A stretch of 59,671 nt of DNA, filler included, from Diploschistes diacapsis (taxonomy: Eukaryota): the NCBI GenBank assembly GCA_023645945.1. It is 6 parts of 6 records of this genome, joined end to end, with 100 filler letters (N's around TTAATTAATTAA, not from the genome) between each part and the next. Parts side by side here need not be neighbours in the genome. Positions count along the whole stretch, not along the records: positions 49,830 to 59,671 come from JALAIB010000991.1; 5 more parts are not named here. One strand, written 5' to 3'. Each line of letters begins with the position of its first letter. The stretch's first letter is position 1. Under the pieces are notes generated by a model that worked only from the letters and a program-made list of their open reading frames with translations, searched no databases and was not told the origin of the DNA. This document shows, one piece after another, positions 1-59,671 of the stretch. The position numbers were made by a program, and so were the translations under genes.

Positions 1-1032
1 CCCCCCTCCCAAATTTGTCAATTATAACACATAATCCAACGCTCTACCTCGATATCTGTCACATCGATATCGTCGTTGTTCTGCTTGTTTCCAAGGTCCA
101 TACAGTCCATTGCCCGAAGTATACTACACTCTAAGCCACTATTCTTTGGATCGACTGACAACAAGGAGTTTTCTATCTGCCTTTTAGACGCCGCCGTGAC
201 AATCTTGTTGACGTGCAGCTCCTCAAACTTTATGCACATCGCTCTAGGGCCTCCTTCCAAGCTCCTTGCAATTTCTGGGACCAGGAGCTTTCTGTCGTCG
301 TGCGCCGTCCTCTTAAGTAGGGTCTTCTGAGCCCCTGATAACTCGACTCCGCCTAGGCCTATTTTGTGTTCAGAGCCAGACGTCAAAAGTTTCACTGCGG
401 TCACTCGGTCTTCCTGACAGACAGCATTTTTGCGTTGATAAAAGCGGCTGCATTCATCCGGAATCTTGCCCCAGAAAGGTCAACACCGAAGCTATCTACA
501 TCCTGCCACCACACAACCTACCTTGCTCGTTGTTGCCTCTACTTCATGGCCTGTGCGGCTCTATGATATCCACACAGGCATCATACTGCATCAGCTTAGG
601 AAGCTACCGTACCGGACTACGCACCGTCAAAGCTTCCTCTTCCTATTCCTTCCTTAAGATTATTGACCCTCTTGCTTCTACATAGCTGCATAGTATTTCC
701 GCTCGACGTCGGTTTCAGTCGCAGGCTCTACTTAGCAAACAATCCGGAAAGAAAGCCATTTGCGTTGTATCAATCTACGGCAGGCCGCAGCCATCGGACA
801 CTTCGTGAGAGCAAAACCCCGTCCCCGTCGAGCAATTCCTTGGGCAAAGATCACAGGTTTTCGAACATATTTGCGAAATCCCGAAATATACTCGTTCTCG
901 ACTCTATTTATTCCACCTGAGCTCCCGGAACTCGGAAAGCGTCTTGGGAACGGAGACGACTAAAGCGTTGCCTCTACTCATGAGCATCGTTTCGGTTCTC
1001 TACGATCAAACGAGATACCTCCTGCATCAAAG

Positions 1033-3937
1033 ATGAATAGACCGGAGACTCGACCTCTGCTCCCTCAAACCAACCCGATGTCAAATTTCTCCTTCGCCCC
1101 GCCCAACCTGGGCTTGGGCGACACGAAGAAGAATTATGTTTTTGTTGATGAGCATAACCGGCACAAGAGACTAAAGGTGATGAGGGCTTGTGAGGGCTGT
1201 CGGCGCAGAAAAATCAAATGCGATGCTGCGACTACAAACTCCTGGCCTTGCGCTGCCTGTGTTCGGCTTAAGCTTACTTGTGTTCCTCCTACCGTGAACT
1301 ACAACCGTACTCAGGGGGGCATACCGCAAACCACCGGCTTGGAAAGGGTACTCGACTTTGCAACGGACTCTGGTGACAGCAGTGGCGACGAGGGTTTCAT
1401 GCCTCAACCTATGGTTCGAAACATCTACAATAGTCCTGAGTTGATGTCGGCTCAGCCAGTGTATCCAAGCGGAATGATGTCCTTCCACGGCTCGATTCAC
1501 GGTTCTGTTCATGGCTCAGTCCACGGGTCTGTTCACGGTTCCCCTTATATGGAGAAAGCAGATCCTGTCCACGCACGTTATGACAGCGTCACCTCCGTAC
1601 CCGTTGGGACAAGCGGGCAACCATACCACTCTTTGCCGGCCTACCCACCACATCTGCCGAGCAGTCATGCGGTTCACATTGTGGATAGTACAGCGGAATC
1701 GTGGCCTCATGAACACACGACGGGCTCACACGTAACTGATATACTGGGGGAGCTGAAGATCGACACCAATGCACTCGCTCCCTATATTGTTCAGCAGAAG
1801 AAGAGCCTCGCGGAAGTGCCAGCCCTGGAAGAATTCGAGTATTCTCTACCCCCAGGATCGGTGGGATCAGGTATGGCTGTCAGGATCCCGCCCGAGTTAA
1901 TGCCCGATGAACAACAGGCTATGGAGTACTTTGATATCTTCTTTAGCAATATTCACCCTTACGTTCCCGTTATCAGCAAATCCTACTTCTATCACCAATG
2001 GCAAAATAATCGACAGTTGATATCCCCTCTTCTCTTGGAAGCCATTTTCGCGTGCGCTGGCCGAACATCAAGCGACCCTGTTCAAGGGGCTCAGTGGCTC
2101 GCCCTTGCATCCAAGCACGAGACGTGTTTCATGGATGTTCCCCGATTGAGCACCCTTCAAGCGCTATTGATCCTGCTCAAAGCTCGAGAGACCAATGTGA
2201 AGCGCGGCTATTATTATCGGTCATGGATGACACTGAAGACCATTTGCGCAATGGCTAAAGATCTGGAACTAGAGGAACATCATGCAGCCCATCAAGCCGG
2301 ACGACCTTGCCTCGGTTCTCGGGAATGCCTAGTCAAGAGCCGGATTTGGCAGACTATCTTCATTGCCGAAACAATGGTAGGCGGTGCTCAAGGACGGTAC
2401 GACATGGACGTCGACATGGACACGGTTGACTTTGCAGCCCCAGCAGTGTCTCCGGGAGTCGATGAAGAGGAATATCACGTATCGCGAAACTTCATATATT
2501 TCGCTAGAGTTATACGCAACGCCAGGTCTGCCATCGACGTTTATCGGCAAATTAGAAAAGAGAGAGACTGGCACACACATCCGCTCTTAACTTCATTGAA
2601 CCCAACCTTCCCTCGATGGCTTGAGGAGCTGCCTGCCGACATGCAAATTCACTACCCACCAGACGGCTCGTCTCCTTACCTCCCGAGTCACTACGTGGGA
2701 AACTTGCACTGCTACTACCATCTCAGCATCTTGGTTCTTCATCGGCCACAACTATCTTCGTCCGATTTCTCGCTCGATGCTTCCTGGAAGCAGCATTTGT
2801 CAATATGCTATCAATCTGCCAAATACCTCTGCCGCATACAAGAGGCTCTATTTAATACGTTCGGAATTGATGGGTTGGTCTTCATGCAGAGAGGTAAGGC
2901 CGGGCTTGAGCACGTATCGACTTAGTTGACCCTCGCAGGCATTAATTTTCATATCTACTGCATCCTCACATGCGTGCTACTTCACTTGGTAAGCTTATCG
3001 TGATGGCCTTTAGTTTTCTTAACTGACCTTTCAGGCTGCTATAACCTCCCCAGATCCGGAGTTGAACGCCGACGCCAAAGACTACCTGACCAGGCATATG
3101 CGGCTCTTGGAATGTTGCTCGCCTGCGTGGCCGGCAAAAGAGCTTCAGGCTCAGATCCTGTCGCTTCGTCAAGCATTCTCGGCAGACATCAGCAAGCCGT
3201 TCGAGCTCAAAGCAAGCTTCCCTTATGGCAGCCCAGGCCCACAGCTCTGCCGCACCCCTCCTCCTGCTGAAATAGGTTATGAAAGGCCTCAGATTACGTC
3301 CCACCCTTCGCAAGACCATACACAGTTCCATGCTACACCAATCTCACCACCTATTTCCACGGGACACGACGATTCCAAGGACGGATCTATGGCTGCTACA
3401 TCTTTAACGATGCTGGCGGCTGGCCGATCCCCATCGATGCCTGGAAATCAGATGGGTAACGACGGCGGTTCCTGGAACCCAACGCGGTTATTTGAGTATG
3501 CAAGCAAATCTTTTACAAACGATAGCTTTGTGGGAAGAAAGAATGCTAATATCCCGCGAAGTCAGTGGACCACCGCCTTTGGCACTTCTCCCCCGAGCAC
3601 CATTTCACTGACTACGGGAAATGTCCCCCAACCGCCTTACAGTCCAACCGCCTCCACCGTCTCTCATGATCTCTCGCATGTTGCCGATCAGCTACAACAA
3701 CAACAACAGCAATATTCTGTTACGTCCAACATGAGTCCGGCACCGCAAATTCAAGCTCAGCGAAACGTCTATTCGCCCCCTACGTCCAACCCAAGTTCCT
3801 ACGTTACACCGACCATGTGGCAAGACACAGTTGCAAACACTTACGTCTCAAATGACTTGAAGCGAAGGTGGGACGGTATCGGAGGCCCTGCTTGGGTCGG
3901 TGCCCATGACCAGCAACAGGTGAAGCGCCCTCGTTGA
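1033..3937 (+). CDS. Zn(II)2Cys6 transcription factor with fungal-specific TF middle-homology domain
   Basis: CEGCRRRKIKCDAATTNSWPCAACVRLKLTC binuclear cluster; FFSNIHPYVPVI..LLLEAIFACA middle domain. GT-AG introns 2894-2938, 2989-3034 and 3496-3561 join the ORFs 1033..2925 and 3062..3937 in frame. Confidence 0.93.
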
Positions 3938-6900
3938 AGCTTCTTTCTTCCCCTTTCGCCATTTTACTGGGGCGAGCTGATCTCCGTTCGTTTCCTGTCG
4001 GGGGATTGTGGGCTTTTTGATTAGCGTCAAAAGCTTCTCGCTCGATCCTGACACGTTCTAATGTGTTTTACTCGAAATTGCAGCACTTCTGCTCAATTGG
4101 CGACACTTGACAATCCATGTTTGGCAAAAGCTGACTAGTATCCACACTCTAGATGGTTCGCATCTGACAGGGTCAAAGTTCACCGCCCGTTCGTGCAATG
4201 GACAATCACAGTCCGACCACCATTGAGTCGACCCGTGCCGTGCCGCTTATGGCAAGCAGAGTGGATCTATGAAGCACAAAAGACCTTGTCACCTGCCACC
4301 TGTGCGATCCGATTCCCGCTGGGAAGTATATAACGAAGAAAAGTACACCACCTCTCTATTATTGTTACCTGCCATATTCCTAGAGAGAAACGCGTGAGAG
4401 ATCACGAGGAACATATGCAGCCCGATGTTTGAGGGATGATCCAGCGACTTGTGCGGTAACTTGCGCGACCGTGCATTAGGAGGGTACCCTGGTCGATTAT
4501 CAACAAACACTGGCTTTGCTTAAAACGAAACGAGGGCATGATTGGATGCTAGTGATGAATGATGTTCGCGCTCTGGAGATACAACTTGATGCTTACGAGA
4601 TGTTGCTCCTTTCACTTCATTGCACATAAGTTCACTCGGTATTTTGGCGCTATTTTATGATACACATGTTAAGCTTTGCGTTATCTGACTTTCTGAATGA
4701 ACCAAAACTCTAAGATTATGCGTCTGTGTATTCTGCTTCTCGGGATGCCATCTTCAACGATACCTATTCTTTTTTTTTCTCTTAGATTCTATAGGCTAGC
4801 TGATATTGTTTGTATCTTATTGCCTCGACATCATGCATTTTGCATGGATCTGAGGACCTCCTGCCTTCCAGGTTTTGTGTCTTTTTCGTTCGCACTACAT
4901 AGTGTAAATGGTTCATGCTCGTTGGCGCTTCTGATCTAGTGTGGCTAGTAGTATGAAATTCTAGTATAAACAAGGGATACCCTGGGTTTATGAGAACATT
5001 GCACGGGTTTTAGCAGGCCAACATATTTTAGCGCTGCTAAGAGCAAAGCGGTTGTGTTTTCTTCTCACTATTTGAATAGTGAATTAGTAGCTTCGAAAGG
5101 GGTTGAGCATACATGAACGGTCGGAGAGCATCTGCAACCAAGGACTTCCCATATTCATGCAAACCCAAACCGCACTGGCCCGCGCAGGCTTGGCTGCAGT
5201 ATTGCTGGCTAGTATACTCGCAGTTTCTCGCGCCCCTGCTTGAGTCATTCTTCGCGAGATGATAAATCATAGGAACGGGAGTCTTCGACACTTTGACGAC
5301 TCCTGCTATCTGGCTAATGCAGCTTTAAGCTATTAGTTTATTTCTTGGAGCACTGTCAACTGATCATTTGCAAGCGCTAAATATGGGCCAAGTGCGGTTG
5401 TCACCATGGCTTGATATATAGCACAGTACTCCACGCGGTCTGCGTGTAGCAAACTCCTGCAGGCGACTTTTCTGGCCGCAGTAGCCTTTTCTGGGCCAAT
5501 CTCGGCATAAAGGAGAGCTGGACGAGCTGGAACTCTGGCTAGAGCCGGCTTTCGAGGTTGCGTCCGCAATCACCACGGCCCTCACTCGGCTTGGAACTTG
5601 TCCCCTTCACAGATTAGGTCTTCCTGCTCCCAAATCACCAACCTCATGACTTTAGGCCAAACTCACCATGGTTGGGCCAAAAAGTCATAGGGCGACTCCA
5701 CCATGGCTCGTCTCGGTTCATTCGTCGAACTATCGCCTGTAACTCTAAAGCATCTACCAGCCACCGAACACCTTTCGTTTCCTCGACTTCCCCACACAGA
5801 ACGTACATTAGACTACCACGATCATGTGTGGATCAGCAGTGACAAAGTCACTTTTTACTTCCGCATTTTTTTCCTACACAACGCCAAACGTTTGCGTGCG
5901 TCTGAAGCCGAGGTGGTCGGTTCGGTATATTTAACAAATGGACTCATGAGCCGCCACTGGGATCGTTTCGTATGAAATCTCCCCGAGTAGTCTCATGTGA
6001 TGGTGCCAGAATGTCCAGAACAGCTTTATCGAAGGTCAGGCTCAAGGCCAAGCAAAAAGTCAAGTCCGTGCCATGCGCCTTGCATGAGGACCAGGCGCAG
6101 CAATTCAACACATTGGAGTGCATGGAGCTACTTCCCAGCTCCATATTCTAGGATACAAACCCAGCAGCGTGGACAATAACGGGAGTGAAACAGTGTAGTT
6201 TCTCCCCAGGTCCCTGGGCGGTGAAGCAAACCATTGCTGCAGTGGGCTCGCTCCACTCTTCTGACACATAATCCAAAGCCTTAAAATCTTATTTGTGTTT
6301 GCTGGCTGCTCTTTCCCCAGAAATTACGTAGGAGAACCCCACAGCAAGAGAGAACATGGTGGGCTGGTACTCTCTACGCTACGAGAACACGCAGTGGTTT
6401 GACAACTCATCATCAATCCCCAGGTATCCCACACGGCCAGACACCCCTGTGCGAATCTTACTCCAAAAGTGCGCCTAGAGTTATCAGGAAATAGCGCTAG
6501 CGAGCTTGTGGAGCCCAGCCAGCCAGCCAGTGCCCGCTCTTAGATACCTCCAGGTACAGACTACCAACTAAGTCGATGCTACCACATCTTCCTGCTGATT
6601 GGCAGCGACTAAAACGGACCCGAGCCCTTGAGGGAGAGGTAAATGGAAGAGGAAGGAGGTCGCAGTGTTTAAGGCAACGCTGTGACGGACCTCCACATCG
6701 ATTCATTGCTCAGCCACTTGGAGGTAGACTACACGTAGGTACAACTACCGGCCTGCCAGGTGCGTGCGTACCTCATGTTCATGGGATGCATCATTTAACA
6801 TAATACAGCGGCACGGTTCCACTGACTAAGGCTGATATACCACCAACCTTGGGATCCAACTTTTGAGTTTCGAGGGAGCGGCAGGCCCATTTATTCCCCT

Positions 6901-9881
6901 CAAGGTTCGATTCCCTTTCGCATTCCTTGGTGTACGAGATGGACCGTGTCCCACCCTATACTGTTCACCTCAGTATTTTTGTACCTCGCAAGTACTGTAC
7001 TTCCTCTTCCGGGTCAACAACAGCAGCAGCAGCAGCAGTAGAGGAGGTTCGGGCGACCAATAGGTGCAACCCTACCTTTCAAGAGCTTACCGCTCTCTCT
7101 TTCCCATTGTATTCGTAGCTGCAGGATTGACAGCAGAGTTAAGAGGGTAACCGTCGCGCAGAAAACAGCAGTGTCTCAACTCGGCTATGAATCGCCTCGT
7201 TCCTTGCATGAGGACTTTGTGCACAAATACCGGACGAGCATTGATTTTCCTGTCTGTCTTTAACCGATATCTCGAAGGAAGGGAAGCACAGGTTTCGATC
7301 AAACGTGGCGGTCCTACTTACCTGCCCCGTAACTGTTTCGCCAGGCGCCGGGCACCAGCCACCCACGCCATTGCTCCTGCGTTCACAGCTACCTTCCATC
7401 GATGATCGTGGCCTTTGCACCTCTACTTCTTCACCTGGCGGTGGCATAGCCTAGTGGCTCTGCGTTGCTCCACTAAATGCAGTAACTGTACACGGAAAAG
7501 GAAGGCCGAGATGCAGCCCCGAGTACTCCTGGATACCTCCACCACCGTTTGTCTTGCATGTGCGCAGGGTACTTCGAATTCACCCCAAACAGAAGGTCAT
7601 CATGATGCAGGCCATTGAAGGTACCTACTCAGTACGCCAAGACCCTTTAACGAGTGATGTTCGCACCCTATCACCAAGCTCTGAATGATAGCTCCTCAAG
7701 CATCAGCAGCAGTACTATCAAACCACATGATTGCACCATCTTGTACGAGCTTCAGATTATGCAGGAAATCCTCTCTAGATACACCATACGGTATTTGCAA
7801 AGTACCTCTTGTTCAGGCGGCATGCCAACCTCATAGCTACCTCCAAAACCACTGCTCTGAGCGCTCCATTATATCTTGATGATATCCCCTTGTACCGGCC
7901 TTAAGGATGGGAGTAGTCACTAAGAGTCTAAAGATGATTCTGTAAGGCAGGGCAAGGTACGGCGAGAGGAGGCGAGGTGAGTGCGACTCTCATATTTCTA
8001 GCGCATATTGCTCCTCCGTCTTATCAATCTTCTGATGTATACGAAACGTAGAATACTTCTCAAGCTTGTTATTTCCGCAAATCACACAGTTTCCCCATAC
8101 AAGCTCATTTACTTCCCTTTCGCGAGACTGCCTGCCCACGCACAAGGGGGAACGGGGTTAAACCATTTTGTACGAGGGCGAGGACCCTTCCATCTACGAT
8201 ATGCCTCCTATCGGTCTTGCAGTACAACTACATGTCCAGATAAGGGGGGGGGGGGGGTTCCCTTGCGAGTTTACGGGCCATTTTGTGAGGCATGTGATGT
8301 ACAATTACCCAAGCTTCGGAAATTCGTCCATTTAGCTTTCTACTGTCTTTCCTTCCCAAACCCGCCCTGTTCGCTATTAGCGCTTAGACCCGGATTATGT
8401 CTCAGCCTGTCGTTTCTGCGATCTATTGAAGGTACCATTATGCGAGGTGGTATTTCATCTCTGCTCGACGCCGAAATTTCCGCAGCGGGACAGACTAGAT
8501 GCGTATGAGAATGAGTTTTCCTTCATCCGTCATGTTCTCTTCTATCGGTCTCACAAAAAGGGGGCATAGCTGTGGACATTTCCGACAAGTCCAGAGGCCT
8601 CCTCTGAGGCGGAATGTGGGAAGGTAAGCCAATGATTCGTAGCCGGTCGACGCATGCGGCGCTTGTCCATCTCCCTTTCTACGAACACTTCCAATTACGG
8701 AGTATTACAAGGAGGAGTCTTGTATTCCCTCTTCACGAAGACGCGGAGAATATGGAATGGACTTGTCTGGGATGACTAGCGTCTGCGAGGACGGGGCGGG
8801 AACTCTCCACCGGGTGTGGGTTTGCTCTACAGATACAGATGCACTATCTCGCTCTGTTGAATTTGTTCCTTCCTTCGTTCTCTTCGAGTCTGCATGAATG
8901 TTGGCGAGCAACGCTACACTTCTTATTACCAGGGTGTAAGGATCGAGCTATTGAGTATATATCTATCTCATTTTGTATCTTGATGATCACTGCGTTCAGA
9001 AGGGCATGCCATTTCCCATTCAGCTTACACACCGTCCTCTTCGACTCCCCGAGCGCCAACGCCCTCTCGACTCCGGGCCAAGAGCGTGCGGGTGCGGAAA
9101 CACGTATAAGACACAGACGAGGTGCCCCAGGCCAGCATCAATTCAAAATGTCTCGGGCCACACGTCCCGTTCTGATGACCTGCTCTCCTACACTTTTCGC
9201 TCCCATCCCCAAATAAAATACCATCGTTCGTTGCATCGAGATGCATGCTTCTGCTTTTGAGCTTACTCGATCGACCTCATTGAACCGTGAGCACCCTACC
9301 CGCATCGTTTGGCTTTCGATCCAGTTGTTTGGAGAACTTGTCTGCCCAGGCTATTTGCTGCCTGTCATACACGGACTTTTGCTCCCTCTCCCTCTCCCCA
9401 CCCTCTCTCTCTCTGTGTGCTACCCACCTCTCGAAACATTCAAGATTTCGCCCCATCAGGGAATACATGCCACTTGTACCTGTTCCCATCCCATAACATC
9501 GCCAAGCGTCCGACTTCTCGCATTCCTCGCCAAGCTCATCCAGCAGTTCTGCGCAGACTTGTTTATCGGATTTTGTATGTGCAGAGTACGTGACATTTAA
9601 CTCGGCCCGTATCGGCCCCAGCCAGCCAGCCAGCCAGCCAGTCCCGGCCTCCACGGGCTTTTTCCATTCACTTCAGTAAGGGACCCCCCCCTATGATCCT
9701 TTACCTTCTCTCCCTGCATTAATCCTACGTCGCCCGCGGCGTGATCCCGCATCCCTCGACGACGGCCGATAACAACGACCGAGGAACCACGCCCCGCTCC
9801 GTCTCCGATCCCTCCCTCATTCTCTCTCCCACCTCACACTTCGCCCACCTTGGAGTATTTGGAATCCGCGGGGTGCCGCCC

Positions 9882-9981
9882 NNNNNNNNNNNNNNNNNNN
9901 NNNNNNNNNNNNNNNNNNNNNNNNNTTAATTAATTAANNNNNNNNNNNNNNNNNNNNNNNNNNNNNNNNNNNNNNNNNNNN
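9882..9981. other. Artificial contig spacer N44-TTAATTAATTAA-N44
   Basis: Exactly 100 bp with a six-frame stop linker at 9926-9937. Confidence 0.98.
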
Positions 9982-10549
9982 TTTATAATATTCTTATTTT
10001 AATATATTATTTCATCAATGTAAAGGATATTATTAGGCCGTATTAAAGAATTGAATTATTTATCTCTATATATTCAAACCTTACTTGTTATATGCAGAAA
10101 TAGACCATGGAATTGTAAGAAATGTTCGCTCTTTCCCAGGCTGATAAGTCTTTATTCAGCCAAGCGTCCTTGAATGTCCACGCCGATTGTGAGTGTAAAC
10201 CACATGATATCTTGTCAATTGAGTGAATTCTGTATCTTTTCGTCATGGTGTGTACAACGGACGAGAGTTGCGGGTTCTAGTATTGGTTAAGGAAGGTTCG
10301 GGTGAGCTGATTGGCACCAAAGTCACTTACTTGAGCTCTCAATGACCGGGGCATGTCTGATCTCGACTGTCTTTCGTCCTGCTATGGATCTCTTCCAGAC
10401 TGCGGTGGATCTTGTAGGATGCCCATATCTGTATCTATAACTAATACATTCGCGGTCTCTTGTTGCATTTCAAACGGTTAAGTCCCGAATTGCACCCCCT
10501 CCCGTTCTAGTGCCCGAACGGTGACAGTCGGTTTTTTGGAAGGGCAGGC

Positions 10550-13500
10550 TTACACACGACGATAATTGCGTCCAGGAGAATCGAAAGTGGTGGTATTACC
10601 AGGCGATATCATACTATCGAGGCTAGTAGTTGAAGAGCTAGTACGAATGGTCTGTGAGCCCCAACCAGCTATGAAGGCGGAGGATGATGGAACCATCTGA
10701 CGCTCTCGGCCAGGGGCATCATCAGAAGCCGTTGTCGAACTTCGAACAAATGAGTTGAGATTATCCGTATTGGAGAGGAGAGACAATGACGTCGCGGCTT
10801 CTCGCGGTCGACTCTGCTGGTGCTTTGTGGGACGATGATGTTGGAATTTGTTCCCAATGATGGCTCCGGTGTGAGAAATCAGCGCCTTAACTACATCCTT
10901 TTTCAAACGTAGAGCAAGGTCCAGGTTAGACCAAGTTTTGTTCCTGTATTCCAAAGTGGGCATGCGGAAGACGAAGTTATGCACGTCTTCTATATTGCGT
11001 TCCGCGCGGCCCTTGTAGCTCAAACATAACACGACGCTTGGAACTTTGGCGTAGGCAAGCGTCATGTAGTTCGAGGCTCTGGACATCATTTCAGTTATGT
11101 CATCCGGTGGATGCAGCTTCTCCTTGTTCAATCCGCTGTTTGTACGTTGAGGATTCAATTTCCTAGAGGGTTCCGAACTGGAGGTTGCGATAGAAACATT
11201 CGCAGAAGAAGCCTCGTGTGGGGGCCTGTCCCATGCAAGTAAGTTGCTGTTTGACCTCTTCCGACTATTTGGTAGACTTATCGATGAGTGGGGTCCAAGT
11301 GATACGGTTGATACCGCTGCACTTTGTGTAAATCTATCCTGCGAGCTTCCTGCTGTTATGAGACTGGAATACGATTGCTTTGCTTTGATCGAACCTGAAT
11401 TCGTCGGAACCGGCGGTGAGGGGAGAGTGATTGTTGGCCTGAGCCTCAGCTCTAAGGAACCAGCCCTTGTAGAAGTTCGCGGTTTATCGAAATCTGCTTT
11501 ATGCGGAATATCCAAGAATCTCGTGTCATCTTCGTCACGATCATCCTCATTATCAGAGTCATTACTAGCTTGCAATGGTAAGGTCTGTTCAAGTAAAAAT
11601 GGCGATACGTCATTGGGGGTCCCATTTCCTGGAAAAATATACTCAAAGAGTTTTTTTCCGACCTCTCTTTCGAGCTGGACTCGGAGCGGAAAGAGGTTCA
11701 CCTCAAACTGATCCAGAATTGGGATACCTGCGATGGCCTCAAGCATTACCCAATGTACCCTAAACATCTTCATACTCTGTTGTTTCTCAGTCTCGCTTAT
11801 ACTCGATTCAAAATAAGGGGCAATCATTTCGGGATAAGAGGCATCTGGAAGTAAGTTAAGACCGTGAATTCGCTCGATCTCCATATCATTATGATTTGAA
11901 CCATCGCTGTTATCCGTTCGATGGTAGGATGCATGCTGCAGCCGAATCTCCACAAGAGGCTCATCATTTTCACGCATCAAGTGCCAGACGATCTCAGATG
12001 CCGAGAGGTTCCAGCGTAATAGTCCATTGCTTTGTGAATCAGGCGTGCGATCGTCGTACTTCCTTTGAGATGTTGTTATGGCCTTCATGATGAAGAAAAG
12101 CTCGTCTTCGCAGCTTGTCAGATCACGCTCTATAGCTAGGCGATCTTGCCAACCATGCCTGTCAAGGTGCTTCGCGTGTAATTGGAAATGTGATTTGATT
12201 TCCTCCAATTGCCGGACTCTGTCTTGTAGACTCGTGACCATCCCGGGTGCTCCAGAAAGATCACTGAAGTCTGCAGCAAGCATAATCTTCTCCAGTCTCT
12301 CAGTCCTGGTTTTCTCCAGTGGTTCGCTGTAAAAAAGCAAGTCTAAAACAATCACGTACATAGCATAGTATTGTGTCGAATCACATATTGCCCTTATGTG
12401 AGGGAATTCTACCCAGAGATGGTCAATGCGGCTTTCAATGTCTTCGGCAACGGATGACCGCTGGGGATCACTTTTGTTAACCTCGTCGTTGTACTTCAAG
12501 CGCAAAGTGTTGTATTTATCGTATCGGAGACTAGCTGAAGTTTTCTGAACGACACGGGACCAGCCAATAGGGTTCAGCCGGAAATCAAAATTCACCTCCA
12601 CTGGAGCCCAAGGAGGCCACGCCGAGTTTTTCGGAGAACCATAACGCTCAGCGGAGTGGAGATGAAGAAATTTATTGATTGTCTTCCGGTTGGTGACGAA
12701 GAATTGTATACCATCCATATCAACAGAGAAACGGCGTTGCACGAGCCCACTAACGTCATCCGCCAGTCGACTTCTATCCATGATTTGAACTATCTTAAGC
12801 TGCATTTCTCGGCCGGTAACCAACAGTACAGATCTTGAGTTCTTATCACTCTGGAGCTGGATCTGCGGGGCTATTAATCGCACATGGTAACTGTTGTGGG
12901 CTGTATATTCTTCCGAAAGATCTTCTTTGATAACCCCGGAACCTTGTCTTGAGGATGCGTACGGTTTTGGATCATCCGCAGCAACCAAGTTCTTCCCGTC
13001 GTTCAGAAGTTCTTGTATACGTTCCTCTAAGCCTACATCCTCTGTCTGGTCCTTGAAAGAAGCAGACGATGAGGACTCGGCAGTCGTGGTTTGACCGGGC
13101 GCATATGTGTAAGCCTTATTCTTGTGTCTCTGCTGCTCCTCGACAATATCCAGAATGAACCTTACTGCGCGCCGAGACATATAATACACGAACCCTCTTC
13201 TTTGACTCACCTGGTGTACATAGCGCAGTATGATATTCCGCAGAGAATTGTTCCATTTTAGGTGTATATTATGAATTATGAAGCAGTTGTTGAAGTCATT
13301 GGCAAGGCTAAGTGGTTGCAGTGCATTGGGGAGGTCATCGAACTCTGATGTCTGTACTGTTGGACCTACATCGGGGGTGCTAGAACCTGTTGACAAAGAG
13401 CCCCTACAGTTCCAGGTGGATTGAAGGTGTTGTAGAATTCGTTTGAGTATTGACTGCATAAAGGATATTTTCTGGCCGATCATTTCTCTCTGCTCCTGTA

Positions 13501-16500
13501 AGATGCGGCGTTGCTCTTCCAGCTTCAGGTCGCGAGATTGTTGGCCCCTAAACCTAGCCTCTAGCTCCGTAATTAAGCGTTCGTGAGAATCAAGCTTCTC
13601 GCGGAGGACGGATATCCTTCTCTCTATTAGGTGCTGCTGGACTCGTTGGGGATCATTGTCCGTAGTCATCATGCAAATATGGGTAGACTCCTCGCCAAAA
13701 GGACTACTTCGTTCGCTATCTTGGAAGTCATCCTTTACGTGGTCTGTTTGCCTGATGTACGTGAAGCGTGGCGCGAAGGCCAGAGGCATAATGCGAGTTT
13801 CCGGATGTGTTTCCGCGGGCAGAATCCAATCCAGCTCAACAAAATCGTCCATATCTATCCAAACAGTGGCATTATCAGGGATGTTGAAATGCTTGACATC
13901 GGATGGCATAAAAGACTTGTCGTCATAAGAAGCAAGCTCTTCATCCGTAGCGCGCTGCAGATCCTCAGCTGCAGTTCCTTTGATCAAGGCGGACACAGCC
14001 CGAATGTCAGCTGACAAGAAATCCAACTGAGCCTTGTTAATTCGCATTCCGCTGCTTCTGGTCAATTTTAGGCGTCCCTTTCCTTGAGAAGCGACTTCTT
14101 CCCTTCGTTGATGCAGATCTAATACAAAGCTCTCAAGCCGGAGCTTGAGACCAGTTGCGCCCACGACATCCTTAGTGTAATCCTCACGGTCCTTGTGTTT
14201 GTATATGTGAGAGACATAGAAAGGCGCGAGAAGAAGGCTGTACTTAATCGTAGCCAGATGACGACCAAACTTTTTACTCGACTTGTCACCGCTTGCAAAC
14301 AACTTCCCTTGTCGGATCGGTAGAGACATTACACCCGAGAATAAACACCACCAATCGAAGAAGTGGGTGAAGAATTTAGGGGATAGATGCATACTATTAT
14401 AAGTAGTCGATTCGTTTGAGTTGGTCGCTGACCATTCCCGATCCTCCGGTGCCATAACTGCAAGTGATAAATGAATATACTGACTTCGAAACCCGTGAAA
14501 AGCATCGTATTGCTAAGGCTTGTCAGCTGCGCGGAGATAGTGAAGACCATGCAATGTATATGTACCTCAACATTGTTCGGTTTAACATGACTCGGCGCCC
14601 GGAGCTGAACCTTATAGTGAGGAACGAAAGCAAACGAGCGGCTTCCATTTGTATTGTCCCTTTCAAACACAAGACCAGCAACCCAGCGGACTTTTCCGGT
14701 TACCTTCATTATAACCTTTTGGAAAATGGCACTGTGCTGGTGACTGGGGGAGACAATACTGACGTTTTTTTCCGATACGGCTTCACACCTAGTCTCTCGA
14801 GCTTGACCTCTGTAGTCTGGAATCGCTAAAACATATTCACCGCAGTTGACTGACATGAGACTTCTTGGATCATCTTGTTGATGAATACACCAATTGACGC
14901 CAGACCGGAAGCACATCATGAAGCCTGCTCCATGGCCTGTGACAGCGTATGGATCTCGCGAACCTGAAACGCAGACGTCAACGAAGCCTATACACAGTAT
15001 TTACATACATACCCTTAAGTCGAAGGTGAACGTCTCCACCACCTTTCCACGCTACTCGTAATCTCGAATGAAAAACAAGCCGAATTTTGTCCCAGAAACC
15101 TACCCGCTCGGAGAGATCGGTTCGGGGCTTGCTAAAGGTTTCAATAATTTGCATCATGTCCTGTATTGCGGGCTGGTAAGACGTTCCCCACGCTATTGTC
15201 GTTGGATAACCCGTGTTGACACTTATATCAATATCCGAGTAAGTTTTCACAGGAGAGACTGTTCGACGAACGTCAATGCAGAATCTTGTTTCTGTTCCTC
15301 GAGAATGAAACATTTTGCCCGGTGGTACTACCTCAACCTTCACATGTTTCATGGAGCTTGCATCCCGAAATTCTTCAGCTATAACAAAGTCTGCCTTAAC
15401 GGACCAACTTGCAAGGCGACTTGATTGATTCGATCTGGTTGTAGGGATATGCAGCAGCGGAAGCGGATAGTTACGCAAGGTCATTCGCGTTTCTCCCATA
15501 TTTATGAGCAAGCTCATGGGTATAAGCAAGGAGTATTGCATGTCAAAAGGCATGCCTTTCCCAATTCGATTCAAGAAGTTGGATGTTTTTTGGATCGGGA
15601 AACTGGGCTTATCAATGATAATGTGAAGGTCGCTGATCAAGGCGGTCATAAGTCCTGGATGGTCTGGAATCGATAATATTGTTTCAGTATCCTCGTCAAC
15701 CTTCGGCGACTCATCCTTGCCCCAGAACATCCGTCTGGTGTCCTTATTTGAGGCACTTTGGTAGTGCAAGGCAGCAAATATTCGCTTCTTCCAACTTACA
15801 GCGTTATGCTCTTCCAATCGTTCCTTAGCCTCCTCGGCACTTATTCTGGCAGTACCTGTCAAGCCGCTTATTGCATCACCATCGTATCGTATGCGACAGT
15901 TCTGACGCAGTGGTGGTGTTAGAGTTGGCGACCGCGACGAAGCATGACTGATTGCTTTTCCTGGCCCGGAAGAAGCTTGATCCAATTGCTTACTTCGTCC
16001 TTGTTCGGTTTCGTTACGCTCAGATTCATGTCGCGACGAGTCACGGCGCTGAGTCTTACCCTGCATCTTCTTGATTTTCATTTCGTAAGCGTCAGCACGC
16101 GCCAGTCGCTGCTTCTGCTCGCTCAGGCCCACTCTGTAGATTAGCCCCAGCTTCCACTCGAACAACCCGTCCTCTATTTCAAACATGAATACCTTAGAGC
16201 GTAGCGATATTCTGGGAAGCTTCCTGGCATGTTGTGGTTCCTTTCCCAATATGTATGTATCTGTGCCTGTCTCGAATCGATAATTCATCTGCTCACTCGC
16301 TTTGAGTACGTTAATGACGTTATCGACTATCTTGTGAAAGACAACCTGGTGAGGTATGGCAAGACGAATAAACTCTGCAGCAATGTCGAAAGATCTATCT
16401 TCTGCAAAACTTTTTCCAACCCTTTTTCTTGACTCTCTCAGATCAACCCGGAAGTTCTTGATACTTACGACTCGAGCCCAGGCAGCCCGAATTCCAGGGG

Positions 16501-19225
16501 CTTCCCCATACAAACGAATGAGACGCGATCTTAGAAACGGACTGGACCACCGTTGCAGTCCTCCTTCAAAGCCATAGATCTGTAGCATGAGTGCAGGTTC
16601 ACTTGGCATCGAAGCCTTGACTTGGAAGATCGGTATTTTAAGATCAACCATGGTGCGCTCAGCGCACGGTAGTGATCGATCAAGACTATTACTGCTCGAA
16701 GATTTCTGTGTCTCAGATGACATATATCGTTCAAGGTCGAGTGCCTTACGCAGCACACTATATCCGACACCAAGAACATAGTATCGGTACAGTGAGTAAC
16801 GTACGAACAATGCTTGAATAAAGCAAGCAACATGGAAAGCTGGACCGTTAACGTCGCTGGACGTAGACATTGATAGTTCAATCTTTGGCATAGACAGAAA
16901 AGGATCAGGGTCCCACACATCAACACCTTCCACTATAAAAGTCTCAAATCCTTGGCCATGCAGGATCAAATGTCGACCATCAGATTCGGCGTTAATATCT
17001 TTACAATCTGCACTGTCAGGCGAGCTCTTGGCTTTTTCTCGATGCACAAACCCCATATTCTTCGAATGATCCTTAGAGTGAATGTGCTGCCGTTGACTTT
17101 GAAATTCTGGCTGATGGACTTGGTACTCAGCGCTCCAAGACTGCAACTGGATTGCAACTCCTCGCAAATCCTGTGAGACTCCGGCATCCTTTCCAGCGAC
17201 CTCCAACTCAAATCGTGAACCTCTAAAGTGAACACGTATCAACCAAGAAGGGCAGTTCCTAAGAAAGCTTTGCCGCTGCTGTTCTGGTTGAATCGAATTA
17301 TCTTCCAAGCCTGCGTTCCACCCAAGTTGCTGAATAATTTGATGCAACCCTTCGCTGATTTCTGGTCGAATCATGTGAACAGTGAAGGTCTCCATATTAC
17401 CCTCAATCATTACGGACAAATGGTGAGTTGTGACGAGATTGAGCCTTGCTTCGAACGCATTCATGCGAAGGAGGCTATGCCTAATACCACTTGCGGTCTG
17501 GTAGTAAAACTTGTGTGAAGTAATGCGGAGGCTGACGCTAAGGGAATAATGAACGTCCTCCGCAGGTGTATGGGAGGACTCCAACTCCAACGATATCGTC
17601 GATATGGTAGATATCAATAAGTCATAATCGTCAAGCCCATCCGCTGTAGGCTCAGAAGGCGGCAGAACAATTCTTGCAACTGATTCCTGGACCGAGATCG
17701 TGATGCTAGCTTTGGGTAGTAGTCTAGAAACTGCCCGAAACCCACTTCGAGAGTCTGTTTCAGCTCTACCTTGCTGATGTATATGACTGCGTAGGATGGC
17801 AATGACGAGAGACATGTGTTTTAGGTCAAGATCAAGAGAAGGCGAAGTGACAACTAGATTCGCAAATAGGACGTTTGCATTCCGATCCCAGTGATCATTG
17901 TTCAAGTCTTGAACAACAGCCTTTGTAGGGAGTGTCGTCCTGATAGTGGTGGTGACCATTGGAATGTATAGAATCCTCTGCGGCCTCCCATCCCCATCGT
18001 CAATACTAAACCCAATCGATATAGCTGCAAGGAGTGCTTGATGAGCAACATCCCTGGAGACGAAATACATACGGTGAGCCGGTCCTTTGGGATCCAAACG
18101 GAAGAGATCGACGCCAAATTCGTTCATGGCGACATTCAAGAACACAGATTTCCCAGAGGGTTTGATGCCTCTCACTTGTTTAGAAAGCCCAATAAAGCTG
18201 ATTGCCATTTGCACCTCTTGGATTCCTCGTAGAAGTGAGGACACAACCTCCCTAAAGTCAGATACCGTATCCGCTAACCCATCCCTGGCGGTAGTCCCGG
18301 CGACTAAACCTGCCGTACTTCCCCGAGATCTACGAGGCCCGCGTAAAGAATTCTGGGAGTTAGCCATATCAAGCTTGCTCTCGATCAATCTTTGACAATG
18401 AAGGACATCATCGTATGGAACATGGATACGACCTAGTTTAACAGATATCGAGGCGTCTCGAAGACCAGGAATGTTTCGGTAAATGAACCCATGAATATTA
18501 AGGCTGCAAATATCCAGAATTTCTAGGGATTCCATGCCCTCTGCCGTGAAAAGAACACCTTTCAGGACGAATACCCACTCAGCTGGTTGTTGCTCTCCTG
18601 CAGACGTCTTTTTATGGCGAAACAGGCGACCACGATCCACGGTCTTTCGCCTAGTATCAACGGCAAGACTAACGCTTGCTACCTGAAAAGACGCAACTCC
18701 CTTGACCAAGCATGTAGAATTGATGAATTCGACATCCACCATTCGCAACCAATCGATTTTCTGGTGAATGACTTTTATCCTTTCTTTAACCACAGTAATC
18801 ATCCTCCAAATCTTGCCCCAGGATGTCTGGGGGATGGAATTCCGAAATAGGGGGTGCTCAGAGGACGCTGGCTTGACAGTCATTCCATGGGTTTGGCTTT
18901 CAGGGTTATGACTCCTAGCTGAGTCATTTTGAGACAGTCCGCCTTTACTAAGAGCGGACACATCGACCGTAATCTTCAGTTCAGTAAACCGAAGACTGAG
19001 CCACGTTGGTTTCGCGAACGTGGGTCGATGTAAATGCAGCCTAAGGGTACGAATGTCGATCCTAATGCCATCTTGTAGCGTGTAAGAGATTCGGCGTAAT
19101 GAGAAGTACCCAAGACGTTGGACAGAGACTCCGGTTGCAATTCGCACGACTGCAAAAAAAGCCAATGACACTAGGTACAAAATGACCAAGAGCGCGAAGA
19201 AAAACGAAGGGCTAGGAACCGCCAT
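10550..19225 (-). CDS. FMP27: FMP27/BLTP2 (Hobbit) bridge-like lipid transfer protein, about 2857 aa
   Basis: N-terminal TM anchor; GFWDKIRL, WPPWAP and Apt1-like C-terminal (TLEYRNKTWSNLDLALRLKKDV) motifs. Exons 19225-15013, 14963-14566, 14512-10550. Extreme C-terminus uncertain (GTAAG donors at 10553 and 10330). Confidence 0.93.
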
Positions 19226-19533
19226 GGCGGCAGCTGCATCAGTCGCCTGTGCGGTAAAAGCCCAAAGTTATCCATTGGGCCCAAAGCGAACGCAGTTGCT
19301 GCTATAGGTCAGTACACCCGTACCTGAAAGACCGTAGGTTCACAAGTCCTCCTATGACATAGTGACGGTCGATAAGAACATATCATAGCGCAACATCGCG
19401 AAAAGTTCAGAGCTGATAGTTATTTAATGGGGATTAATCTCTAACGTACTTCATGATTAAAACGACGTAACCCGTTAGATAATGTGCGTTTGACTAAGGA
19501 GCACTACCTGCTCCGCTCACTCTCCATATATAA

Positions 19534-19721
19534 GGCCCTGTTTGGTGGTCAGCCTAGAGCCTCTACGTAGCTTGTACGAGGTCACATGACATTCTACGCT
19601 CTTACCAAACGTTTCTTTTCGTAGAGCGTTTACGTAAACGTCGTAAGTTGTTTACGCGTTCTACAGTTACTAAAATCTTTGTAGAATATTATAAGAATTC
19701 GAGAATTCTTATAATATTCTA
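19534..19721. mobile_element. Partial PIF/Harbinger (Tourist-like) MITE relic with a perfect AT-rich hairpin
   Basis: TAA followed by GGCCCTGTTTGG at 19534; 19-bp perfect inverted repeat 19682-19700/19703-19721; no right TIR seen. Confidence 0.45.
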
Positions 19722-19858
19722 TGAATAATTTAAAATAAACCGAAATCCTATCGCCGCCGTTTTTATCGTTTATTTCCCCCTTCTATCTAACCAAAATAAA
19801 CTGTAACAGATACCTGTGACAGTCCTCCGGGCGAGCGGAGGATCTCAGCCCTAGCACC

Positions 19859-19958
19859 NNNNNNNNNNNNNNNNNNNNNNNNNNNNNNNNNNNNNNNNNN
19901 NNTTAATTAATTAANNNNNNNNNNNNNNNNNNNNNNNNNNNNNNNNNNNNNNNNNNNN
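19859..19958. other. Artificial contig spacer
   Basis: N44-TTAATTAATTAA-N44. Confidence 0.98.
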
Positions 19959-20187
19959 GCATAGGGAATTGGAGGTGCTGGAGGATGAGGCGGTGCTGCA
20001 GTGGTGGGATGGGGTCGGTGATGTGGAAAGGGGGGATGGAGAGGTGGAGGGAGAGGGGAACGGGAAGGGAGTTAGGAGGCTGGTGAAGACTTATGTCCAA
20101 TGGGTCAGGGAGGCGGAGAGCGAGAGTAGTGAGGAGAGTGATGAGGACGAAGAAGAAGAAGAAGATGAGGATGCGGATGATGAGTAG
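19959..20187 (+). CDS. GCD6: eIF2B epsilon subunit, C-terminal W2 domain (5'-truncated by contig edge)
   Basis: ELEVLEDEAVLQWWD...VRRLVKTYVQWVREAESESSEESDEDEEEE*: the two acidic/aromatic AA-boxes of W2 domains. Confidence 0.75.
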
Positions 20188-20978
20188 GGTGGCCAACGGG
20201 TAGTAGAAAGACAGGAGATGAAAGTCAATGAACTAGTCGGTTCCGATTCTCGAAACGCTTAAAAATGCTTCTTTGGAGGTCCTGTTACCTCGAGAAGTAG
20301 CTCTTAAAGAGCTTTAGCTGGGCGTGGATTCTGCAAGAGGTGCCTTCTTCAGTGGTCGCTCATCTCGAAGACACCTCAAAAGAAATGCAGGATTCCCATT
20401 TGGAACACTATAATGTTGTATAATTTTCCAACTTGCTGTTCTGACTAGTTCAATTGACTTTTGGATACTAATTCCCTTCCTCATGGCATTTCATCGTATC
20501 GTCAACATGCCATCACCTTTAGTGTCGATATATGCATACCGTTTTCTCCCAACCAAGTCACCATCTGTACCTACTAATTCTGCCTATCGATCCTGGATCC
20601 TGGTTTCGATGCCGAGACCTCATAAAACGCTTCACAGCATTTACAAAGCAAACGAATGAAAACAAGAACAGAGCCCATCCGGAAACAAACTGCGCGCGCG
20701 ACATCATACCACACCCAAGAAGCAGGGGAGTTGAAAATCCCTGCTAAACACTCTCTAGAGGAATGAACTTGTAAGCAGAGACAATCCTCTAGATTGAGTG
20801 CCTTGAAACCGAAAGTGTTGAAGCGCGCTGCTCCTTGTTGCAAAAAAACCGCGCCCTTAACATCCTTGCCTTTTTTTTGGTGAAGTGTGAGTCGATGTTG
20901 GTATCGATCTGCACTCCAATTTCTCTAATGCTTTTCTCTCACTGCTCGAACCCGCTCATCGATTCCTTAATAGGCGCA

Positions 20979-22068
20979 TCAAATGATGTCCCAAATGTCC
21001 TCAGCGGCGTGACAGAACTTGCTACACGCAACGCTGGCGCTGAGGCTAAAGTTGCTAATACTTATTGAGTCGTCCTTGAACTGATCAGCAAAATCGTCGC
21101 GACCTTTTGCCATTGCGCCAACGAAGACGCATATACTTTCGTTGGTACCAAGGCTGCTAATGTAGTCTTTGACTCGAACAACTTCGCTGTCGAAGGAAAG
21201 GGTCACTTTCCGGCACTTGTGCGGTAGATGATCAGTTATGGGGTTCTTGATCACTTTCAGCAACTTCTCTTGGGAAGTAGTAGACCGGATGGAGAGGCGG
21301 TGCAGCAGCTGAACCATAAGCCCGGCAAAGCGCTTGAATGTGCGGGGAATCCGGACAGTAGGTGATACTTCGATAAGCACACCTTTAGCGGTCGATATGT
21401 ATATTTGCAGCTTTCCAGCCTTGTTTATTGGTGAATCAAGTAGAGTAAGAAGGCACTAAAGATTTGTCAGGTGAAGAGTGTCACTGAAGAAGTTAGGGCT
21501 TCCGCATAGATGAAAGGGCAAACCTGATGCGTAATGTCCGGCCGGGCGTCGCTGATGTCTCGATTCATCTTGCGCATCACACCGATGTGCTCGTCACTGT
21601 TGAGCAGTGAGTACTTGTCATCCGTCCTATTGTGTCTGGGGTTGTGGGCGGCTCGGTAGGTTTCTAGGCTGGCATTCGAAAGAACCACGATAAGCCGCTG
21701 GGTGTCCTTGTCACTGGCAGGGATGGGAACATGCTGTTCAGCAACAAGCCTTGGTAGCTGTGGTGGTGGTAATGATTGGGTTCCTACAACGCTAATATTG
21801 AGTGCAAGTCTTTTTGAGATAAATGATTGCGCATTGTTAAAGATTGAGCTTCGATGTTGTGCATGCTATCCATCTGAAAATGTAGTTCCCACTTCCAACC
21901 CAAGACCACATCGCAAACGGCCACCCCATTGCCAATAGTAGCTCTCGTAAAGTTCATCTCTGCGAGAGCAGAGCATATGGGCATGCTGAAATGGAGACGT
22001 GGGAAACAGTACTTACTTGGCCTTTTTCTCGACCGCTCGTCAGGTGAAGATAGGGAAGATATCGACAT
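20979..22068 (-). CDS. EMG1: 18S rRNA pseudouridine N1-methyltransferase Nep1/Emg1 (SPOUT), 262 aa
   Basis: [63 protein letters not shown]. Exons 22068-22017, 21783-21524, 21455-20979. Confidence 0.97.
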
Positions 22069-22410
22069 GGTAAACTAGGTAGAGAAGCTCAAGATGTCTG
22101 GTCAGTCGCCAGAAAGTATAAACTCGAGAGAGTTTGCTTGATGTTGATGAGTGGGGAAGGAGGTGTAAGTCAAAAGCTGGAGGTGAGGTTGAATTTAAAG
22201 GAAAGCTGAAAGTCGGTGTGCCGCTTGTCGGACAATTCTTGGCGGAAAGCCGGATTGAGAGAATTCCCCTACTTCCTTACCGAAAGTCTAGTACAACATC
22301 GACATACAAGGGCCGTAAAGAAGCATACAATAACCAACATCAGTCCATCAGAGATGCCCAAGTGACAGAAATCAACTAGATTTTCTAATGAAGCTTTCTC
22401 GGATCCGTCT

Positions 22411-23616
22411 TCATCTCTGGGAGCTTCCCTCTCCTCCTTCTCTTCCCCTCTTTTCCCTCCGCGGCTGCTCAAGCACCGCTTCTGCTTCGTTCTCTTTACT
22501 TTTGAGAGAAGCCCCTTTTCGCTTAGGCATCACTGCCATAAAGGCTTCACCCCAATCCTTGGTCTCCAGCCATTTGAGCATAATCTCATAGACGTGATTC
22601 GTAGTTAGGATGAACCTGCTGTTCATTTCCATGTACCGGCTTATCGGCAATTTGGTCGTCTTTACCCCTTTATCCCTGGCGCGCTTGTAGCAAATGCCCT
22701 TGTGTCTGTTCTTGTCGACAAGTCCACCAATAATGTATGTGCTGTAAGGCTTCAGTTCTTCCAATGTATTTGGACTGTCACTGGTTAAGTACACGACTTC
22801 GCCTTCTCCTTCGGGGCAACCCGATTCTTCCGCTCGAGCTGAGAAACTTCCGGCTAACTTGCCGCCATTGCGGCCAGACATATGCTCCTTGGCCTTTTCA
22901 GCAGCTACCACGAAGTCATCATCCACGCACCGGAATCTTGACCACGATCTATGATGATTTGAAAGAGCTATCTCCATTCGCTCCTTTAATCTCCCATTAA
23001 ACGAACATAGCATCATATGAGCTTGGCATGGTGCGTGACGATTCGTGGAGTAGCATCTTGTAATTTGAGACGTTAGGGAATGAATCTCTTTGTCCATCAT
23101 AAGCTCGTCGAACCCACAGTCGACAAGAAAGGTTACGGGTAGCAGCACAGATTTGGCTGGGTTCAACTTGGCTTCATCGGCAGGCTTGGGCGTCGCAGAG
23201 AACTCCGAATTCTCCCTGGCTTGCTCCGCAGCATGCCTGTCCCTCTCTGCGCGCTTGCGTTCCTTCCTCTCTTTGTCTTTCAGCTTCCGCTTGGCCTTCC
23301 ATTCTTCCCTTCCTGCCTCCCATTGCTCGTGTCGTCTCAGCTTCTTGAGCTGGTTTTTCGACATCGGCTTTGCAGCGGGCTTCTCAGATACTTGAGATGA
23401 CTTTACTGCGGGCTCGGTAGTCGCTATCTTCTCGCTATTAAGTTGGTCGTCTTCTGCGCGTGGTCTATCGCGACCATCGCTGGCTTGGTGTTCTTGATCC
23501 GACTGTTGAGATGGCATATCAAGATCGATTCCTTGACTTTTCTCCGGAGTCTGCTTCTCCGTTACATTACCGTCATTGAGTTTTCTCACTTTTGACGGTC
23601 GCTCTTCTGTCTCCAT
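22411..23616 (-). CDS. TRM10: tRNA (guanine-9-N1)-methyltransferase Trm10
   Basis: DCGFDELM, VYLTSDSPNTL, YIIGGLVDKNRHKG, LTTNHVYEIMLKWLETKDWGEAF..VMPKRK; intronless 401-aa ORF. Confidence 0.97.
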   Translation of the reverse strand: METEERPSKVRKLNDGNVTEKQTPEKSQGIDLDMPSQQSDQEHQASDGRDRPRAEDDQLNSEKIATTEPAVKSSQVSEKPAAKPMSKNQLKKLRRHEQWEAGREEWKAKRKLKDKERKERKRAERDRHAAEQARENSEFSATPKPADEAKLNPAKSVLLPVTFLVDCGFDELMMDKEIHSLTSQITRCYSTNRHAPCQAHMMLCSFNGRLKERMEIALSNHHRSWSRFRCVDDDFVVAAEKAKEHMSGRNGGKLAGSFSARAEESGCPEGEGEVVYLTSDSPNTLEELKPYSTYIIGGLVDKNRHKGICYKRARDKGVKTTKLPISRYMEMNSRFILTTNHVYEIMLKWLETKDWGEAFMAVMPKRKGASLKSKENEAEAVLEQPRREKRGREGGEGSSQR

Positions 23617-23780
23617 TTTCGTGGGCTTCGAAGTAATTATGAAAATAAAACCGATCCCCTGCCTACGCTGACAACAAATGCCTTGTTAGTTTGGAGAGCG
23701 CTATCCTCCGGGCTATTCTCAGCATATAGAGAACCTCCCTCCTATACGTGTGGCGAGCCTAGAGTTTCGCGGGTACTTAT

Positions 23781-23824
23781 GGTGACCTTTTCGAAGGTCG
23801 TGGGTTCGACTCCCACTGCTGCCA
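23781..23824 (+). pseudogene. Orphan 3' half of a class II (Leu-like) tRNA
   Basis: Variable-arm hairpin GACCTT-TTCG-AAGGTC, T-arm GTGGG-TTCGACT-CCCAC (B box), acceptor 3' strand TGCTGCC plus A discriminator. No complementary GGCAGCA/D-arm upstream and no oligo-T terminator. Confidence 0.7.
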
Positions 23825-24533
23825 TCCCGAACATTCTTCATTCCAGGCTTAATAATCTGGCTTAATCCTAAAGCGGCTTGGTTATTTTCAACGCAACGGT
23901 CGGGCATTCATTCGGTATCGACAATTATCTCCATCAAAATGCTTGGGTTAAATGGATGGATGGTGTCAATGTTGGATTAATGCTTGTATGTAGGCTGGGT
24001 TTCTTTCCGAAGTGGGGAGTTTTACAGTCAATAACTGTGTATAAAGATGTTAGGGTGGTGCAGCTTCAACTCTCAAATTAAATCACTATCATAGGATGTC
24101 AGCCGTTCTACGAAATATAATTCTGATTCTACCGAGTTTCGCATGATCCTTGACCAGCCGTGAGAAACGGTGCGCTTTGATTCATCTTCCAGTTATAATC
24201 GAGAATAATGTCGATCAGGAAGGTAACATTAAATTTCACCCGTCGCTAGGCCAGAGTACCACAAGGTGTGTAGGCGAAGGATATCCTTTTTAGGATTCTT
24301 GACAGCCAAGGAGTATTCTAGATAGAGGAAAGTTGTCCTTTTGACGGACGAATACTCCGCTAAGAAGAGCTGCAAGTGCGGCGATGGAGGATAGATCTCC
24401 GGTAACCCGCATGCTAAAAAACATGCGCAGGATAAAGACTTCTAGCCTCTTGTATGATGAATTTTGGGCCGTTCAAGATGTGTGTATTCCATTAGTGGTG
24501 ATTGTCATTCCTATCCTAAACAAAGTCCAGCCT

Positions 24534-25463
24534 TCACCGCCAAATCTGCCCCCCGGATCTCAGTTTCTCGCAGTATTCAAAGTTCGGCACGGCTCGGATC
24601 TTCGTACGGATCCCTTCCTGCTCGATCATCGTATCAAACATGATAAGATCCTGAAGTCGCGTGTCGCGTGACTCTTCGGGGTTCCGGACGTCGAGAGCCT
24701 CCAGGATGCGGTGCGGTTCCGTCCACGCCGAGCCAAAGTCCACAAGCTGGCCGTTTCGAAAATTTTCAGCGCGAATATCACCATTATAGATCCCTTCCTC
24801 GTTGAGCAGGCGTATATCCTTCAGGACCTTCCTGATCGTCTTCGAATTCAGGCCTGACCCTGGAGGCGCAAGATCCTTGACGATGGCTCGAATCTCGTGG
24901 TTGGCACTAGACTTAGCGCGATCAAGGGAGTCCTGATCAGAACCTTCGGCGCTTAAGTCGATGCCCCTTTCTTCGAGAATCTTTCTGTCGCGCTTTCCAA
25001 GGATCAAGAAACCATGACAAGGTATAGCCACCGGTCGCCGTAAGTTTCTTTTCTCTCGTGCCTCCTTGATTCGTCCATAAGCTCGACACTCTGCGTAAAA
25101 AGGATCAGTATAATAAGGAATTCGATCTGCAGCCAACGAGCCGTCTAAATATGGGCCCCAATAGTATTCTGTGGAGGAAGGATCGAAGAATTTGAACTAA
25201 GGTACTTGTCATTATTCCATTCATTTGGGCAACAAGATTTGGCCACTACGTACAACCTTCAAAGCATACTGCTGCGACTGAATCTCCACTTTGAAGACGA
25301 AACCTTGAGTCGTAGATTCGCTTTTCTCGGTATCGTCAAGTCTTTCAAGCCAGTTGATCCGGGCTTTTTGATATTTGAAGACACGCAGTTTTGGACCCTC
25401 ACATGGAGGAAGCTCCTTAGCAGAGAGAGCGGGCTTGATGTGGCCTCCCTTTCTCTTAGGCAT
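24534..25463 (-). CDS. Fta2-family (kinetochore Sim4 FTA2-annotated) protein kinase-like protein, 290 aa
   Basis: QGFVFKVEIQSQQYALKV|FKFFD, DPFYAECRAYGRI, AIVKD, GIYNGDIRAENF, LVDFGSAWTEPH; intron 25197-25253. Confidence 0.85.
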
Positions 25464-25838
25464 TGTCAGTCCACACGCGAGCTTTAAGGCATGCGATTCT
25501 GTTGTGAGTCATTCAACTTTTGAATCAAAGTGTTAGGACCCTCTTACCTGCTTCGGCAAACGCTTCTTTATCGCGGCCTCCGTGATTGTTTGCCAGAAGC
25601 GGGGGTAGATGCCCCAAAGCGGGGATAGAACAATGCCAATCCGTTTGCTATAGGGTTGTGGCATTTGCCATTCCACCGACAAAGTCGCATTCGGTCATTT
25701 TGTTCAGTATAACAATGTGACCATGGGCTCCAATAAGTTGGCAAGCTCGCCTGAAGCCTCAAACGGCGATGTCCTTTGTACATGACCAGCCACCATCGTC
25801 CCAGCATTCCTGCTCGGACTATAGCCAATATTAACGGT

Positions 25839-27166
25839 ATGGCGACGACACGATCGATATTCGATTACCTCACGGCACCAAATCCTCGAATTCAATATTA
25901 TGAAGGCAATAGCAGGTCGTTAACTACTTCAATAAAATACCACGTACCAAAGCAGCTAATACATTGGGACGAGTTCAATTTTCGTACTTTAGAAACCGTA
26001 TACAACAAAAGCCTGATACAGGAGGCTCGACACAAACGCTGTTCACTTGAAGCCTATCCTCACATATTGCCAGAATGGGATTGCCAAGTCGGAGATGAGG
26101 CTACTACGATTGCGATGTTAACGAAATGGAATCATACAATTGTAACCCAAGCTCTAGAGGATGTCCGACAGAGCTTTAACCCATGCTTTTGGGTACAAGG
26201 GAGTGGGAAAAGCAAGGTGAAAGCCGACGCAGGCGCCATCTCCTCGTCTCTGGGACATGGCTCCACGACCACCGCAAAAGAGAAGCAAATGCTTCCCAAA
26301 GACTATAAGACAGCGAATAAATGGATGAGCTCCGCAGTTTTTGAGAAGGGGCTCATAGACCAGAAGACCGGGCTATGGGGAGCAACTGCATCAAAAAAGC
26401 CTGAGGCTATGCCAATTCGACAGGCTTATACTTACTGCATCAAGCATCAATGCCGATATGGATGTATTTTAAGCACCGGAGAGGCCTTCATCTTCCGAAT
26501 AAGGCCAAGAGCCGTACCATCAGGTATGAACATCTCAGAACCTTAGTTTCCCCTCAATGACATATTATACTAAAGTCCGTGTGATATAGGTTCTCCTAAG
26601 AACTCAAGGACATTGCAGAATCTTCTTGTCGACGATGGCTTAATGGAATTCGTGTCCATTCCATGGGACAACCACAGAAATGTGGCTTCAAACGAATATA
26701 AGAGCCTGACTGTGAATCTAGCGTTATGGTTCGTGCATGTTCTTGCTGGTAATTGTCACGCCGTTGATTGGACGTACAATCCATTGTGCTCTGAGCAGTT
26801 GGCTCAGCGTAGCGGAGACGATGATGTGGGTGTGTCAACTATTGTAGATGAACAAGAAGGGTCATGTGAAGCACAGGACCCCTATCCTCGAAAGCGCAAA
26901 AGGCTGGATGAGGAAGATGTCCTCCATGCTTCTTTCACTCGGGTACTATTCTTCTGCTGTGCCAAGATTTCTCAAGACAATTTTGCTGAGTTTGAATCTA
27001 GTTGTCACGCTCAACAAGGAGTCCGAGCGAGCAAAGCCATTCGACTCTTGGATCAAGTGGAAATGAGAGAAGCCGAGGGGCTAGCCAGAAACAGAATCAA
27101 GCAAGTCGCGAGAAAACAGATGTTCCAAGAAAAAGGGGTCGTCCGTCTAAGCGCTCGAGAGGCTGA
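25839..27166 (+). CDS. Putative PD-(D/E)XK restriction-endonuclease-fold protein with C-terminal AT-hook, about 400 aa
   Basis: DE..KADAG..LPKDYK..W..RQAYTY..RYGCILS..IPW..LTVNLALW. Exons 25839-26523, 26590-26942, 27002-27166; the last exon ends PRKRGRPSKRSRG*. Confidence 0.72.
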
Positions 27167-28185
27167 GACCAAAAGAGCATACCACCTCTGTACAGTTGAA
27201 CTTGGTGGTCATGCAGCACTTGACACCATACTTGACAAGATTGTGTGACCCGAGGGATTTTAATAATGTCTGAGAAGGGTTTCTAGAAGCGCGTGTTTCT
27301 TCCAACATAACCTGAGGAATTAATTTTCACATTCAGTTTGAATTCGAAGATTGTTCGGTGAGATTTTTGTATGACTCCATCTTTGCCGTAGCCTCATCCA
27401 ACCTCGATCGTGCAAGAAGGTATCTTTGGTCTGGCGCTTACTCCACAGACCTGAGGCTCTTTTGAACCTTGGGAGCTGCAATAATATCCTTGGAACACTT
27501 TAGTAGACCAAAAAGCGTTTCGAATAGGCCGCAAGTCGTCTGATCTGCACCAGTAATAAGAGGTCAGGCCTTTCGGTAAGCCACGTCAAGATAATACAGG
27601 ATATGCCATCCTTGTCTTCCTCCGCTTCTGTCCTTTAGCGGTAAATGACTTTACATAGTAATCAACGCTTTAAGTTTCTCTAGAGTAATCATGTGATTCA
27701 CCAAGATCTAATCTTATCTTTTTTGTATATGTTTTCAATGTTTCACCTGGCAAATAATTCTTTACGATCAAAGATCATCCACGTCGCTGAGGAAGACGCT
27801 GACAAGAACGGGTACAAGGCATAAAGATCCTCGGAAGGGGTAGGAGAGCTTTTCGTGGACGGAGGAGACATGTTTAATCAAAGTCATGAATTTCAGGGGG
27901 CATTTGATCGGAATTTTTACTATTATAAGGGGTTTCGTCTGTTTGCTTCCTTCTGTTTCTGTGAACAGGAGTATTTGGATAGTTTATATAAAAATCCCTT
28001 GAATCTCTTGGCGAAGCGCTTTACGTGTGTAGATTTATATGCGTGCGACGTGTATAAATGAGGCCCCCTTACGCATAAAGTTGCATTGAGTGCTACATGG
28101 TTCTTGGGCTGTTATACTTTGTGGCATTAGTCTCTTTCACCAGTGAATTTTACTGACAGGCTACATTAACGGCAACGGTGGCAAC

Positions 28186-29202
28186 TTGTCAAAAGCACGC
28201 GTGGCGAGCATAATCACTGTGAAGGCAACAAAGTCTCCTGGCGACATTTCACCATCATACGAGCCGCCGCTCGTTTCTCAAGTTGCTGTCGCCAGCGAAG
28301 TTGACAAGCGTGGCTCAAACACATTTCTGGACCACAATTTTGCGGACCACTATCGCAAAGTGTACAAGTGCCGCCATGTATTCGATCCTACTTTAGAGGG
28401 TGATATGCACAACCGCATGGCTATCACACCGAAAAGATTATGGCAGGCACGCATTGACTGGGACTTATTGCCGGTATGAGATCTTGAAAGCGAACTTCAT
28501 CTCTGCATATGGCTAACGTAGTTTCTAGATATATTTTATTGAGCTTGTCCTGTATGTTCCTGTCAACCTTAACATTATCGCTTCGGGCACTTGGGTTTAC
28601 CCTTGTGGGCTTACTTTTACCCAAAACCCTCGCTTGCAGGAAACACTAGCTGTTTGAGAAGTTTACCACGAACCTGCTCACCATACCCAGCACTGCGATT
28701 AGATGCATTACGCTTCTAGACCTCACATGGGTCAGCGAGCGGGTCCGGGAGCGCTCGGTTGTTGCCATGCTCCAGAATATGTGGGCCTTGCCTTGCCTTA
28801 TTGCACTTCGCTGGTGGCCCGGCACGATGCATGACATTTGGGGCACATTCGCTCTGATCACCGTCTTGCTCAGCTATTCCCACTGTCACGCGTCGTTGTA
28901 GCATGGGCTTCTCGCAACCCCGGCTCCGTGCCAACGCGGTCTGCGTCTGCAGCATTCTATAATATGTGCGTTCAGCTTGGCAACATCATCTCCGCCGATA
29001 TATACAAATCGGATGATGCTCCGCTGTATCATCGAGCATCTTGTCCATTGTGCTCTTTGTTGCTACTCAAGTATATTAATATCCGGAGAAATAAAGTAAG
29101 GGGGCGGAAGTAGAACGCGATGACGCAGCTGGAAGGGAAGGTTATTTGGAAAACAAAAAAGATGAGGGCAACGAGTGGTTAGATTTTCGCTTTGTGCATT
29201 GA
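28186..29202 (+). pseudogene. Degenerate MFS transporter (allantoate permease family)
   Basis: Fragments KCRHVFDP, TNLLTIPS, SRNPGSVPTRSASAAFYNMCVQLGNIISADIYKSDDAPLYHR and DEGNEWLDFRFVH* in several frames, with stops and large deletions. Confidence 0.82.
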
Positions 29203-29657
29203 ATATGCAATAACCTTTGTAAAGCAGGCGAAGTTGAAGGACAAACTTTTTGCCCTCCGCATACTTTGCTGCGTGGGAATAAGCCTCAGTTGGACTTGAG
29301 AGCAATGTTTTATTCCTTGAAAGCAAAAAACGTCCAAGAGTCGAGGCTATTCTTCGAAACCGATAGAGTTACCGTCCTAAAGCGTCGCTGCAAGTCCGAA
29401 TGCTCGTTTTTTAGTTTGTTATTTGCCTGCAGAACGTAGTATCTAGTAAATACTTGTGCTGAAGTTAAGCGCACAAAATAGCCGGCTGCTGATTGGCTCC
29501 CCACAATAGACCTCTTAGACCTTACCTCAAGCTCCAGCATTCTCCCAAGCCCATATCACCACTACCATCACCATCACCACCGCCACTACCACTGCTGCAC
29601 CCAGCACAGCCCTTACTCTCCCACCCTCCTGCCCTCTCGCCCCGGAATCCGCCCACC

Positions 29658-29826
29658 ATGCCGCAAGACATGCCACCCGTAGGGGGCTACGCCCCGGTCC
29701 AATACAAGGTACCCGGTCCCCCCAGCTCCCCATCCCGCGCATCCCTTCCCACGGCGTGCGTCCGTCTCCGTCTCCCTTTTCGAACCCGCTCCACCTCCCC
29801 GTTCCCCCATCCCTTCCCATGCCGTC
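29658..29826 (+). CDS. NDUFA13: Complex I subunit NDUFA13/GRIM-19: exon 1 (29658-29708) and start of intron, truncated by contig edge
   Basis: MPQDMPPVGGYAPVQYK followed by a GT donor; matches the conserved QDMPP.GGY..V.YKRN N-terminus. Confidence 0.85.
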
Positions 29827-29926
29827 NNNNNNNNNNNNNNNNNNNNNNNNNNNNNNNNNNNNNNNNNNNNTTAATTAATTAANNNNNNNNNNNNNNNNNN
29901 NNNNNNNNNNNNNNNNNNNNNNNNNN
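29827..29926. other. Artificial contig spacer
   Basis: N44-TTAATTAATTAA-N44. Confidence 0.98.
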
Positions 29927-30807
29927 GGGGGGTGTTATTCTCCAAGTTATGGCCGGATGTGTGTGGCCTGGTTTGGGACACAAGCTCATCCCGACATTTC
30001 ATAGGTAAGGTAATAAATAATAATAAAAAAGGGCTATTGGGAAAGCGGGATGCTGGGCGCCCTTTTCTGGGGGACGTATATTCAAGCTTTTTTTGCTTTG
30101 AGCCAGTTAGGGCTTGGCTTTTATATAGATAGGACTCTGCGAGATATTTGATTCGTAGTAGCTCGGGCTAACAATGATTTGTGTTTTTTTTTTTTTTTTT
30201 TCCCTCGAACTAAGAAGTTCTGTTGGTCATGGTACTCAACTTGTTTTTTTTTTTTTTCCTTTTGCATATTGATACTATTAACAGAAGGGTGTGCAGTAGG
30301 TATGTTCACATATTGCCCACCTGCCCTCTTGTATGCCCAATCAACTTGTCCAGGATTCGATCTTATTTTTTGGTCTTTCAGTTATCTTTGCAGGGCACTT
30401 CGGGGGACCGCATGGCTCTTCTTAATGATGCCCAGGAACAAATCGTCGTGGGCATTGCTTAAAACTTGACGCAAGTAACAGTACATGACAGGAATTAAGC
30501 TAGATCCCCTTTTAGGAAACCCCTTGCAACCAACCGAGCACCAACTAAGTCGCGGCTTTATCCAAGAAGCAGTTCATAGAGTGTCAAATTATTATTTTTC
30601 GGTAGCAAAGTACAAGTAGTATCATCTCCTCAAAGCCGAGCAGAGCCAGTTTGAGGCGTGGAATTGGGACCAGGGAGCACATGGGCAAATACACGCTGGG
30701 TTGTGCTCATGCTCCCAATCTTGGGCAAGCGTCGCCAATTACCTCCCCTTCACCTTCCAAATCCTTTTCCAGATGACGTCGAAAGCCTCCATTACTACGG
30801 CCCCTGC

Positions 30808-32408
30808 CTACCCCGTCAGCGGCTGCCCAGGTGGGGGCGTTCCACTCAGGTCCGGATCATCCGGGTTACTCGAGGACAGAGCGGGGTCGTCGCAGCTGTC
30901 GCAGCTCGCTGACGGCTGGATGAAGCTGCCAAGGTTGCAGCTGAAGGGGGCGAAAAAGGGGCTGATGACGCCCTCGACGAAGGCGGAGTAGGTGTCGATG
31001 TTGTCGGCTAGCGCGGTCTGGAACTGGCCGGGCACGGTGTCGAAGACGTTGGACTGCGAGGTAGGGAAAAGGGAGGGTGTTAGCTACATACATTGGAAAG
31101 AAGAAGAAGAGGAGGGTGGGTGATATTAGGGTTGCGGATAGAGGGATGAATGGTACTTACGAGTACAAAACACATGACCTGATCAGGTGTCATGCTCGTG
31201 ATGTCGGCGTTGAGCGGGATGAAGTTGCCCGTGCCTTGGTTCATGCCCAGCTCGAAGGGATAGCCCGCGTAGATGTTGACAAGATCGTCGGCGAGGTTGG
31301 CAAGGCCGTAAGCGGTGCTGCGACGGAACCAACTGCAATGAGACCACGTCAGTGCAACGACTCGATCTTCGGGCCAGGGCTCGGTACGAACTCATCGGGG
31401 AACGTGTTGTTCAAAAAGAACGGCTCGATGTTTGCAGCATCGGCCGTCTCTTCGTGAGTCCCGTTGGGTAGTCCTCTGAAGACGAAAGCACGCTCTGCCA
31501 AGGATACGGCAAAGTACTTGGCGCCTGCAAAGAAATCAGGGTTGGTCGAGCGTGCTGTCTCGTAGGTCGCCTTTTGATTTGCGATCCAGGTCTCGATGCC
31601 GAAAAAGCCTCCGCCGGACTGGACGGCCTGTTGGCGGATCGTTTCCCAACGGCTGGGGATGAAGTCGGCTTGGTTACCAAAGTAATTGTCCTCGCGCGAG
31701 ATGGAGCCGTCGACTTCAAAGGTGCCGTGCTTGTCGAGTCCCAGCGCGGGACCGAGCGTGTTGGGTACGCGGCTGTCGGCACCGCCGATCGAATACTTGC
31801 CCGACACCAGATCACCACCTGCAATGAGGCCGAGAGCCGAGAGGAAGGTAGAGAGATCGTAGCCGAAGCCGTAGGCCGTCTGCACCGCGTTCGAGGCCTC
31901 GGCGAAGGTTGTGATGCCACTGCGGTCCAAGAACTAGTGATATGTTAACAGAATCCGAATCCCAATTGAGAATCGACTGAATATCATACGGCTGTGTTTG
32001 CGAGAGTATTGAGTGTTGGGCAAAGCCCCCGTACGTCCGTATCGGCAGGAGGCATGAAAGCATGAGCGGGGTCGTCCCCTGGAATCTTCTTCAGGCCTTG
32101 TGGCTGTGGGGTAGGAAGGTCAAGGTCGGCCAAGATGCCCGTCAAGGGCTGGAGAAGGCCACCCACTGAACGAATATCGGCATTAGGCTCACAAGAAGCA
32201 AGGACGAAGGCATACAAAGGCCACCCCCAAGAGCACCACCGCCAAGTATACCTTGACGCTTTTCCTTAGCGCTTCGTACGGCAGCGTTGCCAATTATGCG
32301 GCTGGTGGTATCTCTCATCATAGCCGCTCTTTCCTTAGAATCAAGATCGGGGGCCATGAAAGGAAAAGCAGCGGCCGTAGAGGCCAGTAGAGTCAAAGAG
32401 TAACGCAT
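30808..32408 (-). CDS. Secreted heme-thiolate peroxidase / unspecific peroxygenase (long type), 442 aa
   Basis: Signal peptide, DVRGLCPTLNTLAN heme-Cys motif, HGTFEVDGSISRED, FPDDWFRR. Exons 32408-32216, 32165-31990, 31933-31392, 31332-31161, 31053-30808. Confidence 0.92.
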
Positions 32409-33199
32409 GATGGAATACACGGGGCAGTGTCCCTCAAAGTTGTGTCCGTTGTAGCCGGAACTGCCAGAATATAAGCTCCTGGGATAGGAAGCGAGATATA
32501 TAGCATAAGTGAAGAGCGGGGAAGAGTGCTAGATTCACAGTTCTGCTTCGCTCCCGAGGAGGAGATGCCGCATCCCCCTGCGCAGCCTTCACCATGTGTT
32601 TTTTCTACGTCCAAGACGACCAAGCCGCTCCTTCTGGGGTAGGCATGTTCAACTCTGGTGATAGCCAATGCGGAGAGATTAGGTTATCAGGCCAATACCT
32701 CCAACATGGATGCAGGCAGTCGGTTCTCAACTTGAAAGTTGAAGCCGAGGTCATAGGTAGGCGCCATAGCCTGGGGCCATTGACCAGAGGGAGGGTCGAT
32801 ACCATCAGCGCTGACGTTGTGCAGCAATGGTGCAGGCTTTAGTAAGGAAGTATAAAAGGTTAGAGGGAGTGATTTGCAGAAACGCTGTTCAAAAAGGACG
32901 AAGGCTTACCAGTAGTTGCCGCAATTCAAGCCTAGCCCCTGGGAAAACGGCCTAAACTGGTAGTTACGGACAGGTAGATCGCTGGAGGTCGACGTGACGG
33001 TTGCCTCTTTGAGGAATTCCTTATCTAGACCCTCCGTCACCGGGTTGGGGAGACTGTTTGAACATGCTGCAACGCAACGTCTTCCACGCTAAGGGCCAAC
33101 GCTGGCCCTCATTAGAATTACAGCACTACCTTTTCCAGCTTTCAAATGCAGCGACATGCATAACCTCCATCCACTTACTCGCGTCGGGGGAAAATCTTT

Positions 33200-36100
33200 C
33201 TAACCTCTGAGGTGGGTTATGCGCGCCAATGAGAGTGGAACAACGCGCAATAACTGCTGGTCATTTAGCACTCCGTAAGTGGGCGTAGAAAGCGAGCAAA
33301 AAAGCTGATGAAGTGAGTGGCTGGTATTCATATTGCTGTCTGCACAATTACATATGTGCTCCATGAGTATCAAAAAATGTAGGGGAAGTGCGGGTATAGA
33401 AATCATGCATGTTGAAGGTATGGTGATGTGGAAAATGGGAGTAATAATCCAGTCTTTCTGCGCGCATATGCAAGCTGTTTCCTGAACTCGGAGCAAAATG
33501 CGAGGGCTGCATATTGCGGCTTACGCTTATGCATTTATTCAGGGGCGAAGGTATGGGCCTCTACGAGGTAAATCTTCTTCACAATCGCGCATGAACTTTA
33601 CTGGCTCTTCAAGGCTTGTCTCGAATAGTGTATCGCCGCCTCTGATGTCCTCGGTCAGCTGTTCATGAAAGCTGGTTTACCCAGAGCCTGCTCAAATCAC
33701 CGATTAGGAGGACATCGCAACCTGGGCAGCGCCCTTCAGGATGTGCTTTGGCGTGTTCTTGGCCTCTAGAGAAGCTCGGTGACTTTGTGACTCTAGTTGA
33801 TAAGCTTGATGGAAACAAGTCTGTGCGCATCCCATGTTGCGAACCGAAGAGGAAGGAACGTTATCAAATGGTGGCCTCTTATCAAAGTCTGTCATCCTCT
33901 CCGAATAAAGGTGGAGATGAGCAAAACACAGTAAATGAAGAACTTGTCTGGAAACCATCTCAGAGAGTTTCATAGCGAGCCCACAAATCAGCTTTCCGTA
34001 TTAGGTACTGAAGGTGACGCAGTAGTGTTCAAGCATCAAGTCAAACGCTCTCGTATGATCAAGTAAGGACATACACAGAAAAAGCAAGATTGTTGATAAA
34101 ATGCAGGCACATGACTTAATCACAGTGCCCGAAAGACAGGCTGAGACGGATGAGGCTTTGGGTACCGGAGAGATATCTGCAACATAAGGGTGCGAGTGAG
34201 ATATACTGCCTTCTTAATCCAATCCAGTCTCTGAAACAAAGAAGCCAAAGATGCTGTAGTCATACGACCGACCCTCTACCCCAGACAATGTATTCATCTG
34301 TATTGTGACATAACAAAAAATATCACCCATCAAAATATTGGATCGCGTACATCTTACCTTGAGAACTTGGCTACAGTCATCAGTACTCTCGTCAATCAGT
34401 CCTAAACGTTTAAAGCAGGCACACATGAAACCTAACACAGGATTCCTGAGTTAAGCAGACTGCTGCGATAGTGGGGTGGCATGATGGAGGTAATGGCTTT
34501 CTTATCACAACCAGAATATGACGCCGTTGCTTGGAGTAAACATGAATGGAATCTATACTTGGCGACATTATTACGAAAATAGATGGGAGTTGTCACGGAA
34601 GTGCCGGAACCAGGTAAAAGGATAACATCATAGTCTTGATTGCACAAACAAACAAAAAAGTAAAAGCAAGGCATCCGATAGAAGTCCATATTCAGAAATA
34701 CTCAACTCCCTTCGAAAGATGTTACCAGTGTCCCAACATTTTGATCCTGACCTATAGGTCGGCTTTTCAGTCAGCTGTACCTAAAACAAGCAATAAAGAA
34801 CTGCAAAAGCTGTTCACTAAACATTAGTAGCTTCGCTGTCTCGACTCCAATCCTTTTAATACCAGACTGATCAAATGAATTCTTAAAGATTCTTTTAGAG
34901 ACCCGGTCACGCCTATCTGGTGTATTTCGCAAGGCTCTCCAAATAACTAATTAGTAAAATAATTTTTCTATACAATAGGATATTCCAAGTGCCTTTGACT
35001 TCCAGGACAACTCGTTCCTCTATATCGTATTATATACGCCGTTATTACTTTCCCATCGAGAGCTACAATTCAAGCTGTAACAAGATGCAGATGTATACAT
35101 TATCAACCAAGGCCCCCCCACCACCATGGCTCGTCAAAATATAAATCGTGTGTAGAAACTCTATTATGTATGAAGACGTAGAAAGATATACAGTTTACCT
35201 TTTCTTCTAGAGATTATTGAACAACCCTCCATGGCTGAGAATAATTTGACTTGTATAGGAGGCAAAGGAATTAAAAGCCAGATGTTATAAACCCATGTTT
35301 GTATCTATATCATAGGTCTAGGCTGTATATCTCCGGTCCCTGTCCGACTCGGTGGCAACTTTCTAGCTGACTGTGATTCGAGACTAACTAGAATTATTAA
35401 TACTAATATCTTTTCGCACCGTGCTTTCTTATTGGTCTTTCTGGTACTAGAGCTCCATCCTAGCTGGTTAGAGAAGGTTTTTTTAGACGGTGTTGGAATA
35501 CACCAGCGGCGACAAATCAAGCGCAGGGTACCTCGAGAGATACCAGCTGCCCAGTTCCTTGGCTTGGAACTTGACAGGCAGAGTAAGCCTATCAGGTTTC
35601 TCTTACGTCGAGACAACCACCACGAAGAGAGCTCGACCTAAGGATTTAAGAGGCCTAAAATTAAGGAAATCAAAGTCGAAGGCTACCTGGGCTCGCCAAC
35701 GGGGCTTTTTTTTCTAAGAAGCAGGCCATTCATGTGTGAAAACGAGCTACTGCGTCTTTGCATTACGAGGCGTTCCAATCCATGGTAACAGTCTCAAACT
35801 CTCCATGTAGAGTCTTGATGTAATCCGGTGAGGCATCACAAGAGAAGTCCACAAACTGTGAACATAAATAGCTTCTATCAGTACTGCTGCTTGTCCTTGT
35901 AGTCGGACAGGAGCAGATACACTTCGCATCTCTTGCCAACTGCCCTCTGCTAGCTCGGAGATCGGTCCTTCGGTATATTACGCGTAAGACATCGACTACT
36001 GATTGCGGTGTCCCCCATCTGCGAGACAGACACAGGTCATGCTTCGGACTTTGCAAAGTTACCTACCCAACATCACGTTAAATTGTGATCCTGTTGTCCT

Positions 36101-38270
36101 TTATCAGTTGGTTTATGTCGTCTGTTTACGTGCCGTTAACGCATCAGGATTTAGTCTCGATCGGGCGTAGAAAATCAATAGGCAAGCCTCGCAGGACGCT
36201 CGGACGATGTAACGAAAGTGGCTACACATATCCTAACTAGAGCAGGACTATGTTTGTCCCACACATTGGAGTACGTTCTGATAAGAAATTCTCGAATTGT
36301 TGACTTATGCGACCATCATCCATTAGCTCCAAACAGTTTCTCCAAATGGCTCTCCTCATCTTTTTTTCTGTCTCTTGTTACTCTCCCGTTCATTGCATAT
36401 ATCCCCCACCTTACTTAGAGCGAGAGTGGACACTCAGAGTGCGGCGAGAACGTAAGACAAATATGAACCCATGCATCCTCCTGTTCTCCTGGCTTGCTGT
36501 GTCTTCGGCGATCTTAACATATGGCTCGGGCCGCGCGTATATATGATGCGGTAGTTTCGAGATTCTCCAATATTTGCATTCGAACAACCTGTGAGATATG
36601 TTGCTGACGACAACGAAGGAGACCGATGAGTGTGACTCTTCTCAACTTTCAGCTTAGTATGGCTCGTCATTCGGTTGGTCCTCGATAGAATAAATTCCAA
36701 GATAATGGCTTAGACTTCCCAAGGAGTCTAACGGGTCTGTAACTAGCCCATTTGGTTGCCCGGCGGCTTCATGTAGGGTCAGAGCTCTGGCGTGCTCGAG
36801 GACCAAAATGCCCTCTAAGTAGCTTTTCCAAAATCTTGAAACGAATGTGCCTGAGTACGTGCTGGCTAAAGTATCGGCCAAGAGTTCTAGTTGCTTATAA
36901 GTTACATACTGGGGCCCGAAGGACTAGCTGATCATGCCCATTGCTAATGAACTGGCAAGCCTCTCCACGTGATTATTGAGCTGGAATATAGGGGGCTCAA
37001 AGATATCGACGGTAGCCTTTTTGCTTTACAAATCAGTCATGTCCAATGATAGTCAGTCTACTTACATTGATGCTAAAGAGGATGTAGTCCACCCGTATTG
37101 GAAACTCCCTTCACCTGTGATCACTCCAATACTTGAGAGAAGTCCTGAGTTGTACTTATGTTCTTATACCTGACTTGTATTGCTTAGAATTGGGGAACAG
37201 ACGCCATGGGCATCCTTAATAGATTCAAGATTCAAGATATCCCATGAGCTTCTCCAATGCGGAAGTAAAAATTTGTGCGTCCTTGTTCACCTGTTGAGAT
37301 GCAGCATGGCAGTGTTTCCGACCTAAAACTGGCTTGTGATATTATTATTTTGCTTTGAGAAGGTAGCCTATGTAAGGTTCTGCTTATCATCGAGTTATTA
37401 CCACACGACCATCGAATGTAGGGCAACAAGCGGACCCCAGACAGGAAAGATAGAACGCTTTTGTCAGGCTGGAAGCCATCACAAGACTCGAATAGTACCT
37501 TGTAGCCAACCGTATGCCTTTCAAAGCACTGTTTCAAGCCACCCTATTCTTTTTCATCATGTGTGTTACTTACTCAATTATTCGAGATACTTTAGACGCT
37601 GGCAACGAAGTCCCGGTGGGGCCCGAGAACTGCGTAAGAGACCAATCCCTGGGTAATACAACGAGTTTATAGCAAACGATGCCTATTATGACACTCGACA
37701 TCTGATATCCTAAACATTCCGCGCGAGAGATCAAACTACCGTGACAGCCCAGAGCTTCTCGAACTTGGGCAGTCCCGTGTAGCAGACTTGGAACCAATTG
37801 CAAAGTGGTGTTGATGTCAAGATGGCTAATGCCCATGTTCATTTAGGAGATAAAAACAGCGATACAAGAACTCGAGCACGGCGATTGCATCCCCAGCCAA
37901 CCTGTCGACGGTGCAACCTAATTGGGAGCACACCCAGCTGACCTCCGTGGTTCATTGGCTTGGCCGAAAGAACGTCTGATTGCGCTTTTGGGATACGTCC
38001 ATGCATCGGAAGTATGACTTCGACTTGGAGGATTGAGTCTTCTGACTGCCCATCACTTGATCACTTGCTCGGTAGTTGGGGATTTGGCTATTAGTAAATT
38101 GAGCTTGAAATTAAACTCTTCTCGCTCGGTGCATGCCAATTGTTCGAGGCTGTCACCTAAACTATGAATTTCTCAACTTTTTCGATTGATTCTTCGTAAC
38201 GATAATGCTGGAGAAAACCTGTAAGGTCAAGTCTGGATGTATGATGGATTGATGTAGAAGCATGAGCACT
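33200..38270 (-). pseudogene. Possible highly decayed gene relic(s), unidentified
   Basis: About 5 kb with no intact gene; co-oriented coding-like minus-strand fragments (e.g. 35763-36056, 36654-36881, 37570-37842) broken by stops. Confidence 0.3.
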
Positions 38271-38280
38271 TCCAAGATAC

Positions 38281-38340
<60 letters not shown>
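38281..38340. repeat. (TAT)20 microsatellite abutting a MITE
   Basis: Perfect trinucleotide run. Confidence 0.97.
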
Positions 38341-38342
<2 letters not shown>

Positions 38343-38907
38343 GGCTGGCCGTTTCGTGCCACGGTCACTGACACGGACACTGCAGCAAAAATTTTCAAAA
38401 CACGGACACTGACACGGACACTACCTTTCCGTGAATCCACGGACACGGACACCGCAATTAAAAAATTTAAAACACGGACACTGACACGGACACTACAATT
38501 AAAAAATTTAAAACACGGACACTGACACGGACACTACATTTCCGTGAATCCACTGACACGGACACTGCACTGCAGTGAAAGCACGGAAACACTTTTTTTT
38601 TTTTTAATATTTTTAAAATTATCACGCTTATTTCTCACGCTTTTATTTTTTAAAAATTATTTTTGAAAACACGGACACGGACACGGACACCGTAATTAAA
38701 ATTTTTAAAACACGGATATTAATACGGATACTGCATTTCCGTAAATTTACGAACACGGATACCGCAATTAAAAAATCTAAAACACGGACATTAATACGGA
38801 CATTATATTTCCGTAAATCCACGGACACGGACACCGCAGCAAAAAAATCTAAAACACGGACACTGACACTGTCAGTGTCCGTGTCAGTGTCAGTGACGGC
38901 CAGCCTA
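38341..38907. mobile_element. hAT-like non-autonomous element (MITE)
   Basis: TIRs TAGGCTGGCCGT / ACGGCCAGCCTA; interior made of many CACGGACAC(TGA) motifs within longer tandem units; TSD not recognisable. Confidence 0.8.
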
Positions 38908-39039
38908 AAATTACGTTAAACACGACATATTCGTCAAAGGATTTAGACTAGTATAAAGGACATCTAGCTGAACTAGGTAAACATACCGATAATTCCGCCC
39001 GTGGGGGAATGTTGAACAGGCAGGCAGAATGCATGGCTA

Positions 39040-39783
39040 AGAAGTTCAGTTGAACCTCAGGTTCAGGTTCAGTTCGGTTGAACTTATTAAGGTTCCTATT
39101 AATCTTAATCGGGAGTAGTGCAAGTTTATAGGGCTTAATGGATCCTATTGGTATAAGAGTTTACATATAGACTATTCCTTCTAGTTAGATCTCTAGATAT
39201 CTAGACTTCAATACATGCGTTGCCCAAAAAATATCTTTATATCTATATTCCGATAAATCATAATATTATCGTATATAATTCTATATTTTTTCCGTAAGAA
39301 TATATAACTTTCGTCGTGTTATTAAATATTATTCTTATTAATCTTTTAAGATATTTATAATTATTATAAATTCTCGAAAATCTGTTATAAATAATCTATT
39401 ATTATTGATCTTTAATAGTTTAGCCTGACGCGGTTCTTTTATTATATAGTCTGGCCGTTTGCTTAACGCGTTAACTCGTTCGTTTGTTTTATCTGTGATT
39501 CGTTTAATCGTGAAACGGTATCGTTCGAAAATTTTTAACCAGCGAAACTATCTCGGGTTAAATTTTTTTATTATCGTGAACTTTAATAAGTTCATATAAT
39601 TTATATAGATTTCGGTTTCTTTTGTTTCGTGAACATAAATATATTATTCGTTTAAAATAACGATTATAACGAGTAATTCTTGATCGCCTATATCGTAATT
39701 AATTTTTATTAATAATATTTTTCTCGAATAATAAGTTATCAACCGCTACTTATTCTTATTGTTAGGTTATAATAGGTATACTA
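39040..39783. repeat. AT-rich hypermutated (RIP-like) transposon relic
   Basis: Strong AT enrichment, many residual C/G in CpG context, short GGTTCA/TTGAAC repeats at the left edge. Confidence 0.7.
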
Positions 39784-39883
39784 NNNNNNNNNNNNNNNNN
39801 NNNNNNNNNNNNNNNNNNNNNNNNNNNTTAATTAATTAANNNNNNNNNNNNNNNNNNNNNNNNNNNNNNNNNNNNNNNNNNNN
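39784..39883. other. Artificial contig spacer
   Basis: N44-TTAATTAATTAA-N44. Confidence 0.98.
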
Positions 39884-40376
39884 GATCCGAGTTGCGTGTG
39901 GGGGCATAGGGAGTTTGAGTATGGGATTATGAGCATGTTTGGGGGTTTTGGGAGGAGTATTGGGGGGTTGTGGGCGGGAAGGAGGAGCCGGTGGAGGAGT
40001 TTGATGATCGGGTGGAGCCGTACGAGCTGTATGTGAGCCCCTTTCGTGTTCCTTGTTCATTTTCTTTCTGCTTTGAGACAAGGTTCGTTACGGGATGGGT
40101 CTATTATGAACTGGCGATGGAAGGAAAGGGGTGTGCTCTTTTCGCCTGCTGTTTTGGCTTGAAGCACCTTTGCAGAAGGATCGTTATCTGTCTCCAGAAA
40201 GGGGCTGGTGAAATGAAGACCGAAATCAAGAACGTTTGTTCGAGAGTCTGGATCGCTGATACGTGCGCAGGTATCATCACTTGAACCATTATGCCATCTT
40301 TGGTGGAGGGTACAGAGCGAGCGCCGTCTCAATAATGAGGCGCCTCTTAAAGAAGTATGGTAATCAAGGACGATAG
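39884..40376 (+). CDS. Fructosamine/ketosamine-3-kinase C-terminus (partial, apparent frameshift near 39950)
   Basis: DPSCVWGHREFEYGIMSMFGGF, frame change, FWEEYWGVVGGKEEPVEEFDDRVEPYEL, intron 40029-40270, YHHLNHYAIFGGGYRASAVSIMRRLLKKYGNQGR*. Confidence 0.85.
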
Positions 40377-41194
40377 TTGGGTAGCTCTGTCACAAAAGGA
40401 CGCTCGGCACTTGCAGATGGTGGGCAATCAGTCTGTAAGGTTGTTACGTCCGAAGCCTCGACAATCCATTAACGGCATTGGGAACACTTCAAGAAAATGT
40501 CACCATAAGCATGATAGATGGAAGACAGGTTTTAGCCACAGCTGTTCCTTGTGGGATTCTTGATAGCTACCCGGTAGCTGGAAAATCTATACATGGTAGG
40601 AGCACTAACCAAGAAAGACAATCGTTTGTGATTTGGATAACGTACCATGTCTGCTTCTCCCATTACTCCTATGCTGGTTAGCATAAGCTGTGGCTCCTCC
40701 CTGTATCATGAATATGCGTTCATCCAGGTAGTCTTCAAGACAAGCATCAGACACCACCTGTCAGCGTTTGATGTCAATGAACTATCATACACGATGCCTT
40801 TGCTCACTCGGTGGGCGGTTCGCAGATCGCGGAGTCAACGGACGTCTGGCTTTGCTCCTGTGTATCCGATTGGGACGAAAGGGGCCCGTGAGGAGAGATA
40901 ACAGTGAGCTAATGCGCGCTGTGTTGCGGGACAGTTTCATGTCGGATCCCGCAGCAAATCAAGAGATTCTCGTCTTGTTGGAAGAAGAAAATTCTCTTCT
41001 GATAATGTATTGACTCTTCAGACTCGAGACCGCTGGATCCGACAACATCTGGTCACAGCTTGATCATACAAGTAGAAATCTGGGCAGCTGGCATTTTCCC
41101 GTCCTGCAGCTTTAGTGAATTCGAGCACTGGGCTTCCGGCATGTTGCACAATAGCTCGGACGTTTTTGTTTGGAATTGACGAAACGTATAACTA

Positions 41195-41393
41195 ACGTGT
41201 TTCCCCACGAAACGGAACACCCCACGAAGCGGAACACTACATATAATGTAATCAAAAAAAGGCCGAAGAACGGGGTAGTGTAGTTGAGAACAGATTTAGC
41301 TTCGCACAAATATGGAAGCGCTCGATCTAGCGTAATTACATTATAATGTAGTATTCCGCTTTGTGGGGTGATCCGTTGTGTGGGGAAACACGT
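41195..41393. mobile_element. Tc1/mariner (pogo/Fot1-like) MITE, copy 1
   Basis: TA-ACGTGTTTCCCCAC...GTGGGGAAACACGT-TA, about 60-bp imperfect TIRs. Confidence 0.88.
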
Positions 41394-41395
41394 TA

Positions 41396-41603
41396 ACGTC
41401 TTTCACCACAAAACGGGTTACACCACAAAGCGGGTCACTCATTATAATGTAGATGCGCTAGATAGTTTTAAGCGAGCTTTTGAGCCCCACAACCACACAT
41501 AAAATTATTTGTACGAAACTAAATCTGTTTTCAACTACATTATACGATGGTGCAGGGATTGTAACCCGCTTTGTGGTGTAACCCGTTATGTGGTGAAACA
41601 CGT
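41396..41603. mobile_element. Tc1/mariner (pogo/Fot1-like) MITE, copy 2, inverted relative to copy 1
   Basis: TA-ACGTCTTTCACCAC...GTGGTGAAACACGT-TA; an internal segment is the reverse complement of part of the copy 1 interior. Confidence 0.88.
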
Positions 41604-42171
41604 TATGAGGTCGTGCACTGGAATTAGTAAGCAGTCAATACTGAGTAAGTTATTGCAACTAGACTCAAGTTCCTTTCGGGTTAGACTTCCCGTTAAACTT
41701 TATTCAGACTAGCGGGTATTAATTAATTCGATTATTAATTACATTAAATATTATTATTTTTTTAAATTTAGCCGTTATTAACAAAACTATACATCGCCCA
41801 TTGAGAAATAGCCTCGATGAGCTGGCTGGTTGGCTGTAAAGAAGCGTGCTAATTGGCCAACTGACACGCCGATTACGAAGCCAATTCGCTAATTGGCTTT
41901 ATTGGCCACGGGAATCCCAAAGTGCTCGCATCGAGGTTACCAACTACTGGCCCGAACAACCGACGGAGCGGCGTCAAATACACTACCACCGATATGCCTT
42001 GAAAATCCTCGCGTCATTTGGGTTGTCAGTCACTCTACAGTTCAAGCGCTCCCAAGCACATAGTCCACCCACTGCGGCGGAGCCAGAAATAAGAGGGTTA
42101 AGTTCTGCGGGAAGAAACCACGGTGCAGTTCACTAGCTGCCAAAAACAGTCGCCTTCGGTACATAATCATC

Positions 42172-44644
42172 ATGTCGGTGGATATCGTTGGCACGATAGG
42201 CATCCTTATCAATTTGGGATTAGAAATCAAGACCCGTCTCGACTCGCTCAACCAAGCTGCCGAAGACCTTCAACTGCTGACCACCAACCTTATGCTTTTG
42301 CTGAAGATTTTTGAGAATCCCGTGAACGAAACCCTCGTCAAGACCCGTGTGTCGGAGTTCGTATATATCCTCGATGTCCTGCAAAGCATTGCACACTCGT
42401 GCACAAAATGCGCAAAGGCCTTGGACATCGACCTTGCTGGAGCGACAGCTACGACTAAGAAGGCCGAGGGACGTGGCATAAAATTCATCAAGCGGCTGCG
42501 GGCTTTCAGCATGATTCCTGACCTTCTCGCTGAAATTCAACGCAAGGCCAATCAACTTCAACAGATATACAACGTAATATCTACGATAATTGTCCACGAC
42601 ATCAGGACACAACAGGGAGGGACGAGCGAAAAAGAAACCGTTGAATCCACCTCTGCCGTAGAAGAACCAGCACGTCATGAGAACTTGCTCGACCTGGACC
42701 TCAGCACGGGTTTTGCTAGTATCGACCAGATGGTGGGAAACCTAATAAAGGAATGCAACCACCTTCGGCAACGACTTCAGGAGGCTACTCTGATTCCTGA
42801 TACGTCAGCTATTCAAGTTTTTCAAGCACAGAACCCAGAAGCCGCATCATTTTGGAAGGATCGATTCCAAGAAAGAGAACTCAACGCCTCGGCTCTCCGC
42901 TACGAGGTAACGAGAACCTCAGCTCCTTATTTTTTGGATTCCCGATGTCGCCGTATCATGCTAACACATTGCTTTCTCGACAGACGATATATGTATCTTG
43001 GGCACGTTTTGTACATATCGTAGAAACGTCTCTTGTTCTCAAGAAGATACCGACTGGGATTCTTGAAACCGGAAATATTGACCTCGTTCGCCAGCAAGGA
43101 TCTCGCTATTCCATCGATGAAAGCGGTACGCGTTGTCTTTCCAGTATCCGGCCCCTCTGGCTCCTAGCTCTTCGGTCTGCTTTCGACCCGCTGCACAAAG
43201 GTTACGTTAAACCACTAGACTATTTCAATCTTCTTCACGACTCCTCCTTGTCTGAGACACTTAGAAAATTAGTCCTCGAAAACGCAGGCTATGGCATAAT
43301 TGTCGAATGTGAGAGGGCATCCGAGGATCTTTCCTTGCCGGCGGCAATCGAGTCCCCCTCTGATCACGTCGGCTGGATTTCTGCTCAAATCGTGGCCGTT
43401 CCAACATCCAATGAACTTGGGATCGTTACCGAACGAGAGATCGTGGAATCAAGCAGCGACTCCCTCTTTGCTAGCTTCGACGGTGCTACTCAAGACGTTC
43501 ACGTTTACGTACGCTACCTTCAGACTGGTCAAATCGAGCGTAAGAGTCTCTCAACCCAAGTTCGTCCGATCGGGGGTATTTCTATTGGCGCTGCGTTTTC
43601 TATCTGCCATGAGCTAGAATCAGGTGACCATGCCTGGAGCTGCGATCTTCACATCACTGAGTTCAAGGCATGTTACGGGGGACGGTACATTATTACGGCG
43701 GGTGTGGGTTCGGCCGCTATTGTGTTTTCGACGAGACCATTCAAGAATTCCTTCGACAAGATGCTAAGCGACGACAACTTCTCGACTTCTGCCATACCGG
43801 AATTTTCCTGTACGCTTCTGGGACCGTCCAAGGTATTCAGCCAACCACCGAAAGTTGGCGAAAAGGTTCAGGTAAGTATTATTTCTCCTCGGTCACTCCG
43901 CTCTACGTTTGTCGAGGTGCCATTCTCATTCTGTGATTTGATAAGGTCGGGTACGAAGGACTTTGGTACGATTCGAGAGTAACATTAGTGGACGGCGATG
44001 AGATAGAGTATACCGATTGGGACAGTTCACCGAACCAAGTCTCAACCAATATTACAGAAACTCGGAAGGATATTAAAGAGGAAGAGGAAGATAGAGGTAG
44101 TCTTTTCTTTCCCGAAGAGCAGTTAACACAACTCGGAAAGGGCACGAGGCGGCTATGGCGACCATGGCGGAGAAATATCAATAGGTACGACGTTCGACCT
44201 TATCATCGCTTCCATATCGGCGATTCTATCGAGGCACCCGTTATGTACCCGGATTTCCGATTCTATTACCATGTTATCGACGACTCTCAACTCTACCTTC
44301 CTGCTCGAATCGTTGATGTCCAAGGTGACCAGTATGTCATTGAATTCAGTCCAGCGTTTTCAGTCCATGGGTGGTGGCCAGGGAGGATAGCCAAGGGTCA
44401 ACAAGTAGACCTAGTGCCGGGATCAAGGGATAAGGTAAAAAATCCGTTCGACTTCAATCGCGTGACGTTAGGCATGGATCTAGTGCGCCCTTTCTCTGCG
44501 GGACCACGGCCGGTTCTGGGTGTTCAGTCAATGAAACCGCCTGGTTGGAGTCCATATCAAGGAATTCACCTCCGCAATCTTGAGGATCTTTTGGAGCAGA
44601 GTCTTTGGAACAATGACCGTGACAGCACTCGAGCGGGGGCCTAG
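42172..44644 (+). CDS. 773-aa multidomain protein: MLKL/Cbl-like N-terminal helical bundle, Cbl-type EF-hand-like region, multiple Tudor/Agenet-like barrels
   Basis: Exons 42172-42906, 42984-43871, 43946-44644 join three ORFs in frame with canonical splice sites. Domain calls come from motif recognition only. Confidence 0.8.
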
Positions 44645-45284
44645 AACGTTAGAGCCCATTTTCGAATGAGGAGCTATTGACCAGTCAGAGGGAGAGAGAA
44701 AGCGTAGATTGTAAAATCAGGGGGAGAGCTAGAATATATGCATGGGTAGCGAGGTGCTGCGTTCCTTCCTTCATAAGCTCCTCAGCACCTTTCCAACAGG
44801 AGTAACTGTACCGTATATTCTCGGCAGGATACAGAGGCTGGTTAAGGCAGTGGCCATCGCACGCGGGTAGCAGAAGAAGCAGTGGTGTTGCCGGTAGGCT
44901 GGCCGACACGGAGACGAACATATTGAAGTGCCAGTTGTATCCACCAAGTTTCCTGTTTCCGTGCATCAAGCGGTACCGCTTCCGGTGTCGAGTGCGTAGA
45001 TTATCAGACTTCGGGCGATCGGTATATACGCACAGGTCTTAGTGTCTGTGTCAGAGATTTCTTCTTTCAAAGAAGCAAAAGTCTCAATATCCCATGTTCT
45101 ATCGCCGTGGCTTTTCATCCCACACCCACCACGGCAACTTGATTACCTCATCATGTGCAGCATATGGTCTCCGAGGGCGTTCCGGCTGTCAGCAGAATAT
45201 TATCTGGTAGTAGCTACAGATTAGGTAATTTTATCTCTCCTCGCGGCTTCTCTTCCCCGGGCCCACCCTCTCGGATCGGGTTCC

Positions 45285-46791
45285 ATGGAACGCTGGCTGA
45301 AAGTAGCTGGAGCGGTAGGCTTGGATGACCTGGAGCTGGCCAATTTCCCCATTGTTGGGCGCGGTGTCAGAACGCTGCGGCATTTCAAGGAAGGAGAAAA
45401 GATTCTCACCATTCCACGTGGCGTTCTCTGGACAGTCGAACATGCATATGCTGATTCCCTTCTTGGGCCAGCCCTTCGCTCCGTGCAACCGGCCTTATCT
45501 GTCGACGACACCTTGGTTACGTATATTCTCTTTGTCCGATCGCGGGAGTTGGAATACGATGGCCCGCGAAGCCATGTGGCGGCGTTACCCACGAGCTACT
45601 CTTCGAGCATCTTCTTTACGGAGGACGAGCTGAAAGTTTGTGCCGGAAGTTCACTGTACGTCGTCACGAAGCATCTGGAGCGACAGATTGAGGATGATTA
45701 CAAGGGACTAGTCATGCGATTGCTTGGACAGTATCGAGATCTTTTCCCACTCGACAAATCCACCATCGAAGATGTAGGTATTGTGTGAGTCAGATATTGC
45801 AGATGAAACACTAACACTTCTTTCCCGTCTCGTTAGTACAAGTGGGCTCTCTGCACCGTATGGAGTCGTGCGATGGATTTTGAGCTGGCCGATGGGAATT
45901 CGATTCGACTTTTGGCGCCCTTCACGGATATGCTGAACCACTCGTCCGAGATCAAGCAGTGTCACGTCTACGATGTCTTGTCTGGAAACCTTTCAGTCCT
46001 TGCGGGGAAAGACTACGAAGTCGGAGATCAGGTATTTTCGTCTCATTCCATACTGAATTCGTGTGCTTACCTAGGTCGTATTCTTTTAGGTTTTTATCAA
46101 TTATGGACCTATTCCGAATAATCGCCTATTACGTCTCTATGGCTTTGTTATACCTGGCAATCCCAACGACAGCTATGATCTCGTTCTTTCAACGCACCCC
46201 GATGCGCCACTTTTCGAGCAGAAGCATAAACTCTGGGTATTGGCTGGACTCGATTCAATCTGTACTATCTCCCTCACCCTCGTCGATCCGCTACCGAAAA
46301 GTGTCCTTCGATACCTCCGTATTCAACGACTAGGCGTATTGGATCTTGCAACGGTGGCGCTGAAGCAAATCGATGCTGCAGATGAGAAAATCAGCGACTC
46401 GAACGAAGTGGAAGTCCTACGATTCTTGATAGAATCGATCTGTCATCGTCTAGAGAATTTCGGGACGCAACTGGAGAGACTGGAAGAGCAGCTCGCGGAT
46501 GGCGTCTATTCTTCGGGAGGGAACGCATGGGCTGCAGCGCACGTTAGCCTGGGGGAACAGCAAGTGTTGAGATTGGCAAAAAATTCAGCGGAGGATTTGC
46601 TAGCGGCAGTGAGGAGCGGAAGTGGGAGTAAGAGGGCCTTGTCGTCGTCAGCACGGGCACAATGCGCAAATTGCGAAGAGGTTCCTGTGCACTTCATGTT
46701 ATGCGCGAGGTGCAAAGCGGTCATGTATTGCGGGCGGACGTGTCAGGTCGCTCATTACAAAGAGCACAAGGCAACTTGTCGAGCTACATGA
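45285..46791 (+). CDS. SET-domain lysine methyltransferase (Rubisco-LSMT/SETD3-like) with C-terminal MYND finger, 461 aa
   Basis: GRGVRT, WALCTVWSRA, APFTDMLNHS, VFINYGPIPNNRLLRLYGF, CANC..CARCKAVMYCGRTCQVAHYKEHKATC. Introns 45774-45836 and 46032-46089. Confidence 0.93.
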
Positions 46792-46919
46792 CTGAGTAAG
46801 GAGACCGATTGACAATCGCACGAAGCTATTTGTCAGAATAATGGGACCTACGTATTCTGCCAAGACACTAGCACACGCGTTTTACCTCGTGATGGGAAGA
46901 GAAGATATTGTAGGGTCAT

Positions 46920-47456
46920 TAGAGAGGTTTAGCAATCCTGTCGCTGCGGCTGCGAGTTTGCTATTGTAGTTAGCTCGTGTCTCGGCGCCGAGCGCTGCTT
47001 ACCTCTCTGGGAAGCATCTCCGAAAGTTTCCGCAGCGTCCACCTATAGAACCGCAGACGTCGTATACGCTGCGAGAATCCTAATATAGATAAGCGTCAAG
47101 GAGAGAGCCTTATGGCCCTTTACCGACGCATCCGCAGTTAAATATTAATATTTCCGTATTCTTCTGCCTTCTTTTTCTCCTTTACTCTTCTTAACGCCTC
47201 GCGCTTTGTTTTTAAGTATAATAAAAGAATAAACATAATAAAGGCCCTACGGCCCCTTAAAACAAGCCTCTGAAAACATAAAATGGCCATATTTCAGGCC
47301 TTTTGGACTATGTTTAAAAGGGATGAAATTATTAAGAGCATTGCCATTTTGATATACTTCTTAATTTGGACTAGTCTATTGCCAAGACCCTAAATAACGC
47401 TAGCTACATCTGGATTCTCGCAGCGAGCGCATTGACAGGGTTGCTAAACCTCTCTA
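46920..47456. mobile_element. Non-autonomous TIR DNA transposon
   Basis: 23-bp TIR TAGAGAGGTTTAGCAA(T/C)CCTGTC with one mismatch; AT-rich interior; TA/TWA-type termini. Confidence 0.82.
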
Positions 47457-49527
47457 ATATTAAATCACTTATGATATCCGGAAAGCAGCCTGCTAACTGA
47501 ATACAGGAAAGAGTGCATGCTCTCTTATTGGTAGTGCTCGCGCTTTCCCAACCTCTGTGGTGCTATTCCTCAGCCATGCCCCCAGCATTGAAAGTTTCGA
47601 TCTCTGAATCTTCCTATCCATTGTAGCTCCTACAGCGGTCTGTGTATGGCATAAAAGCGAGGCTCCACAAGACTTGGCTCGATCGTAAAAGGCCATAGAA
47701 GCTCCCCCATTACATCGTTCTTGCAAGGCACAAAGTCTGAAGCTCCCCCAAAGAACTGCTCGCGCTCGAGAGGGGAATCGAACAGGTAGACTGCAAATTT
47801 GCGGCATTCTTGTTTCAGAATAATAAGATGATATGATGGTACCATCGGTTGGACTGGCGTAGTGGGAGGCTGGTCGGCGCCATCGGCCATTCTGTCAAGG
47901 AAATTGTTGCAGGCTTCAAGGAATTTCCTTTAGAGCTGGGACGGAGCACTAGACGGAATTATTAGAGAATTACAAATCGAAACCGAGCAAAGCTCCTCTT
48001 TTATCTGTAATTCTTGCTCTGCAATTTGCTTGGAGAGTTATATTTTTACACGAGGTGTGGGGTTTCTATGTTGTGGAAAAATTAAGAATCTACGCGGTGA
48101 GACATACAACTACGTGACTGGAAGTACCTGATATCGCGCGTCCGTGTCAACCTCAGCCGTAAAGCAGCTGTTGCTTCGGTTCTTTGTCTCTCCACAGCTA
48201 TGATTGCAGTAAGTAGATATCCTTTATCCGCCTCTTTCCGCCCCCGGAATCCGATATTGTGGACACAGGTAAGTGCTTAAAGCGTTGCCCCGGACGACCC
48301 TAAAGCCAAGTCTTAGTCTGGTATATCTATTGGATATGTTTCGAAGCCGCCATCGCCGTAATCATAGTCTCTATTGCAGCGGTTCGAGGCATCTTCGGAG
48401 CAAATGGTGCAAGCCGGGCCCTTCCACAGAAGCTTAATAGTATGTCATCAAAAATGGATCGCTTCTTTACATGGGCCAGTCACACTTCGGCGTCATCTAG
48501 CCAGCTTTCTGATATGGAGTCTGGTAATCGCGCCAACTGTGGCAAGAAGGAAGTAGCCGATGCCAACACCAGAAAAGGTTGAAGACACTCGAGGAACCGG
48601 TAAGAGCTTCTTCTTCCAATGGACGAGACGCGCAGAGAGCCCCATTGCCCAAACGAACCGTAATGGCCTGAGCGAGACTGCAACCACAACACTACGGCGC
48701 CTACTCCTCCCCGAAAGATCGCCCGACCCAACCTGCATCTGCTCGGGCTGTTGATGTTTCCGGTATTCCGCTCTGTCGTCGGCCTCTCCATTATCGACGA
48801 CGTGCTCTGCTGGAAGCCCCCTGGCCAGCGTTAACAAATAGCACTTCGAGACTCGAAAATATACACACACCTGTCCCTATCCTTTCGTCCCGCTCAAAAC
48901 AGTGTGCAGCGGCATTGGGGGCCAAGCAACTAAAGGCACTGTGCTTTAGGACAACCTTGTTTGTATTCTATTGTGCAAACTTTCGATCGTCAGGCTGCCC
49001 CCTACTTCGCTACAGGATCTACATAACTCAACAGGCACCTGATTCGCTGTATCTCACTGGCTGAGCGAATCTGAAAGAAAGGATTAACTTTATTAATAGT
49101 AGCTGCATTTTAGATGTTTAGCTTGTCATAAGCCCACCATGAGAGATATTGTCGACCTGTATTCTTGAGACACCTCCGAATATTAATGAGTTGTTGAAGG
49201 TTATTTTCGTAAGCTATGACATGCTGATAGTAGATAGTTGTTGATCTGGTCATCCTGCAGGCATCACCATGAGAAGCGGCTTTCCTAGATACGTGACCTG
49301 TGGAATGGAATAGAAACTGCAAGTTGTTAAGACCGCGGGAATGTGTGCCTGCTTCTTCACAGCCTGAGTATTACATCGGTTGAATGCCGCTACAACCAAG
49401 CCTATCCCTTCAAGAATATGCACATTCGATGCAAACCAAAGCGCTCCAGAAAAAGCTCCAACTGTTCTCATCAACTGCGCACAGACAACGTATTTCCCAG
49501 CAACTCACCCTCGTCCCGGTACCACCC

Positions 49528-49729
49528 TTATCTCTTCCTCAACAGCCTCCTCTCCGCATTCCTCTCCTTCCTCGCACTCCTCTTCCGCCACGCCAACCAC
49601 CTGTTCCCGGGCTTGTACTTCTTCGCCTTCCTCATCGCCGCATCCATCACCTCCCCAATCTCGCGATTACTCTCCCTGTACATATACCCATCCTTCAACG
49701 CAAGCTGCGGCTTCGTCCCCACCCCACCC
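49528..49729 (-). CDS. C-terminal fragment of an unidentified gene cut by the contig edge
   Basis: Open frame from the gap to a stop at 49528 (..LALKDGYMYRESNREIGEVMDAAMRKAKKYKPGNRW..) with coding-like G3 bias. Confidence 0.55.
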
Positions 49730-49829
49730 NNNNNNNNNNNNNNNNNNNNNNNNNNNNNNNNNNNNNNNNNNNNTTAATTAATTAANNNNNNNNNNNNNNN
49801 NNNNNNNNNNNNNNNNNNNNNNNNNNNNN
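49730..49829. other. Artificial contig spacer
   Basis: N44-TTAATTAATTAA-N44. Confidence 0.98.
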
Positions 49830-50425
49830 TTGTTTTACGACTTAAGATTCTTTTTTATTTAATATTTATATTAAACCTTTCGGCGAATCATCGGGTCGAT
49901 AATATTAAAAAAAAAGATAATATTACGATTTAAATATTAGATTTAATACGTTTTAATTTTATATATAAATTAATTACGAGATTAAAGATCACGTAATACG
50001 CTTATTATTCGCGTTTATTCTTATAAACGATAAATACGTTTTCGTTATCGCTCGATAATCGCGTTTATTTTCGTAAACGACGAGCTTCGAAAATACCGCT
50101 CGCTAAATTTATAATAAATGGCGAGCGAGTTAATTATATATAAACATAATTTTATTTTCGTGAAAAAGAACGTATTTATTTTTATAAATATTTTAAGTTA
50201 TTATTCGAGATTAATTTATATTCGTTATTTTTATCATCTTAGAACTTTCTTTTTAGAGAAAGTTTAAGATTTATAACTTTTCTATCTTTTTTTCCTGCCA
50301 CACTCCTTTTCTAACAGAGACCAAACCCACCTTGATCCTACTCGTGTATACCTTGTATAAATAGAGATCATAACACAGCCTTACGGGGTTCGGGTTCTAC
50401 CCGCCTACACAACCACCCCCTAACA
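49830..50425. repeat. RIP-like AT-rich relic followed by an LTR-like segment
   Basis: CpG-retaining AT-rich tract to about 50290; then TATAAATA and CTAACA termini (50316, 50425) typical of LTR ends. Confidence 0.5.
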
Positions 50426-50444
50426 TCCTTGGCACGGTTGGTAC

Positions 50445-50507
50445 CCGTCATGTAACCCTGCCGTCATGTGACCCTGCCGTCATGTGACCCTGCCGTCACG
50501 TGACCCC
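50445..50507. repeat. 16-bp tandem repeat x4 (CCGTCAYGTRACCCTG)
   Basis: Units start at 50445, 50461, 50477 and 50493; the last carries the palindrome GTCACGTGAC. Confidence 0.93.
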
Positions 50508-50529
50508 GGTGGCTTGGCACGCCTGGGCT

Positions 50530-50921
50530 GATCTGTCTCATAAATATTATGATAAAAATAAAGAATCTTTCGGCCTATAAACGTTTTATATATCTCGCGA
50601 GGACATTCTTTTGTTTAACAGTTAAAAATTATTGCGATTAATGATTAATAAATCTTTTAGAACGGTTATTAAGCTAATTAAGAAAAAAGAAGAAAGAAAC
50701 GCCGTTACGTCGAACGATTTTACGAAATGATAGCGAGAGGGATTGAATTTTCGTTTCGATGAGAGTATTTTCTATTATCGAGAGTATTTAGGTTTAAATT
50801 AGCAAAAAATAAAAAAATATATGGAGCTTATAATGGATGAAAAAGGGGAGCATTTTGGGTGTAAAAAGCGCTTATGGATGATCGGTTACTAGGGTCCGCT
50901 CGGTTACTAGGGGCAACACTC
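50530..50921 (+). mobile_element. Right end of a hypermutated pogo/Fot1-like DNA transposon
   Basis: AT-rich decayed coding tract ending in two direct TCGGTTACTAGGG repeats and ..GCAACACTC-TA. Confidence 0.55.
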
Positions 50922-51069
50922 TACAAGTATCTAGTATCTGTACAGACTCAAAGGACTGAGCTCTAAAACTGTTCTTTCCATACAGCAGTGCAAACTTGCG
51001 CAACGATGATCCTACACCTGTTAAGAGCTCGCCATCACTATGAAACAATCTGTGAACTGTCTATCTGTT

Positions 51070-52066
51070 CTATCTGGCGGGGCCGGATTCTGGGCTCACG
51101 TCTTCAATGTCCACTCTACGTTTGCCTGCCCAAGTGTCTAGCCTGTTCCAGTCGACGCACTCGTGGTCGTTATACACACGCGATGTGGGTCCATGTTCGG
51201 TGGACCAGAAATACGTCCTGAGAGATATATCTGCTCTGCACATTGCGGCTTCGCGCAACACCTCCAGGCAATGTGCTGTACCTCCTTAGTGACCTCACTG
51301 TATATGCTGCAGTATAGACTTACCTATATGATCAGACTCAAGCTGTTTCTCGAAAATCGTAGCGTTAGGATGATCCTCCGTCCATGTCAAGTGAATCTGC
51401 AGCTGCCGCTTTTGACAATATTACCACATAATGGATTTGAAACCTAAGGCCGGGATGCTTACCACACAGTGTAGTTCGTGATATACTTGCAGTGAGGAAA
51501 GATAGCCAGAACCATCATTCAGCGCCAACGATACGCCGGGATCCGTCTTTGCAACATCTGCAGCAGAGACACGGATATACAGATCTGACCATGGTAAGTG
51601 ATGTTGCTTGTTGGAAGTTCAAGGGCGGGACTAACTAGCCAGTAACTTGTCCCAGGCCTCGCTCAGTCCCTCTTTAGTTCCACCAGAATAATCCTCGGTC
51701 GAGTACGCATTTGCCTGTACAGAATACTTCAAGGAAACCATTTCGTACTTGAGGCTTTGGTATGCGGGAGCTTATTTATATGTAAGTGTCATCCCTCTGC
51801 AATTGATTCGAACACCTACAATGTAATTGTCGTCCTATATTCTCGTGAACACTTGAGCGTTTCGACTTGAGAAACACGAGGGTATATATCATGACAAGCA
51901 CTCCGTGGAATAATATTTGCACGGCCGTCCATCTACGCTTTGATTTTTTCTCGTTTTCTTGTAAGCCATAGGCTGAGTGTTTGGATTGCGCAATAGCTAA
52001 ATGATGGTAAACTTTCTCACTCGACAAGAATGGTTCGATATAATCGGCGCTGTTTATATCCGCCAT
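51070..52066 (-). CDS. DUF3328/UstYa-family oxidase, 264 aa
   Basis: N-terminal TM helix, SPA, EAWDKLL, YHELHCV and DHIAHCLEVLREAAMCRAD (two HxxHC motifs), HECVDW. Exons 52066-51820, 51770-51636, 51584-51463, 51408-51324, 51275-51070. Confidence 0.93.
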
Positions 52067-52606
52067 GGTTTCGTTATCACACAACGACCGATAGAGCAGT
52101 CAACAACAGAAAGTTCAATGTGCAGGACGGATACTTGGGAGGAAAGTAAGGGGAAGGCAGCAGCCATTGTTCGCGACCTACGAGGGCTTGTCGTCTCTAT
52201 CGGCCTATTCCGTTCTTTCGTTTCATCTGATCGTCGTGGTGTGACCCCGTCTCCGAGGTTTTTTTGGGAGTGATTGGATCCTCCACCTGGTCATGTGAAT
52301 CATATGTGATGGACATGCATGCAGTCAGTTCCGCTTCCTACCAGATCCAAATCTGAAAAAGCGCTTCTACCCCTGCTTCAGCTCTGGTCTTTGCCACAGA
52401 TCCGCAGGTAGGGTAGTTGGAACGGCAGAGTACGACGAGTCCTTGACTCGACACAGATTTTGATGATTCTGAAGATGCTGAACTCAGTATAAGTATAAGG
52501 CATCCCCCTGCTCAGGATCGCTCGTCGCTGCCCATCAAGAATTTTCAAAAGTCTAGAACTTACGATTTTCCGAAGATCTCTACGATTCTATTTCTCTACA
52601 ATCAAT

Positions 52607-52813
52607 ATGAAGCTATTTGCATTCGCCACAGTGCTAGCCTTCTCTATCGGTCTTGCTGCTACAAGTCCTCTCCCCGATTGTAAGTCTCAGCATGGAAGGA
52701 CAGGCTTTAGTCACTTTACTTAACCTTTGGCCGTAGTACTCCCACGGGAAGCCGAGCAGTACAGCGATGCCTGGGCACCAGCAAGCGATGACCATGTTCA
52801 GCCAAACCACTGA
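52607..52813 (+). CDS. 49-aa secreted peptide, candidate RiPP precursor (MKLFAFATVLAFSIGLAATSPLPDLLPREAEQYSDAWAPASDDHVQPNH)
   Basis: TATAAG twice near 52488-52499, CAATATG start context, signal peptide, intron 52680-52736 (GTAAGT..CTTAAC..TAG). Not in the ORF track. Confidence 0.8.
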
Positions 52814-53782
52814 TGCGAAGGAATTTAGTGTTTGAAGTGACATCCACATTGTCAGTGGATTCAAATGTTGGCAATGGGGGAAGGGAAAGATATGGCAATA
52901 GCGTCCTGACTGCTGGGACGCCTATGCTCAGGCGTAGCTCTAATCTATCCCATTGACCGTGCTACTTGCGTGCATAACAAAGTGCGACGTGACTCCAATT
53001 GATTGGGCATACGCTACTCCCGTGAATGATCATAGATCTTGGATAATTAAATGGGCCTAATCTTACACCGCGCTTACAGTACTGCGACACCGTGTTTGAA
53101 TATCTAGCATTGTACATTTTGATTGGCACACAAGGCACGGTATCTGGGAGCAGGGCGTTCGCCGTGTGCTTCCACCCACCTCCACACCAAGAAGTAAGCT
53201 TGCGCTGTAAGTTGTATTGTATTACTTGCTTCGTGCTCCAGCTGACTCTGATCCGCACCGATGCGGTGTGCAGATCATGTATGAAAGCCCGCTCGCTACC
53301 TTGCAACTACGATTGGATCTTGATAACGGTAGTAAAACAAAACGCTAAAACGATACGGCGATCAGAGCATCTTTGTGGCCTCGCTAATCTTGTAGAATCA
53401 TGTCGAATCAAAAAGCTCGTTTCTCCTTGATCGCTTTCCTACAACGGAAAAGATATATGCAGTCCTGTATGATAGCGATGTCAGTGCCTTCCACTTGCGT
53501 ATGACTCGGAATTCGCGTTAGCCACACTGCATTTTTGCCTTGTGCCGGTGGTGGTGCCGCGCGAGATGGATGCACCCCTCTTCACAGCTGAAATCTTCCA
53601 TTGGATGCAGCTCCCTCCCATCGTCCCTCTTCTTGTTTTCCAACGCGGGCGACTTTCCGTCCTGCACGTCGTGCGGTCCCCCGAGTATTTAGCTCTTATG
53701 TCGCTCCTATGGCTCACTCTTTCGTAACCCGCAAGATCCTTCCGTCGAGCTGCTCCCATTCGATTGCATTGTACCCGCCATC

Positions 53783-55409
53783 ATGGATGAATCCCCTGGA
53801 AAGATGTACGCGCTTGCGAGCGTGATGACTATGCTCGCCGTTGTCCCAGTGCTGCTCCGATTTCGGGTCAGATCCAATCAAAATCTGTCACTTGGCCCGG
53901 ATGACTGGCTTATGATCCCTGCTCTGGTATGTCTGAAAATCTATTGCTTGTATCGCACACTGACCATGTATATAGATTGGCACTCTGGGTAGCGCGATTG
54001 CAATGTATATCGGTACATCATCAGCCCTACGATACAGACGTTTGGAATTTGGCTGATAAATTCAACAGCAACGGCAGAGGGAGGTCTAGGGCTACACACA
54101 CCAATTGGGCCCGACGGAGCTCCAGATTTCACTGATGCTACCGTTATCTTTCTCAAAGCGAGCTTCGTGACTCTCTTGACTCAGATCGTCACCTTCAGCT
54201 GCACGAAGCTTTCGGTTATCTTCTTCTATCGCCGGTAAGCAGTAGGGAAACACGAAAGCCGGGATGGACTTACATAAATGCAGCATCTTTGTAGGGATAG
54301 TCTTCAACATCGCGTCCTGGACGTTGATCACGATTGTCCTTCTTTGGTCCGTAGGGTACTTCTTTGCGAACCTATTCGAATGCAAGCCTATAGAGGCCAA
54401 TTGGGTGGCCAACGGTGTCAGTTCGACCTGTGTAGATGAATTGACAATGTATATCTCGGAGTCTTGGACCGATGTTTTCACAGACGGTAAGTCACTCGCG
54501 TTGTCGATCGGTTTTCCGCTAATCGTGTAGTCTTGATCCTTTCCTTGCCTCTCCCCATGGTACATAAGCACAATAGCTCCGTTTATTGGATTCCACTAAG
54601 CGGACTGTAGATCTGGAAACTACATATGACAACTGCGCGAAAGTTGGCCCTCTGCGGCGTCTTTCTCTTAGGTGCCCTGTAAGTCATGTTCAGTCCCTGG
54701 AATCGCTTCGTACAGGATTAATCATGCACAAGGACGGTAGTCGCAAGCATCGCCCGACTTGCCGTCTATTACCATATTGAGAATGGTAAACACTCAACAT
54801 TAGTATTCTAACTTGTGCTTATGCTGACTTCTCGTAGTCGCCGATACTGAAGGTGCCGCGGATATCACTTGTAGAGCTCCCTCATTTTCATTCCTCCAAA
54901 AGCCTGCCAATTGGGTGTGCGCTGATATCTTAAACAAGGGCTCGTCGCCCCAACCTTCTACTGGCCGATGATCGAGTCCTCCCTGGGTATTCTCGGCGCC
55001 TGCCTGCCCGCCCTGCGCCCCATCTTCCGTGGCTTTTCGCCAGAGAGCGTCATCCGCAGCATCCGCAGTGCCCTCTCGCTAGACTCCCTAGGCTCCAGGC
55101 ATTCTAAGACCGGGTCCGAGCGCTCGAAGCAGCCAGCCAAAGCCATCGACCAGAATGGCTCCGAAGTCGAGCTGACGGGCGTTCACTCCCTCGGCTCTGC
55201 ACACGGCGAAAGGTTAGTGCTGGAAGAATATTCCAGCTGCACCCCGATTTTCTCCTCGAGACCGACTGGTGTGCTGACTGCTTGCTTTTGACAGTCATCG
55301 CAACGAGACCGGGCTTGCGAAGACTGCGGATTCCGATGTAGAAAGGCCGCACGGTGGAAGTGTGCCGGCGGACGGTATCATGGTTGAGCGATCGTATAAT
55401 GTAGTTTAG
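53783..55409 (+). CDS. PTH11-like / fungal rhodopsin-domain integral membrane protein (multi-exon)
   Basis: LRFRVR..LGPDDWL, TKLSVIFFYRR|IF, FECKPI..W, D|VLILSLPLPM|IWKLHM..RK..VFLLG, WPMIESSLGILGACLPALRP. Confidence 0.9.
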
Positions 55410-55845
55410 TGGCTATCGATGCGGAGAGCAAGATTCATATCTTCTTATATATGGGCATCGTATTTAGTATCTATAGACAGCGTATTATCCACGCCAAACC
55501 CAAAGGAGAGAAATATCGAAGAAATGACATGAAGAATAAAAACCGGTAGATTTAAATGTAGTATTTTCGCCTTCAACGTCAACATAGCGTGTAATCGACG
55601 ACGATCAATAAATCGACTTACGTAGATCGCATCTATAATTATTTTAGATTCAGCATGCAAAGCAACAACAGAAAACTTTTAGCCCTATTTCTGAAAGTAT
55701 GATTGTTCATATGAATTCCGTCTCAAGACCAAACTTATACACCAGAAATTAGCTCGCTCCCCGTAGCTCATCGTGTATATCAAAGCAAAACAATTTCTTC
55801 ATCTCCGACCCGTCTATTTACGAACAGTTTCCTCACTCTTTCGCC

Positions 55846-56856
55846 ATGTCTCCTTCGCCCCTGCCGATCTCGATCTTTCCAGTCGCTCAGCACGACATTC
55901 CTCTACTAGCCGCCGTCGAGGGCGCAGCCATGCAGCCCTTGCCCTTCAACACGTGTTTCTTCCGGCCAGGCGTCGGCGCCGAGCGGCAGCTGGCCTTTTT
56001 CGAAACACAGTTGCGGAGCAAGTTCGAGGGCGCACGCACCGGACCCTCGAGCACCATCTCCACGGCAGACGGAGGGTGGAGGAGGGTGAAGACAGGCTTC
56101 TTGAAAGCCGTGCTTGACAAGGATGCGGGGGGTACGGTGCGGGGGGAAGGCGGTGGGAGCGTGGGCGAGGCAGGGTCGGTGGTCGGCTTTGTCATCTGGA
56201 CGATTCTGGAGCGAGCAGGCGCCGCTGCAGCGAACGGATGTAGAAAGGAGAGCGGAGGAGCGGCGAGGGAGGGGACGTCCGAAGGTGTCGCCGAGATCAT
56301 CAAAAACGGTCTCGGAGGAAAAAATGACGACTTTCCAGATCACGCCCCGGATGACGCCAAAGGCTCGTCGGACACTCCGGTTGTACAGAGAAAAGAGATG
56401 GGCCTACCGGGCAACAAGCTACGTCCGGCAGAAGAGAGGGATGACGACGCAGAACTCCTGAATCCCGCCGCCGCCGAGTGGACGGAACACGCACACGCGC
56501 TTCGATGGCGCGTCACCCAGGGCAGGGGCAGGCACATGTACTTGGATAAGATGTATGTCACGCCGGCTGCGCAGCGGAGGGGCGTTGCGTCCAGGCTGTG
56601 GGCGGCCGGGCCAGGGAGAGAGCTCGTCGGCGGCGGCGTCGATGGCTCGGAGGGTGGGATTTTTCCGATTGACGGAGAGAGGCGGGTACGCTTGGCGGCG
56701 ACGGTCGCGGTGGGCGCCTCGAGACTGTTCTATCAGAGCTTGGGGTTCGAGATGATGGACTCGTACGTGATCGATCTCGAAGCAGCTGCGGGTGTGGAGG
56801 GTGCTGGCTTTGGAGAGTTTTGGTTCTCGGGTCTCTTGAGAGATCATGATGTCTGA
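55846..56856 (+). CDS. GNAT-family N-acetyltransferase
   Basis: VVGFVIW, MYLDKMYVTPAAQRRGVASRL (acetyl-CoA motif A), LFYQSLGF. Confidence 0.88.
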   Translation: MSPSPLPISIFPVAQHDIPLLAAVEGAAMQPLPFNTCFFRPGVGAERQLAFFETQLRSKFEGARTGPSSTISTADGGWRRVKTGFLKAVLDKDAGGTVRGEGGGSVGEAGSVVGFVIWTILERAGAAAANGCRKESGGAAREGTSEGVAEIIKNGLGGKNDDFPDHAPDDAKGSSDTPVVQRKEMGLPGNKLRPAEERDDDAELLNPAAAEWTEHAHALRWRVTQGRGRHMYLDKMYVTPAAQRRGVASRLWAAGPGRELVGGGVDGSEGGIFPIDGERRVRLAATVAVGASRLFYQSLGFEMMDSYVIDLEAAAGVEGAGFGEFWFSGLLRDHDV

Positions 56857-57152
56857 CATCGTATCGCTTTGCCAGCGAGGAGAAGCCATTAGCTGCAAAG
56901 AGATTGGACAGCATGCAATGCCTTTTGCCCTTCACGTCTCCTTGAAAGACTATGTTGTAGATGCGGCTATCACAGAATACAGGGAAGCCAACGGCTAGCG
57001 CTACTACGCGTAGATGACGTTGCAACCCCTTACCTAAAAACTGCTTCACATCATCATGAATAAGTACAACGAAAATTCGAAGCAGAGTATAAAAGATGGC
57101 TTCAAGGCGGGATACCTTGAAGAGGAAAGTAAGCTAGTTTCTCTTCTCTCTT

Positions 57153-59419
57153 ATGGTCGGGACCTCACTATCCTTCCGCCTGGTAGTGTTGTCTACGGTT
57201 GTGTTACTTTGCCTCCAGCCCTTGTTCATGCTCTTCTATAATCTGGCCCGCACTACCATACACATCCCAGTATCGCGCCTCCAGCGAATGACCCGCCATA
57301 TGGCGTCCCCTTCCGTAAATGGATCCAGCAATGGCATCTCTAAGAGGCTTTCATTGGCAGAGCTGCCAAAGTCGAATGTTTTCACATCCAACTTACCAGC
57401 AGATGCAAAGTTCCCTGCACCAGAGGACTCATATAACGCCAGCCGAAAGGATCTTGGCCCGCGTATGGTAAAGAATGCCTTGTACACGTACGTTCGGCCT
57501 GAGAAGAAGGAGGAACCCGAGTTATATGGCGTCAGCCTTCAAGCAATGGAAGATCTTGGCTTGAAAGAAAGTGAGAAAGACACCGAGGACTTCAAGAGCC
57601 TAGTATCAGGTAACAAGATTATGTGGGACCCGAAAACGAAGGAAGGCATCTATCCATGGGCGCAGTGTTACGGAGGTCAGCACTCCATCAAGCACTTCCA
57701 AAAGTATTACTGATATAGTCAAACAGGCTGGCAATTGTAATGGCCCACCTGAGTTCCGTCCTAATTGAGTGAATTCGCTAATGACCATCAGCGGCTCATG
57801 GGCTGGCCAACTAGGAGACGGGGTTTGATGCCACAGCATGAGCTGATAAGATGATAATGCTTACCTTTTATAGCGAGCAATATCTCTCTTCGAATCGACA
57901 AATCCCGAAACCAATGTCCGCTACGAAGTGCAACTTAAAGGCGCCGGCCTGACCCCCTATTCGCGTTTTGCGGACGGAAAAGCCGTAGTGCGTTCTAGCG
58001 TACGAGAGTTTGTAGTCTCTGAAGGTAAATCCCTCCTACCTTCTATATCACCTGCATTAACACCACCCAGCGCTCAACGGCCTTAAGATCCCCAGTACCC
58101 GCGCGCTATCCTTGACACTCACCCGCAAAACCAAAGTCGTCCGCGAACGTCTTGAGCCTGGTGCAATCGTCTGCCGCTTCGCCCAAACTTGGCTGCGTAT
58201 TGGCACATACGACATCCTGCGCGCGCGGGGCGACCGGGCCAACATCCGACGCCTCTCTGACTACCTCTTGACCCACGTTTTTGCCAACCATACCTTCCCT
58301 TCTTCCCCCCTCCCTGAACCCCCCTCTTCCTTTGCTTCCTCATCCGAATCCCCTCAGCTCGAAGAACCACTCCACATAAACCGGTACACCACCCTCTACC
58401 GTCACATCGTTCTCCTCAACGCCCGCACCGTCGCCGCCTGGCAAGCCTATGGCTTCACCAACGGCGTACTCAACACAGACAATACCTCTCTATTCGGCCT
58501 CTCCCTCGACTTCGGGCCCTTCGCATTTATAGACAACTTCGACCCGTCGTACACGCCCAACCATGACGACCACATGCTGCGCTACTCATACCGCAACCAG
58601 CCATCCATAATATGGTGGAACCTCGTCCGCCTGGGGGAAGACCTCGGCGAGCTCCTCGGCTCGGGCCCGCGCGTCGACGACCCGGACTTCGTCACCCAAG
58701 GCGTCTCCTCAAGCTGGGCGCCCGAGCTCGTCGCCCGGGCAGAGCGCATCATCGCAAGCGTGGGCCAAGAATACCAGTCCGTCTTCCTGGACGAATACAA
58801 ACGCCTCCTGTCGCAGCGCCTTGGCCTGAAGACGGTCAAGGAGTCCGACTTCGAAGACCTGCTCTCCGCGCTGCTGGACACGATGGAGGCGCTGGAACTC
58901 GACTTCAGCCACTTCTTCCGCCGCCTCTCCAGCCTCCCTCTCGCGGCGATCGCATCCGCGGAGCAACGGATGGAGAAAGCCGCGCTGTTCTTCCACGCCG
59001 AGGGCCCGACGGGCCTTGGGTCCCAGAACGAGGCCTCGGCGCGCGAGAAAGTGGCCGTCTGGCTGGGCCGCTGGCGCGCGCGGGTCATCGAGGACTGGGG
59101 CTCGGACTCGCCGGAAGGTGTGGAGGAGGTGGAGGAGTGGGATGGCGAGAGGCAAGCGGCGATGAGGCGGATGAATCCAAAGTTTGTGCCGAGGGGGTGG
59201 GTGCTGGACGAGGTTATCAGGAAGGTGGAGAAGGAGGAAGACAAGGGGGTTGTGGAGCGCATCATGCGCATGGTCAGGGATCCGTTCAGGGAGAGTTGGG
59301 CGGAGGAGGGGATGGGCGGTGGAGGACTGAGCGTTGAGGAGCAGAGGGCGGAGGAGGAGAGGTGGTGCGGGGAGGTGCCGAGGACGGAGAGGGGCATCAT
59401 GTGCAGTTGCAGTTCCTAG
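57153..59419 (+). CDS. FMP40: SelO/YdiU-family protein adenylyltransferase (Fmp40)
   Basis: [61 protein letters not shown]-terminal MCSCSS. Contains a 10-nt microexon 57727-57736. Start could be 57153, 57228 or 57288. Confidence 0.95.
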
Positions 59420-59671
59420 AGCGTACGAAGGCGATTTGGAACAAGAAGTGGGAAGCAACATTAAAACAAGAGCTATGGTAAAACATCTGGCATGCGTGAA
59501 CACACATGTCGTTTCAAATTCATTATCATAAATCCAACACTCATCATACCTTGGTTAGTGACATCAATGCATCGGAACCATCCCACCCATCTTATCCAGC
59601 CCCACCTACCGCACCCGCAGACCCAAATCATCCTCGCAGCTCCTCCAGCGCCCGAACATCCCGGCACCTCC

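Follow-up and report, generated by a model that had tools for sequence, protein, structure and literature searches.

Het-V is, to our knowledge, the only described self/non-self system that apparently couples a methyl mark on proteins, read by a Tudor module, to a necroptosis-like executioner. This allorecognition locus of Podospora anserina comprises two neighbouring genes, het-Va (Pa_5_12720), which encodes a SET/Rubisco/MYND protein, and het-Vb (Pa_5_12710), which encodes a protein with MLKL/HeLo and TUDOR parts (Ament-Velasquez et al. 2022, PMC9262711). As described there, V/V1 incompatibility requires both genes and is lost in the het-Va mutants Y233A and Y233F, het-Vb alone produces a barrage against V and none against V1, and a strain carrying the deletion is viable with a V1 phenotype. 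The same source relates the N-terminus of het-Vb to an MLKL/HeLo-type domain by remote HHpred similarity, assigns Tudor homology only to about residues 535–675 and already proposes a writer-reader-executioner model for the locus (PMC9262711).

The window analysed here, i.e. the whole stretch of 59,671 nucleotides, consists of six joined contigs of 9842–9881 bp each, split by five N44-TTAATTAATTAA-N44 spacers. The segment 39884–49729 (9,846 bp), bordered by such artificial spacers on the left (39784–39883) and on the right (49730–49829), carries two genes that very probably represent an intact homologue of the het-V cassette, with a proposed methyl writer, a Tudor/Agenet reader and a helical-bundle executioner. 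In the splice models, the het-Vb-like gene (42172–44644, + strand) has three exons (42172–42906, 42984–43871 and 43946–44644), all in phase 0 and separated by GT..AG introns of 77 and 74 nt, and encodes 773 aa, while the het-Va-like gene (45285–46791, + strand; exons 45285–45773, 45837–46031 and 46090–46791; introns of 63 and 58 nt) encodes 461 aa. Between these co-oriented genes lies a spacer of 640 bp (44645–45284), in which an antisense ORF (44685–45038) found no match in a Pfam search; the remaining ORFs of the segment likewise found no Pfam match, and the pair stands alone there. Both models align end to end (1–773 and 1–461) with full-length homologues at 75–80% identity, which, together with the splicing, confirms that two intact genes are present in the arrangement first proposed for them.

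The relationship to het-V is visible over the full length of both proteins. The het-Vb-like product is colinear with a Podospora pseudoanserina ‘MLKL and TUDOR domains-containing protein’ (P0002; 76.4% identity, 768 aa), and the het-Va-like product is full-length colinear with PODANS_5_12720 (P0136; 73.5% identity) and reaches 79.6% identity with a Madurella protein (P0072). Of the features of a het-V cassette, which also include a presence/absence polymorphism causing vegetative and sexual incompatibility, four are found together here, namely the Va architecture, Tyr233, full-length homology to the Vb protein of ∼770 aa and adjacency of the genes. The first-pass annotation had read the pair as a writer-reader-executioner module and knew of no described equivalent. 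The reading is well founded, since it agrees with the het-V homology and with the model and genetics published for Podospora; the claim of novelty was wrong, because the pair is a copy of the same two-gene cassette already in print. The pair is real, yet its kind has already been explained. Its host lineage is a poorly sampled ascomycete.

The het-Va-like protein is predicted from sequence to be a non-histone protein methyltransferase of the SETD3/LSMT/SETD6 type, with an additional C-terminal MYND finger. Its SET domain region, delimited by the alignment of P0072 to SETD3 and Rubisco LSMT, is split by both introns (45285–46140, + strand); exon 1 gives a weak Pfam SET match (E 0.098), and PF00856 is present in homologues. 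The Rubisco-LSMT substrate-binding domain (46195–46569, + strand; PF09273, E 4.1e-25) precedes the C-terminal MYND zinc finger (46663–46779, + strand; PF01753, E 2.7e-10), whose Cys/His columns are invariant in the family alignment. Alignment with HET-Va places the catalytic Tyr233 codon (46102–46104, + strand; motif INYG) in the invariant Tyr column of the family, and the NHS motif of the SET domain is retained. The closest solved relatives are SETD3 (E 4.5e-33, P0072 residues 4–395 aligned to SETD3 85–482), Rubisco LSMT (E 1.4e-24) and SETD6 (E 1.7e-9). The initial label of SET-MYND methyltransferase fits the domains present but is not to be taken for a SMYD layout. SMYD proteins carry MYND as an insertion that splits the SET domain; here MYND occupies the last 40 residues (192–230 of the last exon), after the substrate-binding domain, and a SMYD identity was rejected. 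At the pocket positions (SETD3 numbering), the Va family has Met for Asn255, Ala for Trp273 (Thr in the window) and Ile for Ile310. As reported for SETD3, Asn255 forms a hydrogen bond to histidine, and the lysine enzymes SETD6 and LSMT have Ala in place of Trp273 (PMC6684798). With Asn255 and Trp273 both replaced, a histidine methyltransferase of the SETD3 type was discarded, and the active-site pocket, judged from these residues, looks lysine-type. Va would most likely methylate lysine in a conserved cytoplasmic protein of high abundance.

In the het-Vb-like protein, domain families are harder to recognize: no Pfam match passes the threshold, and HMMER likewise brings up none of the MLKL, HeLo or Tudor families above it. 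Fold-level evidence for its central and C-terminal parts comes from the AlphaFold2 model of the 76%-identical homologue P0002, standing in for the window protein. The most conserved part of Vb is a small alpha/beta region at aa 246–345 (42984–43283, + strand), which in the family alignment holds the invariant or near-invariant residues G283, R300, W303, L307, L311, D312, P313, G317, Y318 and P321 (P0002 numbering). Downstream, the four barrels proposed in the first-pass annotation coincide with beta-strand blocks of the model, all on the + strand: barrel 1 at aa about 351–440 (43299–43568), barrel 2 at about 449–495 (43593–43733), barrel 3 at about 518–565 (43800–44017, with intron 2, 43872–43945, inside) and barrel 4 at about 624–717 (44192–44473, pLDDT 84–95). 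VIA-align superposes barrels 1 and 4 (model range 348–730) on the tandem Tudor/Agenet domains of FXR1 (3kuf; Z 8.2, rmsd 2.4, 107/108 residues) and aligns AGDP3 AGD1-4 (7yt9_A) to the range 442–629, which includes the barrel 2 region (Z 8.0); the tandem domains of FXR1, FMRP and AGDP score Z 8.0–8.2, these matches of Z about 8 being accompanied by low TM-scores across the whole array. In Foldseek, the model retrieves the SETDB1 triple Tudor (E 1e-4, prob 0.98) and the four-Agenet array of AGDP3 (prob 1.00), with Spindlin, MBT and FMRP chains also matched at E > 0.001. Superposed on tandem domains, the barrels appear to pair non-sequentially, 1 with 4 and 2 with 3. Barrel 3 is the most canonical Tudor-like candidate: Pfam Tudor_4 is matched below threshold at 536–558 in 36 of the 54 family members (best E 7.2e-4), and at least 90% of the family retain the aromatic residues W548, Y549, Y563 and W566, which, with D550, D565 and D567 alongside, are candidates for an aromatic cage that could hold methylated Lys/Arg. 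The multi-Tudor claim is supported at fold level by the Foldseek and VIA-align results, which, for the P0002 model, agree with the five-stranded beta-barrel of the Tudor/Agenet ‘royal family’ of readers; the predicted four-barrel Tudor/Agenet array may bind methylated ligands.

The N-terminus (aa 1–150; 42172–42621, + strand) is predicted by an AlphaFold2 model of window exon 1 to form a four-helix bundle (helices 2–24, 30–58, 60–83 and 104–149) at low confidence (pLDDT about 60). Among 48,161 chains searched, MLKL or plant NLR CC/CC-R domains account for 7 of the 50 best structural neighbours, among them Rx-CC (Z 10.5), MLKL 4btf (Z 9.0; a second MLKL at 8.5), MLA13 (Z 8.9) and NRG1.1 CC-R (Z 8.7), within a range (Z 8.5–10.5) that the structure-search tool grades as non-specific for helical bundles; unrelated bundles reach equally high values, for example Z 11.9 for IncA, 10.8 for a component of the gamma-tubulin complex and 9.8 for Cbl TKB. 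An Atlas search with the N-terminus leads to PF17111 and SesA clusters. The model is compatible with a cell-death-like head of the MLKL/HeLo/plant-CC kind. Of the cell-death-like N-terminus announced at first reading, the bundle and its MLKL and CC neighbours stand as predictions, whereas the confidence of the model, the scores of unrelated bundles and the lack of any HMMER match to such families weaken the assignment.

Following the model in PMC9262711, the target would be methylated at steady state in carrier cells, with Vb silent. When carrier and unmarked cytoplasm meet, Va would methylate the naive target pool de novo, and the Tudor array would read the abnormal or intermediate methylation; the N-terminal bundle would then be freed, membranes permeabilised and the fused cell killed. 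We infer all these steps, and likewise the use of the pair for allorecognition in the window species. An objection to the het-V model is that survival of the carrier cells, despite their own Va and Vb, needs explaining.

A more direct route, in which Va would act on Vb itself as substrate or bound inhibitor, for example via the MYND finger, and not through a third host protein, is highly improbable, even though the genes are linked and the shapes of their trees match. No PxLxP-type motif, the type of ligand motif bound by MYND domains, was seen by eye in the window Vb or in the family consensus. Furthermore, residual activity can persist in SET enzymes after a Y-to-F change, which also counts against this route. 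In its favour, the Y233F mutation, unlike Y233A, is reported to abolish the barrage of the Vb-bearing strain against V (PMC9262711), perhaps a sign that the protein's presence is itself important. However, V × V1 fusions die, according to the same report, though V1 brings no Vb (PMC9262711), so that a naive host component must take part, as the proposed third-protein mechanism would have it.

Homologues of both proteins are widespread: the searches returned 71 Vb-like proteins, one of them the Podospora ‘MLKL and TUDOR’ protein, and 126 SET/Rubis/MYND proteins, PODANS_5_12720 among them. A SET partner lies on the same contig for 24 of the 71 Vb matches, in Ascomycota, Glomeromycotina and Endogonales, and 13 of these pairs bear consecutive locus tags; in a separate match, the chytrid Globomyces has both genes on a contig of the same size, and Va and Vb are adjacent in all three metagenome loci having enough flank. 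The first-pass annotation had called for a check of conserved linkage and patchy distribution; linkage was found, although not for every Vb homologue, and the distribution is reported to be patchy, with repeated independent losses (PMC9262711). In both gene trees, Glomeromycotina and Endogonales stand apart from Ascomycota (chytrids being set as outgroup in the Va tree) and most taxa group by class or order. Both trees also place Microsporum (Onygenales) inside Cordyceps/Ophiocordyceps (100% SH-aLRT) and intermix Leotiomycetes and Dothideomycetes. In AU tests set up after tree inspection, on quick LG+G4 trees, forcing Microsporum out of Cordyceps/Ophiocordyceps costs 122 lnL (p-AU 4.7e-4) and monophyly of Hypocreales is rejected (p-AU 5e-63). 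The odd placements shared by the Va and Vb trees suggest occasional joint transfer of the pair. Altogether, the data suggest that the published ‘limited number of filamentous fungi’ falls well short of the age and breadth of the het-V system.

Such transfer, together with the surroundings of the genes, bears on the earlier view of the pair as a mobile module bracketed by MITEs. Inverted-repeat elements do flank it, outside the cassette. The upstream one, however, is made of two tandem, related, non-coding elements (41193–41395 and 41394–41605, no strand assigned) with terminal inverted repeats (TIRs) of 50 nt (90%) and 45 nt (93%), whereas the downstream element (46918–47458, no strand assigned; TIRs of 31 nt, 90%) has no similarity to them. 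Within the window, none of the three has a further copy, so that a multi-copy MITE status is not established, and elements from unrelated families do not make a transposon of the pair. Cargo of a MITE/TIR composite transposon was rejected, the termini being unmatched and the contig devoid of a transposase domain. A mobile selfish element or cargo, moved by the flanking elements or spread horizontally as an addiction-type cassette, is quite improbable. It would account for the TIR-bounded flanks, for the frequent occurrence of the pair on short contigs (9.8 kb here; 13.5, 14.9, 10.1 and 7.2 kb elsewhere) and for the Microsporum, Hypocreales and Leotiomycetes/Dothideomycetes anomalies; the AU tests on Microsporum and Hypocreales, however, are post hoc, and most taxa cluster by class or order. 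Moreover, no recombinase was found on the contig either, the gene order, tandem in the window and divergent in loci L003–L005, is unexpected for a fixed transposon, and on a 547-kb contig the related locus L003 sits among ordinary genes, its neighbours being a SUMO-like gene on one side and a sugar transporter on the other. The notion of a mobile module is therefore not retained.

The same locus L003 fits a reading, which we consider rather unlikely, of the pair as a conserved housekeeping or regulatory methyltransferase-reader module, acting for instance on the translation apparatus or the cytoskeleton, where the Podospora death would be derived and the window organism would have no allorecognition. 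For a het locus, conservation of the pair is unusually high (73–80% identity to named species versus 57–62% for SelO on a neighbouring contig), the deep branches of both trees follow taxonomy, and Va is both more widespread than Vb and reported to survive in Neurospora species in which Vb is pseudogenised (PMC9262711, section 12). Strong conservation, ordinary neighbours and a Va that outnumbers and outlasts Vb fit a primary role other than death. Against such a role stand the patchy distribution and repeated losses, the rarity of the family (HMMER over 1.84 billion representatives gave just 86 relatives, 4 of them of at least 700 aa), the resemblance of the modelled N-terminal bundle to death-executing domains and the viability of the Podospora deletion strain with its V1 phenotype; the het-V reading is preferred. 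A broader version of it, advanced tentatively and itself unlikely, sees het-V as a kingdom-wide cytoplasmic analogue of restriction-modification and no mere peculiarity of Sordariales, in which Va would apply a methyl-lysine ‘self’ label to a plentiful, conserved protein, the four barrels of Vb, as two non-sequential tandem pairs, would sense mixed or intermediate methylation and the MLKL-like part would form the pore. If so, the methylation mix would arise only where marked and unmarked cytoplasm meet, and the pair would be an addiction-type unit, explaining tight linkage from chytrids to ascomycetes, unusually strong conservation, frequent loss and occasional joint transfer (e.g. into dermatophytes).

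The novelties are the fold support for four barrels, the lysine-type pocket, the broad linkage and the shared odd tree placements. Comparative work gains an intact copy from a distant, poorly sampled ascomycete, the linkage extending from chytrids through arbuscular mycorrhizal fungi to ascomycetes, and the shared placements; the conserved pocket and barrel residues can now direct searches for substrate and ligand.

Compared with het-V of P. anserina, the locus has the same adjacent genes, the same Va with SET, Rubisco-LSMT substrate-binding and C-terminal MYND domains and a Vb of ∼770 aa. It differs by its organism, the SelO of the window being at most 62% identical to that of any named species, and, where the published Tudor homology covers only ∼535–675, the P0002 model predicts four barrels over about 350–717. 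Neurospora crassa SET-9 and other fungal SET/Rubis-subs-bind/MYND proteins belong to the family of the het-Va-like protein (Sordaria ‘SET-9’ proteins match it at ∼73% identity), but the N. crassa partner het-Vb is, as reported, pseudogenised, whereas both genes are intact here. SETD3 (the actin His73 methyltransferase), Rubisco LSMT and SETD6 share the SET and substrate-binding domains and the conserved catalytic Tyr, without the MYND finger of the Va family; SMYD proteins share SET and MYND, the latter matching SMYD1 weakly (E 2e-4). SETDB1, AGDP3, FMRP/FXR1 and Spindlin readers resemble Vb in their arrays of small beta-barrels (pairwise superposition rmsd 2.4–3.4 over 107–115 residues, at 10–20% identity), but the Vb barrels pair non-sequentially and would be joined to a death-type head instead of chromatin or RNA modules. 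Finally, MLKL, fungal HeLo/HELL and plant CC/CC-R heads share with Vb a predicted N-terminal four-helix bundle of ∼140 residues in a protein that genetics connects with cell death, though with non-specific scores and no match at the sequence level, and in Vb a Tudor array would serve as activating module instead of the pseudokinase, prion motif or NB-ARC of these proteins.

Two intact genes in the same orientation, separated by 640 bp, are encoded on the + strand of the window. Gene 1 comprises exons 42172-42906, 42984-43871 and 43946-44644, specifying a product of 773 aa, with introns of 77 and 74 nt bounded by GT..AG and each carrying a branch region of the CTAAC or GAT type; gene 2 comprises exons 45285-45773, 45837-46031 and 46090-46791, specifying 461 aa, with introns of 63 and 58 nt. 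All introns are short and of fungal type, and the splice sites are confirmed by the end-to-end alignment of both models to full-length database proteins; the first-pass annotation had described two intact co-oriented genes. The gene 1 product is 76.4% identical to the Vb protein of Podospora pseudoanserina, and the gene 2 product 73.5% identical to HET-Va of Podospora anserina. With exon 2 of gene 1 as query, 71 proteins are retrieved (E <= 0.001, identity 44-82%), one of them (P. pseudoanserina) labelled 'MLKL and TUDOR domains-containing protein'; exon 3 of gene 2 retrieves 126 proteins with SET, Rubis-subs-bind and zf-MYND domains, among them PODANS_5_12720, which is HET-Va. In P. anserina, the het-V allorecognition locus is made up of Pa_5_12720 (het-Va) and Pa_5_12710 (het-Vb) (Ament-Velasquez et al. 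2022, PMC9262711). The pair had been thought to have no described equivalent, which is wrong, het-V having been published in that study.

The immediate surroundings of the pair are limited to the 9,846-bp segment 39884-49729, where it stands alone, the other open reading frames of the segment giving no match to Pfam. Five artificial spacers, N44-TTAATTAATTAA-N44 (9882-9981, 19859-19958, 29827-29926, 39784-39883 and 49730-49829), divide the window into segments of 9881, 9877, 9868, 9857, 9846 and 9842 bp, joined in decreasing order of size. Since the window is a concatenation of contigs from a fragmented assembly, there is no physical linkage between features of different segments, and the spacers rule out using the wider window as genomic surroundings; the N runs also account for part of the low GC at 39-40 kb. 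Genes on other segments are ordinary fungal genes and not neighbours of the pair: a Zn2Cys6 transcription factor (964-2925, +), a tRNA (guanine-N1) methyltransferase (m1G; 22411-23685, -) and the kinetochore protein FTA2 (24534-25196, -), all three ordinary ascomycete genes, a housekeeping bridge-like lipid transfer protein of the Hobbit/FMP27/BTLP2 family (10550-19267, -; open reading frames of 1320 and 1429 aa, Pfam E 9e-157 and 8e-84) that occupies most of its contig, and a SelO adenylyltransferase gene (58061-59419, +).

The pair had also been seen as a mobile module bracketed by MITEs. Inverted-repeat elements are indeed present, two tandem and mutually related ones of ~200 bp each upstream (41193-41395 and 41394-41605) and one of 541 bp downstream (46918-47458), but the downstream element is unrelated to the upstream ones, so that they do not match as brackets, and no further copies of the three occur elsewhere in the window. 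A composite transposon is rejected on these grounds, the flanking elements being unrelated, single-copy within the window and devoid of a transposase, and mobility by this route is unsupported.

Linkage of the two genes, scored by locus tags and contig sizes across the lists of Vb and Va matches, extends across fungal genomes, as had been proposed for verification. At least 24 of the 71 Vb homologues share a contig with a SET/Rubis/MYND homologue, 13 of them with consecutive locus tags. These cases cover Sordariales, Hypocreales, Xylariales, Leotiomycetes, Dothideomycetes, Lecanoromycetes and Orbiliomycetes, and include seven Glomeromycotina entries and Jimgerdemannia (Endogonales). In four cases (Trichoderma barbatum, Mollisia scopiformis and two Funneliformis species) the species occurs in both lists, on contigs of unequal length; for the other 43 homologues, the 120 listed Va cluster representatives include no partner of the same assembly, which is uninformative. 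Among 1.84 billion representatives, a profile search found 86 Vb relatives (E <= 0.001), four of them of at least 700 aa, two of which are from chytrids (Nowakowskiella and Globomyces pollinis-pini); the Globomyces gene lies on a contig of 41,546 bp, and the SET homologue of this species on a contig of equal size. Three of five metagenome loci have enough flanking sequence, and in all three the Vb gene adjoins the SET gene. These loci (L003, L004 and L005) are almost identical and probably represent a single organism; their pair is divergent (2248-3755, -, and 5193-7653, +, in L003 and likewise in the others), the starts lie about 1.4 kb apart, and a SUMO-like gene and a sugar transporter flank the pair. 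The two genes thus do not keep a fixed orientation.

Quick LG+G4 trees were computed for 54 Vb and 81 Va sequences, the latter rooted on chytrids by choice of outgroup. In both, Glomeromycotina and Jimgerdemannia stand apart from Ascomycota, Leotiomycetes and Dothideomycetes are mixed together, and the same two ascomycete clades are found, one containing Cordyceps, Ophiocordyceps, Beauveria or Akanthomyces, Clonostachys, Xylariaceae FL1272 and Microsporum, and the second the remainder; Xylariaceae FL1019 joins the former in the Va tree. Both het-V genes of the dermatophyte Microsporum (P0038 and P0146) nest within insect-pathogenic Hypocreales, their position inside Cordyceps and Ophiocordyceps receiving 100% SH-aLRT in both trees. 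In the Vb tree, a constraint that keeps all Hypocreales together is rejected (delta lnL 449, p-AU 5e-63), as is one that keeps the Hypocreales of the first clade together without Microsporum (delta lnL 122, p-AU 4.7e-4), these p-values being indicative only, as the constrained groups were chosen after the tree had been seen. The matching anomalies in the two phylogenies suggest joint inheritance and, occasionally, joint transfer of Va and Vb, and the Microsporum pair is a candidate for inter-class transfer of the whole. The window Vb groups weakly with Sordariales and Xylariales, and the window Va is placed elsewhere with weak support.

The SelO gene of the window reaches at most 62% identity to any named species, versus 73-80% for the pair; its nearest metagenome proteins reach 66-70% over their full coverage, and two shorter partial matches 74-75%. 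These values indicate a source organism without a close sequenced relative. The gap between SelO and the pair may reflect strong constraint on the pair, recent acquisition or a contig of another organism, a single comparator gene being too little to choose among the three.

The gene 2 product contains a Rubis-subs-bind domain (E 4.1e-25) and a C-terminal MYND finger (E 2.7e-10) and retains Tyr233 (INYG) and the NHS motif. By its domain sequence it has the layout of the SETD3/LSMT/SETD6 type plus a MYND finger, and the order of domains excludes membership of the SMYD group. The closest solved proteins to P0072, a Madurella homologue 79.6% identical to the gene 2 product, are SETD3 (E 4.5e-33), Rubisco LSMT (E 1.4e-24) and SETD6 (E 1.7e-9). 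Because the best match, SETD3, is a histidine methyltransferase, its pocket positions were checked in Va. The alignment used two SETD3 chains differing from each other at residues 255 and 273, which we take to be mutants at these positions. Residue 255 corresponds to Met in Va, and residue 273 to Ala in P0072 and to Thr in the gene 2 product; Ile310 and Tyr312 have Ile and Tyr as their counterparts. Asn255 of SETD3 provides a hydrogen bond favouring histidine, SETD6 and LSMT, which are lysine enzymes, carry Ala at the position of Trp273, and SETD3 deprived of the Asn side chain becomes a competent lysine methyltransferase (Dai et al. 2019, PMC6684798). Judged on these pocket residues, SETD3-like histidine specificity is unlikely in Va, and the family more likely consists of lysine methyltransferases, a specificity that fits a Tudor-type reader. 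Prediction of a complex between whole Podospora australis Va and Vb 238-760, run without the use of alignments, gave a score of 0.00, which counts neither for nor against a complex.

For Vb, an AlphaFold2 model was built on the P. pseudoanserina protein (P0002) with an alignment of 54 sequences (mean pLDDT 69, and 75-95 across most of residues 250-740). It displays helices to about residue 150, disordered linkers and more helices to about 245, then a small alpha/beta region of extreme conservation (246-345) and four strand-rich blocks at about 350-439, 448-494, 518-565 and 624-717, which match the four barrels guessed from sequence. Foldseek against the PDB retrieved multi-barrel methyl readers, with 12 matches at E <= 0.001, all to SETDB1 triple-Tudor chains (best E 1e-4, prob 0.98) or to the four-Agenet array of AGDP3 (prob 1.00), followed by Spindlin, MBT and FMRP chains with E above 0.001; TM-scores are low owing to a different arrangement of the domains. 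VIA-align matched the FXR1 tandem Tudor (Z 8.2, rmsd 2.4, 107/108 residues) over the model range 348-730 and AGDP3 (Z 8.0) over 442-629, ranges from which barrel 1 would pair with 4 and barrel 2 with 3. On barrel 3, Pfam Tudor_4 scores below threshold in 36/54 members and Agenet in 5/54, and four aromatic and three acidic positions are kept in at least 90% of the family. Such a pattern of aromatic and acidic residues is expected of an aromatic cage. No MLKL, HeLo or Tudor domain was found above threshold by Pfam in the window exons of the pair, nor by a family profile among PDB sequences, where only designed coiled coils and similar proteins appeared.

The stretch between helical head and barrels (aa 246-345, window 42984-43283), with many invariant residues, is the most conserved of the Vb family; it was left undiscussed in the first-pass annotation and is not mentioned in the available portions of PMC9262711. 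A 1276-aa Vb homologue of Xylariaceae sp. FL1019 (P0043) carries a precomputed PF01612 (3'-5' exonuclease) domain, which may denote a merged gene model or a real fusion.

The head itself, modelled from the N-terminal exon of gene 1, forms four helices at low confidence (pLDDT about 60). Its 50 best structural neighbours among 48,161 PDB representatives include Rx-CC (Z 10.5), Sw-5b (9.2), MLKL (9.0 and 8.5), MLA13 (8.9), NRG1.1 CC-R (8.7) and AtMLKL3 (6.7), and also IncA (11.9), a gamma-tubulin complex component (10.8), Cbl TKB (9.8) and designed bundles, all at Z-scores below the specificity level of the tool for helical bundles. A language-model search pointed to ascomycete clusters partly carrying PF17111 or SesA. 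The predicted fold is compatible with a death domain; the cell-death-like N-terminus proposed earlier thus gains a four-helix model and MLKL and CC neighbours, but the scores are unspecific and the assignment is undemonstrated.

In the full-text literature, real treatment of het-V was found only in PMC9262711 and the het-B paper. V/V1 incompatibility is a presence/absence polymorphism requiring het-Va together with het-Vb, and is abolished in the het-Va mutants Y233A and Y233F; the NLR HET-R recognises Va alone (PMC9262711). Fusions of V with V1 and of Vb-only with V strains lead to death, and those of Vb-only with V1 to survival; barrage against V1 is restored by neither mutant, and barrage against V is removed also by Y233F, not by Y233A (PMC9262711). 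The V, V1, Vb-only and Y233 genetics of that study fit a scheme in which death would require Va in active form, Vb, and target molecules not marked beforehand. We infer that Y233F would be a hypomorph still marking its own cytoplasm slowly, and the multi-barrel reader could distinguish methylation states. With its putative substrate, ligand and pore, the scheme is consistent with the modelled reader and the lysine-type pocket.

The gene pair is thus confirmed, and its interpretation as writer, reader and executioner is largely right but not new, being essentially the model already in print in PMC9262711, with the mobile part unsupported. Supplementary Figs 9, 13 and 19 and Table 6 of that paper may already cover more on domains and synteny. 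What the analysis adds to the published het-V system is the predicted four-barrel architecture, the probable lysine-type pocket and a kingdom-wide linkage with hints of pairwise transfer.

Follow-up and report, generated by a model that had tools for sequence, protein, structure and literature searches.

The question raised by this locus is whether a UstYa/DUF3328 oxidase gene of Diploschistes diacapsis has its peptide substrate encoded directly beside it, in a gene so small that gene callers miss it. In the parts of Umemura 2020 (PMC7329392) drawn on here, DUF3328 genes peak at the position adjoining precursor genes, and for 31.8% of 9399 DUF3328 genes a repeat precursor is located no more than 15 genes away; repeat-based mining reaches precursors for only about one third of fungal DUF3328 genes. 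A lichen genome survey published in 2025, in the portions consulted, reports UstY clusters without recognisable repeat precursors, and offers a "single core peptide" as one explanation (PMC12048977). A preliminary description of the present locus had proposed such a case, namely a two-gene locus in which a secreted peptide of 49 residues, with one core and a Tyr/Trp pair as the presumed cross-link site, is encoded divergently from the oxidase. The DNA analyzed here, referred to below as the window, is a stretch of 59,671 nucleotides joined from six records of assembly GCA_023645945.1, of which positions 49,830 to 59,671 (JALAIB010000991.1) contain the locus.

The oxidase gene and the candidate micro-gene opposite it

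The oxidase is a genuine, intact member of the UstYa family that retains both HxxHC motifs. Its gene occupies positions 51070..52066 on the minus strand, where reading of the strand and scripted splicing gave five exons (52066-51820, 51770-51636, 51584-51463, 51408-51324 and 51275-51070) separated by four introns of 49, 51, 54 and 48 nt, all GT..AG, and a coding sequence of 795 nt that translates into 264 aa. When searched against Pfam, exon 5 matched UstYa (PF11807) at 53.6 bits (E 3.7e-14) and a 71-aa ORF at 55.9 bits, the cutoff being 25; exon 3 reached 19 bits, and exons 1, 2 and 4, each taken singly, gave no PF11807 match. The complete spliced model scored 141 bits against the relative P0011 (phmmer) and is colinear with full-length relatives over all four junctions in the alignment. 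The first motif, HELHC (residues 163-167, positions 51466..51480), is conserved in the aligned relatives, while the second, HIAHC (residues 195-199, positions 51268..51330), is split by intron 4 (51323-51276), and the relatives carry an intron at this same site inside their second HxxHC. A hydrophobic stretch of 21 residues (46-66, positions 51931-51869 on the minus strand) was seen near the N-terminus by inspection. Coordinates, splicing, Pfam matches and motifs thus agree with the gene as it had been described. Enzymes of this family are dicopper and O2-dependent according to the consulted parts of PMC12186524, which cites PMC12143957; a sequence search of the PDB with the UstYa ORF of a relative returned no UstYa structure.

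A divergent intergenic region of 540 bp (52067..52606) lies between the ATG of the oxidase and that of a candidate micro-gene on the plus strand, which starts at 52607. Exon 1 of the micro-gene (52607..52679, 73 nt, 24 codons plus one base) has a signal-peptide-like start, and is directly followed by a phase-1 intron of 57 nt (52680..52736, GTAAGT...TAG). Eukaryotic genes for secreted proteins commonly have a phase-1 intron behind the signal peptide. Exon 2 (52737..52813) encodes LLPR, EAEQ, a single Y-S-D-A-W core and an acidic, His-containing tail without Cys, and ends with a stop codon at 52811-52813, which gives a predicted product of 49 aa. TATAAG is found at 52488 and at 52494, which places both copies some 115 bp before the ATG. 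The peptide has one Tyr and one Trp, which delimit the core (Y33...W37), and contains no internal repeat; likewise, Tandem Repeats Finder reported no tandem array in 52607-52813. Neither KR nor RR occurs in the peptide, as the only Arg of the pro-region is that of LLPR and the only Lys is residue 2. All coordinates of the two-exon gene, its spacer and its product were reproduced, and the single unrepeated Y-x-x-x-W core behind a PR/EA site is present in the sequence as proposed.

That the micro-ORF behaves like a genuine small secreted-peptide gene is supported by its start, its codon usage and its intron, and a chance frame appears unlikely. The signal peptide was judged by a crude heuristic of our own, applied to ATG-initiated ORFs of at least 22 codons that lie outside the coding parts known for the window; only 2 of 446 such ORFs passed, one being the micro-ORF; the secretion signal that had been assigned to the product is therefore upheld at this level. 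A relaxed scan of 50860-53800 yielded three ORFs, among which the micro-ORF is the sole clearly signal-peptide-like one. The codon-usage log-odds of the micro-ORF is 0.153 bits per codon, as compared to a mean of 0.007 (sd 0.071) for null ORFs, 5 of 152 of which reach this value, and to a mean of 0.126 for genuine coding chunks of 49 codons. This score fails to distinguish the chosen frame of exon 2 (0.172) from an overlapping frame (0.164). The intron is close in length to those of the oxidase gene (48-54 nt), and its acceptor is the first that gives an open frame. Thirteen other acceptors for the donor at 52680, with products of at least 45 aa, were considered and rejected, and none falls in an ORF of positive codon score save for the overlapping frame, at 52764.

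Relatives of the oxidase and the genes around them

The comparison set consisted of 21 metagenomic loci with UstYa relatives, and a maximum-likelihood tree of 46 rows was calculated. The window UstYa falls inside a well-supported clade of 15 rows (starred in the tree, 96/92), together with the genes termed UstYa-1 of all nine locus rows used and with P0007, P0009, P0011, P0019 and P0151. Within this clade it is sister to the other 14 rows, on a long branch (1.26), and its full-length identity to them is no more than 33-41%. Most relatives carry a divergent second UstYa gene (UstYa-2) beside UstYa-1, and in the L002 and L014 loci such pairs are accompanied by methyltransferase and GMC oxidoreductase genes.

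The count of precursors rests on the four clade locus groups with DNA beyond the UstYa gene or genes. In three of these four (L002; L004; L014-L020), unannotated small two-exon genes are found near the clade UstYa, each with a signal-peptide exon 1 of 58, 67 or 73 nt and a short acidic exon 2, between which lies a phase-1 intron of 52-63 nt. Exon 2 carries a Trp core in two, three or four copies; the cores are LVRNSWSA, [LM]VKNSWSAR or VGNSWTK, which have V-x-N-S-W in common, and the L004 precursor contains four KR-delimited units. A regular expression for the NSW cores matched L002, L004, L014-L018 and L020, and gave no match in the window. The same signal-peptide heuristic, applied to these loci, picked out the repeat precursor as the only passing ORF in L002 (1 of 148) and in L014 (1 of 227), and in L004 passed two ORFs of 119, the precursor and the head of an M20 peptidase ORF. 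When the L014 and L015 precursors are compared, both core copies are identical in protein, nearby changes are synonymous and the two spacer indels, of 6 and 18 nt, are in frame, whereas the UstYa-2 proteins of the same loci are only 83% identical. In the well-covered L005-L010 group, a UstYa pair and a 7-TM gene are present and a precursor was not found, and relaxed scans of L006, L001 and L021 gave none that was convincing. The "MRF..." start found at the L001 end was discarded as a precursor since it falls in the coding range of UstYa-2. For the L004 repeat exon (P0272), the best hit in the ESM Atlas was a bacterial hypothetical cluster (feature score 0.76), which is uninformative, and the literature searched describes no UstYa chemistry for a Trp core of this kind. 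The expectation that homologues of the oxidase would be flanked by short secreted genes conserving Y-x-x-x-W was hence borne out as to the genes, in three of four groups, while the Tyr is not conserved.

The window gene and those of the relatives share a build, namely a signal-peptide exon 1 (73 nt in the window), a phase-1 intron (57 nt in the window), a short acidic exon 2 and an adjoining clade UstYa. The products also share a layout, in which a basic residue is followed by X-Ala or X-Pro dipeptides with acidic residues, and then by the pattern hydrophobic-x3-Trp. This places Y-S-D-A-W of the window opposite V-x-N-S-W of the relatives, in a Trp-centred alignment made by eye and with MAFFT that carries no statistical support. 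The micro-peptide itself has neither the NSW motif nor a repeated core, and sequence searches did not connect it to the relatives: the lowest E obtained by tblastn in the 21 loci was 1.7, a profile built from the 11 repeat units of the relatives ranked the exon-2 ORF 97th among 2681 window ORFs (-0.4 bits), and the micro-ORF was unremarkable when the precursors of the relatives were compared with every window ORF by blastp. The frame past the stop codon (52792-52953, with VGN/GNS) was tried as an L004-like unit and was dropped at -3.4 bits. As the relatives' precursors are repeated two to four times, the one unrepeated core found here is an exception within its clade rather than a demonstrated peptide class. 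As the relatives conserve Val...Trp and not Tyr...Trp, the Tyr/Trp pair does not hold as a conserved cross-link site, and a Tyr-Trp cross-link in the window peptide should be treated as conjecture.

Downstream of the micro-gene, a multi-exon gene of the Pth11-like 7-TM family lies at 53783..55291 on the plus strand, as recognized by Pfam Fung_rhodopsin (PF20684) on ORF pieces. A gene of this family stands beside the UstYa in the window and in three of seven locus groups (L005-L010, L014-L020 and L021), and over three pieces the window copy shows 40-48% identity to its L005-L010 counterpart. Because the relatives' loci hold the same family, this gene is a possible third member of the locus; the pair of oxidase and micro-gene is present as described, and the term "two-gene" may be too narrow since the 7-TM gene recurs beside such loci. 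Further along, a GNAT-like ORF (55753..56853, plus strand) matched Acetyltransf_7 at 26 bits, just below the cutoff of 27; it is this single ORF, two genes away, and none was found on the other side of the UstYa. It is noteworthy only for its likeness to the lichen "Clan R2", which combines a single UstY with GNAT genes. No tyrosinase, methyltransferase, NRPS, PKS or other core biosynthetic gene was found in the 138 window ORFs with a length of 90 aa or more, and a relaxed scan of 40-49.7 kb added neither of the first two. The window holds no second UstYa, and a search for a degraded copy in 46800-51100 gave a best E of 6.5. The 3' end of the UstYa gene abuts an AT-rich block; in its 49830-50300 part, GC amounts to 24% and (CA+TG)/(AC+GT) to 0.28.

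Competing explanations and a proposed mechanism

The explanation that we favor, plausible but not proven, is that the locus is a single-core variant of a UstYa-dependent RiPP-like locus with the micro-gene as its precursor, to which we assign a probability of about 0.4. It should be weighed against the case that the micro-ORF is no gene, and is a chance frame with a hydrophobic start in the promoter region of the UstYa and the downstream 7-TM gene, so that the UstYa would be an orphan with a substrate encoded elsewhere or one that is not a peptide. The lack of any homologue of the micro-peptide in the 21 loci is consistent with this, as are the near-equal scores of the two overlapping exon-2 frames and the null ORFs that match the micro-ORF in codon score; in addition, the 15-gene neighbourhood of some 68% of DUF3328 genes contains no repeat precursor (PMC7329392, in the parts consulted). 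A chance frame would nonetheless have to combine a signal-peptide start, coding-like codon usage, a GTAAGT donor, an intron of local size and a TATA-like element, which is improbable, and would have to do so where relatives from the UstYa clade carry real precursors. We therefore regard it as unlikely, albeit as the alternative to be taken most seriously. Somewhat less probable, in our opinion, is that the gene is real and unrelated to the oxidase, namely an ordinary effector- or pheromone-like secreted peptide that shares the divergent promoter region, with the UstYa acting on something else. A signal peptide with an acidic, Cys-free tail, and no repeats, dibasic site or likeness to the relatives' cores, would suit such a peptide; L005-L010 shows that clade members may lack an adjoining precursor, and DUF3328 enzymes are also found in NRPS and PKS clusters and work in non-ribosomal pathways (PMC12048977, as far as excerpted). 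This reading does not explain why the gene equals the precursors of three related locus groups in build and position, nor why its hydrophobic-to-Trp spacing is common to their cores, and no NRPS, PKS or other core gene was found among the 138 ORFs (90 aa or more) scanned in the 59.7-kb window.

The long branch of the window UstYa, the drift of the core from NSW to DAW, the AT-rich block at the 3' end of the gene and the absence of the UstYa-2, methyltransferase and GMC oxidoreductase of L002 and L014 could also be combined into a history of decay, by which one UstYa and one degenerate core, beside a RIP-like AT-rich block, are what is left of a larger cluster (two UstYa, a methyltransferase, a GMC oxidoreductase and a repeat precursor), and the product is no longer made. 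Both genes are, however, intact: their splice signals are clean, neither is broken by a frameshift or a stop, both HxxHC motifs are retained and a remnant of the second UstYa was not found. Moreover, a single UstY-type enzyme suffices for asperipin-2a, as cited in the consulted part of PMC12048977. A relic is thus the least probable of these alternatives, and in our view an improbable one.

If the micro-gene is indeed the precursor, the 49-aa prepropeptide would enter the ER by its signal peptide and meet there the membrane-anchored UstYa, with its predicted N-terminal anchor and a lumenal domain holding the two HxxHC motifs. The enzyme would oxidatively modify the one core in the vicinity of Trp37, in the simplest case by joining this residue to Tyr33, four positions upstream, where the V-x-N-S-W cores of the relatives have their conserved Val. 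A kexin-like protease would cut after LLPR, a Ste13-type dipeptidyl aminopeptidase would then trim the X-Ala dipeptide, and a modified peptide of about 17-21 residues would be secreted. The Pth11-like 7-TM protein may serve the system in export, protection or sensing.

Should the pair work in this manner, no smaller UstYa system would be known, with its one enzyme and one core, and it would be a handy model for UstYa substrate recognition. The window and the three related locus groups provide concrete candidates, in the form of intron-containing genes of 49-94 codons. A more general proposal, which we consider doubtful at present, is that a UstYa clade of lichen-type ascomycetes acts on unannotated, tiny two-exon precursors centred on Trp, travels with a Pth11-like protein and can run on a single unrepeated core. 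If true, such micro-genes would supply the precursors that many orphan DUF3328 genes and the precursor-less lichen clusters seem to lack, and the recurrent 7-TM neighbor would hint at a secreted modified peptide that is paired with its own receptor.

Comparison with known systems

The ustiloxin and phomopsin clusters (UstA/PhomA, UstYa/UstYb, tyrosinase and methyltransferase) resemble the locus in that a two-HxxHC UstYa adjoins a signal-peptide precursor, and the relatives of the window come closer to them with two divergent UstYa genes and a methyltransferase. In contrast, the window has no tyrosinase, methyltransferase, second UstYa, repeats or core of the Tyr-x-Ile type. With regard to the dikaritin-type definitions, in the portions of PMC12048977 consulted, the window has the double-HxxHC DUF3328 enzyme and a signal peptide (by our heuristic), and has neither core repeats nor flanking KR sites, nor the tyrosinase and methyltransferase of the older definition.

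The KEPs of Umemura 2020 (PMC7329392, consulted in part) have in common with the window peptide a signal peptide, a basic cleavage site and X-Ala dipeptides, an arrangement known from yeast alpha-factor. It is the relatives' precursors that match this group best, in particular the four units of L004, and an NSW-type core was not found in three supplementary files of that paper. The window peptide differs in being single-unit, and is thus invisible to a repeat-based search. "Clan R2" of the lichen RiPPs (PMC12048977, in the consulted parts) is similar in its single two-HxxHC UstY, a nearby GNAT-like gene and no recognisable repeat precursor; it has been described from Parmeliaceae and has GNAT copies on both sides, whereas the window has one weak GNAT-like ORF on one side, in a comparison made by description. 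The housekeeping gene of the window finds its nearest matches in Lecanoromycetes that form lichens.

Asperipin-2a, also compared by description from the parts consulted of PMC12048977 and PMC12186524, differs in its precursor, as AprA is multi-repeat and KR-delimited with Tyr-based ether links, while the window peptide combines one core with a Pro-Arg site and a Trp-centred motif. The cross-linking of an aromatic side chain, a feature of asperipin-2a, is conjecture for the window peptide. Nevertheless, AprA with its single DUF3328 enzyme AprY and the pair described here are alike in having one UstY-type oxidase, a small cluster and a secreted precursor.

The oxidase gene and its surroundings

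The UstYa/DUF3328 gene lies at 51070-52066 on the minus strand and encodes 264 residues in five exons (52066-51820, 51770-51636, 51584-51463, 51408-51324 and 51275-51070), separated by introns of 49, 51, 54 and 48 nt, all GT..AG. Exon 5 alone matches the Pfam UstYa model (PF11807; 53.6 bits, E 3.7e-14, cutoff 25), exon 3 reaches 19 bits against the same cutoff, and exons 1, 2 and 4, searched singly against Pfam, give no UstYa match. The product contains a 21-residue hydrophobic stretch (residues 46-66) and the motifs HELHC (163-167) and HIAHC (195-199), the second of which is interrupted by intron 4; an intron at this position is also found in two relatives. When the spliced model is aligned with full-length relatives, the alignment is unbroken across all four junctions. 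Every testable sequence criterion places the predicted enzyme in the UstYa/DUF3328 family, and splicing, Pfam and the motif positions confirm the five-exon gene with both HxxHC motifs, 540 bp from the micro-gene, that the preliminary description had proposed.

Pfam analysis of all 138 window ORFs of at least 90 aa revealed mostly housekeeping genes (a Zn2Cys6 factor, Hobbit/FMP27, EMG1, Trm10, FTA2, a family-2 peroxidase, a SET/MYND protein and SelO) and no NRPS, PKS, tyrosinase or methyltransferase. The peroxidase, of the heme-thiolate, unspecific-peroxygenase type, is found in two ORF pieces at 31352-32265 (-), 19 kb from the UstYa gene, and nothing ties it to the locus. Three long ORFs at 42064-44641 (+; 319, 393 and 235 aa), for which Pfam gives no match even at E 0.05, probably make up a single gene with several exons. 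Paired 44-N runs, about 10 kb apart (9882-9981, 19859-19958, 29827-29926, 39784-39883 and 49730-49829), resemble masked or withheld sequence more than assembly gaps; proteins of the window are listed in the protein collection on contigs as long as the stretches between the runs (for example 9868). In the protein collection, leaving aside the window's own copy, nothing exceeds 56% identity to the Trm10 ORF; the best named matches come from the lichen-forming Lecanoromycetes Thelotrema, Xylographa and Trapelia, at 54-55%, so that the collection holds no close sequenced relative.

The first gene downstream of the micro-gene is a Pth11-like 7-TM gene (Fung_rhodopsin, PF20684; 53783-55291, +), whose domain a 2026 review lists under Pth11 and Pth11-like receptors (PMC13308352). 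The next ORF is GNAT-like, with 26 bits just below the cutoff of 27. On the other side, the UstYa gene borders at its 3' end on an AT-rich block (49830-50860) with RIP-like dinucleotide bias; within 49830-50300 the GC content is 24% and the (CA+TG)/(AC+GT) ratio 0.28. The composition looks like repeat-induced point mutation, and no coding remnant was recognised in the block. It also contains a 16-bp tandem repeat (50445-50506, 3.9 copies, consensus CCGTCATGTGACCCTG), three copies of which carry CATGTG and one CACGTG (E-box-like).

The candidate divergent micro-gene

The candidate micro-gene opens on the plus strand with an ATG at 52607, which a distance of 540 bp separates from the start codon of UstYa. 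A 73-nt exon 1 is followed, after the signal peptide, by a 57-nt phase-1 intron (52680-52736, GTAAGT...TAG), and exon 2 ends with a stop at 52811-52813; TATAAG is found at 52488 and 52494. Once spliced, the product is the same 49-residue sequence that had been reported before. Of the 446 ATG-ORFs with 22 codons or more found outside the recognised coding sequence of the window, a crude signal-peptide rule (basic N-terminus, uncharged hydrophobic run and small -3/-1 site) passes only two, the micro-ORF and one at 37514 (+; MPFKALFQ...), whose surroundings are without Pfam hits. In a relaxed scan of 50860-53800, which gave three ORFs, the micro-ORF alone was signal-peptide-like.

Codon usage was scored as log-odds trained on 5450 codons from Pfam-confirmed window ORFs. 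On this scale the micro-ORF has 0.153 bits per codon, as compared with a mean of 0.126 for genuine coding chunks of 49 codons and of 0.007 (sd 0.071) for 152 null ORFs, five of which reach 0.153. The intron is similar in length to those of the UstYa gene, its acceptor is the first to leave an open frame, and none of 13 other acceptors yielding at least 45 residues leads into a better-scoring ORF. It should be noted that the codon score is unable to tell the exon-2 frame (0.172) from an overlapping frame (0.164). Taken at the level of sequence, the micro-ORF is likely to be a real gene.

Oxidase relatives and their hidden precursors

With exon 5 as query, an exhaustive HMMER search returned 526 proteins at E <= 1e-3, of which the best share 56-59% identity within this exon; the best full-length relatives (one from Cordyceps sp. 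and others from Hymenoscyphus) are 39-41% identical. A pattern scan over metagenome contigs yielded 21 loci (L001-L021) with relatives of the window's UstYa. In a maximum-likelihood tree of 46 rows, nine of them the matched first UstYa (UstYa-1) of locus rows, a clade of 15 rows (96/92) unites the window's UstYa with UstYa-1 of all nine locus rows and proteins P0007, P0009, P0011, P0019 and P0151. The window's UstYa is sister, on a long branch, to the other 14 (99/96). In most loci a second, very divergent UstYa (UstYa-2), which forms its own clade with a branch length of 3.18, lies tail to tail with UstYa-1 (L014:5560-7372, L002:4014-5249, L006:5671-7297 and related loci); neither a second UstYa nor its remnant was found in the window. 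The pairs are accompanied by a methyltransferase and a GMC oxidoreductase in L002 and L014, and by an MFS transporter and a signal-peptide M20 peptidase in L004. Fung_rhodopsin genes adjoin the UstYa genes in three of seven locus groups (L005-L010, L014-L020 and L021), as at L006:7904-9242, L014:9986-10920 and L021:3253-4489, and across three pieces the copy in the window shares 40-48% identity with its counterpart in L005-L010. The open-access literature searched contained no link between DUF3328 and PF20684.

The same signal-peptide rule flagged one of 148 ORFs in L002, two of 119 in L004 and one each in L014-L018 and L020. The second L004 ORF is the start of the M20 peptidase, which was also flagged in L003; no other ORF was flagged in the remaining loci. 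Peptidase aside, the flagged ORFs are exon 1 of small unannotated genes. The L004 gene (L004:7292-7639; 67-nt exon 1, 63-nt intron) encodes four KR-delimited units with core VGNSWTK, those of L014 and L015 (L014:8126-8396; 73-nt exon 1, 58- or 52-nt intron) two units with LVRNSWSA, and that of L002 (L002:6078-6520; 58-nt exon 1, 55-nt intron) three units with [LM]VKNSWSAR. In L002, the first intron is apparently GC-AG and a second splits one of the units. The Trp cores, in 2-4 repeats, sit behind Asp/Ala spacers, and all four genes have a phase-1 intron right after the signal peptide, as does the micro-gene. Between L014 and L015 the cores are identical in protein, synonymous changes alone fall within or next to them and both spacer indels (6 and 18 nt) are in frame, even though the UstYa-2 proteins are only 83% identical; because of this, the predicted precursors are regarded as real, constrained genes. 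The protein collection gave no match to them (none of 165 word-sharing candidates scored), and three supplementary text files of a survey of Kex2-processed repeat proteins (PMC7329392) show no NSW core.

The preliminary description had proposed looking next to oxidase homologues for short secreted ORFs conserving YxxxW. Signal-peptide precursors occur in three of the four locus groups with DNA beyond the UstYa gene(s), the fourth being L005-L010, where none was found (the contigs of L001, L012 and L021 end too early to be counted), but with Val...Trp rather than Tyr...Trp. The proposed Tyr-Trp pair coincides with a conserved pair, but Tyr-specific chemistry is not implied, as the relatives have Val at the Tyr position.

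A candidate single-core system and its alternatives

The micro-gene and the relatives' precursors share gene build, position (with a clade UstYa and a Pth11-like gene as neighbours), processing layout (a basic residue followed by one or more X-Ala dipeptides and by acidic residues) and core spacing, with a hydrophobic residue four positions ahead of Trp and small residues flanking it (Y-S-D-A-W-A in the window, V-x-N-S-W-S/T in the relatives). The resemblance of core and layout lacks statistical support: tblastn of the window peptide against the loci gave a best E of 1.7, a profile of 11 repeat units from the relatives ranked the exon-2 ORF 97th of 2681 window ORFs (-0.4 bits), and blastp of the relatives' precursors against window ORFs did not single out the micro-ORF. 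As the window peptide, moreover, has one core and neither NSW motif nor dibasic site, the link rests on architecture and position rather than on demonstrable homology.

We give a probability of roughly 40% to the window pair being a UstYa-dependent single-core peptide system, with processing steps that we infer from this anatomy. The prepropeptide would enter the ER, where a membrane-anchored UstYa could modify the core around Trp37, possibly joining it to residue 33; the family is described in PMC12186524 as using a dicopper site and O2 to form side-chain cross-links. Kexin-like cleavage after LLPR and X-Ala dipeptide removal would then yield a product of about 17-21 residues. The single-core interpretation of the preliminary description is partly supported, by the hidden precursors next to clade UstYa genes, but these show no significant similarity to the window peptide and have repeats. 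In a broader, less probable form of this reading, the window peptide would be the one-core representative of a whole family of hidden precursors with Trp cores, recurrently partnered by a 7-TM protein.

Three other explanations should be considered. That the micro-ORF is a chance ORF next to an orphan UstYa is unlikely; a few null ORFs do reach its codon score, and the signal-peptide rule and the shared intron position speak for a gene. Somewhat less probable is a real gene for a small secreted peptide unrelated to UstYa, for which the failed similarity searches speak and against which stands the recurrent placement of precursors by clade UstYa genes. That the locus is what remains of a larger, decaying cluster with two UstYa genes, as the paired relatives and the RIP-like block might suggest, is improbable, both genes being intact.

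Compared with dikaritin and Kex2-processed repeat systems, the window locus would be alike in working, but its precursor fails two defining features, repeats and KR sites. As it also lacks both the tyrosinase and the methyltransferase of the older dikaritin definition, we do not class it as a dikaritin cluster. No single-core UstYa precursor or Trp-based UstYa cross-link was described in the open-access literature searched. The closest analogue in design is asperipin-2a, for which a single UstY-type enzyme suffices, and the locus is reminiscent of the lichen RiPP Clan R2, with a single UstY gene and GNAT genes; for that clan, no repeat precursor was found and the authors suggest a precursor elsewhere or a single core (PMC12048977).
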